A stretch of 64,000 nucleotides of DNA from assembly GCA_965116905.1 (NCBI GenBank), contig OZ220732.1, forward strand, positions 1,312,001 through 1,376,000, given 5' to 3'. Below, one piece after another: positions 1 through 64,000 of the stretch. The position numbers were made by a program, and so were the translations under genes. The notes beneath the pieces were generated by a model, which saw only the letters and a list, made by a program, of their open reading frames with translations, was not told where the DNA came from and did not search any database. Origin of the DNA: Longimicrobiales bacterium (GTDB taxonomy: Bacteria; Gemmatimonadota; Gemmatimonadetes; Longimicrobiales; Gaopeijiaceae). Position 1 is the stretch's first letter. Each line of letters begins with the position of its first letter.

Positions 1-1
1 C

Positions 2-538
2 GTGGTGTCCATGCTGGCCGAACTCGAGGTCGGGATGGTCGAAGACGGTACCGCCGTCGGCATGGGACTGGCCACCGCGGTCAAGCGGCTCCAGGCCAGC
101 GAGGCCGCGTCGAAGGTCGTGGTTCTGCTGACCGACGGGCGCAACAACCGGGGCGAGATCGATCCGGTCACGGCGGCGCAGGCAGCCCAGGCGCTGGGTG
201 TGCGCGTCTATACCATAGGGGCGGGCGCTCGGGGGATGGCCCGCGTGCCGGTGCCCGACGGCTTCGGAGGCACGCGTTACGTGACGACCCGGGTCGATGT
301 GGACGAACCGGCCCTGAGAGCGACCGCGGAGACGACCGGGGGGAGGTACTACCGGGCGACCGATCGCGAGAGCCTGGAAGCCATCTACGAGGAGATCGAC
401 CAACTGGAAACGACCGAGATGCTTGTCGAGAACTTCACGAGCTATGGTGAGCGCTTCACGTTCCCGCTGATCCTGGGGCTGATCTTCCTTCTGGCCGAAG
501 TCGTGCTGGGGCGCACCTGGCTGAGGACGCTTCCCTGA
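2..538 (+). CDS. batA: BatA-like VWA domain protein (5' truncated by window edge)
   Basis: DGTAVGMGLATAVKRL, SKVVVLLTDGRNNRGEIDP, RVYTIGAG, C-terminal TM segment; TGATG overlap with next gene. Confidence 0.85.
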   Translation: MVSMLAELEVGMVEDGTAVGMGLATAVKRLQASEAASKVVVLLTDGRNNRGEIDPVTAAQAAQALGVRVYTIGAGARGMARVPVPDGFGGTRYVTTRVDVDEPALRATAETTGGRYYRATDRESLEAIYEEIDQLETTEMLVENFTSYGERFTFPLILGLIFLLAEVVLGRTWLRTLP

Positions 539-1566
539 TGTTCCGCTTCGGTGACGCCGCAGCCCTGTGGGCACTGATCCTGGTCCCCCTCCTCGCCGCG
601 CTGTACTGGTACGCCGGTCGCCGCGGCCGGGTCCTGATGGACCGTTTCGGGGAACACGAGCTTGTGCGGCGCCTGCGGGCCACGGTGAGCGTCACCGCCG
701 CGCGATGGAAGGGCGCGCTCGTGCTGGCGGCGGTCGCGGCCCTCGTACTCGCGGTGGCCCGCCCCCAGTTCGGCACCCGTGTCGAGACACTGCGGCGGCA
801 GGGCCAGGACGTGATGGTGGCCCTCGATGTCTCGCGTTCGATGTACGCCGGCGACGTGGCGCCCAGCCGCCTGGAGCGTGCCAGGATCGAGATCGGAAGG
901 ATCATCCAGCGTCTGGACGGCGACAGGATCGGTCTGGTGGCGTTTGCGGGCGACGCCTTCGTGCAGAGTCCGCTCACGGCCGACTACGGCGCGGCCATGA
1001 TGTTCCTCAGCGCGATGGACCCGGCTTTGATGTCCACGCAGGGAACCGATCTCGCCAGGGCCTTGACGGTGTCCATCGAAGCGCTGGAGGAGACGCCGCC
1101 CGAGAACCGGATCATCGTCGTTGTCACCGACGGGGAGGATCACGAGGGCGGGCTCGCGGAGGCCATTGCGGCGGCGGCCGAGGCCCAGGCCACGGTCCAC
1201 ACCGTGGGGGTGGGGTCGCCGGAGGGCGTGCCGCTGCCCGACGTGGACGGGGTGGAAGCGCGGGGCCGGTTCCGCCGCGATGATCAGGGCAACGTGATCA
1301 CCACGCGCCTGAACGAGACCGCGCTCCAGGACATCGCCCTGCAGACGGGCGGCGAGTACCACCGCGTGGGCGAAGGCGGGGGAGGTCTGGGCCGGCTTCT
1401 GGAAAGGATCGAAGACGGCGGCCGGGAGGTAGAATCCCGTGAGGTCACGCAATTCGAGGAGCAGTTCCAGATCTTTCTCGGGGCGGCGTTGCTTCTGCTC
1501 GTGGTGGAGGTCATCGTGCCGGGAAGGCGAAGGCGTCGGGCCGCAGGACTGGAGGAAGCATCGTGA
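538..1566 (+). CDS. batB: BatB-like VWA domain membrane protein
   Basis: N-terminal BatA-type double TM, ARPQFG, MIDAS DVSRSM, PSRL, DRIGLVAFAG, PLTxDY, TDGEDHEG. Confidence 0.85.
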   Translation: MFRFGDAAALWALILVPLLAALYWYAGRRGRVLMDRFGEHELVRRLRATVSVTAARWKGALVLAAVAALVLAVARPQFGTRVETLRRQGQDVMVALDVSRSMYAGDVAPSRLERARIEIGRIIQRLDGDRIGLVAFAGDAFVQSPLTADYGAAMMFLSAMDPALMSTQGTDLARALTVSIEALEETPPENRIIVVVTDGEDHEGGLAEAIAAAAEAQATVHTVGVGSPEGVPLPDVDGVEARGRFRRDDQGNVITTRLNETALQDIALQTGGEYHRVGEGGGGLGRLLERIEDGGREVESREVTQFEEQFQIFLGAALLLLVVEVIVPGRRRRRAAGLEEAS

Positions 1567-2369
1567 GATTCCGTCGCTCGCATCTCGTCCTGTGGGCGGC
1601 CGCTTTGGTGGCCGCCGCGGTGTCCCTGGGGATTGCGGGCCCCGCGCAGGGCCAGGAGGGCCGCCGGGAAGTCGAGGCCGGAAACCGGCTCTATGAGGAA
1701 GGACGCTTTCAGGAGGCGCACGCCCGCTACCTGGAGGCGCTCGAGCGGGTGCCGGGGCTGCCGGTCGCGCGCTTCAACGAGGGCAGCGCCCTCTACCGGA
1801 GCCAGGAATTCCAGCGGGCGATGGAGGCCTTCCTCGAGGCGGCCGAGGGAGCGGATCCGGAGTGGCAGGCAGACGCGCTGTACAACCTCGGGAACGCGTT
1901 GATCCGGCAGCAGCAGCCCGGACCGGCGGCCGAGGCCTACAAGCAGGCGCTGCGTCTGGATCCCGGCGACCAGGACGCGAAGCACAACCTCGAACTGGCC
2001 CTGCAGCAGCTTGAGCAGCAGGAGCAGCAGCAAGGCGGCGAAGGCCAGGAGGGCGACGACCAGAACCAGGACCCGCAGCAGCAGGGAGAGAGCCAGCCAC
2101 AGCCCCAGGGCAACGAAGAGGGCGAACAGGAGAACAACCCCTCGCAGGGGGAAGACGGGCAGCCGCAGCCCCAGCCCCAGGACGGCTCGCCCGAAGGCGA
2201 ATCGCCGCCCGAAGACCAGCAGGACGGGGAGGGGCAATCGGACATGCCGCCCCCCCAGATGACGCCCGAGCAGGCCGAGCGACTGCTTCAGGCGATCACC
2301 GAGGATCCGGGAGAGGTGAACCGGAAGGCGGCCCAGGCCCGAGGCCGGCGCCCCAGGAGGGACTGGTAG
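1563..2369 (+). CDS. batC: BatC-like TPR protein with Gln/Glu-rich tail
   Basis: Signal peptide, TPR motifs (YNLGNAL, YKQALRLDPGDQDAKHNLELA), Q-rich linker, terminal RDW; position in bat operon. Confidence 0.8.
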   Translation: MRFRRSHLVLWAAALVAAAVSLGIAGPAQGQEGRREVEAGNRLYEEGRFQEAHARYLEALERVPGLPVARFNEGSALYRSQEFQRAMEAFLEAAEGADPEWQADALYNLGNALIRQQQPGPAAEAYKQALRLDPGDQDAKHNLELALQQLEQQEQQQGGEGQEGDDQNQDPQQQGESQPQPQGNEEGEQENNPSQGEDGQPQPQPQDGSPEGESPPEDQQDGEGQSDMPPPQMTPEQAERLLQAITEDPGEVNRKAAQARGRRPRRDW

Positions 2370-2370
2370 G

Positions 2371-2412
2371 CGTGACTGTCGGATCACGAATCGTGACTGT
2401 CGGATCACGAAT
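2371..2412. repeat. Perfect 21-bp tandem duplication (CGTGACTGTCGGATCACGAAT x2)
   Basis: Seen directly at batD start. Confidence 0.9.
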
Positions 2413-4234
2413 CGCGGCGTGCGCGAGGTGGTCGGGCTTGTTCGCCCTCTGGATCGCCGGCCTTGGCTTGCCCGTTGCCGCTGTTGCACAGGACATCGGC
2501 GCGCGGGCCTTCCTCAGCAGCCCGCAGGTGGGCGTGGGGCGCCAGTTCGTGCTGAATGTGGAGGTCTCGGGCACGCAGCAGCTCGACACGGATCCCGTGC
2601 TTCCCGACATGGAGGACTTCGCCAGCTTCCTGAGCGCCGGTACGTCCACGTCGATCCAGATCGTGAACGGCCGCACCAGCATGGCGATCACGTACCAGTA
2701 CCGATTCCAGGCGCTGACCGAGGGGACGTTCGAGATTGCGCCGGTGAGCGTCACGGTCGGTGACGAGGTGGTGCAGACCGAGCCCGTCACCCTGGTGGTG
2801 TCGGACGCCCCGCCGCCGCCCGATGCCGGCGCCGATCCGGCGGATCCCGGTGCGGCCATCGGACCCGACGATCTTTTCATCGAGACCCGGGTTTCCAGCG
2901 AGCGCGCCTTCGAGAACGAACCCGTCATCGTCGAATACCGGATCTTCACACGGGTTCCGGTGCAGTCGTATGCGATCACGACCCTCCCCCAGGCGACGGG
3001 CTTCTGGACGGAGGAACTGGAACAGCCCGCCTCGCCGCAAGCGGAACGCGTCGTTCGAAACGGCAGCGAATACCTCACGGCAACCGTGCGGCGGGTGGTC
3101 CTCTTCCCCACGGGACCCGGCTCGAAGACGCTGGACCCGTTGAGTGTCGAGGCGCAGGTGCGGGTGCGTGAACGAAGCGTCTTCGATCCCTTCAGCGACA
3201 TCTTCGGACGATCGAGTCTCTTCGACCAGCGGGTGCCGGTGGTGGTGGCGTCGAGGCCGGTTGCCATCGAGGTGCTTCCGCTTCCGCAGGCGGACCGGCC
3301 GGGGTCGTTCGCCGGGCACGTGGGCACACTCGGCGTATCGGCTTCGGTGGACCGCGCCGCCGTCGAGGCCAACGAGGCGGTGACTCTGACGGTGGAATAC
3401 GCCGGCACCGGCAACCTGCGGACTCTTGCGCCGCCCGACATCGTTTTTCCGGTCGAGTTCGAGACGTTTCCGCCCGAGACCAGCGAGCGCATTGCCGAGG
3501 GCGGAGGAAGCCTGCAGGGGAGCCGCAGCTTCGCATACGTGCTGATCCCGCGGGTGCCCGGCGAGTTGACCATCCCGGAGGTCGAGGTCGCGTACTTCGA
3601 TCCCGCTTCGGGGCAGTACGGCAGCGCGCGGTCCCAGCCCCTGGAGATCAACGTCACGGGTGATGCGGCGGAGGGGGAAGGTGCGGGCGCCGTCCCCACG
3701 GCCGTGGAGACCATCCGCGACGAGATCCGCTTCATCCACGTCGGCACCCCGCGCTTCCGAAGGGTGGGCCTGCCCGTGTACACGACCGGCGCATTCTGGC
3801 TGGTCCTGCTGTTGCCGCTGGCCGCGGTGGGTGGAGCCATGGTCTTCCGCCGTCACCGGGATCGGCTCGAGGGGGATGTGGCCTACGCCAGGGTGAGGAG
3901 GGCGGACCGAATGGCGCGGAAGCGGCTGGCGCGCGCACGGAGTCTGGCGGGCGGCGACCCGCGGGAGTTCTACGCGGAGGTGGCCGGGGCACTCCAGGGT
4001 TTGCTGGCGGACAAGCTCAACCTCGCCGAGGCGGGGATGGTCAGGGAGGACGCGGGACGGGTTGCGGCGCGGCGCGGTGCGTCGGCGGAAACACTGGAGC
4101 GCCTCTTCGCGTGTCTCGACGACTGCGACCGGCAGCGCTTCTCGCCGGCCGGCGCCGAAAGGGAACCGCCGGAGCGCGTCCTGGAGCGCGCGGCGGCGAT
4201 CATGGGCGACCTCGCGCGGGAGTTGTCCCGATGA
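2372..4234 (+). CDS. batD: BatD family protein (start uncertain)
   Basis: Repeated Ig-like BatD segments (TSTSIQIVNG, FWTEEL, GTGNL, YFDP), TM near C-terminus; operon context. Confidence 0.8.
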   Translation: MTVGSRIVTVGSRIAACARWSGLFALWIAGLGLPVAAVAQDIGARAFLSSPQVGVGRQFVLNVEVSGTQQLDTDPVLPDMEDFASFLSAGTSTSIQIVNGRTSMAITYQYRFQALTEGTFEIAPVSVTVGDEVVQTEPVTLVVSDAPPPPDAGADPADPGAAIGPDDLFIETRVSSERAFENEPVIVEYRIFTRVPVQSYAITTLPQATGFWTEELEQPASPQAERVVRNGSEYLTATVRRVVLFPTGPGSKTLDPLSVEAQVRVRERSVFDPFSDIFGRSSLFDQRVPVVVASRPVAIEVLPLPQADRPGSFAGHVGTLGVSASVDRAAVEANEAVTLTVEYAGTGNLRTLAPPDIVFPVEFETFPPETSERIAEGGGSLQGSRSFAYVLIPRVPGELTIPEVEVAYFDPASGQYGSARSQPLEINVTGDAAEGEGAGAVPTAVETIRDEIRFIHVGTPRFRRVGLPVYTTGAFWLVLLLPLAAVGGAMVFRRHRDRLEGDVAYARVRRADRMARKRLARARSLAGGDPREFYAEVAGALQGLLADKLNLAEAGMVREDAGRVAARRGASAETLERLFACLDDCDRQRFSPAGAEREPPERVLERAAAIMGDLARELSR

Positions 4235-4995
4235 AGCGCGCGCTGCTGGCCGCCGCTGTGCTGTGCCTGTCCGCCTTGCCGTCGGCCGTCGGTGCCCAGC
4301 AGGCGCTCTTCGACGAGGGCAACCGCCTGTACCAGGAGGGCGACTTCAGCGCGGCCGCGGCCAGCTATGGCGCCGTTCTCGAGGGCGGATTCGAGTCGGC
4401 AGAGGTGTACTACAACCTTGCCAACGCGCACTTCCGTCTGGGCGATGTCGCGCACGCGGTGCTCAACTACGAGCGGGCGGCCCGGCTGGATCCCGCCAAC
4501 GAGGATATCCGGGCCAACCTGGCGCTCGTCACCCGGATGCTTCAGGACCGGATCGAGCCCCTGCCCCGATTCTGGGTGCTCTCGGCGTTCGAGTGGTGGA
4601 TGACGCTCGTACCGCGTGGATGGCTGGAAGCGGTGGCCGCGGTCTGCTACGTCCTGCTCGGCTCGGCCACGGTGTTGCTGGTGCTGGGCCGCTTCGGCGG
4701 GCGGCGCGCCGTGGCGCTGCGCAGGATCGCGTACGTGGGCGCGGTGGGCACCGTGATCCTTGGGGGGACGCTGCTCGTCCGCGAGGCCGGGTGGGCGACT
4801 CCGGAGCAGGCGGTGGTCATGGCGGCGGAAGCCCGCGTGCTCAGCGCTCCATCGGAAGACGGCGGACTGACGGTCTTCACGCTGCACGAGGGCACGACCG
4901 TAAGAATTGATCGGCGGACCGAAGAATGGGCCGAGATCGTGCTGGCGGACGGCAAGGTCGGCTGGCTGCCGCTGGACGTGCTGGAGGGTGTCTGA
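4231..4995 (+). CDS. batE: BatE-like TPR + SH3 protein
   Basis: ATGA overlap with batD; YYNLANA, LNYERAARLDP, C-terminal LHEGT...WAEIVLADGKVGWLP SH3b-like domain. Confidence 0.85.
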   Translation: MKRALLAAAVLCLSALPSAVGAQQALFDEGNRLYQEGDFSAAAASYGAVLEGGFESAEVYYNLANAHFRLGDVAHAVLNYERAARLDPANEDIRANLALVTRMLQDRIEPLPRFWVLSAFEWWMTLVPRGWLEAVAAVCYVLLGSATVLLVLGRFGGRRAVALRRIAYVGAVGTVILGGTLLVREAGWATPEQAVVMAAEARVLSAPSEDGGLTVFTLHEGTTVRIDRRTEEWAEIVLADGKVGWLPLDVLEGV

Positions 4996-7536
4996 CTATG
5001 CCCTCATTCTGCTCCCGGACGGGTCGGACAGTCCCGTGCCGACCGCGGCCACCGTGACCGGGTAACACTCGTTCATGTACATCATCTGCAGCCGCTCGCC
5101 GACCCGGGCGCGCTCGGCCGGCAGCCAGGCCATCAGCAGGTATTTCCCGACGGATGGGCCCATCCCGGCGGAGGTCACTCGGGACTCCCTGCCCAGGGCG
5201 TCGACGATGCGGTTGCCTCCGGGCGTGAGGATCGGCTCGTTTCCGCCCGTCGGGAAGCGCAGGGTGCCGGACGCGCCGGCATGATCGTCCATGGTGAGCG
5301 TGCACAGGCGCGCGGCCGGCTCCACCTCGCGGGCCTTCAGGTACGCGGCCTTGCCGATGAAGTCCGCCCGCTTCACATGGCGCCGCGCCAGGCCGGCCTC
5401 GACCGGTGAGTACTCGGAGGTGAGTTCGGCGCCCATGAGCAGGTAGCCCTTCTCCAAGCGCGCGGTGGTGCCGTAGACACCGATCCCGACCGGCCGCGCG
5501 TCGAACTCCCGGCCGGCACGCCGGATCGCGTCCCAGAGCGCGAGGCCGTGCTCTGTGCGCGTGTAGATCTCCCAGCCGCTCTCTCCCACGTACGAGATGC
5601 GCAGCAGGGTGGCGGGAATCCCGCCGATGAGCGCCTCTCGCACCGTGCCGTACGGGAACTCGCCCTGGCTCAGGCCGCAGTCCGCGACGCTCGAGACCAG
5701 GGCCCCCGCGTCCGGCCCCCATACCCCGAGCGTGGTCATCGCCGACGACCGGTCCTCGAAGTGCACCGAGCCGTCTTGCGGGAGATGTTTGCGGAACCAG
5801 AAGGCGTCGCGGGCGCCATCGAAGACGCCGGTGACGATGCGAAACCGGTCGTGGGCGAGCCTCTGGATGGTCAGATCGGCACGGAAGCCGCCGTCCGGCG
5901 TCAGGAGCGGCGTGTAGATGGCGCTTCCGGCCGGCCGGTCGCACGGGTTGACCGTCATGCGCTCCAGGTACGGGAGCGCGCCGGGCCCCGAGACGTCGAA
6001 GATCTGGAACGCGCCCAGGTCGACCACGCCGACCCTCTCGCGCAGGTGCAGATGTTCCGCGTTAATGATCGGCGACCACCAGCGCCGGTCCCACTCGTGC
6101 GGGCGGTCCGGGACGTTGTAGCGCTCGACCAGGTCCTGGTTGGAGGCGTACCACTGCGGGCGCTCCCATCCCCGCGCTTCGTAGTATTCGGCTCCAAGCG
6201 CCTCGGTCCGGGGGTGGAACGGCGACCGGTTGATCCCGCGCGCGGACTCCCACTGCTCGCGCGGATGCACGATCCCGTATGTCTTGGGGAAGTGCTCGCG
6301 GCAGCGCGTGCGGACGTGGCGGCCGGTGCGCTCATGGGGCTGGAAGCGGGTGACATCCGACTCGTGCGGATCCAGGAGGCGCGGGTACCCGTGGGTCATC
6401 CACTCGGCGATCAGGCGCGCCGAGCCGGGGCCCTCGCGCACCCACACGGCGGCTGCCGACCAGAGGTTCGCCACCTCGGTCGTCTCGCCCAGCAACTGCT
6501 GGGTGTCGGGCGTGAGCGAGAGCAGGCCGTTGATCGCGTACTGCATCTTGGTGCCGGCCAGGAGTTCGCCCATGATCTCGCGCGCGTGTTCGAGCTGCGG
6601 CGCGAAGTCGAGAGGCGTAAAGGGCAGCTCGGTGGGAGAGCGCTCCGCCTCCGAGACAGAGGGAATCTCTTCGGGCCGGATCAGGATGGGGCGATGCGCG
6701 TATGACCCCACCTCCATGGCTCCGTCGCTCTGCCTTTCATACATGAACGAATCCATGTCGCGCACGATCGGGTAGCCGATCTCGTTGCCCGTTTCCAGCA
6801 GCAGTTCGACCGGACCGAAGTCGGCCATCTGGTGCACCGCCGGGGTGAGCGGGATCGTGGCGCCGGCCATCGCGGCGATGCGCGGACTCCAGACTCCGCA
6901 GGCAATGGCCACATGGTCCACCTCGATGGTGCCGCGGGTCGTGGCGACTGCCCGGATACGGGGGCGGCCGAAGGGAACGGGGTCGACTTCGAGGCCGGTG
7001 ACCTCGGTGTTGTCCAGCACGGTGAGCACGCCCCTGGCCAGCGCCCGCTCGCGCATGATCGTGCCCGCCTTCACCGAGTCGACGACCGACACGCTCGGGG
7101 TATGGAAGCCGCCGAGGATCACGTCCGGGTTGACGAAGGGGACCTTTGCGACGACTTGCCGAGGCGTCAGCAGCTCGCTCTCGATGCCCCATACGCGCGC
7201 CGAGGTCATGCGCCGGCGAAGCTCTTCCATGCGCTCTTCGGTGCGCGCGACCTCGATGCCGCCGCAGGTCGTGTTGACGCCGAGCGCTTCGTACTGGCGC
7301 TGGCTCTCGAGGGTGATCAGCGCGATCTCGCGGCCGTGATCGACGGGGAAGATGAAGTTGGACGCGTGGCCGGTCGATCCGCCGGGGTCGGGGAGCGGGC
7401 CCTTGTCGATGAGTACGAGGTCGTCCCAGCCGAGGCGCGCCAGGTGCTCGACCAGGCAGTTGCCGACGATGCCGGCGCCGATGACGGCGACCCTGGCGGT
7501 CCTTGCGCTGGACGGCAGCGTGGGTCGTTCACTCAT
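4996..7536 (-). CDS. FAD-dependent oxidoreductase with GcvT domain (dimethylglycine/sarcosine oxidase-dehydrogenase family)
   Basis: VIGAGIVG FAD motif, GGSTGHAS, GWERPQWY, LRISYVGESGWEIY, RLEKGY; start at MSERP overlapping the upstream gene stop. Confidence 0.85.
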   Translation of the reverse strand: MSERPTLPSSARTARVAVIGAGIVGNCLVEHLARLGWDDLVLIDKGPLPDPGGSTGHASNFIFPVDHGREIALITLESQRQYEALGVNTTCGGIEVARTEERMEELRRRMTSARVWGIESELLTPRQVVAKVPFVNPDVILGGFHTPSVSVVDSVKAGTIMRERALARGVLTVLDNTEVTGLEVDPVPFGRPRIRAVATTRGTIEVDHVAIACGVWSPRIAAMAGATIPLTPAVHQMADFGPVELLLETGNEIGYPIVRDMDSFMYERQSDGAMEVGSYAHRPILIRPEEIPSVSEAERSPTELPFTPLDFAPQLEHAREIMGELLAGTKMQYAINGLLSLTPDTQQLLGETTEVANLWSAAAVWVREGPGSARLIAEWMTHGYPRLLDPHESDVTRFQPHERTGRHVRTRCREHFPKTYGIVHPREQWESARGINRSPFHPRTEALGAEYYEARGWERPQWYASNQDLVERYNVPDRPHEWDRRWWSPIINAEHLHLRERVGVVDLGAFQIFDVSGPGALPYLERMTVNPCDRPAGSAIYTPLLTPDGGFRADLTIQRLAHDRFRIVTGVFDGARDAFWFRKHLPQDGSVHFEDRSSAMTTLGVWGPDAGALVSSVADCGLSQGEFPYGTVREALIGGIPATLLRISYVGESGWEIYTRTEHGLALWDAIRRAGREFDARPVGIGVYGTTARLEKGYLLMGAELTSEYSPVEAGLARRHVKRADFIGKAAYLKAREVEPAARLCTLTMDDHAGASGTLRFPTGGNEPILTPGGNRIVDALGRESRVTSAGMGPSVGKYLLMAWLPAERARVGERLQMMYMNECYPVTVAAVGTGLSDPSGSRMRA

Positions 7537-8128
7537 GCGCGAATGGTTCGCGCGCGAAGATCCGGCGCACCATGGGCTCGAAGAACTCCAGCGGCAGCGT
7601 GTCGTAGTCCGGATCGAACGAGCACTGGTCCCAGCGGTGACAGAAGTCCACGGCGTCCTGGTACCAGGGGTGGTCGCGGTACTTGTCGCGCGCGTTACGG
7701 TCGCCGCCCACGTGGTGGCCGTAGTAGAAATACTGGAACAGGCCGTGGTGGCGGACGATCCACCAGGTTCGCTCGCTGACATAGGGGCGCAGCAGCAGCG
7801 CGGCCAGCTCTCCGTGGCTGTGCGGGGCCAGGAGATCGTCGATGTCGTGGAGGAGCGCGGCCACCACCATCTCCTCGTCCGCGCCGTCGCGATAGGCGCG
7901 GGTGGCCGACTGCAGCGAGTGCTCCAGCCGGTCTACCTGGTAGCCACCCACCGAACCGGACAGTTCGCGGAGGTGAGCGAGCACCCGGTCGGCGGTGCCG
8001 GCGGCGAACTCGTCCTCGAGGCGCGCGAGCAACTGGTAGTCCTCGCGGGTGCCGTCCGCCATGTGAATGAAGCTCACCACTGGGCCGTTCGGCTGATTCA
8101 TGTCGTCCATGCGATTCATGTCGTCCAT
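7529..8128 (-). CDS. HD-domain metalloprotein (PhnZ-like ligand set, uncharacterised clade)
   Basis: LEHSLQSATRA...AALLHDI...PHSH...RHHG...RWDQ; ~199 aa; start ambiguous owing to an 18-bp duplication (MDDMNR MDDMNQ). Confidence 0.8.
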   Translation of the reverse strand: MDDMNRMDDMNQPNGPVVSFIHMADGTREDYQLLARLEDEFAAGTADRVLAHLRELSGSVGGYQVDRLEHSLQSATRAYRDGADEEMVVAALLHDIDDLLAPHSHGELAALLLRPYVSERTWWIVRHHGLFQYFYYGHHVGGDRNARDKYRDHPWYQDAVDFCHRWDQCSFDPDYDTLPLEFFEPMVRRIFAREPFAHE

Positions 8129-8186
8129 GGGTGGCAACTCGTGCGATGAGGGACTTCGCTGGGAGCGTGGGCGCAGGCGTAAGGCG

Positions 8187-8213
8187 GTGTCAAGGGAGGG
8201 GGGCGCTTGACAC
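8187..8213. promoter_or_regulatory. Inverted repeat GTGTCAAG-N11-CTTGACAC (back-to-back TTGACA boxes) in divergent intergenic region
   Basis: Perfect 8-bp inverted repeat between divergent HD and dioxygenase genes. Confidence 0.5.
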
Positions 8214-8286
8214 GCGCCGGAAGCGCGTGCTCTGATACCGGCAACGCTCGCGTTCGCGCGCTTCAGGCTCACGCACCACGACGACC

Positions 8287-9402
8287 ATGCGTCACTCCAT
8301 CAGCGGCCTCACTCGAAACGCCGATACCCTGACGGCAGTCTGGGGCAGCGGCGAGCAGACCGATCTTCCCTACCTCTGGCTGCGCGACAACTGCGGATGC
8401 AGCGAGTGCCGCGTCGTGCAGACTTCCGAGAAGCGGTTTCACCTCTTCCGGGTGCCTGCCGACCTGACGCCGGCGGAGGTCGGAATCGAGGGCGCCGGAT
8501 CCGCGGACGAAGCCGTCTCGATCGCATGGCCGGACGGACACCGCACCCGCTTTCGGTCGAACGAGATCCATGGTCTGCTGATCCTGCCCCGGTTCGAACT
8601 GCAGTACTGGGCCGGCGGGTTTCAGCCGAGGCGGTTCGACTACCGGCGGTTCCTGGAGAGCGACCAGGCAGCGGCGGAGCTGATCGAGGAGTTTCTGCGG
8701 ACGGGCGTTTGCGTGCTCGTCGACGCGCCGACCGAGCCGGATTCATCCGAACAGCTCGCGACCCGTCTGGGGCCGATTCGCGAGGTGCTGTTCGAGCGCA
8801 TCCACAACGTCAAGCTCGATCCGAAGGGGTACAACATCGCGCACACGGGTCTGGCGGTCGCGCCGCACAACGACTTCACCAGCTACAGCTGGCCCCCCAA
8901 CGTGCAGGCGCTGCACATGCTGGTGAACGAGTGCGAGGGCGGCGAGTCCGTTGTCGTGGACGGCTTCGGCCTGCTCGACGAACTCCGGGACGAGCACCCC
9001 GACAAGTTCGACGCGCTGTGCAGGGTGCCGGTGCCGTTTCGCATCTTCAGCGCGGAGCACGAATGCTATTCGGTCAACCCGATGATCGAGCTGGACGGCG
9101 ACGGCGAGATCACGATGGTGCGCTTCAACACGGCGCAGATGCAGGCCCTTCCCCTCTCGGAACCGCGGCTCGCCGAGTTCTACGCCGGCTACCACGAGCT
9201 GTCCAGGCGCGTCAATGCGCCCCGTGCCCAGGTCACCTTCCGGCTGGAGGGCGGGCAGGTTCTGCTATGCGCCGGACACCGGGTGCTGCACGGCCGCACG
9301 GCTTTGCGCTCAAAGGGGCGGCGCCACCTGCAGGACGCCTACTTCGAGCACGACAACGTGCGCAACCACCTCAGGTGGCTGCGACTCGGCGGGCGGATCT
9401 GA
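8287..9402 (+). CDS. Fe(II)/2-oxoglutarate dioxygenase, gamma-butyrobetaine hydroxylase/TauD family
   Basis: N-terminal WLRDNCGCSEC and WPDGH; HxD (PHNDF); GGESVVVDGF; HRVLHGR distal His. Confidence 0.85.
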   Translation: MRHSISGLTRNADTLTAVWGSGEQTDLPYLWLRDNCGCSECRVVQTSEKRFHLFRVPADLTPAEVGIEGAGSADEAVSIAWPDGHRTRFRSNEIHGLLILPRFELQYWAGGFQPRRFDYRRFLESDQAAAELIEEFLRTGVCVLVDAPTEPDSSEQLATRLGPIREVLFERIHNVKLDPKGYNIAHTGLAVAPHNDFTSYSWPPNVQALHMLVNECEGGESVVVDGFGLLDELRDEHPDKFDALCRVPVPFRIFSAEHECYSVNPMIELDGDGEITMVRFNTAQMQALPLSEPRLAEFYAGYHELSRRVNAPRAQVTFRLEGGQVLLCAGHRVLHGRTALRSKGRRHLQDAYFEHDNVRNHLRWLRLGGRI

Positions 9403-9456
9403 GGCTACTCTGAAGCTTACTCTGAAGCTACTCGGAGGTTACTCGGAAGCTGCACG
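9401..9456. repeat. About 5 degenerate 11-12 bp tandem units (GAAGCTACTCT-like)
   Basis: Seen directly between convergent genes. Confidence 0.75.
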
Positions 9457-9482
9457 GTCGGCTGCGGCGATCCTCCTCCCCC

Positions 9483-10787
9483 TCAGACCGTCGCGTCGAG
9501 GCCCCGGGCTGCCGCCACCTCGCGGGCGCTGGGGTTCACGGAGGGTCGGAAGGGCACGTCGCACACGCGCGCGGGGTCCGGCCGCCCCGGCTCGCTGGCG
9601 TACTCGTCGGGCAGCCACACCGTAAGTTCCGTGCCGACGGCCGACCTGCCCACGGGGACCCAGCCGAGCGCGATGTTGCAGCCCAGTTCCGGGGCGTACC
9701 ACGGCGAGGTGAGGTAGCCGATGGGGTCGCCGCCGTCCGCGTCCGACACGAGCCAGAAATCCGGGGCGTAGTCGTCAATGGGCTTTCCGCCCAGGGTCAT
9801 CCCGGCCATGACCATCGCGAAGGGGCAGCGCCCGGCATCGAGTTCGGCTCGCTGGCGCTCCAACGCGGCCCGCCCGATGTAGTCCCCCATCTTCTCGCGC
9901 GGCACCTGGTAGGCCAGGTTGCACTGGAACGGACTCGTCTCGTGGTCGATGTCCTGGCCCCAGGAGAGGATTCCCGCCTGGATCCGGCGCTGGTGGCCCG
10001 GCGCGATGACCATCAACCGGTGCGCCTCCCCGGCTGCGAGCACGGCGCGCCACAGCTTCTCGGCGTGCAGGGTGGCGTCCCGCAGGTAGATCTCGTACCC
10101 CTTCTCGCCCGAAAAACCGGACTGGGAAATCACCACGGAAGTGCCCGCGATCTCCGCCTGCATGAGGCCGTAGTAGGGGATGTCCCGGACGCCGTCACCC
10201 ACCAGGTCGGCCATGAGAGCGAGCGACTTCGGCCCCTGGATCTGCAGCGGACAGACATCGATTTCGTCGATCTCCACGTCCATGCGGAGCCCCGCGTTCA
10301 CGCCCTGCAGCCAGAACAGAAGGTCGGAGTCGGCCAGCGAGAACCAGAACTCGTCCCCGGAAAGGCGCAGCAGCACCGGGTCGTTGAGAATGCCGCCCCT
10401 CTCGTTGCAGACGATGACGTATTTTGCGTGCATTGGCTCGATTCGGGTCGCATCGCGCGTGATCACGTAGTCGGTGAATCGCTCCGCGTCCGGTCCCCTG
10501 ACCCGGATCTGGCGCTCCACCGCGACATTCCACACCGTGACGTGCCGCGTCAGCGCCTCGTGCTCCGCCGCCGCGCCGCCGTCCTCGGGCCGAACGTAGC
10601 CGCGGGGGTGGTAGATGCGGTTGTACACGGTGGCCCGCCAGCAGCCCGCTTCATGCGACAGATGCCAGTAGGGGGACTTCCGGACCCGGGTTGAGATGAG
10701 CATCTCGACCGGTGTGCGGCCGCTCTGGCGCAGGTTGATCGGGACGACCCTGTCGGACTGGTCCACGCTGGTCGGTTGATGGATCAT
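9483..10787 (-). CDS. GcvT/DmdA-like folate-dependent aminomethyltransferase or demethylase
   Basis: RVRKSPY, VWNVAVERQI, GGILNDPVLLRL, LQIQGPKS, SQSGFSGEKGYEIY, RRIQAGILSWGQD; GGAG RBS before MIHQ. Confidence 0.85.
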   Translation of the reverse strand: MIHQPTSVDQSDRVVPINLRQSGRTPVEMLISTRVRKSPYWHLSHEAGCWRATVYNRIYHPRGYVRPEDGGAAAEHEALTRHVTVWNVAVERQIRVRGPDAERFTDYVITRDATRIEPMHAKYVIVCNERGGILNDPVLLRLSGDEFWFSLADSDLLFWLQGVNAGLRMDVEIDEIDVCPLQIQGPKSLALMADLVGDGVRDIPYYGLMQAEIAGTSVVISQSGFSGEKGYEIYLRDATLHAEKLWRAVLAAGEAHRLMVIAPGHQRRIQAGILSWGQDIDHETSPFQCNLAYQVPREKMGDYIGRAALERQRAELDAGRCPFAMVMAGMTLGGKPIDDYAPDFWLVSDADGGDPIGYLTSPWYAPELGCNIALGWVPVGRSAVGTELTVWLPDEYASEPGRPDPARVCDVPFRPSVNPSAREVAAARGLDATV

Positions 10788-11001
10788 CGCCGGGGCTTTC
10801 TCCGGTTGCATGGTTGGGAGTGAGGGGGTCGCCAGCACGACCCCCCGGGGCCGGTTCAGCATGTCGGCTGAAACGCCCTGTAGCAAGGCGACCCGAGGCG
10901 AGCCCTTTGGGTTCGCGGATACTCGGCAGCGGGACTATCGTAGGTCTACGAACACGCGCCCCGGGATGGAATCCGACAGCCCCCAAGGGAGGATGGCCGC
11001 G

Positions 11002-12594
11002 ATGAAAGCCGGGCGACACCGACGCACCACGGCGGATTCCGGGCTGTGGAAGGGGCTGAATCCCGCGATGGCGCTGGCCGCCAAGGGCGTCGTCCTGGCG
11101 TTCGTCGTGGCCACGGTCTGGGACGTGGAGGCGGCGGGCGCCGTCTTCGGCCGCATCCGCGCCTGGATCGAGGGGACGCTCGACTGGTTCTACATCCTGA
11201 CCGTCGCGGCAGCCGTGCTCACCTGCCTGTTTCTGGTATTCAGCCGGTTCGGCCGGATCCGGCTCGGCGACGACGCTTCGCCGCCCGAGTTCAAGACGTC
11301 GTCCTGGATCGCCATGCTGTTTTCGGCCGGCATCGGAATCGGACTGCTGTTCTTCTCCATCGCCGAACCCCTGTTCTACTTCGACAACAGCCAGACCGCG
11401 GGCTACCCCAACAACCCGAGCGCCGACCTCGCGGGCGCCGTGTTGCTCGACGAGCAGCGTGCGGTGCATGCCATGCGGGTCACCTACTTCCATTGGGGCA
11501 TTCACGGTTGGTCCGTGTACGTTCTGGTCGGGCTCTGTCTGGCGTACTTCGGGTTTCGCAAGAAGCTGCCGCTGACGCTGCGCTCGGCCCTGTACCCTCT
11601 CATCGGCGAGCGCATCTACGGCCCGGTCGGCGACCTCGTGGACCTGTTGGCCGTCTTCGGCGGTGTCTTCGGGATCGCGACCTCGCTGGGCCTCGGGGCA
11701 AGCCAGATGGCCACCGGACTCGACGTGCTCTTCGGCGTTGCGCCGGGTGTGGTCACCCAGATCGCCCTCATCGCCGCCATTTCGCTGGCGGCCACCCTGT
11801 CGGCAGTGTCCGGCGTGCGCCGCGGCATCCGCGTCCTGTCCGAATGGAACATCCGCCTGAGCCTTGTCCTGCTGGGATGCTTCCTGCTTCTGGGCCCATT
11901 CGGCTGGCTCGCGGGCTTCGTCGCGTCGTCGCTCGGCGAATACCTGTGGCACCTGGTGCCCATGTCATTCTGGATCGCCGATGACCCGGGGGAAGCCGCC
12001 TGGCAGAACGGCTGGACGATCTTCTACTGGGGGTGGTGGATCTCCTGGGCCCCCTTCGTCGGCACGTTCATCGCGCGCATTTCCCGTGGGCGCACCCTGC
12101 GCGAGTTCATCGTGGGCGTGATGTTCGTCCCGACCGCCCTGGTGCTGCTCTGGTTCGGGATCTTCGGCGGCAACGCCATCCATCTGGAACTCACTGCCGC
12201 GGGCGGCGTCGGAACCGCCGGGGTCATGGAGCTTGTGCGGGCGGCGAACTACGAAGCCGCGCTCTTCGCGACGTTCGACCGGATGAGCGACATCGGCTGG
12301 CTCACCTGGGCCATGTCCGCCATGGCCACCCTCCTGTTGGCGACGTGGTTCGTCACGTCGTCGGACTCCGGCACCCTTGTCATCACCACCTTTCTGAGCA
12401 TGGGCGACGCTCATCCCCCACGGCGGTTCCGCATCGTCTGGGGGCTCGGGGTGGGTGTCGTGGCTGCCGTGCTCCTGCTGGCCGACGGTCTCCAGGCGCT
12501 GCAGACCGCCGCGATCGCCGCCGCCCTGCCCGTGAGCCTCGTGCTGCTGTTCATGATCGCCGGTCTGCTCAAGTCCCTGGCGCGCGAGCGGTGA
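11002..12594 (+). CDS. BCCT family (betaine/carnitine/choline) transporter
   Basis: SWIAMLFSAGIGIGLLF, FHWGIHGWSVY, WTIFYWGWWISWAPFVGTFIARISRGRT; GGGAGG RBS. Confidence 0.95.
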   Translation: MKAGRHRRTTADSGLWKGLNPAMALAAKGVVLAFVVATVWDVEAAGAVFGRIRAWIEGTLDWFYILTVAAAVLTCLFLVFSRFGRIRLGDDASPPEFKTSSWIAMLFSAGIGIGLLFFSIAEPLFYFDNSQTAGYPNNPSADLAGAVLLDEQRAVHAMRVTYFHWGIHGWSVYVLVGLCLAYFGFRKKLPLTLRSALYPLIGERIYGPVGDLVDLLAVFGGVFGIATSLGLGASQMATGLDVLFGVAPGVVTQIALIAAISLAATLSAVSGVRRGIRVLSEWNIRLSLVLLGCFLLLGPFGWLAGFVASSLGEYLWHLVPMSFWIADDPGEAAWQNGWTIFYWGWWISWAPFVGTFIARISRGRTLREFIVGVMFVPTALVLLWFGIFGGNAIHLELTAAGGVGTAGVMELVRAANYEAALFATFDRMSDIGWLTWAMSAMATLLLATWFVTSSDSGTLVITTFLSMGDAHPPRRFRIVWGLGVGVVAAVLLLADGLQALQTAAIAAALPVSLVLLFMIAGLLKSLARER

Positions 12595-12612
12595 GGCCCC
12601 GCTGCACCGGCG

Positions 12613-14724
12613 CTACCGCACGCTGAACTGAATCCGCAATGTGCGGCCGGGCTGGGGCAGGCCACACTGGTCCAGCACGACGGAGTCGGTGAGATTGGCC
12701 GCCCCCAGGGCGACGTCCACGGTGCGGCCCGATCCCCCGCGCCCGGCCACGAACACCTTCCGGGCCTCAAGGTCGAAGGTGGCGCTGGCGTCCATGCGCT
12801 CCAGACCGGTGACCTCCACGTTCTGGCAGTATTGAACCCCGCGGAACCTGAGGAAGCCACTGACGGTGACCTCCTTCGGGACGATGGCACCCAGATTGAG
12901 CGTCCCGGAAACAGCCGGCGCATACTCCGCTCTGTGATCGCCGCCGGGGACCCCGGGATCACGGATGCGTATCCTTTGCAGGGTGAGGCCGCCGCCGAAG
13001 GTAAAGGCATCGCGGGTTCCCGCCGTGAGCACTTCGAGTCCGGTGGACCGCACCTCGTCGCGGTTGACTCGCTTGAAACGGGGGCCTTCCGTGGTCACCG
13101 TGCTGGTGCGTACGATCCCATCCCTGAGCCTGTGGTGAAAGCCGACCATCTGCAACTGCGTTTCACCGACACTGATTGTGACCCCGGCCTCGCCCGCGAC
13201 CAGGTTCTCGGGTCGCAGCTCGGGATTCGGCTCGAATCGTCCCAGGGCCCCCGAATACAGTTCGCGAAGCGACGGGAACCGCGTGCGCCGGCTCAGCCCC
13301 GCGTGATAGAGCGCGTTGCCGCCCATGCCCGAGCGAGTGATTCCGGTACGCATGCCCCAGTCCCAGAGGGTGCCCAGCGGCGGCTTGTCGCCCGAGCGCG
13401 GCGTGTTGGACCCGTCCACCGAGGTCCCGAGTGTCCAGCGTGTACCACCGCTTCCTCCCTCGCTACCCCCCCCGCCGATCTCCACTTCGCCCCCCAGGCT
13501 CCAGAGACGCTGCTGATAGTCGAAGCTCTCCCCGGACGCGAACGTCTCGGTGTGGCTGACGTTGGCGATGGTCAGCGCGCTCCGAACGTCGGCCCCGATA
13601 TCGAACAGGTGGTCTCCCAGGATACGTCCCGTCAGGGTCGAGGTCTCGCCCTTCTCGCCGTCCACGACGGTCCGATATGCCGCGGTGGCGTACTCGTCGA
13701 TCTCGGTGGTCGACCGGTTCATCCCCAGGCTGGCCTGGAGATCACCTTCACCGGAGCTCGTGCTCCGCCTGCCCGTGCCCCCCGACAGCGTCAGAAACAG
13801 GCGCGACTGGTGAGGGTAGCGCCAGAGTCGAGGGTCCTCGACATGCGCTTCCGGAGGCACTCCGCGCTCGATCCCCGAGGCGCTTGCGAGCGTCGAGAAC
13901 CAGGCACCGCCCTCTCCGCGGTAGCGCGTGGAAAAAAAGCCGTCGATCAGCTGCCGGTCGGAATTGAGGCGCCGCCCCTCGTCGTCGGCCAGCAGCGCGT
14001 GGTTCAGATTGCCATCCTCCCCGGCGCTGCCAGGGACCGTCACGCCGGGGCTGTCCCGATAGGCGCCACCGCCGCGCACGGTCCATGTGGAGGCGTCTCG
14101 CTCGATCATTGCGCCTGCCGTTGCGCTCGCGTTGGTCCCGCCTGCCTCGTCGACCGACACCGCCCCTACGAACGGTGGAACCGGCCCTTCGAGCGACGTT
14201 CCCCTCCCGATGTCGAATTCGATGGCTCCGCCGAGAACGTTGGGTCCGTGGAGCATCGAGGAGAGTCCGCGCAGAAGCGTGACGTTGCGGAACGCCGTGA
14301 GCGGGATGACCGACATGTCGGTTCGGTGGTCCCACCCCACGGTCAGGGGGATGCCGTCGAGCAGGATCGCGATCTGGCGGTCTTCCGCGCCGCGCATGTC
14401 GGGCTGCGCCTCGCCGCGAGAGTTGGCCCGCACCTGAATCATGGGCATCCTGCGCAGGAAGTCCTCCATGGTCGGTGCGGCGAGTACGCCGGCCGAGTCG
14501 AGCGAGATCTCGACGGCGCTGGTGCCCCCGGTCGTGGTCGACGGACGCGGAACCTCAACCCTCAGGCCGCGCACTTCCATGACGAGGGTGTCGGTGGCGA
14601 CCGACGTCGTGTCCTGCGCCGCCGCCCCGGTCGCCATTCCGACCGCAAACAGGGCCAGAACGGCGGTGATCGGCCGAGTTTCGAGACGGCGGATTCCGGC
14701 TCGCCGCGCACGGCCATCGATCAT
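12613..14724 (-). CDS. TonB-dependent receptor
   Basis: Signal peptide, plug (NSRGE, MRG, LLDGIP, LHGPNVLGGAI), RFPSLRELY, NPELRPE, C-terminal PGRTLRIQFSVR. Confidence 0.8.
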   Translation of the reverse strand: MIDGRARRAGIRRLETRPITAVLALFAVGMATGAAAQDTTSVATDTLVMEVRGLRVEVPRPSTTTGGTSAVEISLDSAGVLAAPTMEDFLRRMPMIQVRANSRGEAQPDMRGAEDRQIAILLDGIPLTVGWDHRTDMSVIPLTAFRNVTLLRGLSSMLHGPNVLGGAIEFDIGRGTSLEGPVPPFVGAVSVDEAGGTNASATAGAMIERDASTWTVRGGGAYRDSPGVTVPGSAGEDGNLNHALLADDEGRRLNSDRQLIDGFFSTRYRGEGGAWFSTLASASGIERGVPPEAHVEDPRLWRYPHQSRLFLTLSGGTGRRSTSSGEGDLQASLGMNRSTTEIDEYATAAYRTVVDGEKGETSTLTGRILGDHLFDIGADVRSALTIANVSHTETFASGESFDYQQRLWSLGGEVEIGGGGSEGGSGGTRWTLGTSVDGSNTPRSGDKPPLGTLWDWGMRTGITRSGMGGNALYHAGLSRRTRFPSLRELYSGALGRFEPNPELRPENLVAGEAGVTISVGETQLQMVGFHHRLRDGIVRTSTVTTEGPRFKRVNRDEVRSTGLEVLTAGTRDAFTFGGGLTLQRIRIRDPGVPGGDHRAEYAPAVSGTLNLGAIVPKEVTVSGFLRFRGVQYCQNVEVTGLERMDASATFDLEARKVFVAGRGGSGRTVDVALGAANLTDSVVLDQCGLPQPGRTLRIQFSVR

Positions 14725-14734
14725 GTGTGGCGGT

Positions 14735-16765
14735 TCATCCCTTCTGGAGATACTGACTTCGAATGGCGTCGCACACAGCTTCCACCGTGATTCCGTAGTG
14801 GCGGTAGATTTCCTGGAAAGGGGCCGAAGCGCCAAAGCGGTCGATACCGATTGCAGTGCCTTTTGCTCCCACCCAACGCTCCCATCCCATCGTGGTGCCG
14901 GCCTCGACCGATACCCTCAGTACGTCGTTCGGGAGGATCTGTTCCTGGTAACCGGCCGATTGTGCCGCGAACAGGTGCCAACTTGGCATACTCACGACCC
15001 GCACGCCGATGCTTTCGTTGACGAGGTGCGCCCGTGCCTCGAGGGCAATCGCGACTTCGGATCCGGATGCGACCACCACGGCGTCAAGGCCCGTTCCGGC
15101 GGGCGCATCTCGCAGCACGTAGGCTCCGCGGTGGAGCTGGTCGGCCGAGGGCCCTGCCTCTCCCCTGTCGATCACGGGCACGGTCTGGCGGGTCAGGGCG
15201 AGGAACGACGGCCCCTCGCGATAGGTGAGCGCCGCGCGCCATGCCTCGGCGGTCTCGGGGCCGTCCGCGGGACGGAGGTCCAGGAGGCCGGGGATGGCCC
15301 GGAGCGCGGCGAGCTGCTCTATGGGCTGGTGCGTCGGCCCGTCCTCGCCCAGGCCGATGCTGTCGTGCGTGAACACATAGGTGACCGGAAGCCCCATCAG
15401 TGCGGCAAGCCGAATCGACGGCCGCATGTAGTCCGAGAAGATGAGGAAGGTGCCACCGAAGGGATGGATGCCACCGTGCAGCGCCATGCCGTTCATGACC
15501 GCCCCCATCGCATGCTCGCGCACGCCGAAGTGCACGATCCTCCCGCCGGGATTGTCGCGGAGCAGATCCCCGCTTCCGACGATATCGGTCTTGTTCGAAC
15601 CGCCCAGATCCGCGGAACCGCCGAGCATCGTCGGCAAGGCACTCGCGGCGCCCTGCAGGACCTTGCCCGAGTGGTTCCGGGTGGCGGTCGGCGGCGCCGA
15701 GGACAGGTCCGGCAGCGCATCGTCCCAACCGTCGGGCAGTTCACCCGCCATGACGGCCTCGAACTCGGCCGCAAGCTCCGGGAAGGCGGTGCGGTACGCC
15801 TCAAATCGCCGCTTCCATGCCTCCTGGTGCGCGGCCCCGGCGGCCGCCGCTCCGCGCCAATGCTCCAGGGCGGCGGGCTCCACGTGGAAGGGCTCGTGCG
15901 ACGGATACCCGATGTTGCGCTTGGTCGCCTCGATCTCGTCCTGCCCGAGCGGTGCCCCGTGGGTGGCCGCGGTGCCCGCCATGTTGGGACTTCCTTCCGC
16001 GATGGTCGTCCGCAGGACGATCAGCGACGGACGCTCGACCTCGGCCCTGGCGGCCAGGAGGGCCGCGTCGATGGCTTCGAGATCGGTTCCGTCGTCCACC
16101 GCAAGCGTGTGCCAGCCGTACCCCCGGAAGCGTTGGGACTGATCCGTCGCGGTGGCCAGATCGGTCGCGCCCTCGATCGTGATTCGGTTGTCGTCGAAGA
16201 TCCATGTCAGCTTGGCGAGCCCCTGGTGTCCGGCGATCTCCGCGGCCTCGTGGGAAATCCCCTCCATGAGGTCGCCGTCGGAACAGAGCGCATAGGTCCG
16301 GTGACCCACGACGTCGTGGCCGGACCGGTTGTAGCGATTCGCCAGCCAGCGTTCCGCCAGCGCCATGCCGACCGAATTGGCGACGCCCTGGCCCAGGGGT
16401 CCGGTCGTGGTTTCGACGCCCGGCGTGTGGCCGTACTCCGGGTGGCCCGGCGTCTTGCTGCCCCACTGCCGGAACCGCCTGATGTCGTCCAGCGTGAGAT
16501 CGTACCCGGTGAGGTACAGGAGGCTGTAGATGAGCATGGACGCGTGGCCGGCCGAGAGAACGAACCGGTCGCGGTCGATCCAGCCCGGGTCGCGGGGGTT
16601 GTGCCGCAGGTGCCGGGTCCAGAGCGCATAGCCGACGGGCGCAAGCGCCATGGGCGTGCCGGGATGCCCGGAGTTGGCCTCCTGGACTGCGTCCATGGCC
16701 AGTGTCTTGACGGTGTCGATTGCAAGCTGCTCGATGGTCGTGGACGTGCCCGCGGCCAGGGGCAT
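14735..16765 (-). CDS. tkt: Transketolase
   Basis: [62 protein letters not shown]. Confidence 0.97.
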
Positions 16766-16799
16766 GGCTCAGCCTCGCTTCCTGTTGGTCACTGGTTGG

Positions 16800-19325
16800 T
16801 CACTGGACTCTGGCGGTTTCCCTCGCGACGACGAAGTTCAGGAGGCGATCCTTGACGTGGATGATGCGCCGGACATCCATCCCCTCCAGATGGCGTGCCA
16901 CATTTTCTTCCGCGCGGGCGAGGGCTGCGACGCCCTCGCGGTCGGCGCCCGCCGGCGCGGCGACCGTGCCGCGCACCTTGCCGTTCACCTGCACCGCGAT
17001 GCGGACCTGCTGCTCGACCGCCTTTTCGGGATCGAACGCGGGCCAGTTCGCGCCGGCGAAGATGCTCTCGCGGTGCCCCAGCCGTTGCCACAGCTCCTCG
17101 GCCATGTGGGGCGCGAAGGGCGCGATCAGGGGCACCAGAGGCTCGACCTCGGCCCGGCAGGGCGTCCTGCCGCCGGCCCGCGCCGCGTTCAGGTATTCCA
17201 TCATGGCGGCGATCGCCGTGTTGTAGCGCAGTTCGGCGATTTGCCGCGTGGTCTGCTTGATCGTGCGGTGCAGCTTCCGTTCCAGAGCCGCGTCGGGAGC
17301 GCCTTCGCGCAGTTCGCCATCGCGCGGCACGACGGACTCCCAGAGCCGGTGGAGGAAGCCGTGCGGGCCGGAGATGCCCCGGTCCTGGTAGTCCCCGCCC
17401 GCCATGAAGGGGCCGAGGAACATGAGGTAGAGGCGGAAGGTGTCGGCGCCGTACCGCTCGATGATCGGGTCGGGTACGATGACGTTGCCCTTGCTCTTGG
17501 ACATCTTCGCGCCCTCCCGGATGATCAGCCCGTGGGCGCGGAACTGGTCGTAGGGTTCCTCGAAATCGAGCCAGCCCATGTCGTGCAGGGCCATGATGGC
17601 GAAGCGGGAATAGAGCAGATGGAGCACGGCGTGCTCGTTTCCGCCGATGTAGGTGTCGACGGGGAGCCAACGCCGGGTGATGTCGGGGTCGAAGGGCCGG
17701 TCGTCGAAGTCGGTGGACGGGTAGCGGAGGAAGTACCACGCGCTGTCCAGGAAGGTGTCCGACACGTCGGTCTCGCGCGTGGCGTCCCGCCCGCACTTCG
17801 GGCACGGCACTTCGTACCAGTCGCGCACCCTCGCCAGCGGACTGACGCCCGACTCGTCCGGACGGAAATCCTCCACTCTCGGGAGCAGGACGGGAAGATC
17901 CTCTTCGGGGACGGGCACGGCTCCGCAGTCGTCGCAGTGAATGATCGGGATGGGCGGGCCCCAGTACCGCTGGCGCGAGATGCACCAGTCGTGCAGGCGG
18001 TAGTTGACCTGGGCCTCGGCGAGCCCACGGGCCGCCAGGTCCTCCGTAATCGCCCCCTTCGCCTCGGAGGGCCGCAGTCCGTCGTAGCGGCCCGAGTTCA
18101 CCAGCGTGCCGCGCGGGAACTCGTACGCGATTTCGAGCGGGGTATCGGCGTCGTGTCCGTCGTCGGCGACGACCCGGACGATGGGAAGACCGTATTCGGT
18201 CGCGAAATCGAAGTCGCGCTCGTCGTGCCCCGGAACCGCCATGATGGCGCCGGTCCCGTATCCCATCAGCACGTAGTCGGCGATCCACACCGGTACCGGC
18301 TTGCCGGTCGCCGGATTGAGGCAGTAGCCCCCCGTGAACACCCCCGTCTTGTGCTTCTCGATCTTCTGCCGCGCCACGAGGTCCATCGCCCTGGTGCGCG
18401 ACCGGTAGGCGTTCACGCGCTCCCGGCAATCGTCCGAGGTGACCGAATCCACCATCGGGTGCTCGGGGGCCAGAACCATGTAGGTGGCGCCGAACACCGT
18501 ATCCGGGCGCGTGGTGAACACGGGGATCAGGGGCCGCTCACCGCCGTCGCCGTCGGTATCGCCGTCCGCACCGCCGTCGCCCTCGCCCCCGCCCAGGACG
18601 GGGAACCGGAGTTCCGCGCCCTGCGACCGGCGGATCCAGGCCCGCTGGGCCTTGCGCGTGGTATCGGACCAGTCCAGGCCGGGGAGGTTGTCCAGCAGGC
18701 GCCCCGCATACTCGGTGATTTTCAGGAACCACTGACGGATGAAGCGCTGCTCAACCGGGGTGCCGCACCGTTCGCACGCCCCTACGACGACCTGTTCGTT
18801 GGCCAGGACCGTCATGTCCGAAGGGCACCAGTTGACCGGCGCCTCCTTCTGCTCGGCGAGACCGTGCTTGAAGAACTGCAGAAAGAGCCACTGAGTCCAC
18901 TTGTAGTACTCCGGGGCGGTCGTGTCGACGGTGTGACGCCAATCGAACATTCCGCCCATTCGCCGGAGCTGGCGGGTGAAGTTGGCCACGTTCGCCGGAA
19001 TGAGGTCCATGGGATGGATGCCCGCCTTCAGGGCGAAGTTCTCCGAGTGGATTCCGAACGCGTCGAAGCCGATCGGCTCGAACACGTCGTGACCCTGCAG
19101 GCGCTTGAAGCGTCCGTGCACGTCCGCGCCGGTGAAGGCGTAGATATTTCCGACATGCAGCCCCTCGGCCGAGGGATACGGGAACATCATCAGGTTGAAA
19201 AACGGCCGCTCCGCGTTGCGCAGTTGCTCCAGGGTAAGGGAGTTGGTTCCGTCGCGATCCCATTTGGCCTGCCACCTGCTCTCGAGGGTGGCCGGATCGT
19301 ATGTCCTGTCGGCTTCCGTGGACAT
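16800..19325 (-). CDS. leuS: Leucyl-tRNA synthetase
   Basis: MFPYPSAEGLHVGN (HIGH), FTTRPDT editing domain, GTGAIMAVPGHDERD, DWCISRQRYWG, KMSKS, VQVNGKVR. Confidence 0.97.
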   Translation of the reverse strand: MSTEADRTYDPATLESRWQAKWDRDGTNSLTLEQLRNAERPFFNLMMFPYPSAEGLHVGNIYAFTGADVHGRFKRLQGHDVFEPIGFDAFGIHSENFALKAGIHPMDLIPANVANFTRQLRRMGGMFDWRHTVDTTAPEYYKWTQWLFLQFFKHGLAEQKEAPVNWCPSDMTVLANEQVVVGACERCGTPVEQRFIRQWFLKITEYAGRLLDNLPGLDWSDTTRKAQRAWIRRSQGAELRFPVLGGGEGDGGADGDTDGDGGERPLIPVFTTRPDTVFGATYMVLAPEHPMVDSVTSDDCRERVNAYRSRTRAMDLVARQKIEKHKTGVFTGGYCLNPATGKPVPVWIADYVLMGYGTGAIMAVPGHDERDFDFATEYGLPIVRVVADDGHDADTPLEIAYEFPRGTLVNSGRYDGLRPSEAKGAITEDLAARGLAEAQVNYRLHDWCISRQRYWGPPIPIIHCDDCGAVPVPEEDLPVLLPRVEDFRPDESGVSPLARVRDWYEVPCPKCGRDATRETDVSDTFLDSAWYFLRYPSTDFDDRPFDPDITRRWLPVDTYIGGNEHAVLHLLYSRFAIMALHDMGWLDFEEPYDQFRAHGLIIREGAKMSKSKGNVIVPDPIIERYGADTFRLYLMFLGPFMAGGDYQDRGISGPHGFLHRLWESVVPRDGELREGAPDAALERKLHRTIKQTTRQIAELRYNTAIAAMMEYLNAARAGGRTPCRAEVEPLVPLIAPFAPHMAEELWQRLGHRESIFAGANWPAFDPEKAVEQQVRIAVQVNGKVRGTVAAPAGADREGVAALARAEENVARHLEGMDVRRIIHVKDRLLNFVVARETARVQ

Positions 19326-19431
19326 CTGTCGCTGCGGTCGGAGGGTTACGTTGCCTGGTATGGGGCCCAACCCTCAAAACTAACAGCACGCGCGGCATTT
19401 GCAGTCCGCGTTCCGCTCGCCGGGACCTGCG

Positions 19432-20568
19432 TCAGCCGACCGGCTCCCGGGTGCTGCCTTCGGGCAACAGTTCGAAGGGATCGGCGACCGTGGATACTCC
19501 GCTCCCGAGTTCCTCGATCGCCTGCCTGAGCGAGCCGTTGCTTCGGTCGGTCAGCGCTTCGAAATCCGGGAGGCGATGGTAGTAGCGCATTCGGCTGAGG
19601 AGCGTTGCGTTGTTCAGCGGGGTGGCTTCGAAGCCCGAGAAGGTAAGCGCCCTCAAATGGGGACGAACCTCGTCGCGGAAGAGTCGCATGTGCCGATCGA
19701 ACACCGCCTCGCGCCGGCCGAGGCTTTCAGGGGTGGCGGCGGCCGTGTCGCCATACACCGCCTCGAGTTCGGCCACGAGGCCGTCGATGAACACCGAGAA
19801 CCGCATCACGTCCTGCCACCGGTCGCGGGCGCGGTTGCACCACACCGTGTCCGGGCCCCCACCCGGACGCGTGCAGAAGAACTCGGCCGCGCCCGTCCTT
19901 CCCACCCAGGTGGCGAAGCTCTCGTTGAAGCGCACCTGGCCGGGCACGAAGAGGTGGTTGTGGGAAAGCTCGTGGATGACCGTCGTCACGAGTTCCACCT
20001 CGTCATACCGCACGATTGTCGAGAGCAGAGGATCGGAGAACCAACCCAGGGTGCTGAAGGCGGCCGTGGGCCGAAGGTAGGTGTCGAATCCCTCGTCCTC
20101 GAGCTTCCGCTGTTCAGCGAGCGCGTCGTCGAGCGAAAAGAACCCCCGGTAGGGGACGTGACCCACCACGGGGAACCACCAGGTCCGTGACTGAAGCCTG
20201 TCCCGGTATGCGGCGGACAGGACCATCGCGAGGGTGTCGCTTTCGACTTCGCTGTAGGTGGTGTAGCTGTCGCCGACGTCGAGCGCCAGCACGTTCATGG
20301 CGAACTCGCGGGCTTCCCGTACGAGCGTGAGCTTGCCCCTGGTGCGCTCGTCCGTGGTCGGGGCCAGAATCACCTCGGGAATCGGCTGGCGCGCGCGCAG
20401 AATCTTCGCCTCCGCCCAACCCGCCTTGATCACGTACACCGGCGAGCAGGCGGTGCCCAGCCAGAGCACCGCGGCCACCATGACGAGTCCGCCAACGGCC
20501 GCGAGCCGCCTCGCCCGCGGCCGTCTGCGCACTCGCTTCACGCCACTGCCCTTCACGCCGCCCGCCAC
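19432..20568 (-). CDS. Putative zinc aminopeptidase lipoprotein (start uncertain)
   Basis: WWFPVVGHVPYRGFF, AFSTLGWFSDPLL, HELSH (HExxH), FNESFA. Confidence 0.8.
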   Translation of the reverse strand: MAGGVKGSGVKRVRRRPRARRLAAVGGLVMVAAVLWLGTACSPVYVIKAGWAEAKILRARQPIPEVILAPTTDERTRGKLTLVREAREFAMNVLALDVGDSYTTYSEVESDTLAMVLSAAYRDRLQSRTWWFPVVGHVPYRGFFSLDDALAEQRKLEDEGFDTYLRPTAAFSTLGWFSDPLLSTIVRYDEVELVTTVIHELSHNHLFVPGQVRFNESFATWVGRTGAAEFFCTRPGGGPDTVWCNRARDRWQDVMRFSVFIDGLVAELEAVYGDTAAATPESLGRREAVFDRHMRLFRDEVRPHLRALTFSGFEATPLNNATLLSRMRYYHRLPDFEALTDRSNGSLRQAIEELGSGVSTVADPFELLPEGSTREPVG

Positions 20569-20578
20569 GACCGGAGCG

Positions 20579-21466
20579 CTACCTTCCGCCGCCCAGGTTC
20601 CGGATCAGCGGGATTCCGCCCTCGGTGGGCACGTACACCAGCGACCCCTCGGGCATCTGCGCCAGCTGCTGGATGTAAAAGAAGGTCAGGTATTCCTGCG
20701 ACAGCCCCTCGGTGATGATCTGCTGGGCTTCCGCGATTCCCTTGGCCTCTTCGGCCTGCTGGCGCGCCTGCTCCTGAATGATCTGCGTCTGGAACTCCTC
20801 GGCGGCGACCTGCTGCTCGCGCTCCAGCTTCTGCTCGATCGCCTCGCGTACCCTCGGCGGCGCCTGGATGTCGCGCACGAAGACGTCCACGACCTCGATC
20901 CGGTCGCCGGCCTTGGCCTGGATCTCCTCCTTCATGCTGTTCGCCACCTCGCGGCGGTTGGGGGAGAAGATCTCATTGATGGACTTGGTGGCGACCGCGT
21001 CACGGACGCCGTTGCGGACCGCGTTGAGCACGATGCTGCGCTTGATCTGGTTTTCGGACCCGATACGCTGATAGAGGTCGGGGGCGTTGCCGCCGTTGAT
21101 CTCGAACAGGATCGACACCTCGAGCGCGACGTTGAGCTGCTCCGAGGTCTGGGCCTCGATCTGCTCCACGCCGCCCTGGGCCGGGAAGGACTGCTCGCGG
21201 ATGGACATCCGTTCCACGGAGGCGAAGGGATTGACGACGTGCAGGCCCTGTTCCAGAGACTCGGGATCGACGCTGCCGAGGAAGTGCTTGACGCCCACTT
21301 CGCCGACGCGGATCATCACGACGGCGTTGAGGAACGTGAGGCCGACCCCCACGAACATGATGACGTATCCGGCCAGCTTGGTCGGGACCTTCCCGCCGTC
21401 GCTCGGGAGGGATCGGACGATGGCCCCGATGGCGATCAGGACGATGGCGATGGCTGCGAAACCCAT
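20579..21466 (-). CDS. SPFH/prohibitin (band 7) membrane protein
   Basis: Two N-terminal TMs, GEVGV, GLHVVNPF, EAIEQK, EAKGIAEAQ coiled coil. Confidence 0.9.
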   Translation of the reverse strand: MGFAAIAIVLIAIGAIVRSLPSDGGKVPTKLAGYVIMFVGVGLTFLNAVVMIRVGEVGVKHFLGSVDPESLEQGLHVVNPFASVERMSIREQSFPAQGGVEQIEAQTSEQLNVALEVSILFEINGGNAPDLYQRIGSENQIKRSIVLNAVRNGVRDAVATKSINEIFSPNRREVANSMKEEIQAKAGDRIEVVDVFVRDIQAPPRVREAIEQKLEREQQVAAEEFQTQIIQEQARQQAEEAKGIAEAQQIITEGLSQEYLTFFYIQQLAQMPEGSLVYVPTEGGIPLIRNLGGGR

Positions 21467-21658
21467 TTTGATGTTCCTTTCATGGAATGGTTGGACGGGT
21501 ATCCGGTTGTTTTTCCCTTACATGAATATGTGTGTTTCCACTACGTGTCGCGCCGGGCGAGCCGTCACCGGAATCGGCGCGGGGCACCGGTCGGAGGCAC
21601 CGGGGGTTGCCGCGCGGCGCCTCTCAATCACGCGGACACGATCCGGGGAGGTCATTCA

Positions 21659-22495
21659 GTGAGAACCGCAGCGTCGGAGCATCGTCTGGAAGCGAAGGTG
21701 GCGATCGTCACCGGGGCATCGTCCGGAATCGGCCGGGCGATCGCGTACGCGTTGGCGCGGGAGGGTGCCGCGGTCGTGCTCGCGGCCAGACGCAACGAGC
21801 GTCTCGAGGCGGACGTCCGCGAGTTGAGCGGAGCCGGGGCACGGGCCCTTGCCGTCGCCGCCGACGTGACGCGGATGGACGACATGCATGCCGTGGCGGA
21901 CGCGGCCGGCACGGCCTTCGGGCGGATCGACATCCTGGTCAACAATGCGGGGATCATGCCCCTGTCTCCGCTCTCGGAGGGTCGCGTGTCGGACTGGACC
22001 CGAATGGTGGACGTCAACGTCAACGGCGTGTTGCACGGGATCGGGGCGGTGCTCCCCGTGATGCTGGAGCAGGGGACGGGCCACATCGTCAACATAGGGT
22101 CCGTGGCCGGACGCCGCCCGTTCCCGGGTGGAACCGTGTACTGTGCCAGCAAGTTCGCCGTGCGCTGCATTTCGTGGGGTCTCCACCTGGAGCTGGGGGC
22201 GGAACGCGGCATTCGCTCCACCGACATCCAGCCGGGCTATGCCGAGACCGAGCTGATCGACACCCTGCCGGACGCCGCTGCCCGCGACGCCTGGAATGAA
22301 CGGTGGGCCGGCAAGAAGCCGCTGGAGGCGGAGGACGTTGCCCAGGCGGTTCTGTACGCCGTCACGGCGCCGCCCCACGTCTCGGTCAGCGAGGTGCTGG
22401 TGCGCGGAACGCGGCATTCGCTCCACCGACATCCAGCCGGGCTATGCCGAGACCGAGCTGTTGCCGGACGCCGCTGCCCGCGACGCCTGGAATGA
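21659..22495 (+). CDS. Short-chain dehydrogenase/reductase with C-terminus disrupted by a tandem duplication
   Basis: GGGGAGG RBS + GTG; TGASSGIG, DILVNNAG, YCASK; native-looking end VRPLDQPT* sits out of frame at 22590-22616. Confidence 0.8.
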   Translation: MRTAASEHRLEAKVAIVTGASSGIGRAIAYALAREGAAVVLAARRNERLEADVRELSGAGARALAVAADVTRMDDMHAVADAAGTAFGRIDILVNNAGIMPLSPLSEGRVSDWTRMVDVNVNGVLHGIGAVLPVMLEQGTGHIVNIGSVAGRRPFPGGTVYCASKFAVRCISWGLHLELGAERGIRSTDIQPGYAETELIDTLPDAAARDAWNERWAGKKPLEAEDVAQAVLYAVTAPPHVSVSEVLVRGTRHSLHRHPAGLCRDRAVAGRRCPRRLE

Positions 22496-22594
22496 ACGGT
22501 GGGCCCAAGAAGCTGGAGGCGGAGGACGTTGCCCAGGCGGTTCTGTACGCCGTCACGCGCCGCCCCACGTCTCGGTCAGCGAGGTGCTGGTGCG
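22199..22594 (+). repeat. ~200-bp tandem duplication of SDR 3' end; second copy carries several small deletions
   Basis: 22199-22404 recurs at 22404-22594. Confidence 0.95.
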
Positions 22595-22653
22595 GCCGTT
22601 GGACCAGCCGACGTAGTCGCGTTTGCTCGCGCCGCGTGGCCGCTGGCAGCGTG

Positions 22654-22751
22654 CGGGACACCCTCCCAAGTACGTATCACTGTTAGTTCAGCTTACGCCA
22701 TAAGCTAAACCAAGAGCACGACGCCTCCTACAGGGGAGGGACGACATCTCG
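22654..22751 (-). other. AT-rich nested inverted-repeat element (candidate structured RNA or MITE-like element)
   Basis: 13-bp inner stem 22683-22695/22701-22713 (fully paired with G-U on minus strand) inside outer stem CCCTCCC..GTA/TAC..GGGAGGG. Confidence 0.45.
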
Positions 22752-22773
22752 GTCGAGCCGGCGCCCGCGACGC

Positions 22774-24660
22774 TCAGGCAGCCGCTCCCGCGAACTGGAG
22801 TTCGTGCAGCCGGCGGTACAATCCCTCCTGCGCCAGAAGCTCCTGGTGACTTCCTTCCTCCACCAGCCGGCCATGGTGCATGACCAGAATCCGGTCGGCG
22901 CCCTGCACGGTCGAAAGGCGGTGGGCGATCACCAGGCTGGTTCTGTCCTGCATGAGCCGGTCCGTCGCCTCTTCGATGCGCGCCTCGATTTCGGAATCGA
23001 CCGAACTGGTCGCCTCGTCGAGCACCAGGATGCCCGGGTCGAACGCCAGTGCACGCGCGAACGAGAGCAGCTGCCGCTCGCCCACCGACAGGCTTGCCCC
23101 GCGCTCGCCCAGCTCCTGCGCGGATCCCTCGGGAAGGCGTTCCACGAAGGGCGTGGCGCCGACGGCCTCGAGCGAATCGGCCACCCTGGCCTCGCCGATG
23201 TCGCCCGCCCCGAGCCGCACGTTGTAGTCGACCGACTTGCTGAACAGGAAGATGTCCTGCAGGACCAGGCCGATCCGTGCGCGCAGATCCTGCAGCCGAA
23301 GCTCCTCGACCGGGATTCCGTCGACCAGGATGCGGCCGCGCTGAGCCTCGTAAAACCTCATCAGCAGGTTGATGACGGTCGTCTTGCCGGCACCCGTGTG
23401 GCCCACGATCGCCAGCTTCTCCCCGGGCGCGACCGTGAACGACAGGTCCCGAATCACCCAATCGGGGCGAGCCTCCGGGCCAGGCCGGGCCTCCGCGCCT
23501 GGGCGAGCCTCCGCATCGGGGCGGGCCTCCGCGCCCGTCCGTCCGTCCGTCTCAACCTCTCGATTCCCGTATGCGAACCACACGTTCTCGAACCGGATTT
23601 CCCCCGTCGCCCCTTCCGGGAAACGCCGCGTGACGTCCGCGTCCCGGATCGCCGGCTCGCGGTCGAGGAGTCGGAAGATGCGCTCGGAAGAGGCCATGGC
23701 GCCCTGCAGCAGGTTGTACTTCTCGGACAGGTCCTGAATCGGGCGGAAGAAGCGGCGCGCATAGTCCAGGAAGGCCGCGAGCACGCCGATGGTCACGGCG
23801 CCCTGGATCATCGCGCTGCCCCCGTACCAGATAATGAGCGCGAGTGCCACCGAGGTGAGTTGCTGGATGACGGGGAAGAAGAGCGCGTAGTAGGTGATCG
23901 ACCGCAGGTGGGCGTCCAGGTAGTCGTTGTTGAGATCCTTGAAGCGGCCCAGGTCGGCGTCTTCGCGGTTGAAGAGCTGCACCACCCGGATTCCGGTGAA
24001 CCGCTCCTGGAGGAATGCGTTCATCCGCGCCAGGCGGTAGCGGATATCCCGATACGCGGACCGGATGCGGGAGCGGAAGACGAATGCGGCCCATGCCACG
24101 AAGGGAAGCACGCTGAAGGTGACCAGGGCCAGGTCGGCGTCCATCTGCAGCATCGCGGCCACGATGAAGAAGAGCATGAAGAGGTCGCCGAAGACCGTGA
24201 CCAGCCCCGAGCTGAAGAGTTCGTTCAGCGTCTCCACGTCCGAGGTGATGCGCGTCATCAGCCGGCCGACGGGATTCCGGTCGTAGAAGCGCAGGTCCAG
24301 CTCCTGCAGCTTGCGGAAGATCTGCGTGCGGAGATCGTACATGACCCGCTGTCCGAGCCACGTCGTGACGAGGGCCTGCAGGTACTGGAAGACGAAGACC
24401 AGAACGGTGATCGTCAGGTAGACGATCGCCAGAAGGGCGAGCTGCCTGCCATCGTTGGAAGGGATCGCCTCGTCCAGGGCGATCATGGTGAGGTAGGGGC
24501 CGATCACGGCCGCCAGCGAGGCCAGCAGCAGGAGGACGACGGCGCCCGCAACCTGCAGCGTGTAGGGGCGCAGGTAGCGCAGAAGGCGCGCCATCAGGCG
24601 CGAATCGTACGCCTTGCCTAGGACCTCTTCTTCGTAGCCGTCGTGAGCCGAGCGCGTCAC
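22774..24660 (-). CDS. ABC exporter, fused TMD + NBD (MsbA/MdlB-like)
   Basis: FYDRNPVGRLMTRITSD, GHTGAGKTT, LSVGERQ, LVLDEATS, IAHRLST; GTG start with GAGG RBS. Confidence 0.93.
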   Translation of the reverse strand: MTRSAHDGYEEEVLGKAYDSRLMARLLRYLRPYTLQVAGAVVLLLLASLAAVIGPYLTMIALDEAIPSNDGRQLALLAIVYLTITVLVFVFQYLQALVTTWLGQRVMYDLRTQIFRKLQELDLRFYDRNPVGRLMTRITSDVETLNELFSSGLVTVFGDLFMLFFIVAAMLQMDADLALVTFSVLPFVAWAAFVFRSRIRSAYRDIRYRLARMNAFLQERFTGIRVVQLFNREDADLGRFKDLNNDYLDAHLRSITYYALFFPVIQQLTSVALALIIWYGGSAMIQGAVTIGVLAAFLDYARRFFRPIQDLSEKYNLLQGAMASSERIFRLLDREPAIRDADVTRRFPEGATGEIRFENVWFAYGNREVETDGRTGAEARPDAEARPGAEARPGPEARPDWVIRDLSFTVAPGEKLAIVGHTGAGKTTVINLLMRFYEAQRGRILVDGIPVEELRLQDLRARIGLVLQDIFLFSKSVDYNVRLGAGDIGEARVADSLEAVGATPFVERLPEGSAQELGERGASLSVGERQLLSFARALAFDPGILVLDEATSSVDSEIEARIEEATDRLMQDRTSLVIAHRLSTVQGADRILVMHHGRLVEEGSHQELLAQEGLYRRLHELQFAGAAA

Positions 24661-24670
24661 GGCCGCGACC

Positions 24671-25744
24671 TCAGACCGTGCGCGCCGCGATCGTGTCGAG
24701 CCCGTCCAGGAGACGCTGCATCCTGTCCCACGGGGCGACCGTCGCCCTGAGTCCGGACCCACGCGCGGTGGTGCCTGCGAATGGACGCACGCGCACCCCG
24801 CACGACTCCAGCTGCTGCGTCTCCGGTTCCAGCCTGTCGTCCGGACGCAGGATGAACACGAAGTTGGCCGCCGAGGCCGGAACCCGGTAGCCGCGCCGGC
24901 TCAGGCAGTCCATCAACCGCTCCCGGTTGACCTTCGTCTCGGCGATTGTCTCGTCCAGCCACGGCGAGTCGCTGGAAACCGCCGCCGCCGCCGCAGTGCT
25001 CGTGACGCCGGAGACGACGAACGGACCCCGCGCCTTGTCGACCTCGAGGACGAGGGACTTGCTGCCCACGCCGTAGCCGGCCCGCATGCCGGCGAGCCCG
25101 TACGCCTTCGACAGCGTCTTCACGCACAGGGTGCGCTCGCCCTCCAGCGCCATCTCGAAGGGAGTCAGGTCATCACGGGACCGGTGGTACTCGCCGTACG
25201 CCTCGTCGATGATCAGGACGCTCCCGAGGGCTTCCGCGTGCTGGTAGACCGCCCGAATCCAGTCATCGGGGACGGCCTCCGCGGTCGGATTGCCCGGGTT
25301 CGCGATGTACACGATGCCGGGCCGCGATCCCGCGAAGCGGATCGGGTCGTCCAGCGCGTCCTCCCACTCCACCGGCGCCGGATCGTGTCCGTTCATGCGC
25401 GCCAGCATTCCCGCCGCCGGCCAGCCCGGGTCCATGAAGCGCATCTGCGTCGGCGCGACCGCCCGCATGACCGCGTCCAGCACCCCGGTCCCCCCCGCGC
25501 CCGTGGTCACGTTTTGCGTCGAGGTGCCGAACTTCGCGGCGACCGCCATCGCGAGCTCGTCCGCGTAGCTGTCCGGGTACTCGGAGGCGACCGCCGTTCC
25601 CGCCTCGGCCATCACGGCCAACGCCGCCGGATGGGCTCCCCAGAGGTTGCGATTGTCCCCGAGGTCCGCCGCGATCGGCGACCGGTCCGGAAGGTAGCGG
25701 CCGAGGGCTCCGTAGTCGTCGCGCGGATAGATGTCCGGTTTCAT
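24671..25744 (-). CDS. PLP-dependent aminotransferase class I/II (histidinol-phosphate aminotransferase-like)
   Basis: [37 protein letters not shown]. Confidence 0.8.
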
Positions 25745-25893
25745 CGTGATCCTGCTGGTAGATTGGAAAGAGACCGCGTGTGCTTCGTTGCGGCGCGAGG
25801 CCGTTCCACGGTCGGGAAAATCGCCCGAAGGCAACGGGGCGGCAACGGGGCGGCCACTCAGGGGCCAGCGGCCACGGACTTCCAGGGGCGTTG

Positions 25894-28827
25894 ATGGATC
25901 GATCGATTCGGATCAGGGGTGCGCGGCAGCACAATCTGAAGAACCTCGACCTCGACCTGCCCCGGAACGCGCTCACGGTCGTCACCGGGCCTTCGGGATC
26001 GGGAAAGTCCTCGCTGGCCCTCGATACGCTCTTTGCGGCGGGCCAGCGCCGCTACGTCGAGGCCCTGTCCAGCTACGCCAGGCAATTCCTCGACCGGCTG
26101 GAGAAGCCCGATGTGGACCGGATCGAAGGGCTATCGCCCGCCGTGGCGATCGAGCAGCGCAATCCGACCACGAGCAGCCGTTCCACCGTGGGGACCGCCA
26201 CGGAAGTGTACGACTTCCTCCGGCTTCTCTATGCACGCGTGGGTCGCACGCATTGCCCCGCGTGCGGCGACGAAGTGCGTCCGGACAGCGTCTCCGATGC
26301 CGTCGACCGCGTTGCGTCGCTGCCCCCGGGCGACCGGTTTCTGGTCGCGTTTCCGTTGAACAGGAGCGGTCGGGTTTCCCATGAACTGGTTGTCGAAAAC
26401 CTCCGGGCCCTCGGCTTCGCCCGCGTACTGGCGGACGGAGTGCCGGCCGAGTTGTCGGACGCCGCCGTCCCCGATCTCGCGACCGCCCGCGAAGTCATGG
26501 TGGTCGTCGACCGGCTGAAGGTCCCGCCCACCCCCGACCGGAACTGGATGGACCGGCTTGCGGATTCGATCGCCACCTGCTTCCACGAAGGCGAGGGCGA
26601 GGCGGTCGTGGTTCCCGTGAACCCCGGCCACGCCGCCACCGCTGCGGACGGCCACGCCGTGCCCCCAGCGGACGGCCATGCGGCCCCCCCCGCGGACGAG
26701 GCGATTCGCTTTTCGGAGCGGTTCCGCTGTCCCCGGCACCCGGAGCAGGCCTTCCTGAAGCCGACGCCGCGCCTCTTCTCCTTCAACAACCCCTACGGCA
26801 GCTGCCCGACGTGCACCGGCTTCGGCGCGACCCTGGACTACGACCCCGCGCTTGTCGTTCCCGACGAGGACCTGTCGCTCGACGACGGGGCGGTGGATCC
26901 GTGGGCAAAGCCCCGGTACGGTCGGGAACGCGCCCACCTGCGCCGTTTCGCCGACGAACGCGGCGTCTCGATCCACGCCCCCTGGAAGCGGCTGCCCGAG
27001 TCCTTCCGCGAGGCGGTGCTGTACGGCCAGGGGTCGTTTCGCGGGGTACTGGACTTTCTCGCCTCCAGGGAGCGAAAGCGGTACAAGCAGTACATTCGCA
27101 TCTTCCTGCGCCAGTACCAGCGGCCCCGACCCTGCCGCGCCTGCGGCGGATCGCGCCTACGGCCCGAGGCGGGGCACGTGACCGTGGGCGGCCTCGACGT
27201 CGGCAGCGTCTCCGCCATGCCGATCGAGGCGCTTCCGGAATGGATGGAGGGACTGGATCTGCGCCCGATGGAGGCCAGGATCGCGAGCACCATACTCCGG
27301 GAGCTCTCTGCGCGGGTGGGTTTTCTCGTGGACGTCGGCCTGGGATACCTCACGCTGGGCCGGCAGATGCGCACGGTCTCCGGAGGCGAGGCGCAGCGCA
27401 TCTCCCTCGCCAACTCCCTGGGCTCGCGTCTCGTGGACACGCTGTACGTCCTCGACGAGCCGTCGATCGGGCTGCACCCGCAGGACATGGACGCCCTGAT
27501 GGCGCTGCTGCACCGTCTCCGCGACGGCGGCAACACGGTGGTCGTGGTCGAGCACAACGCCACCGCCATCCGCGCCGCGGACCACGTCGTCGAGCTGGGC
27601 CCGGGTTCGGGTGACCTGGGCGGCGAGGTCGTGTTCGAAGGCACGCCCGCCGATTTGGTCCAGACCGCGACAAATACCGGCAGGTATCTGTCCAGGGAAC
27701 GCGCACGGCTTCGCGGTGACGGGGAATCCGGCCGCGACGGGCGGCGCGGATGGACCGAGCGCCGCCGCCGGCCCGTGGACGGCGCGCGCATCCGGCTGGA
27801 GGGAGCGCGGCTGCACAACCTGCGCGGCGCCGAAGCCGAGTTCCCCATCGGCGCGATGACGGTCGTGACCGGGGTGTCCGGGTCGGGCAAGTCGACCCTC
27901 GTGCACGACATCCTCTACCGGGCGCTGGAGCGCGAACTCAGAGGAGGCCGTACGTCGGCAAAGGAGCACCTCGGCGAGGTGGTCGGTGCCTACGGCTCCC
28001 TGACCGGCACCGAACACCTGGACGACGTGGTCCTGATCGACCAGAGCCCCATCGGACGGACGCCCCGCTCGAACCCGGTCACCTACATCCGGGCGTGGGG
28101 CGAGATCCGCCGCATCTTCGCCGGCCAGCGCGCCGCCGCCAAGGCCGGTCTGGACGCGCGCAGCTTCTCGTTCAACGTCAAGGGAGGCCGCTGCGAGGAG
28201 TGTGGGGGCGCCGGATACGTGCGCGTGGAAATGGTCTTCATGGCCGACATCCACGTGCCGTGCGAGGTGTGCGGCGGAAAGCGGTACCGGCCCAGGGTGC
28301 TGGAAGTCAGCGTGCGGGGCCTCAACGTGACCGACGTGCTCGACATGACCGTCGATCGGGCCATTCGCTTCTTCCTGCGCGAGCCCCGGCTGGGGCAGGC
28401 ACTGTGGCATCTGCAGCAGGTCGGCCTCGGCTACCTGCGTCTGGGCCAGCCCGCCACGACCCTGTCGGGGGGCGAGGCGCAGCGGCTCAAGATCGCGCGC
28501 GAACTGATCGGAGCCGCGGCCCGCAAGGGCACCCGCAAGGCCTACATCCTCGACGAACCGACGACGGGTCTCTCGGGAGAGGACGTGGCGCTGCTGAACG
28601 AAGTGCTCCGCCGGCTCGTCAAGGCGGGCCACACCCTTGTGGTGGTCGAGCACGACCTGGATGTGGTCAGGGCGGCCGACTGGGTGGTCGACATGGGCCC
28701 CGGAGCCGGTGCGGGCGGCGGCGAGGTCGTCGCGATGGGGCGGCCCGAGGACGTGGCCACCGTACCCGAGAGCGTGACAGGACGCTATCTCGGAGAGGCG
28801 TTGGGGTTGGGAGCAGTCCGTGGATAG
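25894..28827 (+). CDS. uvrA: Excinuclease ABC subunit A
   Basis: [21 protein letters not shown], two ABC ATPase domains, Zn fingers, [21 protein letters not shown]. Confidence 0.95.
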
Positions 28828-28893
28828 AGCCGCCCGAGCACCGAGAGCGGCGAGGCGCCGGGCCTCGGATTCCGGTGCGCCTGCGGGAGCCGC

Positions 28894-29922
28894 GTGACCT
28901 CGTCCCGGCCCCGTTCCGCGCCCCTCGTCACCGTCGTCCTTCCGGTCAGGGACGGCGCCGCCACCCTGGGAGCCGCGCTGCGGTCGCTCGCCGCACAGAC
29001 GTTTTCCGGCTACGAGGTCGTCGTGATCGACGACGGATCCCGAGACGACTCGGTGGAGATCGCGCGGCAGTGGGCGCGGCGCGATGGCCGCTTCCGCCTC
29101 GTGCGCATGCCGCCCGGCGGGATTGTGCCGGCGCTCCGGCGCGGCCTCGCCGAGGCGCGCGGCACCCTTGTCGCGCGGATGGACGCCGACGACGTCTGCC
29201 ACCCGGCCCGGCTCGCAACCCAGGTCGACCTCCTCGAGCACCGCCCAGACCTCGCCGGCTGCGGCACCGGCGTCCGTTACGTCCCCGCTGGCGGCGTCAC
29301 CGCGCGGGCCGCCCAGTACGCGGCGTGGCTCAACGCCATGACCACGTGGGAGACGGTCGCGGCGAACATCTTCGTCGAGTGTCCCCTCGCGCACCCGACC
29401 ATCTTGTTCCGGGCTGCGGCGCTTTCAGCCGTGGGCGGCTACCGCGACCGGGGCTGGCCCGAAGACTACGACCTCCTGTTGCGGATGTGGCGCCACGGCC
29501 ACCGCTTCGTCGCCGCCCCGCGCGTTCTCCTCGACTGGAACAACCGCGGGGACCGTCTGAGCCGCACGCACCCGGCCTACGCGCTGGCCGCGTTTCGCGC
29601 GTGCCGGGTGCATCACCTGCGGCGCAGTCTGCTCGCCGGAAGGGCGGGCGTCGTGATCTGGGGCGCGGGTCCCACGGGCAAGAAGCTCGCGCTGGAGTGC
29701 CGTCGCCAGGAGGTGGCCGTGCGGGCGTTCATCGAGGTCGATCCGCGGAAGATCGGGCAGGTGATTCACGGCGCTCCGGTGCGTGAGGCCGCAGCCGCGA
29801 AGGCGTTCCGGGACGCGCTTCACCTGGGCGCCGTCGCGCGGTCGCCGGGCCGCGAGACGGTGCGGGCGGCGGCGGTGGGGGAGGGGCTCACGGACGGTGT
29901 GGACTTCGTGGCGATGGCGTGA
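28894..29922 (+). CDS. Glycosyltransferase family 2
   Basis: VVLPVRD, VIDDGSRD, ARMDADD, EDYDL; C-terminal IWGAG Rossmann-like segment. Confidence 0.85.
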   Translation: MTSSRPRSAPLVTVVLPVRDGAATLGAALRSLAAQTFSGYEVVVIDDGSRDDSVEIARQWARRDGRFRLVRMPPGGIVPALRRGLAEARGTLVARMDADDVCHPARLATQVDLLEHRPDLAGCGTGVRYVPAGGVTARAAQYAAWLNAMTTWETVAANIFVECPLAHPTILFRAAALSAVGGYRDRGWPEDYDLLLRMWRHGHRFVAAPRVLLDWNNRGDRLSRTHPAYALAAFRACRVHHLRRSLLAGRAGVVIWGAGPTGKKLALECRRQEVAVRAFIEVDPRKIGQVIHGAPVREAAAAKAFRDALHLGAVARSPGRETVRAAAVGEGLTDGVDFVAMA

Positions 29923-29988
29923 GCACGGGGCCGCGGGGGGCGGTCGTCGAAGGGTCCCGACGGGCTTGAATCGACTGCACTTGACGGC

Positions 29989-30017
29989 TTGAAATCGCCC
30001 CGAAATCCGGCTATTTT
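29989..30017 (+). promoter_or_regulatory. Putative sigma-70 promoter for gyrA (TTGAAA-N17-TATTTT)
   Basis: 17-bp spacing in an AT-rich patch upstream of gyrA. Confidence 0.5.
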
Positions 30018-30090
30018 TAATGGCTGTCCGGGGCTCGTTTTTCACGCCCTGTGACCCAGCGCATCCACCCCTCCAGCGCCCGCAGGATTA

Positions 30091-32616
30091 ATGGCCGAAG
30101 ACGAGCACACTACCGCAGGCGAACGGGTCCTCGAACGAATCCTCGAACAGGAGATGCGCGAGTCGTTCATCGACTACTCGATGAGCGTCAACGTGCAGCG
30201 CGCCCTCCCCGACGTGCGCGACGGCTTGAAGCCGGTGCACCGGCGCATCCTCTACGCCATGTCCGAGCTGGGGCTGTCGCCCGGGCGGGCCTACAAGAAG
30301 TGCGCAACGGTCGTCGGCGAAGTGCTCGGCAAGTACCATCCGCACGGTGACTCGGCGGTCTACGACGCCCTCGTGCGCATGGTCCAGGACTTCTCGCTGC
30401 GGTATCCGCTCGTCGACGGCCAGGGCAACTTCGGCTCCATCGACGGCGACTCGGCCGCGGCGTATCGCTACACCGAGGCGCGCCTCCAGCGGCTCTCCAT
30501 CGAACTGCTGGCGGACATCGACAAGGACACCGTCCGCTTCGACGAGAATTTCGACGGCCGTCTCAAGGAGCCGTCGGTCCTGCCGTCGAAGGCGCCCAAC
30601 CTGCTGATCAACGGAGCGTCGGGGATCGCCGTGGGGATGGCGACGAACATTCCCCCGCACAACCTGCGCGAGGTGGTCGCCGGCCTTCTCGCGCTGATCG
30701 ACGACCCGTCGCTGCCACAGGACCAGCTGGAAGAGATCATCCGGGGACCCGACTTCCCCACCGGCGGCCTCATCTGCGGCACCGAGGGCATCCAGGAAGC
30801 GTATCGCACGGGGCGGGGCCGGGTCGTCATCCGTGCCAGGGCCGATATCGAGGAGGACGACGACGGGCCCTCTCGGATCATCGTCACCGAGATCCCGTTC
30901 ATGGTGAACAAGGCGCGCCTGATCGAACAGATCGCGGCGCTGGTGCGCGACAAGAAGCTCACGTCCATCCGCGACCTCCGGGACGAGTCCGACCGCGACG
31001 GCCTCCGCGTCGTCATCGAACTGAAGCGGGACGCGGTGCCCCAGGTCGTACTCAACCGGCTGTACAAGCACACGCCAATGCAGTCGACCTTCGGCGTGAT
31101 CTTCCTCGCACTGGTGGACGGTGTGCCGAAGGTCATGCCGTTGCGCGAAATGCTCGTGCACTTCATCGACCACCGCCACAACGTCGTGGTCCGGCGGAGC
31201 CGGTTCGACCTGGCCGCCGCGAGGGAGCGCGAGCACATCCTCGAGGGACTGAGGCTGGCGGTCGACAACATCGACGAGGTCGTGACGATCATCCGCGGGT
31301 CGCGCGACGCGGCCGAGGCGTCGGTGGGGCTGCGGCGGGCATCGCGGTCGTGGCGCAAGCTGGTGCTCCCGGGCGAGCCGGTCGAGGATCTGCCCGAGGT
31401 TCCCGACGGCGAGCCGTACGAGCTGTCGGAGCGTCAGGCGCGGGCCATCCTGGACATGCGGCTGGCCCGTCTGACCGGGCTCGAGATGGAGAAGCTCGAC
31501 GACGAGCTGCTGGGCGTCAGGGCGCGCATCGCGGAGCTGGAACACATTCTCGGCGACCGCGGGGTGCGGATGGGCATCATCAAGGACGAGCTCAGGGACA
31601 TCGCCGCCCGCTACGGCGACGACCGGCGTTCGGCGATCCGGGGCAGCGTGTCCTCCTTCGACGTCGAGGACCTGATCGCGGACGAGGAAGTCGTGATCAC
31701 CATGTCCCGCCAGGGCTACGTCAAGCGGATCCCCATCGACACCTACCGTGCGCAGCGCCGGGGCGGACGGGGCCTCCGGGGGATGAATACCAAGGCGGAG
31801 GACTGGGTCGAGCACCTCTTCGTGGCGTCGACCCACGACTACCTGATGGCCTTCACGGACCAGGGCAGGTGCCACTGGGTGAAGGTGTGGGGAATCCCTC
31901 ACGGAGGCCGCTACGCGAAGGGCAAGCCGATCGTCAACTTCCTGCACCTGGCCCCGGGCGAGAAGGTGGCGTCGGTTCTGCCGGTTCGCGAGTTCAGCGG
32001 CGACCGGTTCCTGCTCTTCTGCACCAAGAACGGGGTCGTCAAGAAGACGCCGCTGTCGGCGTACGGCAACGTGCGCGCGGTGGGCATCTACGCGATCAAG
32101 TTCCGCGAAGGCGACGAGCTCATCGACGTGCGCATCACCGACGGGACCAACCAGGTGGTGCTGGCGACGCGTCTGGGCAAGGCCATCCGCTTCAGCGAGT
32201 CCGACGTGCGCTCGATGGGGCGCAACACGGAAGGGGTGATGGGGATCCGGCTGGGCAAGGACGACGAGGTCGTGGGAATGGTGGTGGTGCGCCGTCCGGA
32301 CGAGACGCTGCTGACGGCGACCGAGCACGGCATGGGGAAGCGGAGCGAGATCGGGAACTATCGGTTCCAGGGCCGCGGCGGGATGGGTGTCATCAACCTG
32401 AAAGTGTCCGGGAAGTCGGGACCGGTGGTCGCGGTCAGGGCCGTGACGGACGATGACCAGCTCATGGTGATCACCCGTAACGGGGTCGTGAACCGCCAGC
32501 CGGTCTCCGACATGCGCGTGATCGGGAGATTGGCCCAGGGGGTGCGGCTGGTCAACCTGGATGAGGGCGATTCAGTGGTCGATGTCGGACGCGTCGTGGG
32601 CGATGAAGAGGACTGA
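30091..32616 (+). CDS. gyrA: DNA gyrase subunit A
   Basis: [35 protein letters not shown] catalytic Tyr, GyrA-box QRRGGRG, beta-pinwheel repeats. Confidence 0.97.
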
Positions 32617-33625
32617 CGCGCCTTCGATCCGGGACACCGCCGCCGACCTCGTCTCGCTGGCCGAGATCCGGGCCGCGGCCGCGCGTATCCGCGGCACGGT
32701 CGTCCGCACGCCGCTGATCCCGGACGCCGACCTTTCGCGCGTGGTGGGCGGCGAGGTTCGTCTCAAGTGCGAGTCCCTGCAGAAGGCCGGCGCCTTCAAG
32801 GCGCGGGGCGCCTGCAACTTTTTGGCGCGGCTGCCCGAGGAAGAGCTGGCCCGCGGCGTCATCACCTACTCCTCGGGCAACCACGCCCAGGCGGTCGCGT
32901 TCGCGGCCGGACTCCGGGGCGTCCGCGCCGTGGTGGTCATGCCGACGACGGCGCCGCAGGTCAAGAGCGACGGGGCCCGCAGCCTGGGCGCCCGCGTCGA
33001 GTTCGCGGGCACGACGTCCGAGCATCGCAGGGTGCGCGCCGAGGAGATCGCGGCCGAAGAGGGCCTGGTCATGGTGCCGCCCTTCGATCACTCCTGGATC
33101 ATCGCGGGACAGGGAACCGTCGCGCTGGAAGTCCACGAGGACTGGCCCGAGGTCGACACGCTGCTGGTGCCGATCGGAGGAGGAGGACAGATGGCGGGCT
33201 GCGCGGCTGCGCTCCGGCGCCTGAACCCGGACGCGGCCGTGATCGGCGTCGAGCCCGCGGGAGCGCCCACCATGCGGCGGGCGCTCGACGCGGGGCAGCC
33301 GTCCACGCTGGAGCGCATCGACACGATCGCAGATGGTCTCGCACCCACCCGGGCCGGCGACCTGACCTTCGCCCACGCGGCCGCTCTCCTGGACGACGTG
33401 GTGCTCGTCGAGGACGACGACATCCGGCGCGCGGCCGCCCACCTCATCACGCTGCGCAAGCTCGTGGTCGAGTACTCGGGCGCCGCCACGGTCGCCGCGC
33501 TCCTGTCCGGCCGCGTCGATGCGACGGGACGCAAGGTCTGCGCGGTCCTCTCCGGGGGCAATCTCGACACCTCCCTGCTGGGCGAGATCCTGGACGTGGA
33601 CGTGGACGTGGACCCCGCGGCCTAG
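32603..33625 (+). CDS. Threonine/serine dehydratase (or serine racemase-like), PLP fold II
   Basis: [40 protein letters not shown]. Confidence 0.9.
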
Positions 33626-33702
33626 CAGCCCGTGGACAAAATCCCCCCGGCATTCGAACGTCGATGCATCCGGGCCGGACGCTCGGCCTCACCTCATCAA
33701 AC

Positions 33703-33743
33703 TGTAAATCAAAATTTACACGATGTCATGTTTACCTTACATA
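33703..33743 (+). promoter_or_regulatory. Palindrome TGTAAAT-N4-ATTTACA overlapping a putative promoter (TTTACA-N17-TACATA)
   Basis: Perfect 7-bp inverted repeat in an AT-rich intergenic island. Confidence 0.55.
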
Positions 33744-33926
33744 TTCGGTTGTCGGGGCCGCACTCTTCGTTGCTCCTCGGGCCCGTAGCGCTGCTACTGG
33801 CCCTTCGTCGCGCCTTGCCGGCCCGGCGCCTCGCCGCTCTCGGTGCTCGGGCGGCTTCATCCGCGGACTAGTCCGCACGGCCTGGCCGCCCGTGGACGCA
33901 ATCCCCTCGGCAATCGAGCGGCGCTG

Positions 33927-34607
33927 GTGCTGATCCTCTTCGACATCGACGGCACCCTCACGACCGGCGGCCCCGCCCGGTCGGCGTTTCAACTCGCGCT
34001 GGAAGAGACCTACGGGACGGCCGGGCCCATCGCCACCCACGACTTCTCGGGCAAGACCGACCCCCGCATCACGCGGGAACTCCTGACCGCCGCCGGCTGC
34101 CGCCCCCGCGACATCGAGGCCGGGCTGCCGCGCTTCTGGACGCGCTACCTGTCCGAACTGGAGGCGCGGATCGACGGACATCCCGTGACCGTGCTGCCCG
34201 GGGTCCACGAGCTGCTCACCGCACTCGCAGCGCGCGACGACGTGCATCTCGGCCTCGTTACCGGCAACGTGGCGGGCGGCGCCCGGCTGAAGCTGCTTTC
34301 CGCGCGGCTCTGGCATCACTTCCCGGTCGGCGGTTTCGGTTCCGACAACGAGGTGCGCAACGAGCTGCCCCGCGTCGCGCTTGACCGGGCATCGGCGCAC
34401 TGGGGCCGGGCGTTCCGGGGAACCGATGCCGTGATTGTCGGCGACACCCCCCGCGACGTGGCGTGCGGGAAGGCGGTCGGCGCGGCCACCGTGGCGGTCG
34501 CGACGGGCCGGTTCTCGCGCGCCCAGCTGCTCGACACGGCCGCGGACCGCGTCCTGTCCGACCTGGCGGACACCGCGGCGGCCATCGAAGCACTGACCGG
34601 CCTCTAG
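33927..34607 (+). CDS. HAD-family hydrolase/phosphatase
   Basis: LFDIDGTL motif I, LVTGN motif II, VIVGDTPRD motif IV. Confidence 0.9.
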   Translation: MLILFDIDGTLTTGGPARSAFQLALEETYGTAGPIATHDFSGKTDPRITRELLTAAGCRPRDIEAGLPRFWTRYLSELEARIDGHPVTVLPGVHELLTALAARDDVHLGLVTGNVAGGARLKLLSARLWHHFPVGGFGSDNEVRNELPRVALDRASAHWGRAFRGTDAVIVGDTPRDVACGKAVGAATVAVATGRFSRAQLLDTAADRVLSDLADTAAAIEALTGL

Positions 34608-34691
34608 CAGCCTTTCGTCGCGGCCGCCCCTGCGGGCGCGCCACGGCGATGTCGACATCCTCACCGGGCCCGCGGCACCCATCTTCGCCCC

Positions 34692-34767
34692 GTTACCCGC
34701 GCGTTACACGGCCAATCCTGAAGCGTTACACGCCCAATCCTGACGCGTTACACGCCCTCCCTACCTT
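34692..34767 (+). promoter_or_regulatory. Pho-box/OmpR-family-like phased GTTAC direct repeats plus a -10 box (TACCTT)
   Basis: GTTAC at 34692, 34703, 34725, 34747 (spacing 11/22/22); last one ends 10 bp before TACCTT. Confidence 0.55.
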
Positions 34768-34884
34768 CCGTTCGACAACCGGACGGAGCCCTGTGCTCCC
34801 GTGCACATCGGCAACCGCAAGGACCGCCTTGGACAACCTTGAACTCCGCTAGCCAGCGTCGCTCAACCCTCTCACGGAGATACG

Positions 34885-37698
34885 ATGTTTCGAAGCACAA
34901 TCACCATCCTCGCGTGTCTTTCGGCACCGGTCGGGCTGGCCGCCCAGGGGCCCGTCAACGGGGAATACGGCCGCATCGTCGGCCACGTCTTCAGCACACA
35001 GACCGGCGACGTGGTGCCGAGCGTCCGGGTCTTCATCGCCGGCACCGCGATCGGCACGCTCACCTCTCCCGACGGACGCTTCGTTCTCAGGAACGTGCCG
35101 GTCGGCACCCACAGCGTACAGGTCGAGATGATCGGATACGGCTCGAAGATCGTATCGGACGTGGCGGTTACCAACGGTGGTGATCCGGTCGTGCTGGACA
35201 TCACGATCGATCCGCAGGCGATCGAACTGGAGGGACTGACCATCTCGGCCGAGGTCGAGCGCGGGAACACCGCAGCCCTCCTCGGCGCGCGCCGCCGGGC
35301 CGCGGTGGTGGTGGACGCCATCGGCCAGGACCAGATTTCGCGCTCCCCGGACGGGGACGCGGGGGCTGTGCTGAAGCGCGTGCCCGGTGTCTCGCTGGTG
35401 GACGGCAAATACGCCTTCGTACGAGGTCTGGGCGAGCGCTACAGCGCCACCACGCTGAACGGCACCCGGCTCGCATCGCCGGTTCCCGACAAGAAGGTCA
35501 TCCCGCTCGACGTGATTCCTTCGGGGATGCTCGAGAGCATCGTCACGGCCAAGACCTATTCCCCCGACCAGCCCGGCGACTACTCGGGGGGTCTGGTGCA
35601 GATGCGCACCAGGGACTTCCCTGCATCGCGCATCTTCTCGATCAGCTCGAGCAGCGGCTGGAACTCGGTGACCACTTTCAAGGACGGCCTGGGGTATGCC
35701 GGCGGATCGCTGGACTTTCTGGGCCTGGACGACGGAACCCGGGGCTTGCCGTCGGCCATCCCCCCGGACGCCGCCGTCCGGTACTCCCGAAACGGCCTGA
35801 GCCGTAACGACCTCGCGACCATCGGCCGGAGCTTCGGCGGTGACTGGGGACCGACGCCGGTGACGCTGTCGCCCGACCACAGCTTCAGCGCATCCCTGGG
35901 CGACGAATTCGATCTGTTCGGCCGTTCGTTCGGCTTCCTCGCCTCGGTGTCCCAGTCGCGCAGCTATTCGCAGCAGGCCGACCTGGTTGAACGTGTCTTC
36001 GCGACGGGCGGAGGCGCCGACGAACCCGAGGTGGACTACGCCGGCGACCTCACCACGGCATCCGCCTCCATCGGCGGGCTGATGAACCTGTCCTACGAGC
36101 TGGCGCCGGCTCACAAGATCAGTGCCAACCTGGTGTACAACCGTCTCGCCGACGACGAGGCGAGGTCGCTCGAGGGCTACAACCTCGACTCCGGCACCGA
36201 CCAGCTCAACACGCGCCTCCGCTACGTTTCCCAGTCGCTCGCCAACGCCCAGCTGGAGGGCACGCACGTGCTTCGGGGCCTGGGCGGGTCGTCGTTCAGG
36301 TGGCGCAGTACCTACACGCGAGCAGAGCGCTACGAGCCCAACACCCGCGAGGTGCTCTATCGCGCCTCCGGCGGCACCTTCATCTACGACGACTTCATCC
36401 AGAGCGGCAGCGTCTTCCACCAGGACATGATGGAAGACGGGCTGAGCGGAGGGGCGGACATGGAGGTGCCCTTCCAACTACGCTCGCTGCCCGCCTCCAT
36501 CCGCTTCGGGGTGAGCAGCGACCGCCGCCAGCGCGACAACTTCTCCCGCCGCTTCCGCTTCCGTCCGCGGCGCGGCGGGGACATCAACAGCAGCGTGCTG
36601 GCGCTTCCGCCGAACGAGTTGCTTGCCCCGCGGTACATCTCCCCGACCGGGTTCGAGATCCAGGAGGCGACCTTCCGCGCCGACAACTACGACGCGGAGG
36701 AAATCGTAGACGCCGGTTATCTGATTATGGACGCGGAGATTCTTCCCCGCGTGAGGCTCGTGGGCGGGGCGCGCGTTGAGCGGACACGGCAGGCCGTGGC
36801 GCCGGTGGATCTCTTTCCGGTGCCGGGACTGGAGCCGCTGGTGGGCGCGGACGTCAACGAGACCCAGTGGCTTCCCGCGCTGAACCTCACCTACGCGGTG
36901 AGCGCCGCCACCAACATCCGGGCGAGCGTTTCCCAGACGCTGGCGCGGCCCCAACTGCGCGAGCTGGCGCCGTTTTCCTTCGCCGACTACGCGGGCGGAT
37001 ACCTGGTGGTCGGCAATCCGGAGCTCACCGTCTCGCGCATCCGCAACTTCGATTTGCGCTGGGAGTGGTTCTTCCGACCCGGCGCGCTGATCGCGGTCAG
37101 CGGGTTCTACAAGCAGTTCCACAATCCCATCGAGGCGCTCACCTTCCCTTCCACCGAGCTGATTCGCAGCTGGGTGAACGCGCCCGAGGCCAACAACTAC
37201 GGGACCGAGATCGAGCTCCGCACCGGTTTGGCCTTCCTGTCCGAGTCGCTGGAGAACCTGTCGCTCAACACCAACCTGACGCTGGTGAACTCGACGGTCG
37301 CGACCGGCGGAACCGCGCGCATCTACCTCCAGGGCTCCGGGGCGACCGATCTCGCCGTCGTGGATCGTGAGCGCGGGCTGCAGGGACAGTCGCCCTACAT
37401 GGTCAACTTCAGCTTCGCCTACGCGTCGAGGTCCGCAGACACCCGCGCCTCGATCTTCTACAATCGCTTCGGCCGTCGCATCGACGCCATCGGCGGGCAG
37501 GCCACGCCCGACATCTACGAGGAAGCGCGGGGCACCATGGATGCCGTCCTCGAACAGAGGCTGCCGGGCGATTTCTCGATGAAGCTCTCTCTCACGCGCC
37601 TGTTCGGGAACGTGGTCCGGTTTACGCAGGGCGACGGCACCGTCCGTCAGTACGACGGCGGCCGCCGGGTATCGCTCTCACTGCGTTGGGGAAGCTGA
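34885..37698 (+). CDS. TonB-dependent receptor with N-terminal carboxypeptidase-regulatory-like domain
   Basis: Signal peptide, LKRVPGVS, VRGLGERY, LDVIPS, KTYSPDQPG, ARPQLRELAPF, GNPEL, LQGQSPY. Confidence 0.9.
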   Translation: MFRSTITILACLSAPVGLAAQGPVNGEYGRIVGHVFSTQTGDVVPSVRVFIAGTAIGTLTSPDGRFVLRNVPVGTHSVQVEMIGYGSKIVSDVAVTNGGDPVVLDITIDPQAIELEGLTISAEVERGNTAALLGARRRAAVVVDAIGQDQISRSPDGDAGAVLKRVPGVSLVDGKYAFVRGLGERYSATTLNGTRLASPVPDKKVIPLDVIPSGMLESIVTAKTYSPDQPGDYSGGLVQMRTRDFPASRIFSISSSSGWNSVTTFKDGLGYAGGSLDFLGLDDGTRGLPSAIPPDAAVRYSRNGLSRNDLATIGRSFGGDWGPTPVTLSPDHSFSASLGDEFDLFGRSFGFLASVSQSRSYSQQADLVERVFATGGGADEPEVDYAGDLTTASASIGGLMNLSYELAPAHKISANLVYNRLADDEARSLEGYNLDSGTDQLNTRLRYVSQSLANAQLEGTHVLRGLGGSSFRWRSTYTRAERYEPNTREVLYRASGGTFIYDDFIQSGSVFHQDMMEDGLSGGADMEVPFQLRSLPASIRFGVSSDRRQRDNFSRRFRFRPRRGGDINSSVLALPPNELLAPRYISPTGFEIQEATFRADNYDAEEIVDAGYLIMDAEILPRVRLVGGARVERTRQAVAPVDLFPVPGLEPLVGADVNETQWLPALNLTYAVSAATNIRASVSQTLARPQLRELAPFSFADYAGGYLVVGNPELTVSRIRNFDLRWEWFFRPGALIAVSGFYKQFHNPIEALTFPSTELIRSWVNAPEANNYGTEIELRTGLAFLSESLENLSLNTNLTLVNSTVATGGTARIYLQGSGATDLAVVDRERGLQGQSPYMVNFSFAYASRSADTRASIFYNRFGRRIDAIGGQATPDIYEEARGTMDAVLEQRLPGDFSMKLSLTRLFGNVVRFTQGDGTVRQYDGGRRVSLSLRWGS

Positions 37699-37714
37699 GC
37701 GTGGCCATCATCGA

Positions 37715-37800
37715 GAGAAACCCACGGATGTTCAAGAGAAACAGTCGATTCCTACACAGGAGAAACCCACGGATGTCTGAGAAAAACAGTCGATACCTGT
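37715..37800 (+). repeat. 45-bp imperfect duplication of the RBS/start region
   Basis: GAGAAACCCACGGATGT...AAACAGTCGAT twice, giving in-frame ATGs at 37728 and 37773. Confidence 0.85.
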
Positions 37801-39434
37801 TCACGGCAATCGCTGCCGGTTCCCTCGTTCTCGCAGGATGTGGCGGCGACGAGCTGTCACCCGTTGCACCGCCGCCGGGCGCGCCCTCTACCCCTGCCAA
37901 CGTGCAGGCCACGCTCGACATGGCGACCCACCACGTGACCGTGACCTGGGGCGCCGCCGCGAATGCGACCACCTATACCGTAGAGAGAAACCTGGTCGGA
38001 AGCGGCGAGGGGTTCGGGGCGCTTCAGTCCGGAATCAGCGGAACCTCGTACGTGGACGAGAATCCACCTTTCGGCACCCTGCAGTACAGGGTCATCGCGG
38101 TCGGCACGGGCGGCTCCTCCGGGGCGAGTGATCCGGCCGAGGTGGTCAACGAACAGATGATGGTGCCCATGGCGACGCTCTCGACCCGGGTTGGCCCCGG
38201 GGAGATCCGCACCCTGTCCGCGGACACGGTCTATACGCTCCAGGGTGTGGTTACCGTCGAGGATGGCGGCGAGCTTCATATTCCGGCCGGCACCCAAATC
38301 CAGGGTTCCACCGAGGTACAGCCCAGCGCGCTGATCGTCCGGGTCGGTGGCAAGCTCTTCTCGGAGGGCACCGAGGATGAGCCGGTCGTTTTCACCAGCT
38401 CGAATCCGCCAGAGGAGAGGAGCAAGGGTGACTGGGGCGGCATCGTGCTGAACGGCCGGTCGCTCTGCAACTTCCCCGCAGGCGAGTGCGTGGGTGAAGG
38501 CAGCTCGGGGCAGTACGGTGGCACCGACCGCAACGACAACTCCGGCACGATCGTGTACACGCGCATCGAGTACGCCGGGTTCGAGGTCAGCTTCGGCAAC
38601 GAGCTCAACGCGCTCACCATGAACGGGGTGGGCGACGGCACGACCATCCACCATGTGCAGACGCACGCGGGATCGGACGACGGGTTCGAGTGGTTCGGGG
38701 GGACCGTCAATACTCACCACCTCCTTGCAACCGACATTTCGGACGACTCGTTCGACTACTCCACCGGCTTCCAGGGCATGGGACAGTTCTGGCTCGCCCA
38801 GCAGGACCCCGATGACGGCGACAACGGCTTCGAGGTGGACGGAAACGAGGACGACTACAACGCCGAGCCGTTCACCGTCCCGCTGCTTGTCAACGTGACC
38901 CTGATCGGCAAGGGCATGAACGGCGAGGGCGGCACCGAAGGTGAGTCCGTCGATGGCTTCAGGCTGCGTCGCGGCACCGGCGGCCACATCGTCAACGCCC
39001 TGGTCATCGGCTTCGGCGGCGACGGGCTCGACATCGACAACGACGAGACCGTTGCCCGGATGCAGGCGGGGCTGTTCAGCATCAGGAACTCGATCATCGC
39101 CCTGAACGCGGACGCTTTCGAGGGCGCCGAGGAAGAGGCGATTTTCAACACCGAGGGTTGGGGCAACCGGGTCGGCGTGGACCCGATGCTTGGCGATCCC
39201 TTCGACCGGGTGGATCCCGACTTCCAGCCGCAGGCGGACTCTCCCGCGCTGGAGGGGGCCGCGAGCCTGGTGGAACTGGCACCCCTCCTCGCGACGCTGC
39301 CCCCTGAGTTGCAGCAGCAGTTCGCGACGGCGGCGACCTTCTTCGACCTAACCGCCGACTACGTCGGTGCGGTCGGTCCCGACCACGACTGGACCCAGGA
39401 GCCGTGGACCCGCTTCGGCGCCGATGAAAGCTGA
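37773..39434 (+). CDS. Acidic lipoprotein with FN3-like and beta-helix-like domains (TonB receptor partner)
   Basis: AGGAG RBS, lipobox LAGC, GDWGGIVLNG, DNSG, NELNALT, DDGFEWFGGTVN. Confidence 0.75.
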   Translation: MSEKNSRYLFTAIAAGSLVLAGCGGDELSPVAPPPGAPSTPANVQATLDMATHHVTVTWGAAANATTYTVERNLVGSGEGFGALQSGISGTSYVDENPPFGTLQYRVIAVGTGGSSGASDPAEVVNEQMMVPMATLSTRVGPGEIRTLSADTVYTLQGVVTVEDGGELHIPAGTQIQGSTEVQPSALIVRVGGKLFSEGTEDEPVVFTSSNPPEERSKGDWGGIVLNGRSLCNFPAGECVGEGSSGQYGGTDRNDNSGTIVYTRIEYAGFEVSFGNELNALTMNGVGDGTTIHHVQTHAGSDDGFEWFGGTVNTHHLLATDISDDSFDYSTGFQGMGQFWLAQQDPDDGDNGFEVDGNEDDYNAEPFTVPLLVNVTLIGKGMNGEGGTEGESVDGFRLRRGTGGHIVNALVIGFGGDGLDIDNDETVARMQAGLFSIRNSIIALNADAFEGAEEEAIFNTEGWGNRVGVDPMLGDPFDRVDPDFQPQADSPALEGAASLVELAPLLATLPPELQQQFATAATFFDLTADYVGAVGPDHDWTQEPWTRFGADES

Positions 39435-40131
39435 GGCTCCTCGCTCCAATCTGGTTCCCGCGTGCCTGCTCGCCTGTCTGCTCGGAACCGGCTGCGACAG
39501 GCCCCAGCCGCTCGGCGAAGCTGCGTTTCCGGGATCCTCGCTTTCCGTGGAGGCGCTTGCTCGCGATGCGCTGCGCGGCCTGGCCGCGTCGGACGCCATG
39601 CTGCTCAATCGGCTCCGCCTCACGGAAACCGAGCACAACGAAGTCGTATGGCCCGAGCTTCCCGCGTCGGCACCGGAGATCGGCTTCCCCGTGGATTTCG
39701 CCTGGAGAAACATCCAGTTGCGCAACGAGTCGGCGCTGGAGCGCGTGGCTGGCTGGTATCGATCGAACCCGGTGCGCTACCAGGTGGCGGAGTGCAGGAG
39801 CGAAACCCGGGCATTCACGACCTTCCGGGTCCACACCGATTGCTGGGTCCTCTTCCTCACAGGCCGGGGAGAGCTTCTGGAAGTTCAGCTCTTCAAGGAT
39901 GTGCTGGAGCGCGACGGCGGGTACAAGATCTTCCGCTACTACGACGAGCTTCCGAGGCGCGCCCGACGTGCGGGCGATGAACCCGGCAACCGGGAAGGCT
40001 CCGGTGCTGCCCCGCCGGGTGCCAGTATTGTCCCGGTACCCCCGTCTGCCCATCTTGCTATGTTTCCGCCCGCGCATCCGCGGCATCTGGAGGACTGCGG
40101 ACATCTCAAGATCTGGAGCGCATCGACATGA
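39424..40131 (+). CDS. Hypothetical lipoprotein
   Basis: Lipobox-like GTGC; overlaps both neighbours as in an operon; low-complexity tail. Confidence 0.55.
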   Translation: MKAEAPRSNLVPACLLACLLGTGCDRPQPLGEAAFPGSSLSVEALARDALRGLAASDAMLLNRLRLTETEHNEVVWPELPASAPEIGFPVDFAWRNIQLRNESALERVAGWYRSNPVRYQVAECRSETRAFTTFRVHTDCWVLFLTGRGELLEVQLFKDVLERDGGYKIFRYYDELPRRARRAGDEPGNREGSGAAPPGASIVPVPPSAHLAMFPPAHPRHLEDCGHLKIWSAST

Positions 40132-40802
40132 AGAATTTTTACATCATCCTCGGGGTCGTGGCGGTCGGCGGGATCGCGACGATCGCCCTGGTGCTCAGGG
40201 GCGGCGGCTCTGCGGCAACCGAGCCCGTCGACCTGGGCGAACTGGCGGACGCGGAGTTGCTGGAGCTGGCGCAGGGCATGGTCGCCGGCGACCCGAACGC
40301 GCCCGTCACGATCATGGAGTTCGGCAACTACCAGTGCAATTCCTGCCGGCAGTTCGCGCTGCTGGTCAAGCCGCAGGTGGACATGGCCTACGTCGAAACC
40401 GGCCAGGCCAAGTTCGTGTACTACGACTACCCGTCAGCCCAATTCCCGCACTCGTTCCTGGCGGCCCGGGCCGCCCGCTGCGCCGGTGACCAGGACCGCT
40501 ACTTCGACTATCACGACGCGGTGTACCGAACGTTCGACGACTGGGCCCTGCAGCGCAGCATCGGCGACCACTTCGAGGACCTGGCCGACGACATCGGTCT
40601 CGACACCGGCGCCTTCGAGGAGTGCCTGAACAGCGACCGCTTCGCCGATGTCGTCACCGCCAACATCACCCTGGGCCAGAGGCTGGGCGTACCCGGCACG
40701 CCGGGGATCTTCGTCCACCACGGCACGGGTTCGGCCCAACGGCTGGGCGGCTTCCAGTTCATCGACATCCAGCAGGCCATGGAAGCGGGCCCGGGGAACT
40801 GA
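40128..40802 (+). CDS. DsbA-family thioredoxin-fold protein
   Basis: N-terminal TM, GDPNAPVTIMEFGNYQCNSC, GVPGTP cis-Pro loop. Confidence 0.9.
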   Translation: MKNFYIILGVVAVGGIATIALVLRGGGSAATEPVDLGELADAELLELAQGMVAGDPNAPVTIMEFGNYQCNSCRQFALLVKPQVDMAYVETGQAKFVYYDYPSAQFPHSFLAARAARCAGDQDRYFDYHDAVYRTFDDWALQRSIGDHFEDLADDIGLDTGAFEECLNSDRFADVVTANITLGQRLGVPGTPGIFVHHGTGSAQRLGGFQFIDIQQAMEAGPGN

Positions 40803-40803
40803 C

Positions 40804-41319
40804 TTGAGCGAGTCGGCGGACAGCGGCGGGCAGGCCGCCGTCGGCGAGCACGGGCGGGACCCCGTTGCCGGCGGACCACCCCGCAACAGGATGCTGATTG
40901 CCGTCCTCACGCTGGGCGGTGCGTTCCTGGCCTTCTACCTGGTGGCGTACAGCATGGGATGGACGCCGCCGATACCGTGCGGCACCGGCCAATGTGCCAC
41001 GGTGCAGTCGTCGAAGTACGCGTGGGTGGGCCCCATCCCGGTGTCCGCGATCGGTCTGGCGGGATACCTGGCGCTCTTCGGGCTGTCGATCGCGGGGCTG
41101 CAGGGGCCGTTCGCGTCGTCGCGCGCCACGGCCTTCCTGCTCTTCGGCGGCGCCCTGTTCGGGGTCCTCTTCAGCGCCTACCTCACGTACATCGAAGCAG
41201 CGGTCCTTCGAGCCTGGTGCCGCTACTGCGTCGTCTCCGCCGTCCTCATCTCGATCGTGTTCCTGGCGACCCTGCCCGAACTCAAGCGCATTCGCGGATC
41301 CGGCGGGGGATCACCGTGA
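40804..41319 (+). CDS. Vitamin K epoxide reductase (VKOR) family protein (start may be 40891)
   Basis: CGTGQCATVQSSKYA, GPIPVS, YLTYIE, WCRYC. Confidence 0.88.
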   Translation: MSESADSGGQAAVGEHGRDPVAGGPPRNRMLIAVLTLGGAFLAFYLVAYSMGWTPPIPCGTGQCATVQSSKYAWVGPIPVSAIGLAGYLALFGLSIAGLQGPFASSRATAFLLFGGALFGVLFSAYLTYIEAAVLRAWCRYCVVSAVLISIVFLATLPELKRIRGSGGGSP

Positions 41320-41525
41320 GCGGAGAACGGATTCGCGTCCGCCTGCTGTACGCCGAGGGCGGCGGCTACCACACCGAGGTGATTTCGGTCCCGGGCGGCG
41401 GACTGCCGGACTACGAGCGCCTGATCGATTTCCTGCGGGAAGACGAGGCCGTCGCCGCCGAGTGCTATGTCAACGCCGCGAGGCTCTGTTCGGCGCAGCT
41501 GCTGGAGGCGGACGAAGAAGCCTGA
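41316..41525 (+). CDS. Small hypothetical protein (69 aa)
   Basis: GTGA overlap with VKOR stop; natural-looking composition (YERLIDFLRED). Confidence 0.6.
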   Translation: MSGERIRVRLLYAEGGGYHTEVISVPGGGLPDYERLIDFLREDEAVAAECYVNAARLCSAQLLEADEEA

Positions 41526-41578
41526 CCGCGGAAACACGGGAGCCTGACCGCGGAATCCTGCCCGCGGCGGACGCTCGA

Positions 41579-42154
41579 CTAGAGGGACTGCAGCACGTTC
41601 AGCGCCCGGGCCAGCGACCACTCGCCCACCACCGGCGGGGGCCAGGCGTTTGCGCTGTGAGCATGCACAAGGGCATCGGCTTCGGCGCGGGCCCGCTCCG
41701 CCGTCTTCCCGTCGACGTGCCCGGCGTCCTCCGCTTCGCTCAGCTCGTCCTCATCCAAAACCCGGACCGGGCCCCACCGCGGGACCCAGACGTCGAGACA
41801 CAGATCCGTGGTCGACCAGGTGCGGGCGTCGACGAAATCCACCGGTGTGAGGACATTGGCGTACGTTCCCGTATGGGCGCCGTTGTTGCGGAAGAAAAGG
41901 CCGATATCGTGCCACTTGCCCGGGAACGTGAACCATATGACGGGCGAACGCGGCTCCAGAATCGTGAGATCATCGACGATAATCGGGTGCTCGATGGGCG
42001 TGCGGGGCTGAAATGTGACGACCATCTCCGGATTGCTGTCCAGCACAAAAAGCCGATACGTATCTTCCGGCTTCCCGATCCGCCGGTAGTAGATGTCGAC
42101 GAAGTCGCCGTCCCTGGGCAGGATGAGCCGCTGGCTCGTCGCGGAGCCCGTCAC
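41579..42154 (-). CDS. DUF402 domain protein
   Basis: WFTFPGKWHDIG, YANVLTP, TDLCLDVWV, VLDEDEL. Confidence 0.75.
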   Translation of the reverse strand: MTGSATSQRLILPRDGDFVDIYYRRIGKPEDTYRLFVLDSNPEMVVTFQPRTPIEHPIIVDDLTILEPRSPVIWFTFPGKWHDIGLFFRNNGAHTGTYANVLTPVDFVDARTWSTTDLCLDVWVPRWGPVRVLDEDELSEAEDAGHVDGKTAERARAEADALVHAHSANAWPPPVVGEWSLARALNVLQSL

Positions 42155-42480
42155 GAGTCGTCGAACTGTTCGGGGTTGGCGCGTTCGACGAACACGTCCA
42201 TGATCCCGCCGCACACCGCGGGGCTCCATGTGGTGAAGTCGTCGGTCAGGTCGACGCGAACCGTCCTCGGCGGCCCGCCCGCAAGCAGTTCATCGGCGGC
42301 CGCAAGCACTTCACCTTCGCCGCAACCTCCGCCGACGGTGCCGGCGATCACGCCGTCCCGCCCGACCAGCATCCGTGCGCCGGTCTTGCGCGGTGTCGAT
42401 CCCCTGGCGGCCACGATCGTCGCCAGTACGGCGGGCTCGCGCAGCGCCGCCAGCTGGCCCAGCAGCTCCTTTTCGTCCAA
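42151..42480 (-). CDS. XdhC/CoxI family stand-alone N-terminal domain
   Basis: LATIVAARGSTPRKTGARMLV, GTVGGGCGE, VCGGIMDVFVE. Confidence 0.85.
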   Translation of the reverse strand: MDEKELLGQLAALREPAVLATIVAARGSTPRKTGARMLVGRDGVIAGTVGGGCGEGEVLAAADELLAGGPPRTVRVDLTDDFTTWSPAVCGGIMDVFVERANPEQFDDS

Positions 42481-42523
42481 CTCGGTCCTCCTGTGTCCGC
42501 TCGGCTCCCGGCAGCGTGACGTG

Positions 42524-43972
42524 CTACCGGTCCCCGAAAAAGCGCTCGACGACCCGTTCCTTCTCCACGAGGGGCGCTCCCGTGCCCCCCGCGTGAAACA
42601 GTATGATCTCCGCCACTACCGACACCGCGATCTCAGCCGGGGTCTGACCACCCAGATCCAGACCGACCGGGGCTCGCACCTGGCGCATTTCGGCGGTCGT
42701 GAAGCCCTCCCGAGCGAGCTGCTCGTGGGTTGCACGCACCCGGCGGCGACTCCCGATCATACCGATGTAGCCCGGCGGCGCGGGCATGCGCAACAGGCGC
42801 ACCAGACACTCGTAGTCGAAGCTGTGCCCACGCGTGACCAGCACGATGTGGTCGGAAGGGCCCAGATCAATGTCCGCGAAGGGGTCGTGGAAGTCGATCA
42901 CGCGCACCTCGGAGGCCTCCGGAAAACGCTCCGCCGCGGCAAACTCCGGGCGATCGTCCAGCACTTCGACCCGCATCCCCAGCATCGCAGCCATCCGGGA
43001 CAGGGGAATGGCGATATGGCCCGCACCCACGATCACCATCCGCGCGGGCGGCCCGTGCAGTTCGATGTAGACCGTGGCCGTGGCCGCGCGGTCGCCGTCC
43101 GCGTAACCAAAGTCCCGGCTGAGGGCGCCGCGGGATTCCCTTGGGGGGAAGAGCGCCGGCACCGCCGCGGCAACCGCCTCGTCAAGCGCCGGGCTTCCGA
43201 GTGTGCCCCCGTGTCGCCTGCCGGAGAGCCACCACCGCCGCCCGATCAGCGCGGGGTCGGGCGCGCCGGTCACCACCGCGGTGTATATGCGTTCGCCCCG
43301 GCCGAGCGCCTCCAGGACCCGGGCGGCTACATGCGCGGCGGACGGATTCATGCGGATGCGCCGCCGGTATCGCTCGGGCGTGTCGATATCCTCCACGGCG
43401 CCCGGATCCGCGACCTCGACCTCGATCACCCTGCCGGGGTCACGCCTCACCACCGTGCGCGCCCCGTCCGGCAGGCCGGCCTCGTGGAACTCGTGCGCGA
43501 TGCTCATGTCGGCCAGCACGGGATGCCCGCGCCGATCCCCGTAGCGGGGCAGCACAATGGCGGGACGGGCGGCGCGCCACGCGGCGATCAGCGCCTCAAC
43601 GGTTGCGGGCGCGACCGCGGGGTTGTCGACCGGGGTGAAGACCGTCGCGGCGGGCGGATCCGCACCCTGCGCCAGCCACGCGAGCCCGGCCCGCAGCGAG
43701 CCGATCTGGCCACCCGCGCCGTCCGGGTTGACCACGAGGCGCGCACCCGCCCGAGCCGCCTCGTCGGCCACGCCGCCCGTGCGGGCAGGTGCGACAACGA
43801 CGACGGGGTCACAACCGGCGCTGGTCAGCGTCTGCACCAGCCGTCCCACGAACGTCATCCCGTCCGCGTCCAGGAGCGCCTTCGCGGTGCCCATCCGCGA
43901 CGATCCGCCCGCGGCGAGCACGATGCCGGCTACACGCGGCTCCGGTTCCGGCCGCACGCCTGCCGCGCTCAT
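42524..43972 (-). CDS. Fusion of MocA/MobA-like nucleotidyltransferase and XdhC family protein
   Basis: N-terminal LAAGGSSRMG..KALL, PVDNP, GHPV, DIDTPE; C-terminal IVGAGHIA, VTRGHSFD, YIGMIGSRRR, PVGLDLGGQTPAEIA. Confidence 0.8.
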   Translation of the reverse strand: MSAAGVRPEPEPRVAGIVLAAGGSSRMGTAKALLDADGMTFVGRLVQTLTSAGCDPVVVVAPARTGGVADEAARAGARLVVNPDGAGGQIGSLRAGLAWLAQGADPPAATVFTPVDNPAVAPATVEALIAAWRAARPAIVLPRYGDRRGHPVLADMSIAHEFHEAGLPDGARTVVRRDPGRVIEVEVADPGAVEDIDTPERYRRRIRMNPSAAHVAARVLEALGRGERIYTAVVTGAPDPALIGRRWWLSGRRHGGTLGSPALDEAVAAAVPALFPPRESRGALSRDFGYADGDRAATATVYIELHGPPARMVIVGAGHIAIPLSRMAAMLGMRVEVLDDRPEFAAAERFPEASEVRVIDFHDPFADIDLGPSDHIVLVTRGHSFDYECLVRLLRMPAPPGYIGMIGSRRRVRATHEQLAREGFTTAEMRQVRAPVGLDLGGQTPAEIAVSVVAEIILFHAGGTGAPLVEKERVVERFFGDR

Positions 43973-46173
43973 TCCCGCCCCGCCCGCGCGCCGTCGGCGG
44001 ACGGGAACGCGCCGTGGAAGGTCTCGCCCGCCTCGGCCAGCCGCGAGAGGAGGGCACTGGGCTCGAAGCGGCTCCCGTGCGCGTCGCAAAACGACGAAAG
44101 GGCCGCGACGACTTCGTCCAGACCGCGGTTGTCCGCGTACCTAAGAAGACCGCCACGGAAGGGCGGGAAGCCGGCGCCCATGATCATGCCGAGATCCACC
44201 GCGGAGGCGTCGGACACGATCCCGTCCTCGAGCACACGGGCGGCCTCGTTGACCATGGCCAGTATCGTCCGGTCCCGCGCGCCGGCGGCGTCCAGGTCGG
44301 AGCGTGGCGAGGACACGCCCATGTCCGCGTACATGGAAGGATCGATACCCTTCGGCTTGGCCCCTTCGTACAGGTAGAAGCCTCTGCCGCCCTTCTGGCC
44401 CGGCCGGTTCGACCTCGCCAGGGCCGTGAGGGACCGGGCAGGCGCCAGGCGCTCACCGAATGCGGCGGCCAGCGCCTGGCCCGCGTGATAGGCGACCTCC
44501 ATGCCGATCGTGTCGATCAGGCGGCAGGGACCCATCGGCATGCCGAACCGGGTCCATACGCGGTCCAGAGCGGCCGCGTCCCAGCCCTCGTCGAGCAGGT
44601 GTCCGGCCTCGTTCAACCCGGGTCCGATGATGCGATTGACCAGGAAGCCGGGCCCGTCCCGCGTGATGACGGGGACCTTGCCGAGTCGGACCGCGAGGGC
44701 GGCAATGGTCTCGATCGTGTCGGCGCTGGTCGCCTCGCCCGCCACCACCTCCACGAGGGGCATGCGGTGAACCGGGTGGAAGAAGTGCATCCCGGCGAAC
44801 CTGCCGGGCCGTTCCAGGATGGTGGCCATTTCGTCGATCGACAGCGACGAGGTGTTGGTCACGATCACCGCACCGGGGCTCACGACCGCCTCGACCTCCC
44901 TGAGCACGGCCTGCTTGATGTCCATGCGCTCGACGACCGCCTCGACCACCAGGCCGGCCAGCGCCACGCCCGAGTCGTCGAGCCCCCCCGAGATCATCGC
45001 CATTTTCCTCATGGCGTCCCGGCGGCGGAGCCTGCGGCGTTTCACAGCCCCGTCGAAGACCGAACGCGCGTAGGCAAGCCCCCCCGCCACGGCCTCGTGG
45101 CGCACGTCCTTCATCCGCACGGGGAGATCATTGTACGCAGCCAACTGTGCGATCCCGGCTCCCAGCTGGCCGGCCCCGACCACCGCGATCCTGTCCACCC
45201 GCCCGTCACGGCCCCCATCCGACCACGGTCCCTTTCGGGCCGCCTCGCGCCAGCCGAAGAGACCGAGCAGATGGCCGCACACGGGCGACGCGATCAGGTC
45301 CCTGATCGCTTCGGCCTCCGCGTCGAACCCCGCCCTCGCTCCCCCGCGCAGCCCACGGCGCACCACGCTCAGGATCCTGAGGGGCGCGGGGTACCTGCCA
45401 CCGGTAAGCTTCAGCACGCGCTTCGCGGCCATCCGCAGCACGAGCCACCTTCCCGGCGCGGTCCCGTCCAGCAGCAGGGCCGTGATCCCGCGTCGCCTCC
45501 GGCGGCCGCCGGGCAGTCCGCGCGTGCGCCGCCCCCGTCCTTCGCGGTCCGCCAGGGCGCGGGCGAAGTCCAGGCAGCGCTCGCGGAACTGGTGCCGCGG
45601 GAAGACCTGGTCCACCAGCCCGATTCGTTTCGCCCTGGAGACGCGCGCGGGCTTGCCGGTGAGCAGAAGGTCCAGCGCGGCACGCAGTCCCACCAGCCGT
45701 GGCAGGCGAGTGGTACCGCCCCAGCCGGGCAGGATGCCCAACTGGACCTCCGGCAGACCGATGCGCGTGCGGTCGTCGTCGTCGCCGACCCGATAGTGGC
45801 AGGCCAGAGCGATCTCGGTGCCGCCGCCCAGGCAGATCCCCTGGATCGCGGCGATTGTCGGTACCGGCATGTCGGCAATGCGTGCGAACAGGGCCTGGAC
45901 CCGGCGCGAGATCTCGACGCCCCGCTCGCGGTCCCGGACAGCCGCGATGGCGGTGATCGCTCCTACGTCGGCCCCGGCCACAAATGAAGCCGGCTTGGCG
46001 GAAGTGACGAGCAGCGCCCGAAGTCGACCCTGTCCAGCGGCTTCGCGCGCCTGCGCAGCCACCTGTTCCAGGTCGAGCAGCACCTCCTCCGTAAGGACGT
46101 TATGTGCCCGCTGGGGATCGTCGAAGATGATCTGCCCGATGCCGTCCGCGTTGAGGACGAAGCGCGGATTCAT
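43969..46173 (-). CDS. fadJ: Fatty-acid oxidation multifunctional protein (enoyl-CoA hydratase / 3-hydroxyacyl-CoA dehydrogenase)
   Basis: FVAGAD, CLGGGTE, IGLPEVQLGILPGWGGT, VVGAGQLGAGIA, TNTSSL, GMHFF, PGFLVNR. Confidence 0.85.
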   Translation of the reverse strand: MNPRFVLNADGIGQIIFDDPQRAHNVLTEEVLLDLEQVAAQAREAAGQGRLRALLVTSAKPASFVAGADVGAITAIAAVRDRERGVEISRRVQALFARIADMPVPTIAAIQGICLGGGTEIALACHYRVGDDDDRTRIGLPEVQLGILPGWGGTTRLPRLVGLRAALDLLLTGKPARVSRAKRIGLVDQVFPRHQFRERCLDFARALADREGRGRRTRGLPGGRRRRRGITALLLDGTAPGRWLVLRMAAKRVLKLTGGRYPAPLRILSVVRRGLRGGARAGFDAEAEAIRDLIASPVCGHLLGLFGWREAARKGPWSDGGRDGRVDRIAVVGAGQLGAGIAQLAAYNDLPVRMKDVRHEAVAGGLAYARSVFDGAVKRRRLRRRDAMRKMAMISGGLDDSGVALAGLVVEAVVERMDIKQAVLREVEAVVSPGAVIVTNTSSLSIDEMATILERPGRFAGMHFFHPVHRMPLVEVVAGEATSADTIETIAALAVRLGKVPVITRDGPGFLVNRIIGPGLNEAGHLLDEGWDAAALDRVWTRFGMPMGPCRLIDTIGMEVAYHAGQALAAAFGERLAPARSLTALARSNRPGQKGGRGFYLYEGAKPKGIDPSMYADMGVSSPRSDLDAAGARDRTILAMVNEAARVLEDGIVSDASAVDLGMIMGAGFPPFRGGLLRYADNRGLDEVVAALSSFCDAHGSRFEPSALLSRLAEAGETFHGAFPSADGARAGRE

Positions 46174-46198
46174 CGGTCGGCTACGCCGGGCGGGCCGT

Positions 46199-46275
46199 GC
46201 TTGCGGGCGGGCGGTGTCTGCGGACGGGCGGCCTGCGGGCGGGCGGCTTGCGGGCGGCCGGCTTGCAGGTGGGCA
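46199..46275. repeat. Five degenerate 15-bp GC-rich tandem units (GCTTGCGGGCGGGCG-like)
   Basis: Seen directly in the intergenic region upstream of fadJ. Confidence 0.75.
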
Positions 46276-46315
46276 ACGCCCGGTGCCGTGGGCCGCCGCG
46301 GACCGCCGCGGGCCG

Positions 46316-47098
46316 CTAGAAGATCTGTCTCACGACCGCGTTGTCGCGGTTGAGCTGCAGGACGACGGGTTCCTCGCGCGAGATCACTATCGAGATGTTC
46401 CAATAGAGTTCGTTGTACGGAAGTTCGTGACGCGCGTAGACCCAGTACTCCCCCGGCGCGGCCTCGAACGCGGCCACGCCGTCGACACCGGTCGTGTCCG
46501 CGTGTTCCTCGAGTCCGGACAGTTCGGTCTTGGCCGCGATGATCAGACCCACATCCTCGAACGCCTGGTCGGCCCAGTCCGCCTGGACGATGTTGATGCT
46601 GTCCATACGCCCGATGGCCGCATCCTGAAGCGACGTGAAATTGTCGAAGAGTCTTCCGACCTGCTGCTCCGCGCGATTGTATTCGCCTTCCAGGTCCTGA
46701 TACTCGTTGTAGAGCGTCAGATACGCGCGCTGGGCCCGGTTCAGCCCCTCCATGGCATCGTTCAGCGTCTGGAGCGAGTCGCGCAGGATGTTCCACCGCG
46801 TCTCCGTGTCACGCCACTCCTGCTGGGCCTGCGCGATCTCCTCCTGTGCCGCAAGCAGATCCGGGGGGACTTCCGGTTCGGGCATTCCGGCGTCGGCCGC
46901 CACCGCGGTCAGGGAATCGAAGATCTGGTCCCGGTCATACGGCAAGAGCCGGACTTCGACCCCTTCGATGGCGTTTCCGTCTTCGGCGGCCTCGTCTCCG
47001 AGCCCGACGATGACCGTGGCTTCACCCGGCCCGCAGGCCGCCAGAATCGTGGTGGCCAGGATTGCAACCAACCCTGTGCCGGTGCTGCTTCGCTTCAT
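46316..47098 (-). CDS. Hypothetical lipoprotein with a coiled coil
   Basis: GGAG RBS, lipobox LAAC, acidic heptad segment. Confidence 0.7.
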   Translation of the reverse strand: MKRSSTGTGLVAILATTILAACGPGEATVIVGLGDEAAEDGNAIEGVEVRLLPYDRDQIFDSLTAVAADAGMPEPEVPPDLLAAQEEIAQAQQEWRDTETRWNILRDSLQTLNDAMEGLNRAQRAYLTLYNEYQDLEGEYNRAEQQVGRLFDNFTSLQDAAIGRMDSINIVQADWADQAFEDVGLIIAAKTELSGLEEHADTTGVDGVAAFEAAPGEYWVYARHELPYNELYWNISIVISREEPVVLQLNRDNAVVRQIF

Positions 47099-47218
47099 GA
47101 CTTCGCTCCCTGAAGTTGGCCGTACGGTTTCCGCCGCCCGAAGGACCGCGTGCGGCCCAAGGTAAGGACGAAAAAGGACTGCATCAAGACGGAGGAAGAC
47201 GGTCGGGAGGGACCGGTC

Positions 47219-48148
47219 CTACGGGAGGGTGCGGGCGAGGACGTAGTTCAGCGGATCGACCGGCGTGCCGTTCCGGTGGACTTCGTAGTGGACGTGCGGC
47301 GCCGTGCAGGTCCCGGTGCATCCCACTTCGGCGACGACCTCGTCCCGGCGAACCCTCTTGCCCACGTAGGCAAGCAGCCGGGAAGCGTGGGCGTAGCGCG
47401 TGACGTAGCCATAGCCGTGGTCGATCTCGATCAGGTTCCCGTATCCGGGCTTTTGCCCCGCGTAGATGACGACACCGGCGCCGGTGGCCACGATCGGAGT
47501 TCCGTAGATGGCGTGGACGTCTATACCCTCATGGGGCCGGTCGACCAGGTGTATGGGATGCCGCCGGCTCCGGCTGAACCTGGACGACAACACGCCGCCC
47601 ACCGGCGAGATCGACGGAATCGCCACGAGGCGCTGCGCGTCGGATTCGAGCGCGGCGGTCGTCTCGTCGAAGCTTTCGTCGAGCAGATCCACCTTCCGTT
47701 CGAGCACAGCAAGGTCGTAGCGGAACGCGTACGCCGCTTCCGAGGCCTCCGGGTCGAGCCGCCAGAGTTCGTCTTCGCCGAGTGATTCGAGCCCCGGGCC
47801 ACCGACGCCGACCTCGAAGACCTCTTCGTCAAAGCCGATCCGGCCGGTAAGTAGCCGTGCGTGGCGATCCTTCTCGGCGAGGTCGGCGATCTCCCGGTTG
47901 AGGTCGCCGAGCCTCCCGTGGTAGCTGGCGAGCTCCTCTTCCAGAAGGCGGTTTTCCCTGGCCAGATTAGCGGCGCGCAGGCGCGCTCCACTGTCGTACG
48001 CCAGGAATGCCGCGGCCACGAGGAAGAGCGCCCCGCACACACCCAAAGCCAATCCCGCCCGCCGTACGGTCGAGTGCGGCATCGAGTACTGCCGCACTGA
48101 TTCATCGTCGCCCTTGAGCAGGAGGACGGTCCATCGTTCCGTAAACAT
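47219..48148 (-). CDS. M23 family metallopeptidase
   Basis: TM + coiled coil, HEGID, GYGNLIEIDHG, TRYAH, APHVHYEV. Confidence 0.92.
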   Translation of the reverse strand: MFTERWTVLLLKGDDESVRQYSMPHSTVRRAGLALGVCGALFLVAAAFLAYDSGARLRAANLARENRLLEEELASYHGRLGDLNREIADLAEKDRHARLLTGRIGFDEEVFEVGVGGPGLESLGEDELWRLDPEASEAAYAFRYDLAVLERKVDLLDESFDETTAALESDAQRLVAIPSISPVGGVLSSRFSRSRRHPIHLVDRPHEGIDVHAIYGTPIVATGAGVVIYAGQKPGYGNLIEIDHGYGYVTRYAHASRLLAYVGKRVRRDEVVAEVGCTGTCTAPHVHYEVHRNGTPVDPLNYVLARTLP

Positions 48149-48182
48149 GTGGCAGATAGGTTACTTGTGTGACACCACCGGG

Positions 48183-49751
48183 TCAAGTAACCGGTGGATT
48201 CTCCTGATCGGCGATACCCGGCTCCACGCGCGGGAAGAGGGGTTTGCCGACCGCCGTCGCGCGCCCGGCAAGGTCGACGGTTGCCAGATCCGCCAGGAGC
48301 GGCACGCCGTCCAAACCCAGCCGCAACGCCAGCTCACGCGCCTGTACGGGCATGACGGGTTCGAACATCACGGCGAGCACGGCAAGCGTTCGCGCAAGGG
48401 TGGCCAGGGTCTCGTCGAGTTCGCCGGCGCGGGCAGAATCACGCGCAAGTGCCCACGGTTCCCGCGCTTCCACGAATCCGTTCGCGGTCCTCGCCAGGTC
48501 CATCGCGGCCGCAAATCCCTCGTGGAACCGGTATCCGTCAAGGCCTTGCCGGTACGCGGTCAGGGCTTTTCCGGTCTCAAGGGCCAGGCCGTCGGCGGGG
48601 GCGTCGGGAACGATGCCCTTCCGGTACCGCTTCACCATGGAGAGGGCGCGGTGCGCCAGGTTGCCGAAGATGTTGCGCAGCTCGTCGTAGCGGATGAGGA
48701 AGCGGTCCGGGGTGTAGGACGCATCCTGGCCGGTCGGCATCTCGCGCATCAGGTACCAGCGAACGGCGTCGGTCCCGAACTGTTCCCTGAGGTCGAGCGG
48801 ATCCACCACGTTGCCGAGCGACTTGGACATCTTGGTGTCGCCCACGACCCACCATCCGTGCGCGAGTATCTTGCGGGGCAGGGGAAGGTCGGCCCCCATC
48901 AGCAGCGTCGGCCAGTACACGGCGTGCGTGGTGAGGATGTCCTTGCCCATGAGGTGCACGTCGCAGGGCCACCACGATCGGCGCCGGCCGTCGCCGAAGC
49001 CGCGTTGTTCCCTGGGCGCGCCGGGTTCGATGGCTCCCGAGGCCGTGACGTAGTTGGTCAGCGCGTCCACCCACACGTAGGTCACCTGGTCGGCGTCCCA
49101 GGGCAGGGGGATGCCCCAGTGGATGCGCGAGCGCGGCCGGGAGATCGACAGATCGGCGAGCCCCTGGCCGAGGAACCCCAGGACCTCGTTGCGGCGCGTC
49201 GCGGGCACGATCCACTCCGGGTTGTCCTCGATGTGCCGGACCAGCCTGTCGCGGAAATCGCTCATCTTGAAGAAGTAGTTCTTCTCGCGGATCCGCTCGA
49301 CCGGTCCGCCCGCGATGGGATCCACCCGCTCGGGCCCGATCTCCTTCTCCGTGAAGTACCGTTCCTGGCCGACGGAGTACCACCCCGCGTACTCGGACTC
49401 GTAGATGAGCCCGTTGTCGTACAGGCGCTCCAGGAGGGCCCGCACGACCGCGATGTGCTCCGGCTCGGTGGTGCGGATGAAGCGGTCGTGGGAGATCCCC
49501 ATCTCGTCCCACGCGGCCTCGAAGCGCACCGCCATGATGTCGCACAGCTCGAGCGGCGTGACCCCCTGGGCCGCGGCCGCCTCCTGGATCTTCTGCCCGT
49601 GTTCGTCGGTTCCGGTCAGGAACAGGACATCGTCGCCGGCGCGGCGCCTGTACCGCGCCAGAACGTCGGCCAGGATGGTCGTGTAGGCGTGACCGATGTG
49701 CGGCTCGCCCGAGGCGTAGTAGATCGGTGTGGAGAGGTAGAAGGATCCCAT
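48183..49751 (-). CDS. metG: Methionyl-tRNA synthetase (short form, no C-terminal tRNA-binding domain)
   Basis: STPIYY, PHIGHAYT, TGTDEHGQKI, YVWVDAL, KMSKSLGN. Confidence 0.96.
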   Translation of the reverse strand: MGSFYLSTPIYYASGEPHIGHAYTTILADVLARYRRRAGDDVLFLTGTDEHGQKIQEAAAAQGVTPLELCDIMAVRFEAAWDEMGISHDRFIRTTEPEHIAVVRALLERLYDNGLIYESEYAGWYSVGQERYFTEKEIGPERVDPIAGGPVERIREKNYFFKMSDFRDRLVRHIEDNPEWIVPATRRNEVLGFLGQGLADLSISRPRSRIHWGIPLPWDADQVTYVWVDALTNYVTASGAIEPGAPREQRGFGDGRRRSWWPCDVHLMGKDILTTHAVYWPTLLMGADLPLPRKILAHGWWVVGDTKMSKSLGNVVDPLDLREQFGTDAVRWYLMREMPTGQDASYTPDRFLIRYDELRNIFGNLAHRALSMVKRYRKGIVPDAPADGLALETGKALTAYRQGLDGYRFHEGFAAAMDLARTANGFVEAREPWALARDSARAGELDETLATLARTLAVLAVMFEPVMPVQARELALRLGLDGVPLLADLATVDLAGRATAVGKPLFPRVEPGIADQENPPVT

Positions 49752-49756
49752 GGCGC

Positions 49757-50329
49757 TCAGCCTTCCTCCGAGTCCATCGCGGCCCCGATCGCGCGGGCAT
49801 ACCAGTCGAGTGTCTCGATGAAGCCGGCAAAGGACTTTTCGTAGTGCGGCGCCGCGGGTTCGCCGTCTTCGCCGAAGCTGCCCGACACCCTGGAGACGTG
49901 CATTCCGGCCACCGGCAGGGCCTTGAGGCGGAGGAACAGGAGCTGCAGGTGGTTGTGCACCTGGACACCGCCAAAACCCCCCGCGGACACGGTCACGATT
50001 CCGACCGGCTTGCGGAACCACTCGCCGTAGATGTAGTCGAGCGCGTTCTTGAGAACGCCCGGGATGGAGCCGTTGTATTCGGGACTGACGACCACGACGG
50101 CGTCGGCGGCCCTCACCGCCTCCGAGAAGCGGACCAGCCCCGGCGGCGGGTCGTCCCGCATGTGCAGGCGCTCCTCCATGATCGGCAGGTCCAGGCTGCG
50201 AAGGTCCAGCAGCGGCGCGTCGGCCCCCGCCTGTCCGAGCCGGTCGCCGGCGAAGCGTGCCACCCTGATGGACTGGCGGCCGCGGCGTACCGAGCCCACG
50301 AGAACCGGGATGCGCAGCGGACGGTTCAC
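49757..50329 (-). CDS. NADPH-dependent FMN reductase
   Basis: GSVRRGRQS, SPEYNGSIPGVLKNALD, KPVGIV; GTGA overlap with ligase. Confidence 0.9.
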   Translation of the reverse strand: MNRPLRIPVLVGSVRRGRQSIRVARFAGDRLGQAGADAPLLDLRSLDLPIMEERLHMRDDPPPGLVRFSEAVRAADAVVVVSPEYNGSIPGVLKNALDYIYGEWFRKPVGIVTVSAGGFGGVQVHNHLQLLFLRLKALPVAGMHVSRVSGSFGEDGEPAAPHYEKSFAGFIETLDWYARAIGAAMDSEEG

Positions 50330-51918
50330 CGGGGACGGCCGGACGCGCCGGTCGTGGTCGGAGCACCCGAATCCCGGCCGGATGCGCGCACCTCCCGTTT
50401 CAGCGCTCCGCGGTCCACCTTGCCCAGGTGCGTGCGCGGCAGGTCGGCCAGGATATGGATCGCGCGCGGGTGCTTGTAGGACTCCAGCCGGGCGGCGACG
50501 TGGGCGCGGAGGCCGGCGACGTTTCCGCGGGGGTCGTCCTCGCGGGGCACAAGCACCACGAACGCCTCCGGAACCGTCAGTCCGTCTTCGGTCTCGATCC
50601 CCACCACCGCCGCCTCCTTTACACGCGGGTGTTGCAGCAGGCACTCCTCGGCCTCCCCGGGCGAAAACCACTTCCCCGAGACCTTGAGCAGGTCGTCGGC
50701 GCGTCCCTGGTAGCTGAAGCACCCGTCCTGGTCGCGCGTCATCATGTCGCCCGAAATGTACCACTCCCCGGCGAACGCGTGGCGCGTCGCTTCCGGGTGC
50801 TGCCAGTAGCCGTGCGCGAGGGACCCGCCCCGCACCCGCATCCGGCCGACTTCGCCGGTCTCCACCTCGTTGCCGTCGTCGTCGCAGAGCAGGACCTCGA
50901 ATCCGGGAACCGCGCGGCCGAGCGTCCCGGGCCGCACCTCGCCGGGCCGATTCGAGATGAAGACGTGCCACATCTCGGCCGTGCCGAGCCCATCGAGGAG
51001 TTCGACGCCGAAGGTGTCGTCCCAGCGGTGGTGCAGGGTGGGCGGCAGGGGTTCGCCGGCCGAGGTGGACAGCCGCAGACAGCTCAGGTCCCGGGCGTGC
51101 GCGTCCGGGTGGGCGACCATGTGATTCACCATGGTAGGGACGTTGACCAGGATCGTGGGGCGGTGGCGGGCGATCTGCGTGAACAGCTCGTCGGCGGTGC
51201 AGCGCTCCGGAAAGAGCACGGCCGAGGCGCCTGCGGCGAGGGGAAAAAAGAGGTTGGAGCCGGTGGCGTACCCGAAGTAGAGCTTGGGCACCGAGAGGGT
51301 GATGTCCTCGGGCGCGTAGCGGAGAACGCCCTTCGCGTAGCATTCGGTGGTGTTGGCAAACGACGCGTGGCTCTGGATCACGCCCTTGGGGCGACCGGTC
51401 GTGCCGCCCGAGAACAGCCAGATCGCGGGGTCGTCGAAATGTGAAGTAAAGTTGACATAATGTAAACTGGAGTTGTCAACAAGAGCATCGTCGTCGGGGG
51501 TGCCGAGGACGAGCAGACGGGGTGGATTGGGCGCGCCGCGCGCCGCCTCCAGGAAGGTCGCCGCGTGGTCCGAGTGGATTACGGCGGCTGTCGCGCGCGT
51601 GTAGTCGTACATGTCGCGGACTCGCGACGCGCCCAGGTAGCAGTTCACCATCACGCCGACCGCGCCCATCTTGAGCGCACCGAAGAGCGCGGCGGGGAAG
51701 TCCGGAACGTCGGGGAGACCCACGAGCACGCGGTCTCCGGGACGAACGCCGGCCGCTTCCAGGGCGTTGGCAAACTGGTTGGCGCGGGCCTGCAGCGCCG
51801 CGTAGCTGACGGTGCCGTCGCGTGTCCGCAGGGCGATCCGCTCACCGAGCCCCTCCCGGATCCGGTCGTCCAGGAAGTAGTCGGCGATGTTGAAGGGGTC
51901 GGGAGGGTCGAAGCGCAT
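50326..51918 (-). CDS. Benzoate/2-aminobenzoate-CoA ligase
   Basis: WLFSGGTTGRPKG, KLYFGYATG, SAGEPLP, DGLGTAE, SGD, GRADDLLKV, GKVDR; adjacent to abm-like operon. Confidence 0.85.
   Translation of the reverse strand: MRFDPPDPFNIADYFLDDRIREGLGERIALRTRDGTVSYAALQARANQFANALEAAGVRPGDRVLVGLPDVPDFPAALFGALKMGAVGVMVNCYLGASRVRDMYDYTRATAAVIHSDHAATFLEAARGAPNPPRLLVLGTPDDDALVDNSSLHYVNFTSHFDDPAIWLFSGGTTGRPKGVIQSHASFANTTECYAKGVLRYAPEDITLSVPKLYFGYATGSNLFFPLAAGASAVLFPERCTADELFTQIARHRPTILVNVPTMVNHMVAHPDAHARDLSCLRLSTSAGEPLPPTLHHRWDDTFGVELLDGLGTAEMWHVFISNRPGEVRPGTLGRAVPGFEVLLCDDDGNEVETGEVGRMRVRGGSLAHGYWQHPEATRHAFAGEWYISGDMMTRDQDGCFSYQGRADDLLKVSGKWFSPGEAEECLLQHPRVKEAAVVGIETEDGLTVPEAFVVLVPREDDPRGNVAGLRAHVAARLESYKHPRAIHILADLPRTHLGKVDRGALKREVRASGRDSGAPTTTGASGRPR
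51450..51480. other. AT-rich palindromic, dif-like element inside the CoA-ligase CDS
   Basis: AGTTGACATAATGTAAACTGGAGTTGTCAAC; minus strand reads ...TTTACA-TTATGTCAACT. Confidence 0.4.
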
Positions 51919-51979
51919 CGGTCAGACGGTTTGGGCGGTTGGGTGGCGATTATGTTTAGAGACGAAGGAGGGATCGTCA

Positions 51980-52966
51980 ATGGAGAACCACCTCTGGGGC
52001 CAGGCGACGTGGACGGAGCTGGCGCGTCTCGGTCTTGCCGTCCGTGAACGAGGCGGCCCGGACACCGAGAGCGGCGGCGCGGACGGGAGTGCCCACGCCC
52101 CACCCGGCTCCCGCGTCGTCGCGTTGCTCCCGACCGGCGCGGTCGAGGCCCACGGCCCCCATCTCCCGCTCACCACCGACGTCACGATCGCGAACGCCGC
52201 CGCGCAGGCCGCGCTGCCCGGTCTCCGGCGCCTGGGCCTCCATCCGGTCATTCTGCCCCCCCTGCCGTACACGGCCGCCCCTTTCGCGGCGGGCTTCCCG
52301 GGCACGATCTCGGTGCGTCCCGCGACCGTCACCGCGCTGCTGGCCGACGTGGCGGCCTCGCTGGAACGACAGGGTGCGGCCGCGCTCGTCGTCGTCAACG
52401 CGCACCTCGACCCGGCCCACCTGGACGCGATCCGGAAGGTGGTGCGCGGCGGGAACGCTGCGGGCGCGGCGGTGCCCTCGCGGCACCCGGGTGAGGCCCC
52501 CGCTCGGGACGCGGCTCCGGCTCGCGACGAGGCCCCCACGCGCGACGGGGCCCCCGCTCGCCACGAGGCCCCCACGCGCGACGAAGCCACCGCTCGCGAC
52601 CAGGGCTGGCCCATGCCCGTCATCCACCCCGACCTCACCGAGCGGCGCTGGGCCTCGCGCCTGACCGCGGAATTCAGGAGCGGGGCGTGTCATGCCGGGT
52701 CCTACGAGACCTCGGTGGTGATGGTCGCGGCCCCGGAGCTGGTTCGCGAGGACGAGCGGCGTGGATTGGCCAAAAACCCGGCCTCGCTGTCGGTCGCGAT
52801 CCGTGAGGGCGCGGCCACCTTCGAGGAGGCCGGGGTCACGGCGGCCTACTGCGGCGATCCCGCCGCGGCGACCCGGGAAGAGGGGGAGGAGACCCTGGAG
52901 GTGCTGGCGCGGATCGTGGTCGAAGCGGTGGAAGAGCGGCTGGGGCGAGAGACGAGGCCGGCATGA
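51980..52966 (+). CDS. Creatininase-family amidohydrolase
   Basis: AAGGAGG RBS; LLPTGAVEAHGPHLPLTTD, FPGTIS, VNAH, HAGSYETS. Confidence 0.9.
   Translation: MENHLWGQATWTELARLGLAVRERGGPDTESGGADGSAHAPPGSRVVALLPTGAVEAHGPHLPLTTDVTIANAAAQAALPGLRRLGLHPVILPPLPYTAAPFAAGFPGTISVRPATVTALLADVAASLERQGAAALVVVNAHLDPAHLDAIRKVVRGGNAAGAAVPSRHPGEAPARDAAPARDEAPTRDGAPARHEAPTRDEATARDQGWPMPVIHPDLTERRWASRLTAEFRSGACHAGSYETSVVMVAAPELVREDERRGLAKNPASLSVAIREGAATFEEAGVTAAYCGDPAAATREEGEETLEVLARIVVEAVEERLGRETRPA
52493..52600 (+). repeat. Six 18-bp in-frame tandem units encoding EAP(A/T)RD-like hexapeptides
   Basis: Seen directly inside the creatininase-family gene. Confidence 0.9.
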
Positions 52967-53799
52967 AGCGCGATGCGGGCAAGGCGATTGGCGCCACGGT
53001 GCGCGAGGCGCTGGACGATCGCCCCCGGGGCGCGCCGGATCTGGCTGGACGCGGCGCCGTCGTCACGGGCGGAGGGCGGGGGATCGGGCTGGCGGTTGCC
53101 CGGGCGCTGACCCGTGAAGGGGCGGCCGTGGTTGTCACTGCACGCACGGCGGCCGAGATCGAAGCCGTCGCGGAACGGTTGCGCGCGGAGGGCCGCACCG
53201 CGCACGCGGTGTCCTGCGACGTCACGGACCCCGACTCGGTGGCTGCGATGGCCGCCCGCGCCGGCGAGTTGCTGGGTGGCGTCGACATCCTGGTCAACAA
53301 CGCCGGGGTCGCGGCTTCCGCACCCTTCGGCAAGGTCACCGTGGAGCAGTGGGAGTGGGTGCATCGCGTGAACGCGACCGGTCCGCTTCTATGTACCCAG
53401 GCGTTCCTGCCCGCCATGGTGGAAGGGGGATGGGGCCGCATCGTCAACGTCGCGTCGGTCGCGAGCCTCGAGGGCGCGCGCTACATCACATCGTACGCCG
53501 CCTCGAAACACGCGCTGCTGGGAATGACGCGCTGTCTCGCGGCCGAACTGGCCGGAACCGGCGTCACGGCCAACTCCGTGTGCCCCAGCTACGTGGACAC
53601 GCCCATGACGGACGAGAACATCGCGCGGATCGCGGCGAAGACGGGGCGCGGCGCATCCGACATTCGGGCGGGCCTGGAAGACAGGCAGCCCGGGGGGCGG
53701 TTCATCACCGTCGAGGAGGTGGCGCACGCCGTGATGACGTTTATGCCCGACGGCGCGGCGTCGCTGCAGGGCAGTGAGCTGGTGGTCCGCGGCCGATGA
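52963..53799 (+). CDS. SDR (3-hydroxyacyl-CoA dehydrogenase-like, abm cluster)
   Basis: VTGGGRGIG, DILVNNAG, YAASK, CPSYVDTPM. Confidence 0.88.
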   Translation: MKRDAGKAIGATVREALDDRPRGAPDLAGRGAVVTGGGRGIGLAVARALTREGAAVVVTARTAAEIEAVAERLRAEGRTAHAVSCDVTDPDSVAAMAARAGELLGGVDILVNNAGVAASAPFGKVTVEQWEWVHRVNATGPLLCTQAFLPAMVEGGWGRIVNVASVASLEGARYITSYAASKHALLGMTRCLAAELAGTGVTANSVCPSYVDTPMTDENIARIAAKTGRGASDIRAGLEDRQPGGRFITVEEVAHAVMTFMPDGAASLQGSELVVRGR

Positions 53800-54323
53800 C
53801 CTTCGAGATCGTGAACCCGGCGGCGCTTGGCTCTCCGCGTGGCTGGAACAACGGGATGCTCGCGCCGGAGGGCGGCAGGGTGCTCTTCGTCGCCGGACAG
53901 ATCGGGGTGGCGGGCGAAGGGGAGAGACGCGATCCGGAGGGAGGCGGTCGCGACGGGGCCGGTCGGGAGGGGGCCGAATCGCGGGATCGAGAGGCCGGCG
54001 GCAGCCCGCTGGTGCGGCAGTTCGGCGCGGCGCTGGCCAACGTCCGGCGTGTGGTCGAGGCGACCGGGGGAGGGGTTGCCGACGTCGGGCGGCTCACCAT
54101 CTACGTGACCGACATGGATGCCTATCGCGGGTCTCTGCCCGAAATCGGGGCCGCGTACAGGGCGGTGTTCGGGAAGCACTTCCCGGCCATGGCGCTGGTG
54201 GCGGTCACCGAGCTGGTGGATCCGCGTGCGGTGGTGGAGGTCGAGGCCACGGCGGTAATCCCGCAGGCGCAATTGGGTGGGCACGCCGCCACCCGACCGC
54301 CCACCGTGAAGGAGAAGCCATGA
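53796..54323 (+). CDS. RidA/YjgF family enamine-imine deaminase
   Basis: PRGWNNG, LFVAGQIG, FGKHFPAMALVAV, VEVEATA. Confidence 0.88.
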   Translation: MTFEIVNPAALGSPRGWNNGMLAPEGGRVLFVAGQIGVAGEGERRDPEGGGRDGAGREGAESRDREAGGSPLVRQFGAALANVRRVVEATGGGVADVGRLTIYVTDMDAYRGSLPEIGAAYRAVFGKHFPAMALVAVTELVDPRAVVEVEATAVIPQAQLGGHAATRPPTVKEKP

Positions 54324-55141
54324 CCGACCTCAAATCCCCTCTCCTGGAGGCTCCGCGCTCGTTTCTCCTGGATTGGGACACCGAGACGAGCGTCGCGCGG
54401 ATCACGCTCAACCGGCCGGAGCGTCTGAACGCGCTGACCTTCGAGGTCTACGACGAGTTGCGGAACACGTTTCGGGCGCTGGACAGCGAGCCCGAGGTGC
54501 GCGCGGTCGTGATCACGGGTGCGGGGCGCGGGTTCTGTACGGGGGGGGATGTCGAGGACATCATTGGGCCGCTGTTCGAGCGGGACTTCGAGGGGCTGCT
54601 GGAGTTCACGCGCATGACCTGCGACCTGATTCTGGCGATGCGGCAGTGCCGTCAGCCGGTGATCGGGGCGCTGAACGGGACGGTGGCGGGTGCGGGCGCG
54701 GTGATTGCCACGGCTTGCGATGTGCGGATCGCGGCGGAGTCGGCCCGGATCGCGTATCTGTTTACACGGGTCGGGCTGTCGGGCGCGGACATGGGCGCGG
54801 CGTGGCTGCTGCCGCGGATCGTCGGTTTCGGGCGGGCGAGTGAGCTGCTCATGACCGGCGAGTTCGTCGATGCGGCCGAGGCCCACCGGATCGGGCTCTA
54901 CAACCGGGTGGTGCCCGACGGCGAGGTGCTCGATGCGGCGACGGCGTTCGCGGAGAAGCTGGCGCGCGGGCCGTCCTTTGCGCTGCGGATGACCAAGGAA
55001 GCGCTCAACCGGGAGGCGCACATGGAGCTGGAGCAGGCGCTCGAGGCCGAGGCGCGGGTGCAGGCGGCCTGCATGCTCAACCCGAACTTCCGCGAGGCAT
55101 ACGAGGCGTTCGTGGAGAAGCGGAAACCCCGTTTTGTTTGA
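54320..55141 (+). CDS. Enoyl-CoA hydratase family protein
   Basis: AAGGAG RBS; LNRPERLNAL, FCTGGD, AGAG, GADMGAAWLLPRIVG. Confidence 0.9.
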   Translation: MTDLKSPLLEAPRSFLLDWDTETSVARITLNRPERLNALTFEVYDELRNTFRALDSEPEVRAVVITGAGRGFCTGGDVEDIIGPLFERDFEGLLEFTRMTCDLILAMRQCRQPVIGALNGTVAGAGAVIATACDVRIAAESARIAYLFTRVGLSGADMGAAWLLPRIVGFGRASELLMTGEFVDAAEAHRIGLYNRVVPDGEVLDAATAFAEKLARGPSFALRMTKEALNREAHMELEQALEAEARVQAACMLNPNFREAYEAFVEKRKPRFV

Positions 55142-56291
55142 CGGCGGCGGACTGTCGCTGGAGCCGGTGGCGGCGTTCATCGAGCCGTCGCACCGGGAGT
55201 ACCGCGAGCGGGTCCTGTCGTTTTGCGAGGAGGAGATCGGGGACGGGCGCGATCCGGACACCGATGCGGCGGCGCGGGCGCGGGCGCGGGAGCTGGTGGA
55301 GCGGATGGGGGCGGCGGGGCTCTTCCGGCCGATTGCCGAGGGGGATGTGCGGGGCTGTCTGGTCGCGCGCGAGGTGCTGGCGTGGTGGTCGCCGCTCGCG
55401 GACACGGTCTTTGCGTTGCAGGGGCTGAGCGCGACCCCGGGCCTGATCCGGGACGTGGATCCCGGAGGGTGGGTGGAGCGCGCGGTGGCGGGCGAAGCAA
55501 TGGGTGCATTTGCCATGACCGAGTGGGCGGCGGGCTCCGATGTGGGGTCGATGACCACCGTGGCGGTGCCCGACGGGTCCGGGTTCAGGCTGAACGGCGG
55601 GAAGGCGTTCATTTCCAATGCCGGCATCGCGGATTTCTACGTCGTTTTCGCGTCGACCGACCCCGATGCGGGGACGTGGGGGATCTCGTGCTTCGTCGTG
55701 CCTGCCGACGCGGACGGGTTCGAGTTCACCGGGTCGCTGGTCATGAGCGCGCCGCATCCGCTGGGAGAGGTGAAGTTCAATGACTGTGTGGTGCCGGGCA
55801 GTGCCCTTCTGGGCGAGGTGGGCGGCGGATTCAAGATCGGCATGGCGACGCTCGACCGGCTGCGTCCCACGGTGGCGGCGGCAGCCTGCGGGATGGCGGG
55901 CAGGGCGCTTCGGGAGGCGGTGGACCACGCGCGCGGACGAGAACAGTTCGGGAAGCGCCTGGCTTCGTTCCAGCTGGTCCAGGAGAAGCTGTCCTCTTCG
56001 GCCATTGACCTGACCGCGGGGCGCCTGCTCGCCTACCGGGCCGGGTGGGAGAAGGACCGGGGGGCGGAACGGATCACGATGGAGGCCGCCATGGCGAAGG
56101 CCTTCTCGACCGAAGCTGCGCAGCGGATCGTGGACCGGGCGGTGCAGGTGTTGGGGGGGCGGGGCGTCCTGGCGGGTCATCCGGTCGACCATCTGTATCG
56201 GTGCGTGCGGGCGCTGAGGATCTACGAGGGGACGACCGAGATTCAGCACCTGATCATCGGGGGCGGGCTCGTGCGGGGTGATGCGGGGTGA
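55134..56291 (+). CDS. Acyl-CoA dehydrogenase
   Basis: [41 protein letters not shown]. Confidence 0.92.
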
Positions 56292-58693
56292 AGGTCAATG
56301 TGATCGGCGGTGGGCCCGGCGGACTTTTTGCCGCCCTGCTGCTCAAGAAGTCGGATCCGGCGCGAAGGATCGAGGTCTTCGAGCGCAACCGGCCGGATGA
56401 CACCTTCGGCTTCGGGGTTGTCTTCTCCGATGCGACGCTCGAGGAGGTGGCCGAGGCGGATCCGGCGACGTTCCGCGCGATCGAGGAGCGCTTCTATCAC
56501 TGGGACGACATCCACATCCACTACCAGGGTGAACTCCTGGAGTCGACGGGGCACGGGTTCGCGGGACTGTCGCGCCGCGAGCTTCTGCTGCTGCTCCAGC
56601 GGCGCTGCCGGGAGGTCGGGGTCGGGTTGCACTTCGAGACCGCAGTCGGCGATCCGCCGGCTGGGGGAGCGACCGGCGTGCCTCTGGCATCCCGTTTTCT
56701 CGACGCCGACGTCGTGATCGGTGCCGACGGACTCAACAGCGTGGTGCGGGAGCGGTTTGCGGAGGCGTTCGAGCCGGCTGTCGACCTGAGGCCGAACCGC
56801 TTCGTCTGGCTCGGTACGACGCGGCCCTTCCCGGCATTCACCTTCTACTTCCGCGAGGACGAGCACGGGCTCTGGCGCGTGCACGCGTACCAGTACGACG
56901 CTTCGGGGAAGTCGACGTTCATCGTGGAGGCTACCGAACGAACCTGGCGCCGGGCAGGCATGGATACGGCCAGCGAGCAGGAGACGGTGTGCTTTCTGAC
57001 GCGCCTGTTCGCGGAGGAACTCGACGGGCACCCGCTGATATGCAACCGCTCGGTTTGGCGGCGGTTCCCCACCGTAGTGAACGCGCGCTGGTCGGCCGAC
57101 AACGTGGTCCTGATCGGAGATGCGGCGCACACGGCGCACTTCTCGGTGGGATCGGGGACCCGGTTGGCGATGTTGGACGCGATTGCGCTCGCCGGGGCGA
57201 TGGAAGGGGTGGGCGGGACGGGGGGCAGGCCGGTGGGCGACGCCTCCGCGGGCACCCTCGCCGATGCCCTCGCCGCCTACGAGTCGGAGCGGCGTCGGCC
57301 CGTGGAGTCGCTGCAGCGGGCGGCGCAGGCGAGCCTGCAATGGTTCGAGGACACGGAGCGCTACTTCCGTCTCGAGCCGGTCCAGTTCGGTTTCTCGCTG
57401 CTTACGAGAAGTCTGCGGATCTCGCACGAAAACCTGCGGGAGCGCGACCCTGCGTTCGTGGATCGTGTGGACCGATGGGTGGCCCGGCAGGCGGAGGCGC
57501 AGGCCGGCGTGACCATTGCCGGGAACGAGGCGGCCCTGGGAATCGACCGAGCCCCCGGGGACCGCTCGCCTCCTCCTCCCCTTTTCACGCCGTTCCGCCT
57601 GCGCGACCTGGTGCTGGCCAACCGGGTGGGCGTGTCGGCGATGTGCCAGTACTCGGCCGACGACGGGACGGTCGACGACTGGCACCTCGTGAACCTCGGC
57701 TCGCGTGCGGTCGGCGGGGCGGGGCTCGTGATGGCCGAGATGACCGCGGTCGGGCGGGACGGCCGCATTTCGCCGGGTTGCGCGGGCATCTACGACGAGG
57801 GGCACGTGGTTGCGTGGCGCCGACTGGTCGAGTTTGTGAAACGTTTCACAAGCGCGCGCGTCGGCATCCAGCTCGGCCACGCGGGCCGCAAGGCTTCGAC
57901 GCGGCTGGATTGGGAGGGCCCGAACGAGCCGCTGGAAGAAGGCGGGTGGCCGATCGTGTCGGCCTCGCCGATCGGTTTTTTCGAACACAGCCCGGTGCCG
58001 GCGGAGTTGGACGAGGCGGGGATGGAGGCGCTGATCGCGGAATTCGAGCGCTCCACGGCAATGGCGGATGCGGCCGGCTTCGACATGGTCGAGATCCACA
58101 TGGCGCACGGCTACCTCCTCGCGAGCTTCCTGTCCCCCCTGACCAACGAGCGCACGGACCGCTACGGCGGCAGCCTCGAGAACCGGCTGCGCTTTCCGCT
58201 GCGTGTGGTCGACGCGGTGCGGTCGCTGTGGCCGGACGAGCGTCCGCTCTCGGTCCGTCTTTCCGCGGTGGACTGGTGGCCCGGCGGCAACGAGCCCGAA
58301 GACGCGGTGGATATCGCCCGCGCGCTGAATGCCCACGGCTGCGACATCGTGGACGTGTCGACGGGACAGACGGTGCCCTACCAGCAACCCAGGTACGGCC
58401 GCCAGTTCCAGACGCCCTTCGCCGACCGGATTCGGCACGAGGTCGGGATCGCGACCATGGCCGTGGGCAACATCTCGTCGTTCGAGGACGTCAACGGGAT
58501 CATCGCGGCGGGGCGCGCGGACCTCTGCCTCATGGCGCGCGCCCACCTGTGGGATCCATACTGGACAAGGCACGCCGCGTACGCGCTGGGGTATCCGCTG
58601 CCGTGGCCCCCCCAGTACGAGACGCTGAACAACTACACGCCGCGGTTCGGGTCGGCCGCCGGCGCGTACGGACCGGACACCGGAAATGAGTAA
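56288..58693 (+). CDS. abmA: Anthraniloyl-CoA monooxygenase/reductase (bifunctional flavoprotein + OYE-like domain)
   Basis: IGGGPGGL, DTFGFGVVFSD, GDAAHTAHFSVGSGT, MCQYSA, HMAHGYLL, ARAHLWDPYW. Confidence 0.9.
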   Translation: MKVNVIGGGPGGLFAALLLKKSDPARRIEVFERNRPDDTFGFGVVFSDATLEEVAEADPATFRAIEERFYHWDDIHIHYQGELLESTGHGFAGLSRRELLLLLQRRCREVGVGLHFETAVGDPPAGGATGVPLASRFLDADVVIGADGLNSVVRERFAEAFEPAVDLRPNRFVWLGTTRPFPAFTFYFREDEHGLWRVHAYQYDASGKSTFIVEATERTWRRAGMDTASEQETVCFLTRLFAEELDGHPLICNRSVWRRFPTVVNARWSADNVVLIGDAAHTAHFSVGSGTRLAMLDAIALAGAMEGVGGTGGRPVGDASAGTLADALAAYESERRRPVESLQRAAQASLQWFEDTERYFRLEPVQFGFSLLTRSLRISHENLRERDPAFVDRVDRWVARQAEAQAGVTIAGNEAALGIDRAPGDRSPPPPLFTPFRLRDLVLANRVGVSAMCQYSADDGTVDDWHLVNLGSRAVGGAGLVMAEMTAVGRDGRISPGCAGIYDEGHVVAWRRLVEFVKRFTSARVGIQLGHAGRKASTRLDWEGPNEPLEEGGWPIVSASPIGFFEHSPVPAELDEAGMEALIAEFERSTAMADAAGFDMVEIHMAHGYLLASFLSPLTNERTDRYGGSLENRLRFPLRVVDAVRSLWPDERPLSVRLSAVDWWPGGNEPEDAVDIARALNAHGCDIVDVSTGQTVPYQQPRYGRQFQTPFADRIRHEVGIATMAVGNISSFEDVNGIIAAGRADLCLMARAHLWDPYWTRHAAYALGYPLPWPPQYETLNNYTPRFGSAAGAYGPDTGNE

Positions 58694-59477
58694 CGGCGAC
58701 GAAACGATGAACTACCAGCGCTTCGCCATGCTTCCGGAGCTGCTTTCCCTCCAGCGGCCGCTGTCCGACCCGCCGGAGCACGACGAGATGCTCTTCATCA
58801 TCGTGCACCAGGTACACGAGCTCTGGTTCAAGGCGGCGCTTCACGAACTCGACCACGCACGGGAGCTGCTTGTGGGCGGCGATGAGGCCCGGGTGGCCGC
58901 GACCCTCAAGCGTGTGCGTTCCATCATGAAGGTGCTGGTGGGCCAGCTGGACATCCTGGAAACGATGACACCCGTCGAGTTCGAGTCCTTCCGCGATCGC
59001 CTCGACACGGCCAGCGGCTTCCAGTCGGCCCAGTTCCGGGAGCTGGAGTTCGCGCTGGGAATCAAGCGGGCGTCGGTGCTCAAGACGTTTCCCGATTCCG
59101 ACGAAAACCGGCGGCTGCAACAGAGACTCGAGGAGCCATCGCTCTGGGACGCCTTCCTGCGGTTCCTGGACGGCAGAGGGTACAGGGTCCCGGACGGGGC
59201 CCTGGCCCGCGACGTGACCGAACCCGTCACGCCCGACCCCGAGTTGCAGGGAGTGCTGGTCGATGCCTACCGCTCCGATCCGGGGCTGATCAACCTCTGC
59301 GAGCGCCTGGTCGATCTCGACGAGGGGTTCCAGGAGTGGCGCTACCGGCACATCAAGATGGTCGAGCGTACAATCGGCAACAAACCGGGAACGGGCGACA
59401 GCGCCGGGGTGGCCTACCTGGTGACCACGATGACCGCGGCGTTCCCGGACCTGTGGGAGATGAGGTCGGCGCTGTGA
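58686..59477 (+). CDS. kynA: Tryptophan 2,3-dioxygenase
   Basis: HDEMLFIIVHQVHELWFK, ASGFQSAQFR, WRYRH, VERTIGNKPGTG. Confidence 0.95.
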   Translation: MSNGDETMNYQRFAMLPELLSLQRPLSDPPEHDEMLFIIVHQVHELWFKAALHELDHARELLVGGDEARVAATLKRVRSIMKVLVGQLDILETMTPVEFESFRDRLDTASGFQSAQFRELEFALGIKRASVLKTFPDSDENRRLQQRLEEPSLWDAFLRFLDGRGYRVPDGALARDVTEPVTPDPELQGVLVDAYRSDPGLINLCERLVDLDEGFQEWRYRHIKMVERTIGNKPGTGDSAGVAYLVTTMTAAFPDLWEMRSAL

Positions 59478-59516
59478 CCGAGGGGGACACCGGGCCGCGC
59501 CCCGACGGGACAGACC

Positions 59517-60623
59517 CTAGCGCCGCGTCCAGATCACGATGAGCCCGCAGGATGATCCGGTTCCCCCGTACTTCACCGGGATCCCCGCCGTTCTCGTGTA
59601 GACCTCCACACCCGCAAGGGCGCTGCGCATAAGGAGGATGTCGAGCTCGGCGGGCAGGTCCGAGCCTCCTCCCACCATCATGTCATCGAGCACTACACGG
59701 GGGAAGCACCGCCGGTCGCGACCGGCGCTGAGCATGACATGCCGCCGGCCCGTGGGGCCCGCAACCAACGTGACGCCCGCCAGTCCCAGGAACAGGTCGC
59801 TCATGTTTCCGGGAGGTCGCTTCTCGATATCGTCGCGGTCGAGGAACTTCCCGAATCCGATGGCCTCGCGGCGGTAGAATCCCGCCTGCTCAAGCACGAT
59901 GTCGCGCCTCTCGACGCTCACCTCGATCGGATCCAGCTGCACGGGGTCGGCCGAGAGCAATACGCGGATGTTGCTCATCCTCCCGTACTCGACGCCGATC
60001 GAGTCGGCGCGCGTCGCGTACCCAAGGTGGGAGAACCGGACGAGGTGTTGGCCGGGATACAGCCTGGTGAAGGTGAAACGGCCCCGTCCATCCGTCTGCG
60101 TCGCCTGGGGTGCGGCCGCCGTCCACACGGTGGCTCCGGCCACCGGCCTGCCGTCGACGCCGTCCCTCACCACGCCGGTGATGCCCGTCATCAACCCGTC
60201 CTCCAGGTACTCGATGGGCTGCATGGCCGTGGCGAATTCGCCGCTGCCGAGGACCGTGAAGTCGTCCACAAAGGTCTGATAGCCCGGGTGGGAAAGCCCG
60301 AGCTTGTATGCGCCGATGGGGATCCGGGTGATCGTGAACCGTCCGTTGTCGTCGGACTCGAGCCGCACGTCCGCACCGTCGACCACGACGACGACGCCGG
60401 CCAGGGGCTCTCCGGTGACTGCATCCACGACGGTGCCCCTGACCGTGACCAGGGGACGGTCGCGCACCTCCTGGGCAGCACCGCCCGTCGCCCAGGCCAG
60501 TCCCGCCGCGCACACGAGAGGAGCCGCTGCCCTCAGGATCGGGCACCGTCGCTCGGCGCTCTGGGCCAGACGAGGGCGCCACCGGCGGTACGCTCGCGCG
60601 GGGAGTGTTGTGCCCGCAAACAT
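59517..60623 (-). CDS. Secreted protein with two carboxypeptidase-regulatory-like domains and a TonB plug-like C-terminus (no barrel)
   Basis: GTVVDAVTGEPLAG, GVVRDGVDGRPVAGA, GFYRR..GFGKFL, GVEVY, CGLIVIWTRR. Confidence 0.7.
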   Translation of the reverse strand: MFAGTTLPARAYRRWRPRLAQSAERRCPILRAAAPLVCAAGLAWATGGAAQEVRDRPLVTVRGTVVDAVTGEPLAGVVVVVDGADVRLESDDNGRFTITRIPIGAYKLGLSHPGYQTFVDDFTVLGSGEFATAMQPIEYLEDGLMTGITGVVRDGVDGRPVAGATVWTAAAPQATQTDGRGRFTFTRLYPGQHLVRFSHLGYATRADSIGVEYGRMSNIRVLLSADPVQLDPIEVSVERRDIVLEQAGFYRREAIGFGKFLDRDDIEKRPPGNMSDLFLGLAGVTLVAGPTGRRHVMLSAGRDRRCFPRVVLDDMMVGGGSDLPAELDILLMRSALAGVEVYTRTAGIPVKYGGTGSSCGLIVIWTRR

Positions 60624-60661
60624 GGTCAGTAGATACTTCAGCGAAGGAGGCAACGTTCCTG

Positions 60662-61960
60662 ATGAATACTACCACGGCCATGCTGGCTCGGCACTACGCC
60701 CGCTTCCGGGTGTCCGAGCGTGTGCTGCTCACCGGGCACTCCCACCAGGCGTGGCCGGATGTGGCGTTTTCCGCCCAGAAGCAGGCGTGGCTGGATGCCG
60801 CGGAACTCGTCGACGACAAGTGGGGACGCGCCTTCGAGGCGGCCGACGAGGTGCGGGCCGGCTTCCGACGGCTTCTGGACGACCCGGACGGCCACATCGC
60901 GCTGGGGCAGAATACGCACGAGCTGCTGATCCGGTTCCTGTCGGCGCTGCCGCTGCGGGAACGGCCGCGCCTGGTCACGACCGACGGCGAATTCCACACG
61001 ATCCGGCGCCAGCTCGACCGCCTGGAGGCAGAGGGGATCGAGATCGTGCGGGTGACGACGGGAACGGGTCACGGGGCGGGTGGAGCCGGCGCGAGTGGAG
61101 ACGGCGCGAGTGGACACGGCGCGGTAGCCGAGGGAATCGTGGACGCCGTGGACGACCGCACCGCCGCCGTGCTGGTATCGTCGGTGCTGTTCCGGGACGC
61201 GCGAATCGTGGAGGGGCTGGACGAGGTGGCCGCGGCATGCGCCCGCGTCGGCGCCGAGCTGCTGGTCGACGCCTACCACTCGCTCAACGCAGTGCCGTTT
61301 TCGGTCGCCGAGCTGGGGCTGGAGGGCGCGTTCGTGGTGGGCGGCGGGTACAAGTACTGCCAGCTGGGCGAAGGGAACTGCTTCCTCAGATTCCCGCGGG
61401 ACTGCGCGTTGCGGCCCGTGCTGACGGGCTGGTTCGCGGAGTTCGGGACGCTGGCCGACGAGCCTGGAGGGGGCGGCAAGCCGACCGATGGCGGCGTTGC
61501 ATATGGAGAAGGCCACCTGCGGTTCGCGGGGTCCACCTACGACCCGGTCAGCCACTACCGGGCGGCGGCGGTTTTCGGCTTCTTCCGGGAGCACGAGCTG
61601 AATGTGGAGCGGCTGCGCGAGATCGGACTGAGCCAGATCCGGCGACTGGCCGCGAGCGTGGACGCGCTGGACGCGGATCCGGCCGTGCTCAAGCGGGATC
61701 GCACCGTGCGGTTGTCACGCCGCGCCGGCTTTCTGACCATGGAAGCGCCCCGCGCCGGTGAGATCTGTTGCAAGCTGCGCGGACTCGGGGTCTACGCGGA
61801 TTTCCGGGGCCGCGTGCTTCGCCTGGGGCCCGCGCCGTACGTGACCGGGGAGCAGCTGGATGAGGGGGTCGCCGCGCTGGGGGAGGTGGTGGACCAGCTG
61901 GTCACCACGACCGCCTCATCGACCAGCCGGCCCCAGGCGTCATATCCCGTCAAGGATTGA
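60662..61960 (+). CDS. kynU: Kynureninase (divergent type)
   Basis: AAGGAGG RBS; LTGHSHQAWP, DAYH, GGGYKY, RPVLTGWF, DFRG..LRLGPAPY; clustered with kynA. Confidence 0.8.
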   Translation: MNTTTAMLARHYARFRVSERVLLTGHSHQAWPDVAFSAQKQAWLDAAELVDDKWGRAFEAADEVRAGFRRLLDDPDGHIALGQNTHELLIRFLSALPLRERPRLVTTDGEFHTIRRQLDRLEAEGIEIVRVTTGTGHGAGGAGASGDGASGHGAVAEGIVDAVDDRTAAVLVSSVLFRDARIVEGLDEVAAACARVGAELLVDAYHSLNAVPFSVAELGLEGAFVVGGGYKYCQLGEGNCFLRFPRDCALRPVLTGWFAEFGTLADEPGGGGKPTDGGVAYGEGHLRFAGSTYDPVSHYRAAAVFGFFREHELNVERLREIGLSQIRRLAASVDALDADPAVLKRDRTVRLSRRAGFLTMEAPRAGEICCKLRGLGVYADFRGRVLRLGPAPYVTGEQLDEGVAALGEVVDQLVTTTASSTSRPQASYPVKD

Positions 61961-63353
61961 CCAACCGCTCCAACTCCTCCGGCGCCCGCGGCAGCCCCGA
62001 CGTCAGCACCTCCACGCCGTCCTCGGTCACCAGAACCACCTCTTCGACGAACACCGAGACCCCGAGTTCGTGGTTGTAGTACCACGGCTCGATCGTGAAG
62101 ATCATGCCGGGCGCGAGCGGCTCGTCGAGCAGCGCCGGGTCGCCCGCCGATAGCCCGATGTGGTGGCCGAAAAACGACGGCGTCTGCATGTGCGCCTCTT
62201 CGTGATCCGGAATCGCGGCGTACGCGACCGCGGTCAGCTCCCGAAGGGTCACACCCGGTCGGACTGCCGCGATGATCGCCTCGGCGGCGCGTGTGCTGAC
62301 CATGAGCTTCTCGCGCTGCACCTCGGTGAAGGTCCCGTTGACCGGAAACGTCCGCCCGATATCGCTCACATAGCCATTGACTTCGCACCCCACGTCGAAA
62401 ACCACCAGGTCGCCGTCGCGCAGCCCCCGATTGCGACGGTCGTAGTGGGCGGCGAGGATCCGCCACGGCCATAGGCTGTTGGGCCCGGATTTCACGATCG
62501 GCGTGAACGGGATCGACTGCGAGCCGAAGGTCCGGCACGTCCGCTCGAACTCGCCCTGCAGCGTGCGCTCATCCACACCCGCACGAATCCGGCTGGCGGC
62601 CGTGCGGATTCCGGCCATGGTGGCGTCCGCGGCAGCCCGCATCCGCACGATTTCGGCCGGCGTCTTGATCATGCGGAGCCGGGCCACGGGCTCGAACGCA
62701 TTCCGAATCTCGGCCCCGGGGTAGTCGGTTTGAAGTCGGTGGATGAGGGCGGCGGTGGCATCGAGGGTGCCGATCAACGGAACCACCTGCCCGGAAACGG
62801 GCCCTGCGGTGCCTGCATTGACACGCAACGCGGTTCCCCCGGCGACCCGTTCCCGCACAAAGGCGTCCAGTTCCGCGATGTCGCGGTACCGGTCGATCCC
62901 GGCGATGCTCCGCAGCTGATAGTCGTCCAGCAGTGGCCGGCCCGGGAAGTCGTTCGGCCGGCCCGGATTCTCGAAGCGGGGGTCGCGCGGCGGCATGAAG
63001 AGGATCGAGAGGCCCTGGTCGGCGTCGAGGACCAGCATCGACGACGGCACTTCCAGCCCGGTGAGGTACCAGAAGTCTTCAAGTTGCCGGAACGTGCCTC
63101 CGTGCGTCGTGCCGTCGGAGGACGGCGTCAGCAGGAGGCCGCCGCCGGTGACGCGCAGTCCGTCCAGGAGTCGGCCCCGCCGGTACTGGTACTCCTGCGG
63201 TCGGAAATCGGGGCGAGCCCAGTCCGTGTAGCGCTGCTCGGGCGTCTGCGCGGCGAGCGACGTCGGTGAGGCCGCCGCCAGCCAGACCGCGGCGGCGGTG
63301 CCCGATGCGATCATCAGGCGCGTGACGATGCGGCGACACCGTGGTCCCGTCAT
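61950..63353 (-). CDS. Xaa-Pro aminopeptidase (M24B), with signal peptide
   Basis: GAGGAG RBS; FRQLEDFWYLTG, RMIKT, DVGCE..GYVSDIGRT, GHHIGL, TIEP. Confidence 0.88.
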   Translation of the reverse strand: MTGPRCRRIVTRLMIASGTAAAVWLAAASPTSLAAQTPEQRYTDWARPDFRPQEYQYRRGRLLDGLRVTGGGLLLTPSSDGTTHGGTFRQLEDFWYLTGLEVPSSMLVLDADQGLSILFMPPRDPRFENPGRPNDFPGRPLLDDYQLRSIAGIDRYRDIAELDAFVRERVAGGTALRVNAGTAGPVSGQVVPLIGTLDATAALIHRLQTDYPGAEIRNAFEPVARLRMIKTPAEIVRMRAAADATMAGIRTAASRIRAGVDERTLQGEFERTCRTFGSQSIPFTPIVKSGPNSLWPWRILAAHYDRRNRGLRDGDLVVFDVGCEVNGYVSDIGRTFPVNGTFTEVQREKLMVSTRAAEAIIAAVRPGVTLRELTAVAYAAIPDHEEAHMQTPSFFGHHIGLSAGDPALLDEPLAPGMIFTIEPWYYNHELGVSVFVEEVVLVTEDGVEVLTSGLPRAPEELERLVNP

Positions 63354-63404
63354 GATCCCGTCCTCCTCTTTGAGTTGCTGCGCGGCTACGGTAACTTCGC
63401 GACC

Positions 63405-64000
63405 ATGAAGATTGCCATCTATGGCGCGGGCGGTGTCGGCGGCTACTACGGCGGCGTACTCGCGCGCGAGGGCCAGGGTCGCGCGGGTCACGACGTCGCG
63501 CTGCTGGCCCGCGGCGACCACCTCGCCGCCATCCGGGAATCCGGTCTCCGGGTGCGCTCCCCCCGGGGAGGTTTCGTCGCGCGGCCCGCCCTCGCCACCG
63601 ACGACCCCGGCGAGATCGGCCCGGTGGATGCGGTCATCGTCGCGGTCAAAACGCTGCACCTGCCGGCCGTGCGCGACGGCATCGGGCCGCTGCTGGGTCC
63701 CCACACGCTCGTCGTTCCGCTTCTCAACGGCGTCGACGCGCACGAGGTGCTCGTCCCGGCGGTGGGGCGGGCGCGGATGGGCAAGGGACTCACGCGCATC
63801 ATCAGCGAGATCGCGGCCCCGGGGGAGATCCGGCACATCGGCGTGGATCCGTACATGGCCATGGCCGAATGGGACGGCAGCGCCTCGGCACGGGTCGACG
63901 CCCTGGTGGCCGCGCTGCGCGATGCGGGCGTCGACGCCGAGGTGCCTCCCGACATCGATGCGGCGCTCTGGCTGAAGTTCCTGTTCATCTGCTCGGTGGG
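63405..64000 (+). CDS. panE: Ketopantoate reductase (3' truncated by window edge; absent from ORF track)
   Basis: My translation: MKIAIYGAGGVGGYYG...LLARGDHL...IVAVK...PLLNGV...LWLKF. Confidence 0.85.
   Translation, partial: MKIAIYGAGGVGGYYGGVLAREGQGRAGHDVALLARGDHLAAIRESGLRVRSPRGGFVARPALATDDPGEIGPVDAVIVAVKTLHLPAVRDGIGPLLGPHTLVVPLLNGVDAHEVLVPAVGRARMGKGLTRIISEIAAPGEIRHIGVDPYMAMAEWDGSASARVDALVAALRDAGVDAEVPPDIDAALWLKFLFICSV

Follow-up and report, generated by a model that had tools for sequence, protein, structure and literature searches.

A compact locus in a Candidatus Palauibacter-like sponge-symbiont genome brings together an importer, two oxygenases and two demethylase-type proteins which, in the reading we favor (with a probability of about 0.45), hydroxylate a trimethylammonium carboxylate, cleave it at a C–C bond in an O2-dependent step that yields glycine betaine, and then demethylate the product. 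The steps would be divided as follows: (i) the BCCT transporter would import the trimethylammonium carboxylate; (ii) the Fe/2-oxoglutarate (2OG) dioxygenase would hydroxylate it; (iii) the HD protein, which we predict to be a di-iron oxygenase, would use O2 to cleave the neighboring C–C bond, producing glycine betaine; (iv) the DmdA-like protein would pass one methyl group from glycine betaine to tetrahydrofolate, leaving dimethylglycine; and (v) the DMGO-like flavoprotein would convert dimethylglycine to sarcosine. What we observe are the genes, their folds and metal ligands, a tight link between the two oxygenases and a nested gene distribution; the reactions and the substrate we infer.

Five genes in two divergent pairs

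The window, a stretch of 64,000 nucleotides, holds the following features:

4996..7536, minus strand: DMGO-like flavoprotein with a folate-binding domain (846 aa; ORF intact; Pfam DAO, FAO_M, GCV_T)
7529..8128, minus strand: HD-domain protein, predicted di-iron oxygenase (190-199 aa; ORF intact; Pfam HD)
8129..8286, no strand: divergent intergenic region common to the HD and dioxygenase genes (158 bp)
8287..9402, plus strand: BBOX/TmpA-like Fe(II)/2OG dioxygenase of a separate clade (371 aa; intact; Pfam TauD and GBBH-like_N)
9483..10787, minus strand: DmdA-like GcvT-fold protein, candidate folate-dependent methyltransferase (434 aa; intact; Pfam GCV_T)
11002..12594, plus strand: BCCT-family betaine/carnitine/choline transporter (about 530 aa; intact; Pfam BCCT)

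As the earlier note had it, these five genes are co-located in two divergent pairs, and all five ORFs, spanning 7.6 kb (4996-12594), are intact. The HD and dioxygenase genes diverge across 158 bp and the GcvT-like and BCCT genes across 214 bp; the DMGO-like gene sits behind the HD gene, its start overlapping the HD stop by 8 nt. A second ATG at 8101 in the HD gene gives a 190-aa product, and residues are numbered from it. GC and GC3 of the locus are in line with host values. An RNA-labeled sponge run contains the stretch, but its contigs span all 20 kb at an even level, also between the genes; the run therefore behaves like DNA and says nothing about transcription. The accessible part of the sponge metabolome literature names betaines and carnitines in general terms only.

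An HD-fold protein outside the PhnZ/TmpB family

Characterized HD-domain oxygenases are few: MIOX, PhnZ, TmpB and SmaX (PMC12186529, accessible part). The AlphaFold2 model of the window HD protein (pLDDT 94.5) has PhnZ (Z 17.8, TM 0.67), TmpB (Z 16.8) and MIOX (Z 11.6) as its nearest solved folds, with all others at 8.3 or below, and a Foldseek ranking concurs, placing oxygenases on top; as modeled, the protein is closer in fold to known HD oxygenases than to HD hydrolases. The di-iron ligand set proposed earlier is borne out by six ligands (H61, H85-D86, H96, H119 and D158) which all 62 of the aligned family rows share and which align with those of a genuine TmpB-like control (locus L248; TIGR03276 216.3/214.6 bits), although of the “HH” pair in that proposal only the second His is conserved, the first being present in 76 of 147 representatives. 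MIOX is likewise an HD-fold di-iron oxygenase that cleaves C–C bonds, but it is 13% identical to the window protein in a structure alignment, and the window offers no inositol context.

Could this protein be a phosphohydrolase, acting for example on phosphocholine, while the dioxygenase separately releases betaine aldehyde from an ester such as choline sulfate or phosphocholine? An Arg three residues ahead of the first His is described as typical of HD phosphohydrolases (PMC8177086, accessible part), and the window protein has it, as do all 62 close rows; in addition, betA and aldehyde dehydrogenase genes adjoin some relatives, as in a plasmid locus that reads dioxygenase-HD-choX-betA-aldehyde dehydrogenase. 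However, only 79 of 134 representatives from the wider set carry this Arg, the protist fusions have another residue in its place, hydrolase folds score far below oxygenases, and no close betA was found in the host genome. Repeated fusions also join the HD domain to hydroxylases from three clades, as well as to a fatty-acid hydroxylase, in keeping with a second oxidative step. We consider hydrolysis very unlikely, the least likely of the alternatives weighed here.

If the fold is that of PhnZ, why not assign the protein to its family? TIGR03276 matches the window HD gene weakly (41.5/214.6 bits), and NF049941 (34.3/300) and NF052439 (24.7/300) are also under cut-off; with 34-42 bits against cut-offs of 215-300, the earlier view that this is neither TmpB nor PhnZ holds, as does its observation on missing segments: HDIGH, KRYL and S-x-x-L-G-V-Q-G-G are present in control L248 and absent from the window protein. 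Sequence similarity to PhnZ is confined to the opening 38-49 residues of the core HD region, and identity to TmpB in structure alignments is 21-23%. The phosphonate-binding residues K108, R158 and H62 of PhnZ correspond in the HD family to Q123, H/E155 and D89 in sequence and profile alignments. The YxxE loop of PhnZ (Y24/E27 in the accessible part of PMC8177086) was not found in the window protein. Judged by its sequence, the HD protein is outside the PhnZ/TmpB family. Its own family comprises 484 representatives (50% clustering, E up to 1e-30) from bacteria and protists, algae included, and is rich in marine members; the full-text literature, with subscription papers mostly outside reach, yielded no study of it or of the dioxygenase clade, and nothing on bacterial oxygenation of beta-alanine betaine. 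Another weak HD match, at 4.19 Mb of the host genome, belongs to a different family and lies in no phosphonate context, and identity of the HD gene with SAR11_1174, listed under phosphate regulation (PMC2217521), was ruled out.

A coupled hydroxylase and the bond that may be cleaved

The HD gene travels with the dioxygenase gene. The two occur together in 75 of 80 GTDB loci, a co-location well above chance expectation, and where a locus has both of them at an identity of at least 60% they are divergent and adjacent in 70 of 74 cases. Searches of 36 genus genomes with the two genes found both in 23, neither in 12 and a split HD gene only in one; these counts come from related loci and genomes that are not independent. 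TauD/BBOX-HD fusions make up 15 of 22 long family representatives, those of protists included, and among them are fusions with a window-type dioxygenase (P0228, 49%; P0324, 43%). Adjacency, co-occurrence and fusion suggest that the two proteins act as a unit.

The dioxygenase falls under cut-off for TmpA (NF049936, 232.6/400 bits, where control L248 scores 408.7), BBOX (TIGR02409, 231.2/414.75) and TMLD (162.9/268.3). In a quick IQ-TREE analysis its clade, apart from the carnitine-linked bacterial BBOX, sits on a long branch with 100% support, SH-aLRT being the only measure and the known families being represented by family-scored stand-ins in place of characterized enzymes. BBOX is nonetheless its best PDB sequence match (E 3e-41): the GBBH-like N-terminal domain is present, the Zn-binding Cys motif is kept, and so are the H194-N-D196...H335 triad and the 2OG-binding Arg (H194, D196, H335, R337 and R346 are invariant). 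Of the aromatic cage that presumably holds the trimethylammonium group in human BBOX, F169, F197 and Y352 are retained, but H173 and H186 replace two aromatics, so that trimethylammonium binding is uncertain and a non-betaine substrate is possible. TmpA binds phosphonate through N187, N287 and R288 (PMC9296572, accessible part); the window enzyme retains N183 but has T282/A283 for N287/R288, and its whole clade carries Gln or Ala in place of these equivalents.

A close parallel is TmpA/TmpB of Leisingera caerulea (PDB 6npb, 6npa), which converts TMAEP to glycine betaine and phosphate. Both systems pair a BBOX-like Fe/2OG hydroxylase with a six-ligand HD-fold protein, and glycine betaine is the likely product here too; however, the window proteins score far below both cut-offs, the pair lacks the YxxE loop, the phosphonate residues and Arg288, and its genes are divergent. 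PhnY*/PhnZ and the fungal PhoF fusion share the logic of hydroxylase plus HD oxygenase, and hydroxylase-HD fusions occur in both families, but the window partner is BBOX-like and the fusions of its HD family are found in protists. In SmaO/SmaX, an Fe/2OG and HD pair converts Asp to aminomalonate in a RiPP by C–C cleavage of an alpha-hydroxy acid (PMC12186529, accessible part). Hydroxylation followed by HD-catalyzed C–C cleavage is the chemistry that we propose for the window pair, although SmaX, compared by description in the accessible text, is reported to be mono-iron and to act on a peptide, whereas the window HD protein has the full di-iron ligand set and a small-molecule catabolic context.

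Which bond, then, would be cleaved? The pair could be a second, independently evolved C–P cleavage system that turns TMAEP or another N-methylated aminoethylphosphonate into glycine betaine (or a relative) and phosphate. PhnZ and TmpB are, after all, the closest folds, the HD family has conserved arginines of its own (R39, R58 and R138), and no canonical PhnZ/TmpB was found in the host genome. Another dioxygenase clade that pairs with the HD family groups with TmpA (329-369 bits against the cut-off of 400), shares its H-T-D-N-P-Y-R motif and retains Arg at position 288, as would be fitting for a phosphonate substrate; a PhoX gene lies near one of its loci (L145). Against this stand the substituted phosphonate residues of both window proteins, the protist fusions to BBOX-type partners with a carboxylate-binding Asn pattern, and the recurring neighbors at the 80 GTDB loci, among which no phosphonate transporter or C–P lyase genes were seen. 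We consider C–P cleavage unlikely: the missing phosphonate features, the SmaO/SmaX precedent and the glycine-betaine contexts argue for C–C cleavage.

Proposed demethylation, gene distribution and candidate substrates

The proteins proposed to act on glycine betaine and dimethylglycine can be placed by likeness. The DMGO-like flavoprotein matches Arthrobacter N,N-dimethylglycine oxidase over its full length (1pj5, its best PDB match; E 2e-137), and the positions that we take to be the flavinylated His and the catalytic His/Tyr align; similarity is moderate, and the substrate is assigned by likeness. The GcvT-fold protein is closest to DmdA (best PDB match 3tfh, E 2e-46; best NCBIfam match NF009133, 266.8/410 bits and so under cut-off), which makes it a candidate for non-redox methyl transfer to tetrahydrofolate. 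MetF-like genes, present in 31 of 80 loci, lie beside the DmdA-like gene in relatives and fit methyl-tetrahydrofolate formation; in the host, this adjacent gene has been lost and no close copy was found elsewhere in the genome. SAR11_1265, a metF-adjacent aminomethyltransferase whose substrate is listed as unknown (PMC3160333), shares this neighbor, as compared by description. The routes listed in the accessible part of PMC12478193 do not include one in which glycine betaine passes a methyl group straight to folate. The transporter is a BCCT protein (PF02028, E 5e-170; TIGR00842 459.6/407.55, over cut-off) under the cut-off of the glycine-betaine equivalog (NF047988, 509/650); a paper on BCCT transporters offered no residues from which its specificity could be read.

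Across 53 genus genomes the genes are nested, as in a linear pathway: the 34 with the dioxygenase all fall within the 38 with the DmdA-like gene, and these within the 41 with the DMGO-like gene; a close BCCT ortholog is present in 28 of the 34. The earlier expectation of co-location in other genomes was right for the HD and dioxygenase genes, but all five genes lie together in 5 of 80 loci, so there is no fixed island. Beside the pair, the DmdA-like gene is found in 33 of 80 loci, DMGO in 17 and BCCT in 15, and in many relatives the GcvT-like and DMGO genes form a separate module. The route put forward in the earlier note, from import through hydroxylation and cleavage to demethylation, is supported in part: the oxygenase fold and the tie between HD protein and hydroxylase bear it out, but in many relatives its genes are divided among modules.

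The pair could then act on a non-betaine, having only been brought together, in some lineages, with a transporter and a module that demethylates glycine betaine independently of it. Its absence from the company of the other three genes at most loci would be explained, as would the unusual invariant pocket of the dioxygenase (E166, R171, H173 and H186). We nevertheless think this unlikely, on a par with C–P cleavage: every dioxygenase-bearing genome (34 of 34) also holds both demethylases, the same set of four enzymes is found in Spirochaetia with another gene order, and MetF-like genes accompany the pair even at 15 loci where the DmdA-like gene is not adjacent.

Proteobacterial contexts, drawn from 14 plasmid records and 80 metagenome loci, point the same way, with the proviso that the metagenome scan was seeded with the HD protein of the choline-gene plasmid locus and may lean to choline and betaine contexts: a BHMT-like gene neighbors distant HD relatives at 6 of 80 metagenome loci, and at 2 of 80 the HD gene lies between BKACE and carnitine dehydrogenase genes, in a carnitine operon. 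The plasmid locus with choX, betA and aldehyde dehydrogenase genes is a further glycine-betaine context of this kind. Elsewhere, the HD gene adjoins other hydroxylases, aldolases or unrelated genes, and it stands alone, after purF, on 32 low-GC SAR11-like contigs; since it is often alone or beside varied genes, the family may cover several substrates.

Sulfonium compounds could be among these: DMSP would be hydroxylated at C2, shortened to dimethylsulfonioacetate and demethylated by the DmdA-like protein, and a partnerless HD protein might decarboxylate DMSHB to DMSP. The nearest characterized relative of the methyltransferase is indeed the DMSP demethylase, a dimethylsulfonium group could fit the reduced aromatic cage, and the HD family is marine-rich and reaches into algae and other protists. 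DMSHB decarboxylases are mostly unidentified and occur in Rhizobium (PMC11306096, accessible part), and Rhizobium replicons carry an HD family member. Ruegeria pomeroyi, for its part, lacks the decarboxylase activity. However, a route confined to sulfur compounds would leave the DMGO-like amine oxidase, whose gene is translationally coupled to that of the HD protein, with nothing to do, the contexts with BHMT, carnitine and choline genes speak for nitrogen compounds, and the methyltransferase scores below the DmdA cut-off. A sulfonium route seems to us less likely than either C–P cleavage or a non-betaine substrate.

For C–C cleavage of a trimethylammonium carboxylate, the context points to a substrate class, an onium compound ending in glycine betaine. 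The lead candidate, though unlikely when taken singly, is beta-alanine betaine, the carboxylate twin of the TmpA substrate, which would undergo C2 hydroxylation and then oxidative decarboxylation; gamma-butyrobetaine, via carnitine, is somewhat less likely, and another onium carboxylate less likely again.

More tentatively, the HD family could be a widespread di-iron oxygenase branch that shortens hydroxylated onium carboxylates by C–C cleavage and so performs a kind of “alpha-oxidation” on osmolytes. Its members would make glycine betaine or its sulfur analog from beta-alanine betaine, from carnitine-like solutes or from compounds of the DMSP series, and would do so in SAR11-like bacteria, roseobacters, rhizobia, sponge symbionts and protists. 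The DMSHB decarboxylase still missing from DMSP synthesis may be one of them, and at the window locus the HD enzyme would feed a DmdA-like protein that demethylates glycine betaine with folate and without cobalamin. With the substrate of the family identified, the cycling of carbon, nitrogen and possibly sulfur in the sea would gain a route of osmolyte turnover, and it would become clear whether the weak PhnZ-like matches of ocean surveys represent phosphonate enzymes. The locus is a good test case because its five genes, from the importer through the two oxygenases to the two demethylases, fit into 7.6 kb, and the complete cascade could therefore be rebuilt in vitro. One spirochaete genome carries a window-type dioxygenase and the carnitine-linked BBOX type at separate loci.

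Gene layout and host genome

The island is a real feature: the five genes that the earlier note had grouped are all intact within window positions 4996-12594, flanked by a batE-like gene and a TonB-receptor gene.

4996-7536, minus strand: dimethylglycine-oxidase-like (DMGO-like) flavoprotein, intact
7529-8128, minus strand: HD protein, intact
8287-9402, plus strand: BBOX-like Fe/2-oxoglutarate dioxygenase, intact
9483-10787, minus strand: DmdA-like GcvT-fold protein, intact
11002-12594, plus strand: BCCT transporter, intact

An 8-nt overlap joins the end of the HD gene to the start of the flavoprotein gene, which suggests translational coupling. An internal duplication (window 8099-8128) gives the HD gene several in-frame ATGs at its 5' end, so its true start (8128, 8110 or 8101) is uncertain. 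Among named relatives, the nearest are Gemmatimonadota bins and Ca. Palauibacter; a sequencing run that contains the stretch is labeled a sponge metagenome. Each of the five genes is single-copy in the window's genome, in which canonical PhnZ/TmpB was not found; sarcosine-oxidase-like genes and a separate BKACE/carnitine-dehydrogenase-like pair are also present, as is a different conserved HD-like protein (G000:C1:4194614-4195117), weakly similar to the window's and found in many genus genomes. A batABCDE-like operon upstream (window 2-4995) and an aromatic/tryptophan catabolic cluster farther down (50326-61960) are ordinary host genes.

A dioxygenase and an HD protein outside the TmpA/TmpB families

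The earlier note had called the HD protein a non-PhnZ/TmpB enzyme, and the curated family models bear this out: it scores 41.5 bits against PhnZ (cut-off 214.6), 34.3 against TmpB (cut-off 300) and 24.7 against PhnZ1 (cut-off 300), and its sequence match to solved PhnZ/TmpB spans 38-49 residues only. Its confident predicted model (pLDDT 94.5) finds PhnZ (Z 17.8), TmpB (16.8) and MIOX (11.6) as closest folds in a structure search, with all others at Z ≤ 8.3. The diiron ligand set, thought plausible before, proved to be invariant: six iron ligands are kept in 62 of 62 aligned family rows. Q123, H/E155 and D89 align in sequence with K108, R158 and H62, which we take to be the phosphonate-binding residues of PhnZ. 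Also missing is the YxxE loop, by comparison with the TmpB-like control from L248, a locus with a genuine tmpAB-type pair; PMC8177086 describes this loop. Is the HD protein a hydrolase instead? We consider this highly improbable. An Arg three residues ahead of the first His, given as a trait of HD hydrolases in the same review, is retained among close relatives; of 134 wider representatives, 79 have it. The family is large, with 484 representatives among 50% clusters at E up to 1e-30. The HD gene is broken into two frames in two other genomes (G031:C4:1712184-1712695 and G025:C56:4159-4730). In the first, the dioxygenase is missing as well and the demethylase genes are fragmented, which suggests decay or assembly errors.

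The window dioxygenase retains the iron triad, the 2OG arginines and the Cys motif and scores below the cut-offs for TmpA, BBOX and TMLD. A quick tree of 34 rows, whose reference rows are family-scored stand-ins, places it in its own long-branched clade (100% SH-aLRT), separate from TmpA-like and carnitine-linked rows. E166, F169, R171, H173, H186 and H-N-D-F are near-invariant across the 120 top-ranked homologues of a free-living member (named sources include Luminiphilus, Cellvibrionales and Woeseiaceae). His occupies two positions that we take to belong to the aromatic cage of human BBOX. The cage concept is that of PMC4736438; TmpA, according to PMC9296572, binds phosphonate by N187, N287 and R288, where the window protein has N183, T282 and A283.

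The pair resembles TmpA/TmpB in layout and probable chemistry class, with proteins that belong to neither family. A literature search found no study of this pair; published supplements or the primary TmpAB paper may contain networks in which it appears.

Coupling of the pair and its proposed chemistry

HD protein and dioxygenase form one unit. Their genes lie together in 20/20 genus loci and in 75 of 80 GTDB loci; the latter include Spirochaetia and Acidobacteriota at 65-85% identity, suggesting that the genes have moved between sponge symbionts. When 36 genus genomes were searched for both genes, 23 had both, 12 neither, and one a split HD gene alone. From the best 150 HD representatives we picked 22 long proteins: HD is fused to TauD/BBOX in 15 of them, to a fatty-acid hydroxylase in another and to an aldolase II in one more. 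P0228 is a bacterial-type fusion of exactly the window's two families, and the fused dioxygenases fall in three clades, the window's among them (P0324, 43%). Because HD is repeatedly joined to different hydroxylases, it would most simply carry out the step after hydroxylation. Named family members include Dracoamoeba, Mucochytrium, Saprolegnia and Mantoniella; of six BBOX-HD fusions (P0262, P0263, P0328, P0355, P0362, P0371), three have a named protist source and several begin, as judged by eye, with mitochondrial-targeting-like peptides.

What would the pair act on? We tentatively favor, at a probability of about 0.45, hydroxylation followed by HD-mediated C-C cleavage to glycine betaine, with a substrate of the beta-alanine betaine or butyrobetaine/carnitine type. 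The carbon that TmpA and BBOX hydroxylate lies two bonds from the quaternary nitrogen (PMC4736438, PMC10574752); in beta-alanine betaine this carbon is C2, so the dioxygenase would yield an alpha-hydroxy acid, which the HD oxygenase could cleave to glycine betaine and CO2, by analogy with SmaX, which performs such a cleavage on a peptide (PMC12186529). PMC9321204 reports beta-alanine betaine among measured marine metabolites; butyrobetaine/carnitine is kept as a candidate because of carnitine-operon contexts and BBOX-type fusions. Among the strongest points against this scheme are the altered aromatic cage of the window dioxygenase and a TmpA-like phosphonate motif in the other HD-paired dioxygenase clade. 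The latter would suit a phosphonate route, which we hold to be unlikely for the window pair, with its substitutions at the three PhnZ and at two of the three TmpA phosphonate positions.

Glycine betaine is the thread common to the informative HD contexts. A Pseudomonas plasmid has the order dioxygenase-HD-choX-betA-aldehyde dehydrogenase, and on a Rhizobium replicon HD is accompanied by a reductase, an amidohydrolase-like gene and genes resembling betA, choX and aldehyde dehydrogenase. Among 80 metagenome loci, often short and found with the plasmid HD as query, 17 have a BBOX-like gene; two (L209:334-963, L221:10001-10630) carry HD between BKACE and carnitine dehydrogenase, embedded in a butyrobetaine/carnitine operon. 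HD follows purF in 32 low-GC, SAR11-like contigs, mostly without an adjoining hydroxylase; in six metagenome loci (L168, L180, L182, L192, L206, L208), on SAR11-like contigs after purF, a BHMT-like gene lies beside it. Other relatives have non-betaine surroundings (aromatic catabolism, aldolases, or none). We hold a mosaic locus, whose pair would act on something other than a betaine, to be unlikely. In L137:8367-12630 and L241:1-4601 (Rhizobium, Pseudomonas), reductase, LysR and amidohydrolase-like genes adjoin choX-like genes, in L241 with a Rieske gene; this set may be another oxygenase module, acting on a choline-like compound.

Demethylases and the rest of the island in relatives

Co-location in relatives, which the earlier note wished to see checked, is usual for the HD/dioxygenase pair and rare for the full set: all five genes occur together in only 5 of the 80 GTDB loci and the four enzymes in 17, and in other relatives the DmdA-like gene sits next to the DMGO-like gene as a separate module. 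Among 53 genus genomes, the dioxygenase is present in 34, the DmdA-like gene in these and 4 more, and the DMGO-like gene in those 38 and 3 more, a nested pattern as predicted for a linear pathway, though the kin are not independent.

The DmdA-like protein is nearest to DmdA, yet below its cut-off; a sulfonium route for the pair, also raised before, seems quite improbable beside the betaine-linked contexts. A similar metF-adjacent enzyme exists in SAR11, with no substrate assigned in PMC3160333, and among the glycine betaine routes listed in PMC12478193 there is none that leads directly to folate. Of the 80 loci, 31 carry a MetF-like gene (Pfam MTHFR, a weak match), which the window has lost. 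Imperfect short tandem repeats at window 9403-9482, between the dioxygenase and DmdA-like genes, where many relatives have a MetF-like gene of roughly 300 aa, may be a deletion scar. In 14/80 loci a TonB receptor separates the DmdA-like gene from BCCT; in the window's genome, an 81%-identical receptor is encoded far from the island (G000:C1:2546655-2549165). A second cluster in this genome (G000:C1:1088909-1094793) combines a DmdA-like gene and a further GcvT-like one with two phytoene-desaturase-like flavoproteins, possibly for N-methylated amine demethylation; a comparable set is found beside dioxygenase-HD and genes for polyamine transport in L200 and L201, and partly in L165.

Follow-up and report, generated by a model that had tools for sequence, protein, structure and literature searches.

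The DNA analysed here, the window, is a stretch of 64,000 nt of contig OZ220732.1 in the assembly GCA_965116905.1 of a Longimicrobiales bacterium (Gemmatimonadota). The cluster at 50326..61960 (Table 1) contains kynA, kynU, an aryl-CoA ligase, abmA, SDR, RidA, hydratase and acyl-CoA dehydrogenase genes, all of which had been named in an earlier sequence-only reading and were located by profile matches. The start and stop codons overlap from the creatininase-family gene (CRE) to kynA, so that seven genes are read as one operon, and the PF02633 match confirms that its first gene is of the creatininase family; the ligase gene is transcribed divergently from this operon. An unrelated gene on the opposite strand separates kynA from kynU here, whereas elsewhere kynU is mostly found directly after kynA. 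Compared with the full abm gene list of Azoarcus evansii, the Azoarcus-type set for 2-aminobenzoyl-CoA (abmA, ligase, SDR, hydratase, acyl-CoA dehydrogenase, and RidA) is complete, as had been recognized; abmA is 10 bits below its own cut-off, and the ligase and hydratase represent a second subtype of abm cluster genes. No cyclase or formamidase gene, KynB included, is present within the cluster, in agreement with the same reading.

Table 1. Features of the cluster in the window.
Feature	Position	Strand	Evidence
Aryl-CoA ligase, benzoate-CoA ligase family, "type B"	50326..51918	-	TIGR02262 461 bits, above cut-off; closest structures benzoate-CoA ligases
CRE, creatininase-fold metallo-amidohydrolase, proposed deformylase	51980..52966	+	PF02633 166 bits
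18-bp tandem repeat, 6.2 copies, in frame; loop insertion within CRE	52493..52604	+	repeat detected in CRE sequence
Short-chain dehydrogenase (SDR), presumably AbmB-like	52963..53799	+	profile matches
RidA/Rid-family protein, presumably AbmE-like	53796..54323	+	PF01042
Enoyl-CoA hydratase PRK08258, "type B"	54320..55141	+	NF006107 387 bits, above cut-off; two score classes among genomes
Acyl-CoA dehydrogenase	55134..56291	+	profile matches
AbmA-type 2-aminobenzoyl-CoA monooxygenase/reductase (PRK08255)	56288..58693	+	NF006101 1068 bits, cut-off 1078
Tryptophan 2,3-dioxygenase (TDO, kynA), single copy in genome	58686..59477	+	PF03301
Inserted gene with CarboxypepD_reg domains, outside pathway	59517..60653	-	domain match
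Divergent kynureninase (kynU), His replacing Asn of GNSLG motif	60662..61960	+	profile A3 and fold search, both with 1QZ9 as best match

Family, fold, and metal site of CRE

As judged from its sequence, CRE is a member of a distinct creatininase subfamily, the ligands of its two-metal site being intact. PF02633 (cut-off 31 bits) is its sole match, the cyclase-fold KynB models PF04199 and TIGR03035 giving none, and its scores stay below the curated cut-offs for creatininase (TIGR04448, 72 against 235 bits), MftE (TIGR03964, 97 against 172), and IolN (NF041098, 25 against 245). Alignment to creatininase, the ligands of which we take to be numbered E34, H36, D45, H120, and E183, puts the metal-ligand positions of CRE at E56, H58, D67, H142, and E243, together with D144 and H238. 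Over the 62 diverse members of alignment A2 the ligands are kept at 95–98%, an acidic residue (D or E) stands at the position of creatininase E122 in 95%, and the HAG motif never lacks its His. The model predicted for a close relative (pLDDT 95) has the creatininase fold, and among its Foldseek matches listed at E ≤ 0.001 all are creatininases. In alignment A1 the insertion made of the tandem repeat is confined to the window CRE, the 27 further rows being without it; because of this insertion the window CRE scores in two pieces against A2.

The host genome contains eight PF02633 matches, of which the window CRE (306 bits) is the one subfamily member and the others reach 99 bits at most. Relatives collected at E ≤ 1e-30 from a library clustered at 50% identity amounted to 187 clusters, some of them nonmembers; the ESM Atlas returned generic creatininase clusters only, and no relatives were found among viral contigs and plasmids.

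Distribution of CRE and KynB

TDO produces N-formylkynurenine, and CRE had been supposed to deformylate it in the place of KynB. The whole-genome search for kynB revealed a single cyclase-family gene, 2.5 Mb from the cluster, which reaches 36.6 bits against the KynB model, where the cut-off is 223, and bears an apparent lipoprotein signal, judged by eye, and was therefore rejected as a KynB orthologue; tblastn of a KynB query from another genome (G160) against the host gave no match at E ≤ 1e-25. As far as a motif scan and the hydrolase family PF20434 go, an AFMID-type hydrolase was rejected as well: the motif scan was negative, and all 18 PF20434 matches lay in open frames of 677–1096 aa. The finding that the sequence-only reading had held to be decisive against it, a genuine kynB elsewhere together with absent linkage to kyn genes, was thus not obtained, and the linkage of CRE to pathway genes is conserved across at least five phyla.

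The comparison of genomes was based on 108 CRE carriers from three phyla (57 Gemmatimonadota and 51 others, namely, 25 Myxococcota and 26 Acidobacteriota). Related genomes among them are not independent. Left out as carriers were genome G058 together with 14 Acidobacteriota and 4 Myxococcota genomes, the A2 E-values of which are no better than 1e-47 and are parted by a gap from those of the members (1e-69 or better). kynA was present in 102 carriers (55/57 in Gemmatimonadota and 47/51 in the other two phyla) and the abm hydratase in 103. Among kynA-positive Gemmatimonadota a KynB adjoining kynA was found in 0/55 carriers versus 18/52 noncarriers, and KynB-like matches at E < 1e-50 in 0/55 versus 24/52, or 0/37 versus 7/14 inside one family; in Myxococcota KynB-like genes occurred in 0/25 carriers versus 64/196 noncarriers. 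CRE and kynA-linked KynB are therefore mutually exclusive in two phyla. None of 200 CRE loci contained KynB, and five abm clusters with both kynA and KynB (L123, L203–L206) have no CRE. Weaker cyclase matches (E < 1e-28 to 1e-30) were noted in 9/57 Gemmatimonadota and 14/26 Acidobacteriota carriers; among the 15 of these 23 that were examined none adjoins kynA, and 14 do not belong to the clade linked to kynA. Taken together, the exclusion of KynB and the sister clusters with KynB in the absence of CRE suggest that CRE supplies the missing deformylation. In 20 of the 52 kynA-positive noncarriers of Gemmatimonadota neither CRE nor a KynB-like gene was found, so the formamidase may be dispensable there, or a third kind may exist.

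Partner enzymes and the proposed place of deformylation

Profiling of homologues bore out the expected company of kynA and the anticorrelation with kynB, but the direct neighbour of CRE proved to be the ligase (127 of the 200 loci) and not kynA (6 of 200). In 21 Myxococcota loci kynA is absent within 10 kb and the ligase is adjacent in 16. Thirteen long CRE proteins were collected and ten were read for fusions; six ligase fusions, one abmA, and one SDR fusion are garbled in places and were put down to frameshifts, so that they show adjacency only.

In the pocket motif of the window ligase, Gly216 corresponds to BadA Ala227. Gly occupies this site in 98/98 ligase motifs read from CRE loci, and Thr in 16/16 ligases of CRE-free abm clusters and in AuaEII. 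Higher activity of BadA A227G on ortho-substituted benzoates is reported in PMC10803450. Since ordinary benzoate-CoA ligases, according to PMC8388817, already accept anthranilate, accommodation of the amino group may be all that the Gly serves. The window kynU has no NCBIfam match (TIGR01814 included) and remains under the cut-off of Pfam KYNU_C, its best match being P. fluorescens kynureninase 1QZ9 (profile A3, E 1e-19, 23% identity), which also takes rank 1 with the predicted fold (TM 0.81). KynU next to KynB possesses GNSLG in 5/5 loci, while KynU of CRE loci nearly always has His at the Asn position (G425, with Asn, is an exception), and this in two separate clades of an unrooted tree, for which reason convergence is not claimed. 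All 5 of the Myxococcota carriers tested have the His type, also where it is unlinked, and one of these genes is split; TIGR01814 missed it in four of the five, where profile A3 then detected it. The type B versions of ligase and hydratase, the divergent KynU, and CRE are inherited as a set, and hence profiles cannot separate the steps.

On the whole, we tentatively prefer the reading that CRE removes the N-formyl group in the place of KynB on the route from tryptophan to anthraniloyl-CoA, at a point probably after kynureninase. The support lies in the fold and catalytic residues together with gene linkage and distribution, and all of it is of the guilt-by-association kind. The late position fits better because CRE is tied to the ligase and abm module and is lost with this module while kynA and kynU stay. 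Cleavage of N-formylkynurenine by kynureninase is a recognised alternative reaction. After the formation of N-formylkynurenine by TDO, the divergent kynureninase would cleave it to alanine and N-formylanthranilate, the partner ligase with its widened ortho pocket would activate the latter, and hydrolysis of the aryl formamide by CRE would release formate and leave anthraniloyl-CoA for AbmA. The CoA ester, N-formylanthraniloyl-CoA, is a possible though rather doubtful substrate, and free N-formylanthranilate is an unlikely one. It is equally doubtful, though conceivable, that the whole forms a reordered, formyl-protected tryptophan catabolism (TDO, N-formylkynurenine-cleaving KynU, N-formylanthranilate-CoA ligase, CRE as N-formylanthraniloyl-CoA deformylase, and AbmA) spread over many uncultured phyla; such a route would hold no free kynurenine or anthranilate, and degradation would thereby be kept apart from tryptophan biosynthesis.

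A somewhat unlikely but serious alternative is the original supposition, a nonorthologous N-formylkynurenine formamidase between TDO and KynU. All the evidence of KynB exclusion agrees with it, and so do the clean CRE-KynU fusion P0206, encoded on a single contig, the direct contact of CRE with kynA in five Acidobacteriota genomes (G440, G478, G494, G518, and G554) and in L053, and genome G346, where CRE goes with type A abm genes and a KynU of the canonical kind, no ligase being found. However, CRE almost never occurs outside the abm module, as the hydratase count shows, while KynB-like genes mostly lack the abm hydratase (41/65 and 60/64 in two counts); unlike KynB, CRE hardly ever appears in kynA-kynU clusters independently of the module. 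It is gone together with the module in G106, G174, and G193, where kynA and kynU remain; two of these, G106 and G193, are closed genomes in which kynA and divergent KynU persist and both CRE and any cyclase are absent. The preponderance of the ligase over kynA as neighbour points the same way, and the altered ligase and KynU would not be needed by such a formamidase. Of the earlier proposal, then, deformylation by CRE is supported by the exclusion in two phyla, the sister-cluster swap, P0206, and the intact metal site, whereas N-formylkynurenine as its substrate is less favoured; the other option of that proposal, action on a downstream intermediate, is still conceivable.

An action of CRE after the AbmA step appears improbable; CRE would in that case be a hydrolase peculiar to the type B pathway, which opens the ring of, or deaminates, 2-amino-5-oxocyclohexenecarbonyl-CoA or the diketo product. 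Such an action would account for CRE in 54/54 Gemmatimonadota and 24/26 Myxococcota genomes with type B hydratase, for the common order abmA-CRE-ligase (abmA adjacent in 31/80 metagenome loci), and for the apparently clean fusions to SDR (P0124) and RidA (P0125), and the family includes IolN, a ring-opening diketo-inositol hydrolase. Nevertheless, type A clusters, which lack CRE, encode the downstream steps by the same kinds of gene (SDR, RidA, hydratase, and dehydrogenase), no gene common to all of them suits the replaced step (a thioesterase is present in 5/20), and in Myxococcota CRE stays beside the ligase with the SDR-RidA-hydratase genes elsewhere; the KynB exclusion would be left without explanation. 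Most improbable is some other role of CRE, such as metabolite repair or the freeing of anthranilate from a different N-acyl compound or amide, with deformylation being spontaneous or due to an unrelated enzyme: the 20 genomes with neither gene, the seven further PF02633 matches, and the exported-looking cyclase of the host are compatible with it, but the near-universal co-occurrence with kynA and the linkage across phyla are against it.

Relation to known systems

If deformylation by CRE is true, a widespread, unannotated creatininase subfamily would obtain a function and the formamidase step a third fold, tryptophan degradation without KynB in Gemmatimonadota, Myxococcota, Acidobacteriota, and others would be explained, and bacterial tryptophan breakdown would gain a variant not described so far. 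The late order would imply a new way of keeping catabolic anthranilate from biosynthesis, and the formyl-protected route three new enzyme specificities. A kynureninase clade missed by current models has also been brought to light.

KynB (TIGR03035, EC 3.5.1.9) resembles the proposed CRE in metal-dependent aryl-formamide hydrolysis, likely in the same gap between tryptophan and anthranilate, and in its equivalent place in sister clusters; it differs in its unrelated fold, in its linkage, which for CRE is to the CoA ligase and the abm module and not to kynA, and possibly in its substrate, that of CRE being perhaps N-formylanthranilate or the corresponding CoA ester. P. putida creatininase (1J2T), MftE, and IolN share the fold (TM about 0.70) and metal-ligand positions with CRE, but at about 22% identity and with scores far under the cut-offs, CRE having its own motifs, Asp/Glu where creatininase has E122, and a stretch rich in Arg that precedes HAG. 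ArfB, also of the creatininase family, catalyses the same reaction as BrbF. The latter is a creatininase homologue, reported in PMC9478397 to be the N-formyl-aminopyrimidine formamidase of riboflavin synthesis. Likened to CRE by this reported function, formamide hydrolysis by a creatininase homologue, both belong to the riboflavin pathway in contrast to the tryptophan/abm gene context of CRE. The abm pathway of Azoarcus evansii comprises, according to PMC4539516, a ligase, a monooxygenase/reductase, and beta-oxidation enzymes. Compared with it, the CRE cluster is of a second type, with a benzoate-ligase-like ligase bearing the pocket Gly and a divergent hydratase and KynU, in which CRE is added, KynB is absent, and kynA and kynU are usually attached.

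The anthraniloyl-CoA cluster and its creatininase-family protein

The gene set described by the sequence-only reading, in which kynA, kynU, an aryl-CoA ligase, abmA, SDR, RidA, hydratase and acyl-CoA dehydrogenase genes accompany a creatininase-family gene (CRE), was borne out by ORF listing and family scans, and start and stop codons overlap along the run from CRE to kynA. The surrounding genome (G000) is closed, 4.2 Mb long and 97% complete, and its closest homologues carry Gemmatimonadota labels.

Cluster genes in order, from ORF listing and family scans, with related features of the genome
Feature	Position	Strand	Remark
NADPH-dependent FMN reductase	window 49757-50326		directly after ligase; position retained in close relatives only (10/80 loci)
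Aryl-CoA ligase		minus	benzoate-CoA-ligase family
CRE	window 51980-52966	plus	PF02633
In-frame repeat, 18 bp	window 52493-52604		lengthens a CRE loop
SDR
RidA
Hydratase			PRK08258
Acyl-CoA dehydrogenase
abmA
kynA
Unrelated gene		opposite	between kynA and kynU
kynU	window 60662-61960		divergent kynureninase
Creatininase-family cluster	G000:C1:675659-679082
Creatininase-family cluster	G000:C1:3912997-3918034
Kynureninase-like PLP enzyme, second	G000:C1:360926-362023		away from cluster; 43% to other divergent clade

In sequence alignment CRE retains the metal-ligand positions of creatininase, has an acidic residue where creatininase has E122 and preserves the HAG-motif His (creatininase numbering); E122Q occurs in PDB titles among creatininase structures. 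The predicted model of an insertion-free relative (P0034, pLDDT 95) has the creatininase fold, and loop length is highly variable among close relatives. On the creatininase, MftE and IolN models CRE scores far under the cut-off; its profile gave 187 matches at E<=1e-30 against 1.84 billion representatives, and in whole-genome searches a wide score gap sets the members apart from other creatininases. The creatininase homologue BrbF is reported as a formamidase in PMC9478397, so deformylation chemistry is available to this fold.

The conventional formamidase, first noticed as missing from the cluster, was sought in the whole genome, where the single cyclase-family gene, 2.5 Mb from the cluster, reaches 36.6 bits on the KynB model TIGR03035 against a cut-off of 223 and has an N-terminus resembling, by eye, a lipoprotein signal. 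A motif scan of the genome found no AFMID-type motif pair, and all 18 PF20434 matches lie inside long frames. Among the creatininase-family genes of the genome CRE alone fits the subfamily profile; other such genes are clustered, one frame among them has two domains, and one gene is separated by about 3 kb from the cyclase gene.

Distribution of CRE and KynB-like genes

Among 181 Gemmatimonadota genomes CRE occurs in 57 (after dropping one weak row), kynA in 107 and the abm hydratase in 74. By score the hydratase splits into type A (20 genomes, CRE in 1) and type B (54 genomes, CRE in all). The predicted anti-correlation with kynB was observed: in kynA-positive genomes KynB-like genes at E<1e-50 occur in 0/55 CRE carriers versus 24/52 non-carriers (at E<1e-28, 8/55 versus 32/52), and within one family, f4, in 0/37 versus 7/14. 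By coordinates, kynA and a KynB-like gene stand no more than about 2 kb apart in 18/52 non-carriers, including the unpublished G189, and in 0/55 carriers. In 221 genomes from the phylum of a Polyangiaceae genome (Myxococcota) CRE occurs in 25 and KynB-like genes in 64, with zero overlap. The p-values for exclusion, 2e-4 and smaller, make the case look stronger than it is, since related genomes do not count as independent. Type A clusters with tryptophan genes (in G160 and four Myxococcota loci) have KynB and no CRE.

Against exclusion count the weaker cyclase matches of 14/26 Acidobacteriota and 9/57 Gemmatimonadota carriers; of 15 examined, none lies beside kynA and 14 grouped apart from the kynA-linked KynB clade. 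Also counting against it are 20 kynA-positive Gemmatimonadota genomes with neither CRE nor a KynB-like gene (L145-L148 and 16 others), which may use a further formamidase or a formamidase-free route.

Partners of CRE and the proposed deformylation step

No KynB was found in 200 CRE loci (80 GTDB, 21 Myxococcota, 19 Acidobacteriota, 80 metagenome contigs; at least two are represented twice across the sets, and a good many are short). The expected co-location with kynA and kynU held in part: kynA is present in 102/108 carriers and the abm hydratase in 103/108, while the direct neighbour of CRE is the ligase in 127/200 loci and kynA in 6/200. In Myxococcota the operon is fragmented, ligase and CRE staying together, sometimes with a glutaryl-CoA-dehydrogenase-like gene, and the hydratase block, abmA, kynA and kynU lying elsewhere. 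Where the abm module is lost (closed genomes G106, G174, G193), CRE is lost too, and kynA and the divergent kynU stay; G106 and G193 have no cyclase gene at all. KynB-like genes occur mostly in genomes without the abm hydratase (41/65 and 60/64 in two phylum draws). Close relatives (L143, L144, L049, L051) display stepwise cluster decay, to kynA-kynU with a hydratase remnant, to kynA and SDR only, or to ligase and CRE only.

The partners are altered as well. CRE-locus ligases have Gly at the BadA Ala227 position in 98/98 motifs read, and Thr stands there in 16/16 ligases of CRE-free abm clusters and in AuaEII. According to PMC10803450, the A227G exchange eases a steric clash and makes the enzyme more active on ortho-substituted benzoates; part of PMC8388817 describes anthranilate as also accepted by benzoate-CoA ligases. 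Where KynB is the neighbour, KynU shows canonical GNSLG (5/5); KynU of CRE loci carries His instead of this Asn, and does so in two separate clades (exceptions G346 and G425). Any role of these residues here is inferred. The divergent window KynU has no NCBIfam match, and P. fluorescens kynureninase 1QZ9 is the best match of both a 30-orthologue profile and a predicted model. TIGR01814 misses the large clade to which it belongs, so such genomes would be annotated without kynU.

The exclusion of KynB, the metal site and the reliance of CRE on kynA together make it probable that CRE removes a formyl group, and to this extent the proposal that CRE fills the KynB gap is supported. Its presumed substrate, N-formylkynurenine, is less favoured: the clean CRE-KynU fusion on one contig and CRE directly adjoining kynA in five Acidobacteriota genomes (type B, CRE-associated ligase elsewhere in all four searched, inside the cluster in the fifth) keep a plain N-formylkynurenine formamidase plausible, though less likely than later deformylation; given the tie to the ligase, the joint loss with the abm module and the changes in the partners, the simplest placing of the step is after kynureninase. 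A passage of PMC12019516 that cites KEGG recognises an alternative step in which kynureninase splits N-formylkynurenine to give formylanthranilate. CRE might then act on N-formylanthraniloyl-CoA, a tentative assignment, or, more doubtfully, on free N-formylanthranilate. A downstream ring hydrolase would suit the joint inheritance of CRE and type B enzymes; it is improbable, since the downstream gene types of type A clusters are the same, yet CRE is absent there. Late deformylation, if true, could, speculatively, keep catabolic anthranilate away from tryptophan synthesis.

Relation to known pathways

In open full text, which takes in few subscription papers, no account was found that connects kynurenine or anthraniloyl-CoA metabolism with a protein of the creatininase family. 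Some Acidobacteriota clusters carry a PaaA/PaaC-family gene and a stand-alone old-yellow-enzyme reductase in abmA's place (L193:5359-7234, L198:5458-7330, L178:8875-9585), and genome G478 lacks the AbmA monooxygenase domain; these genes may form a di-iron route dearomatising anthraniloyl-CoA. The glutaryl-CoA-dehydrogenase-like gene, so labelled by resemblance, occurs with both cluster types in Myxococcota (L172:8316-9494; L203-L206), hinting that the lower abm pathway ends in glutaryl-CoA. CRE is a candidate deformylase, a role well supported by context; the substrates named above are proposals. The outline of the Azoarcus abm pathway was confirmed in PMC4539516, and the cluster is a real, conserved new variant of this known pathway.
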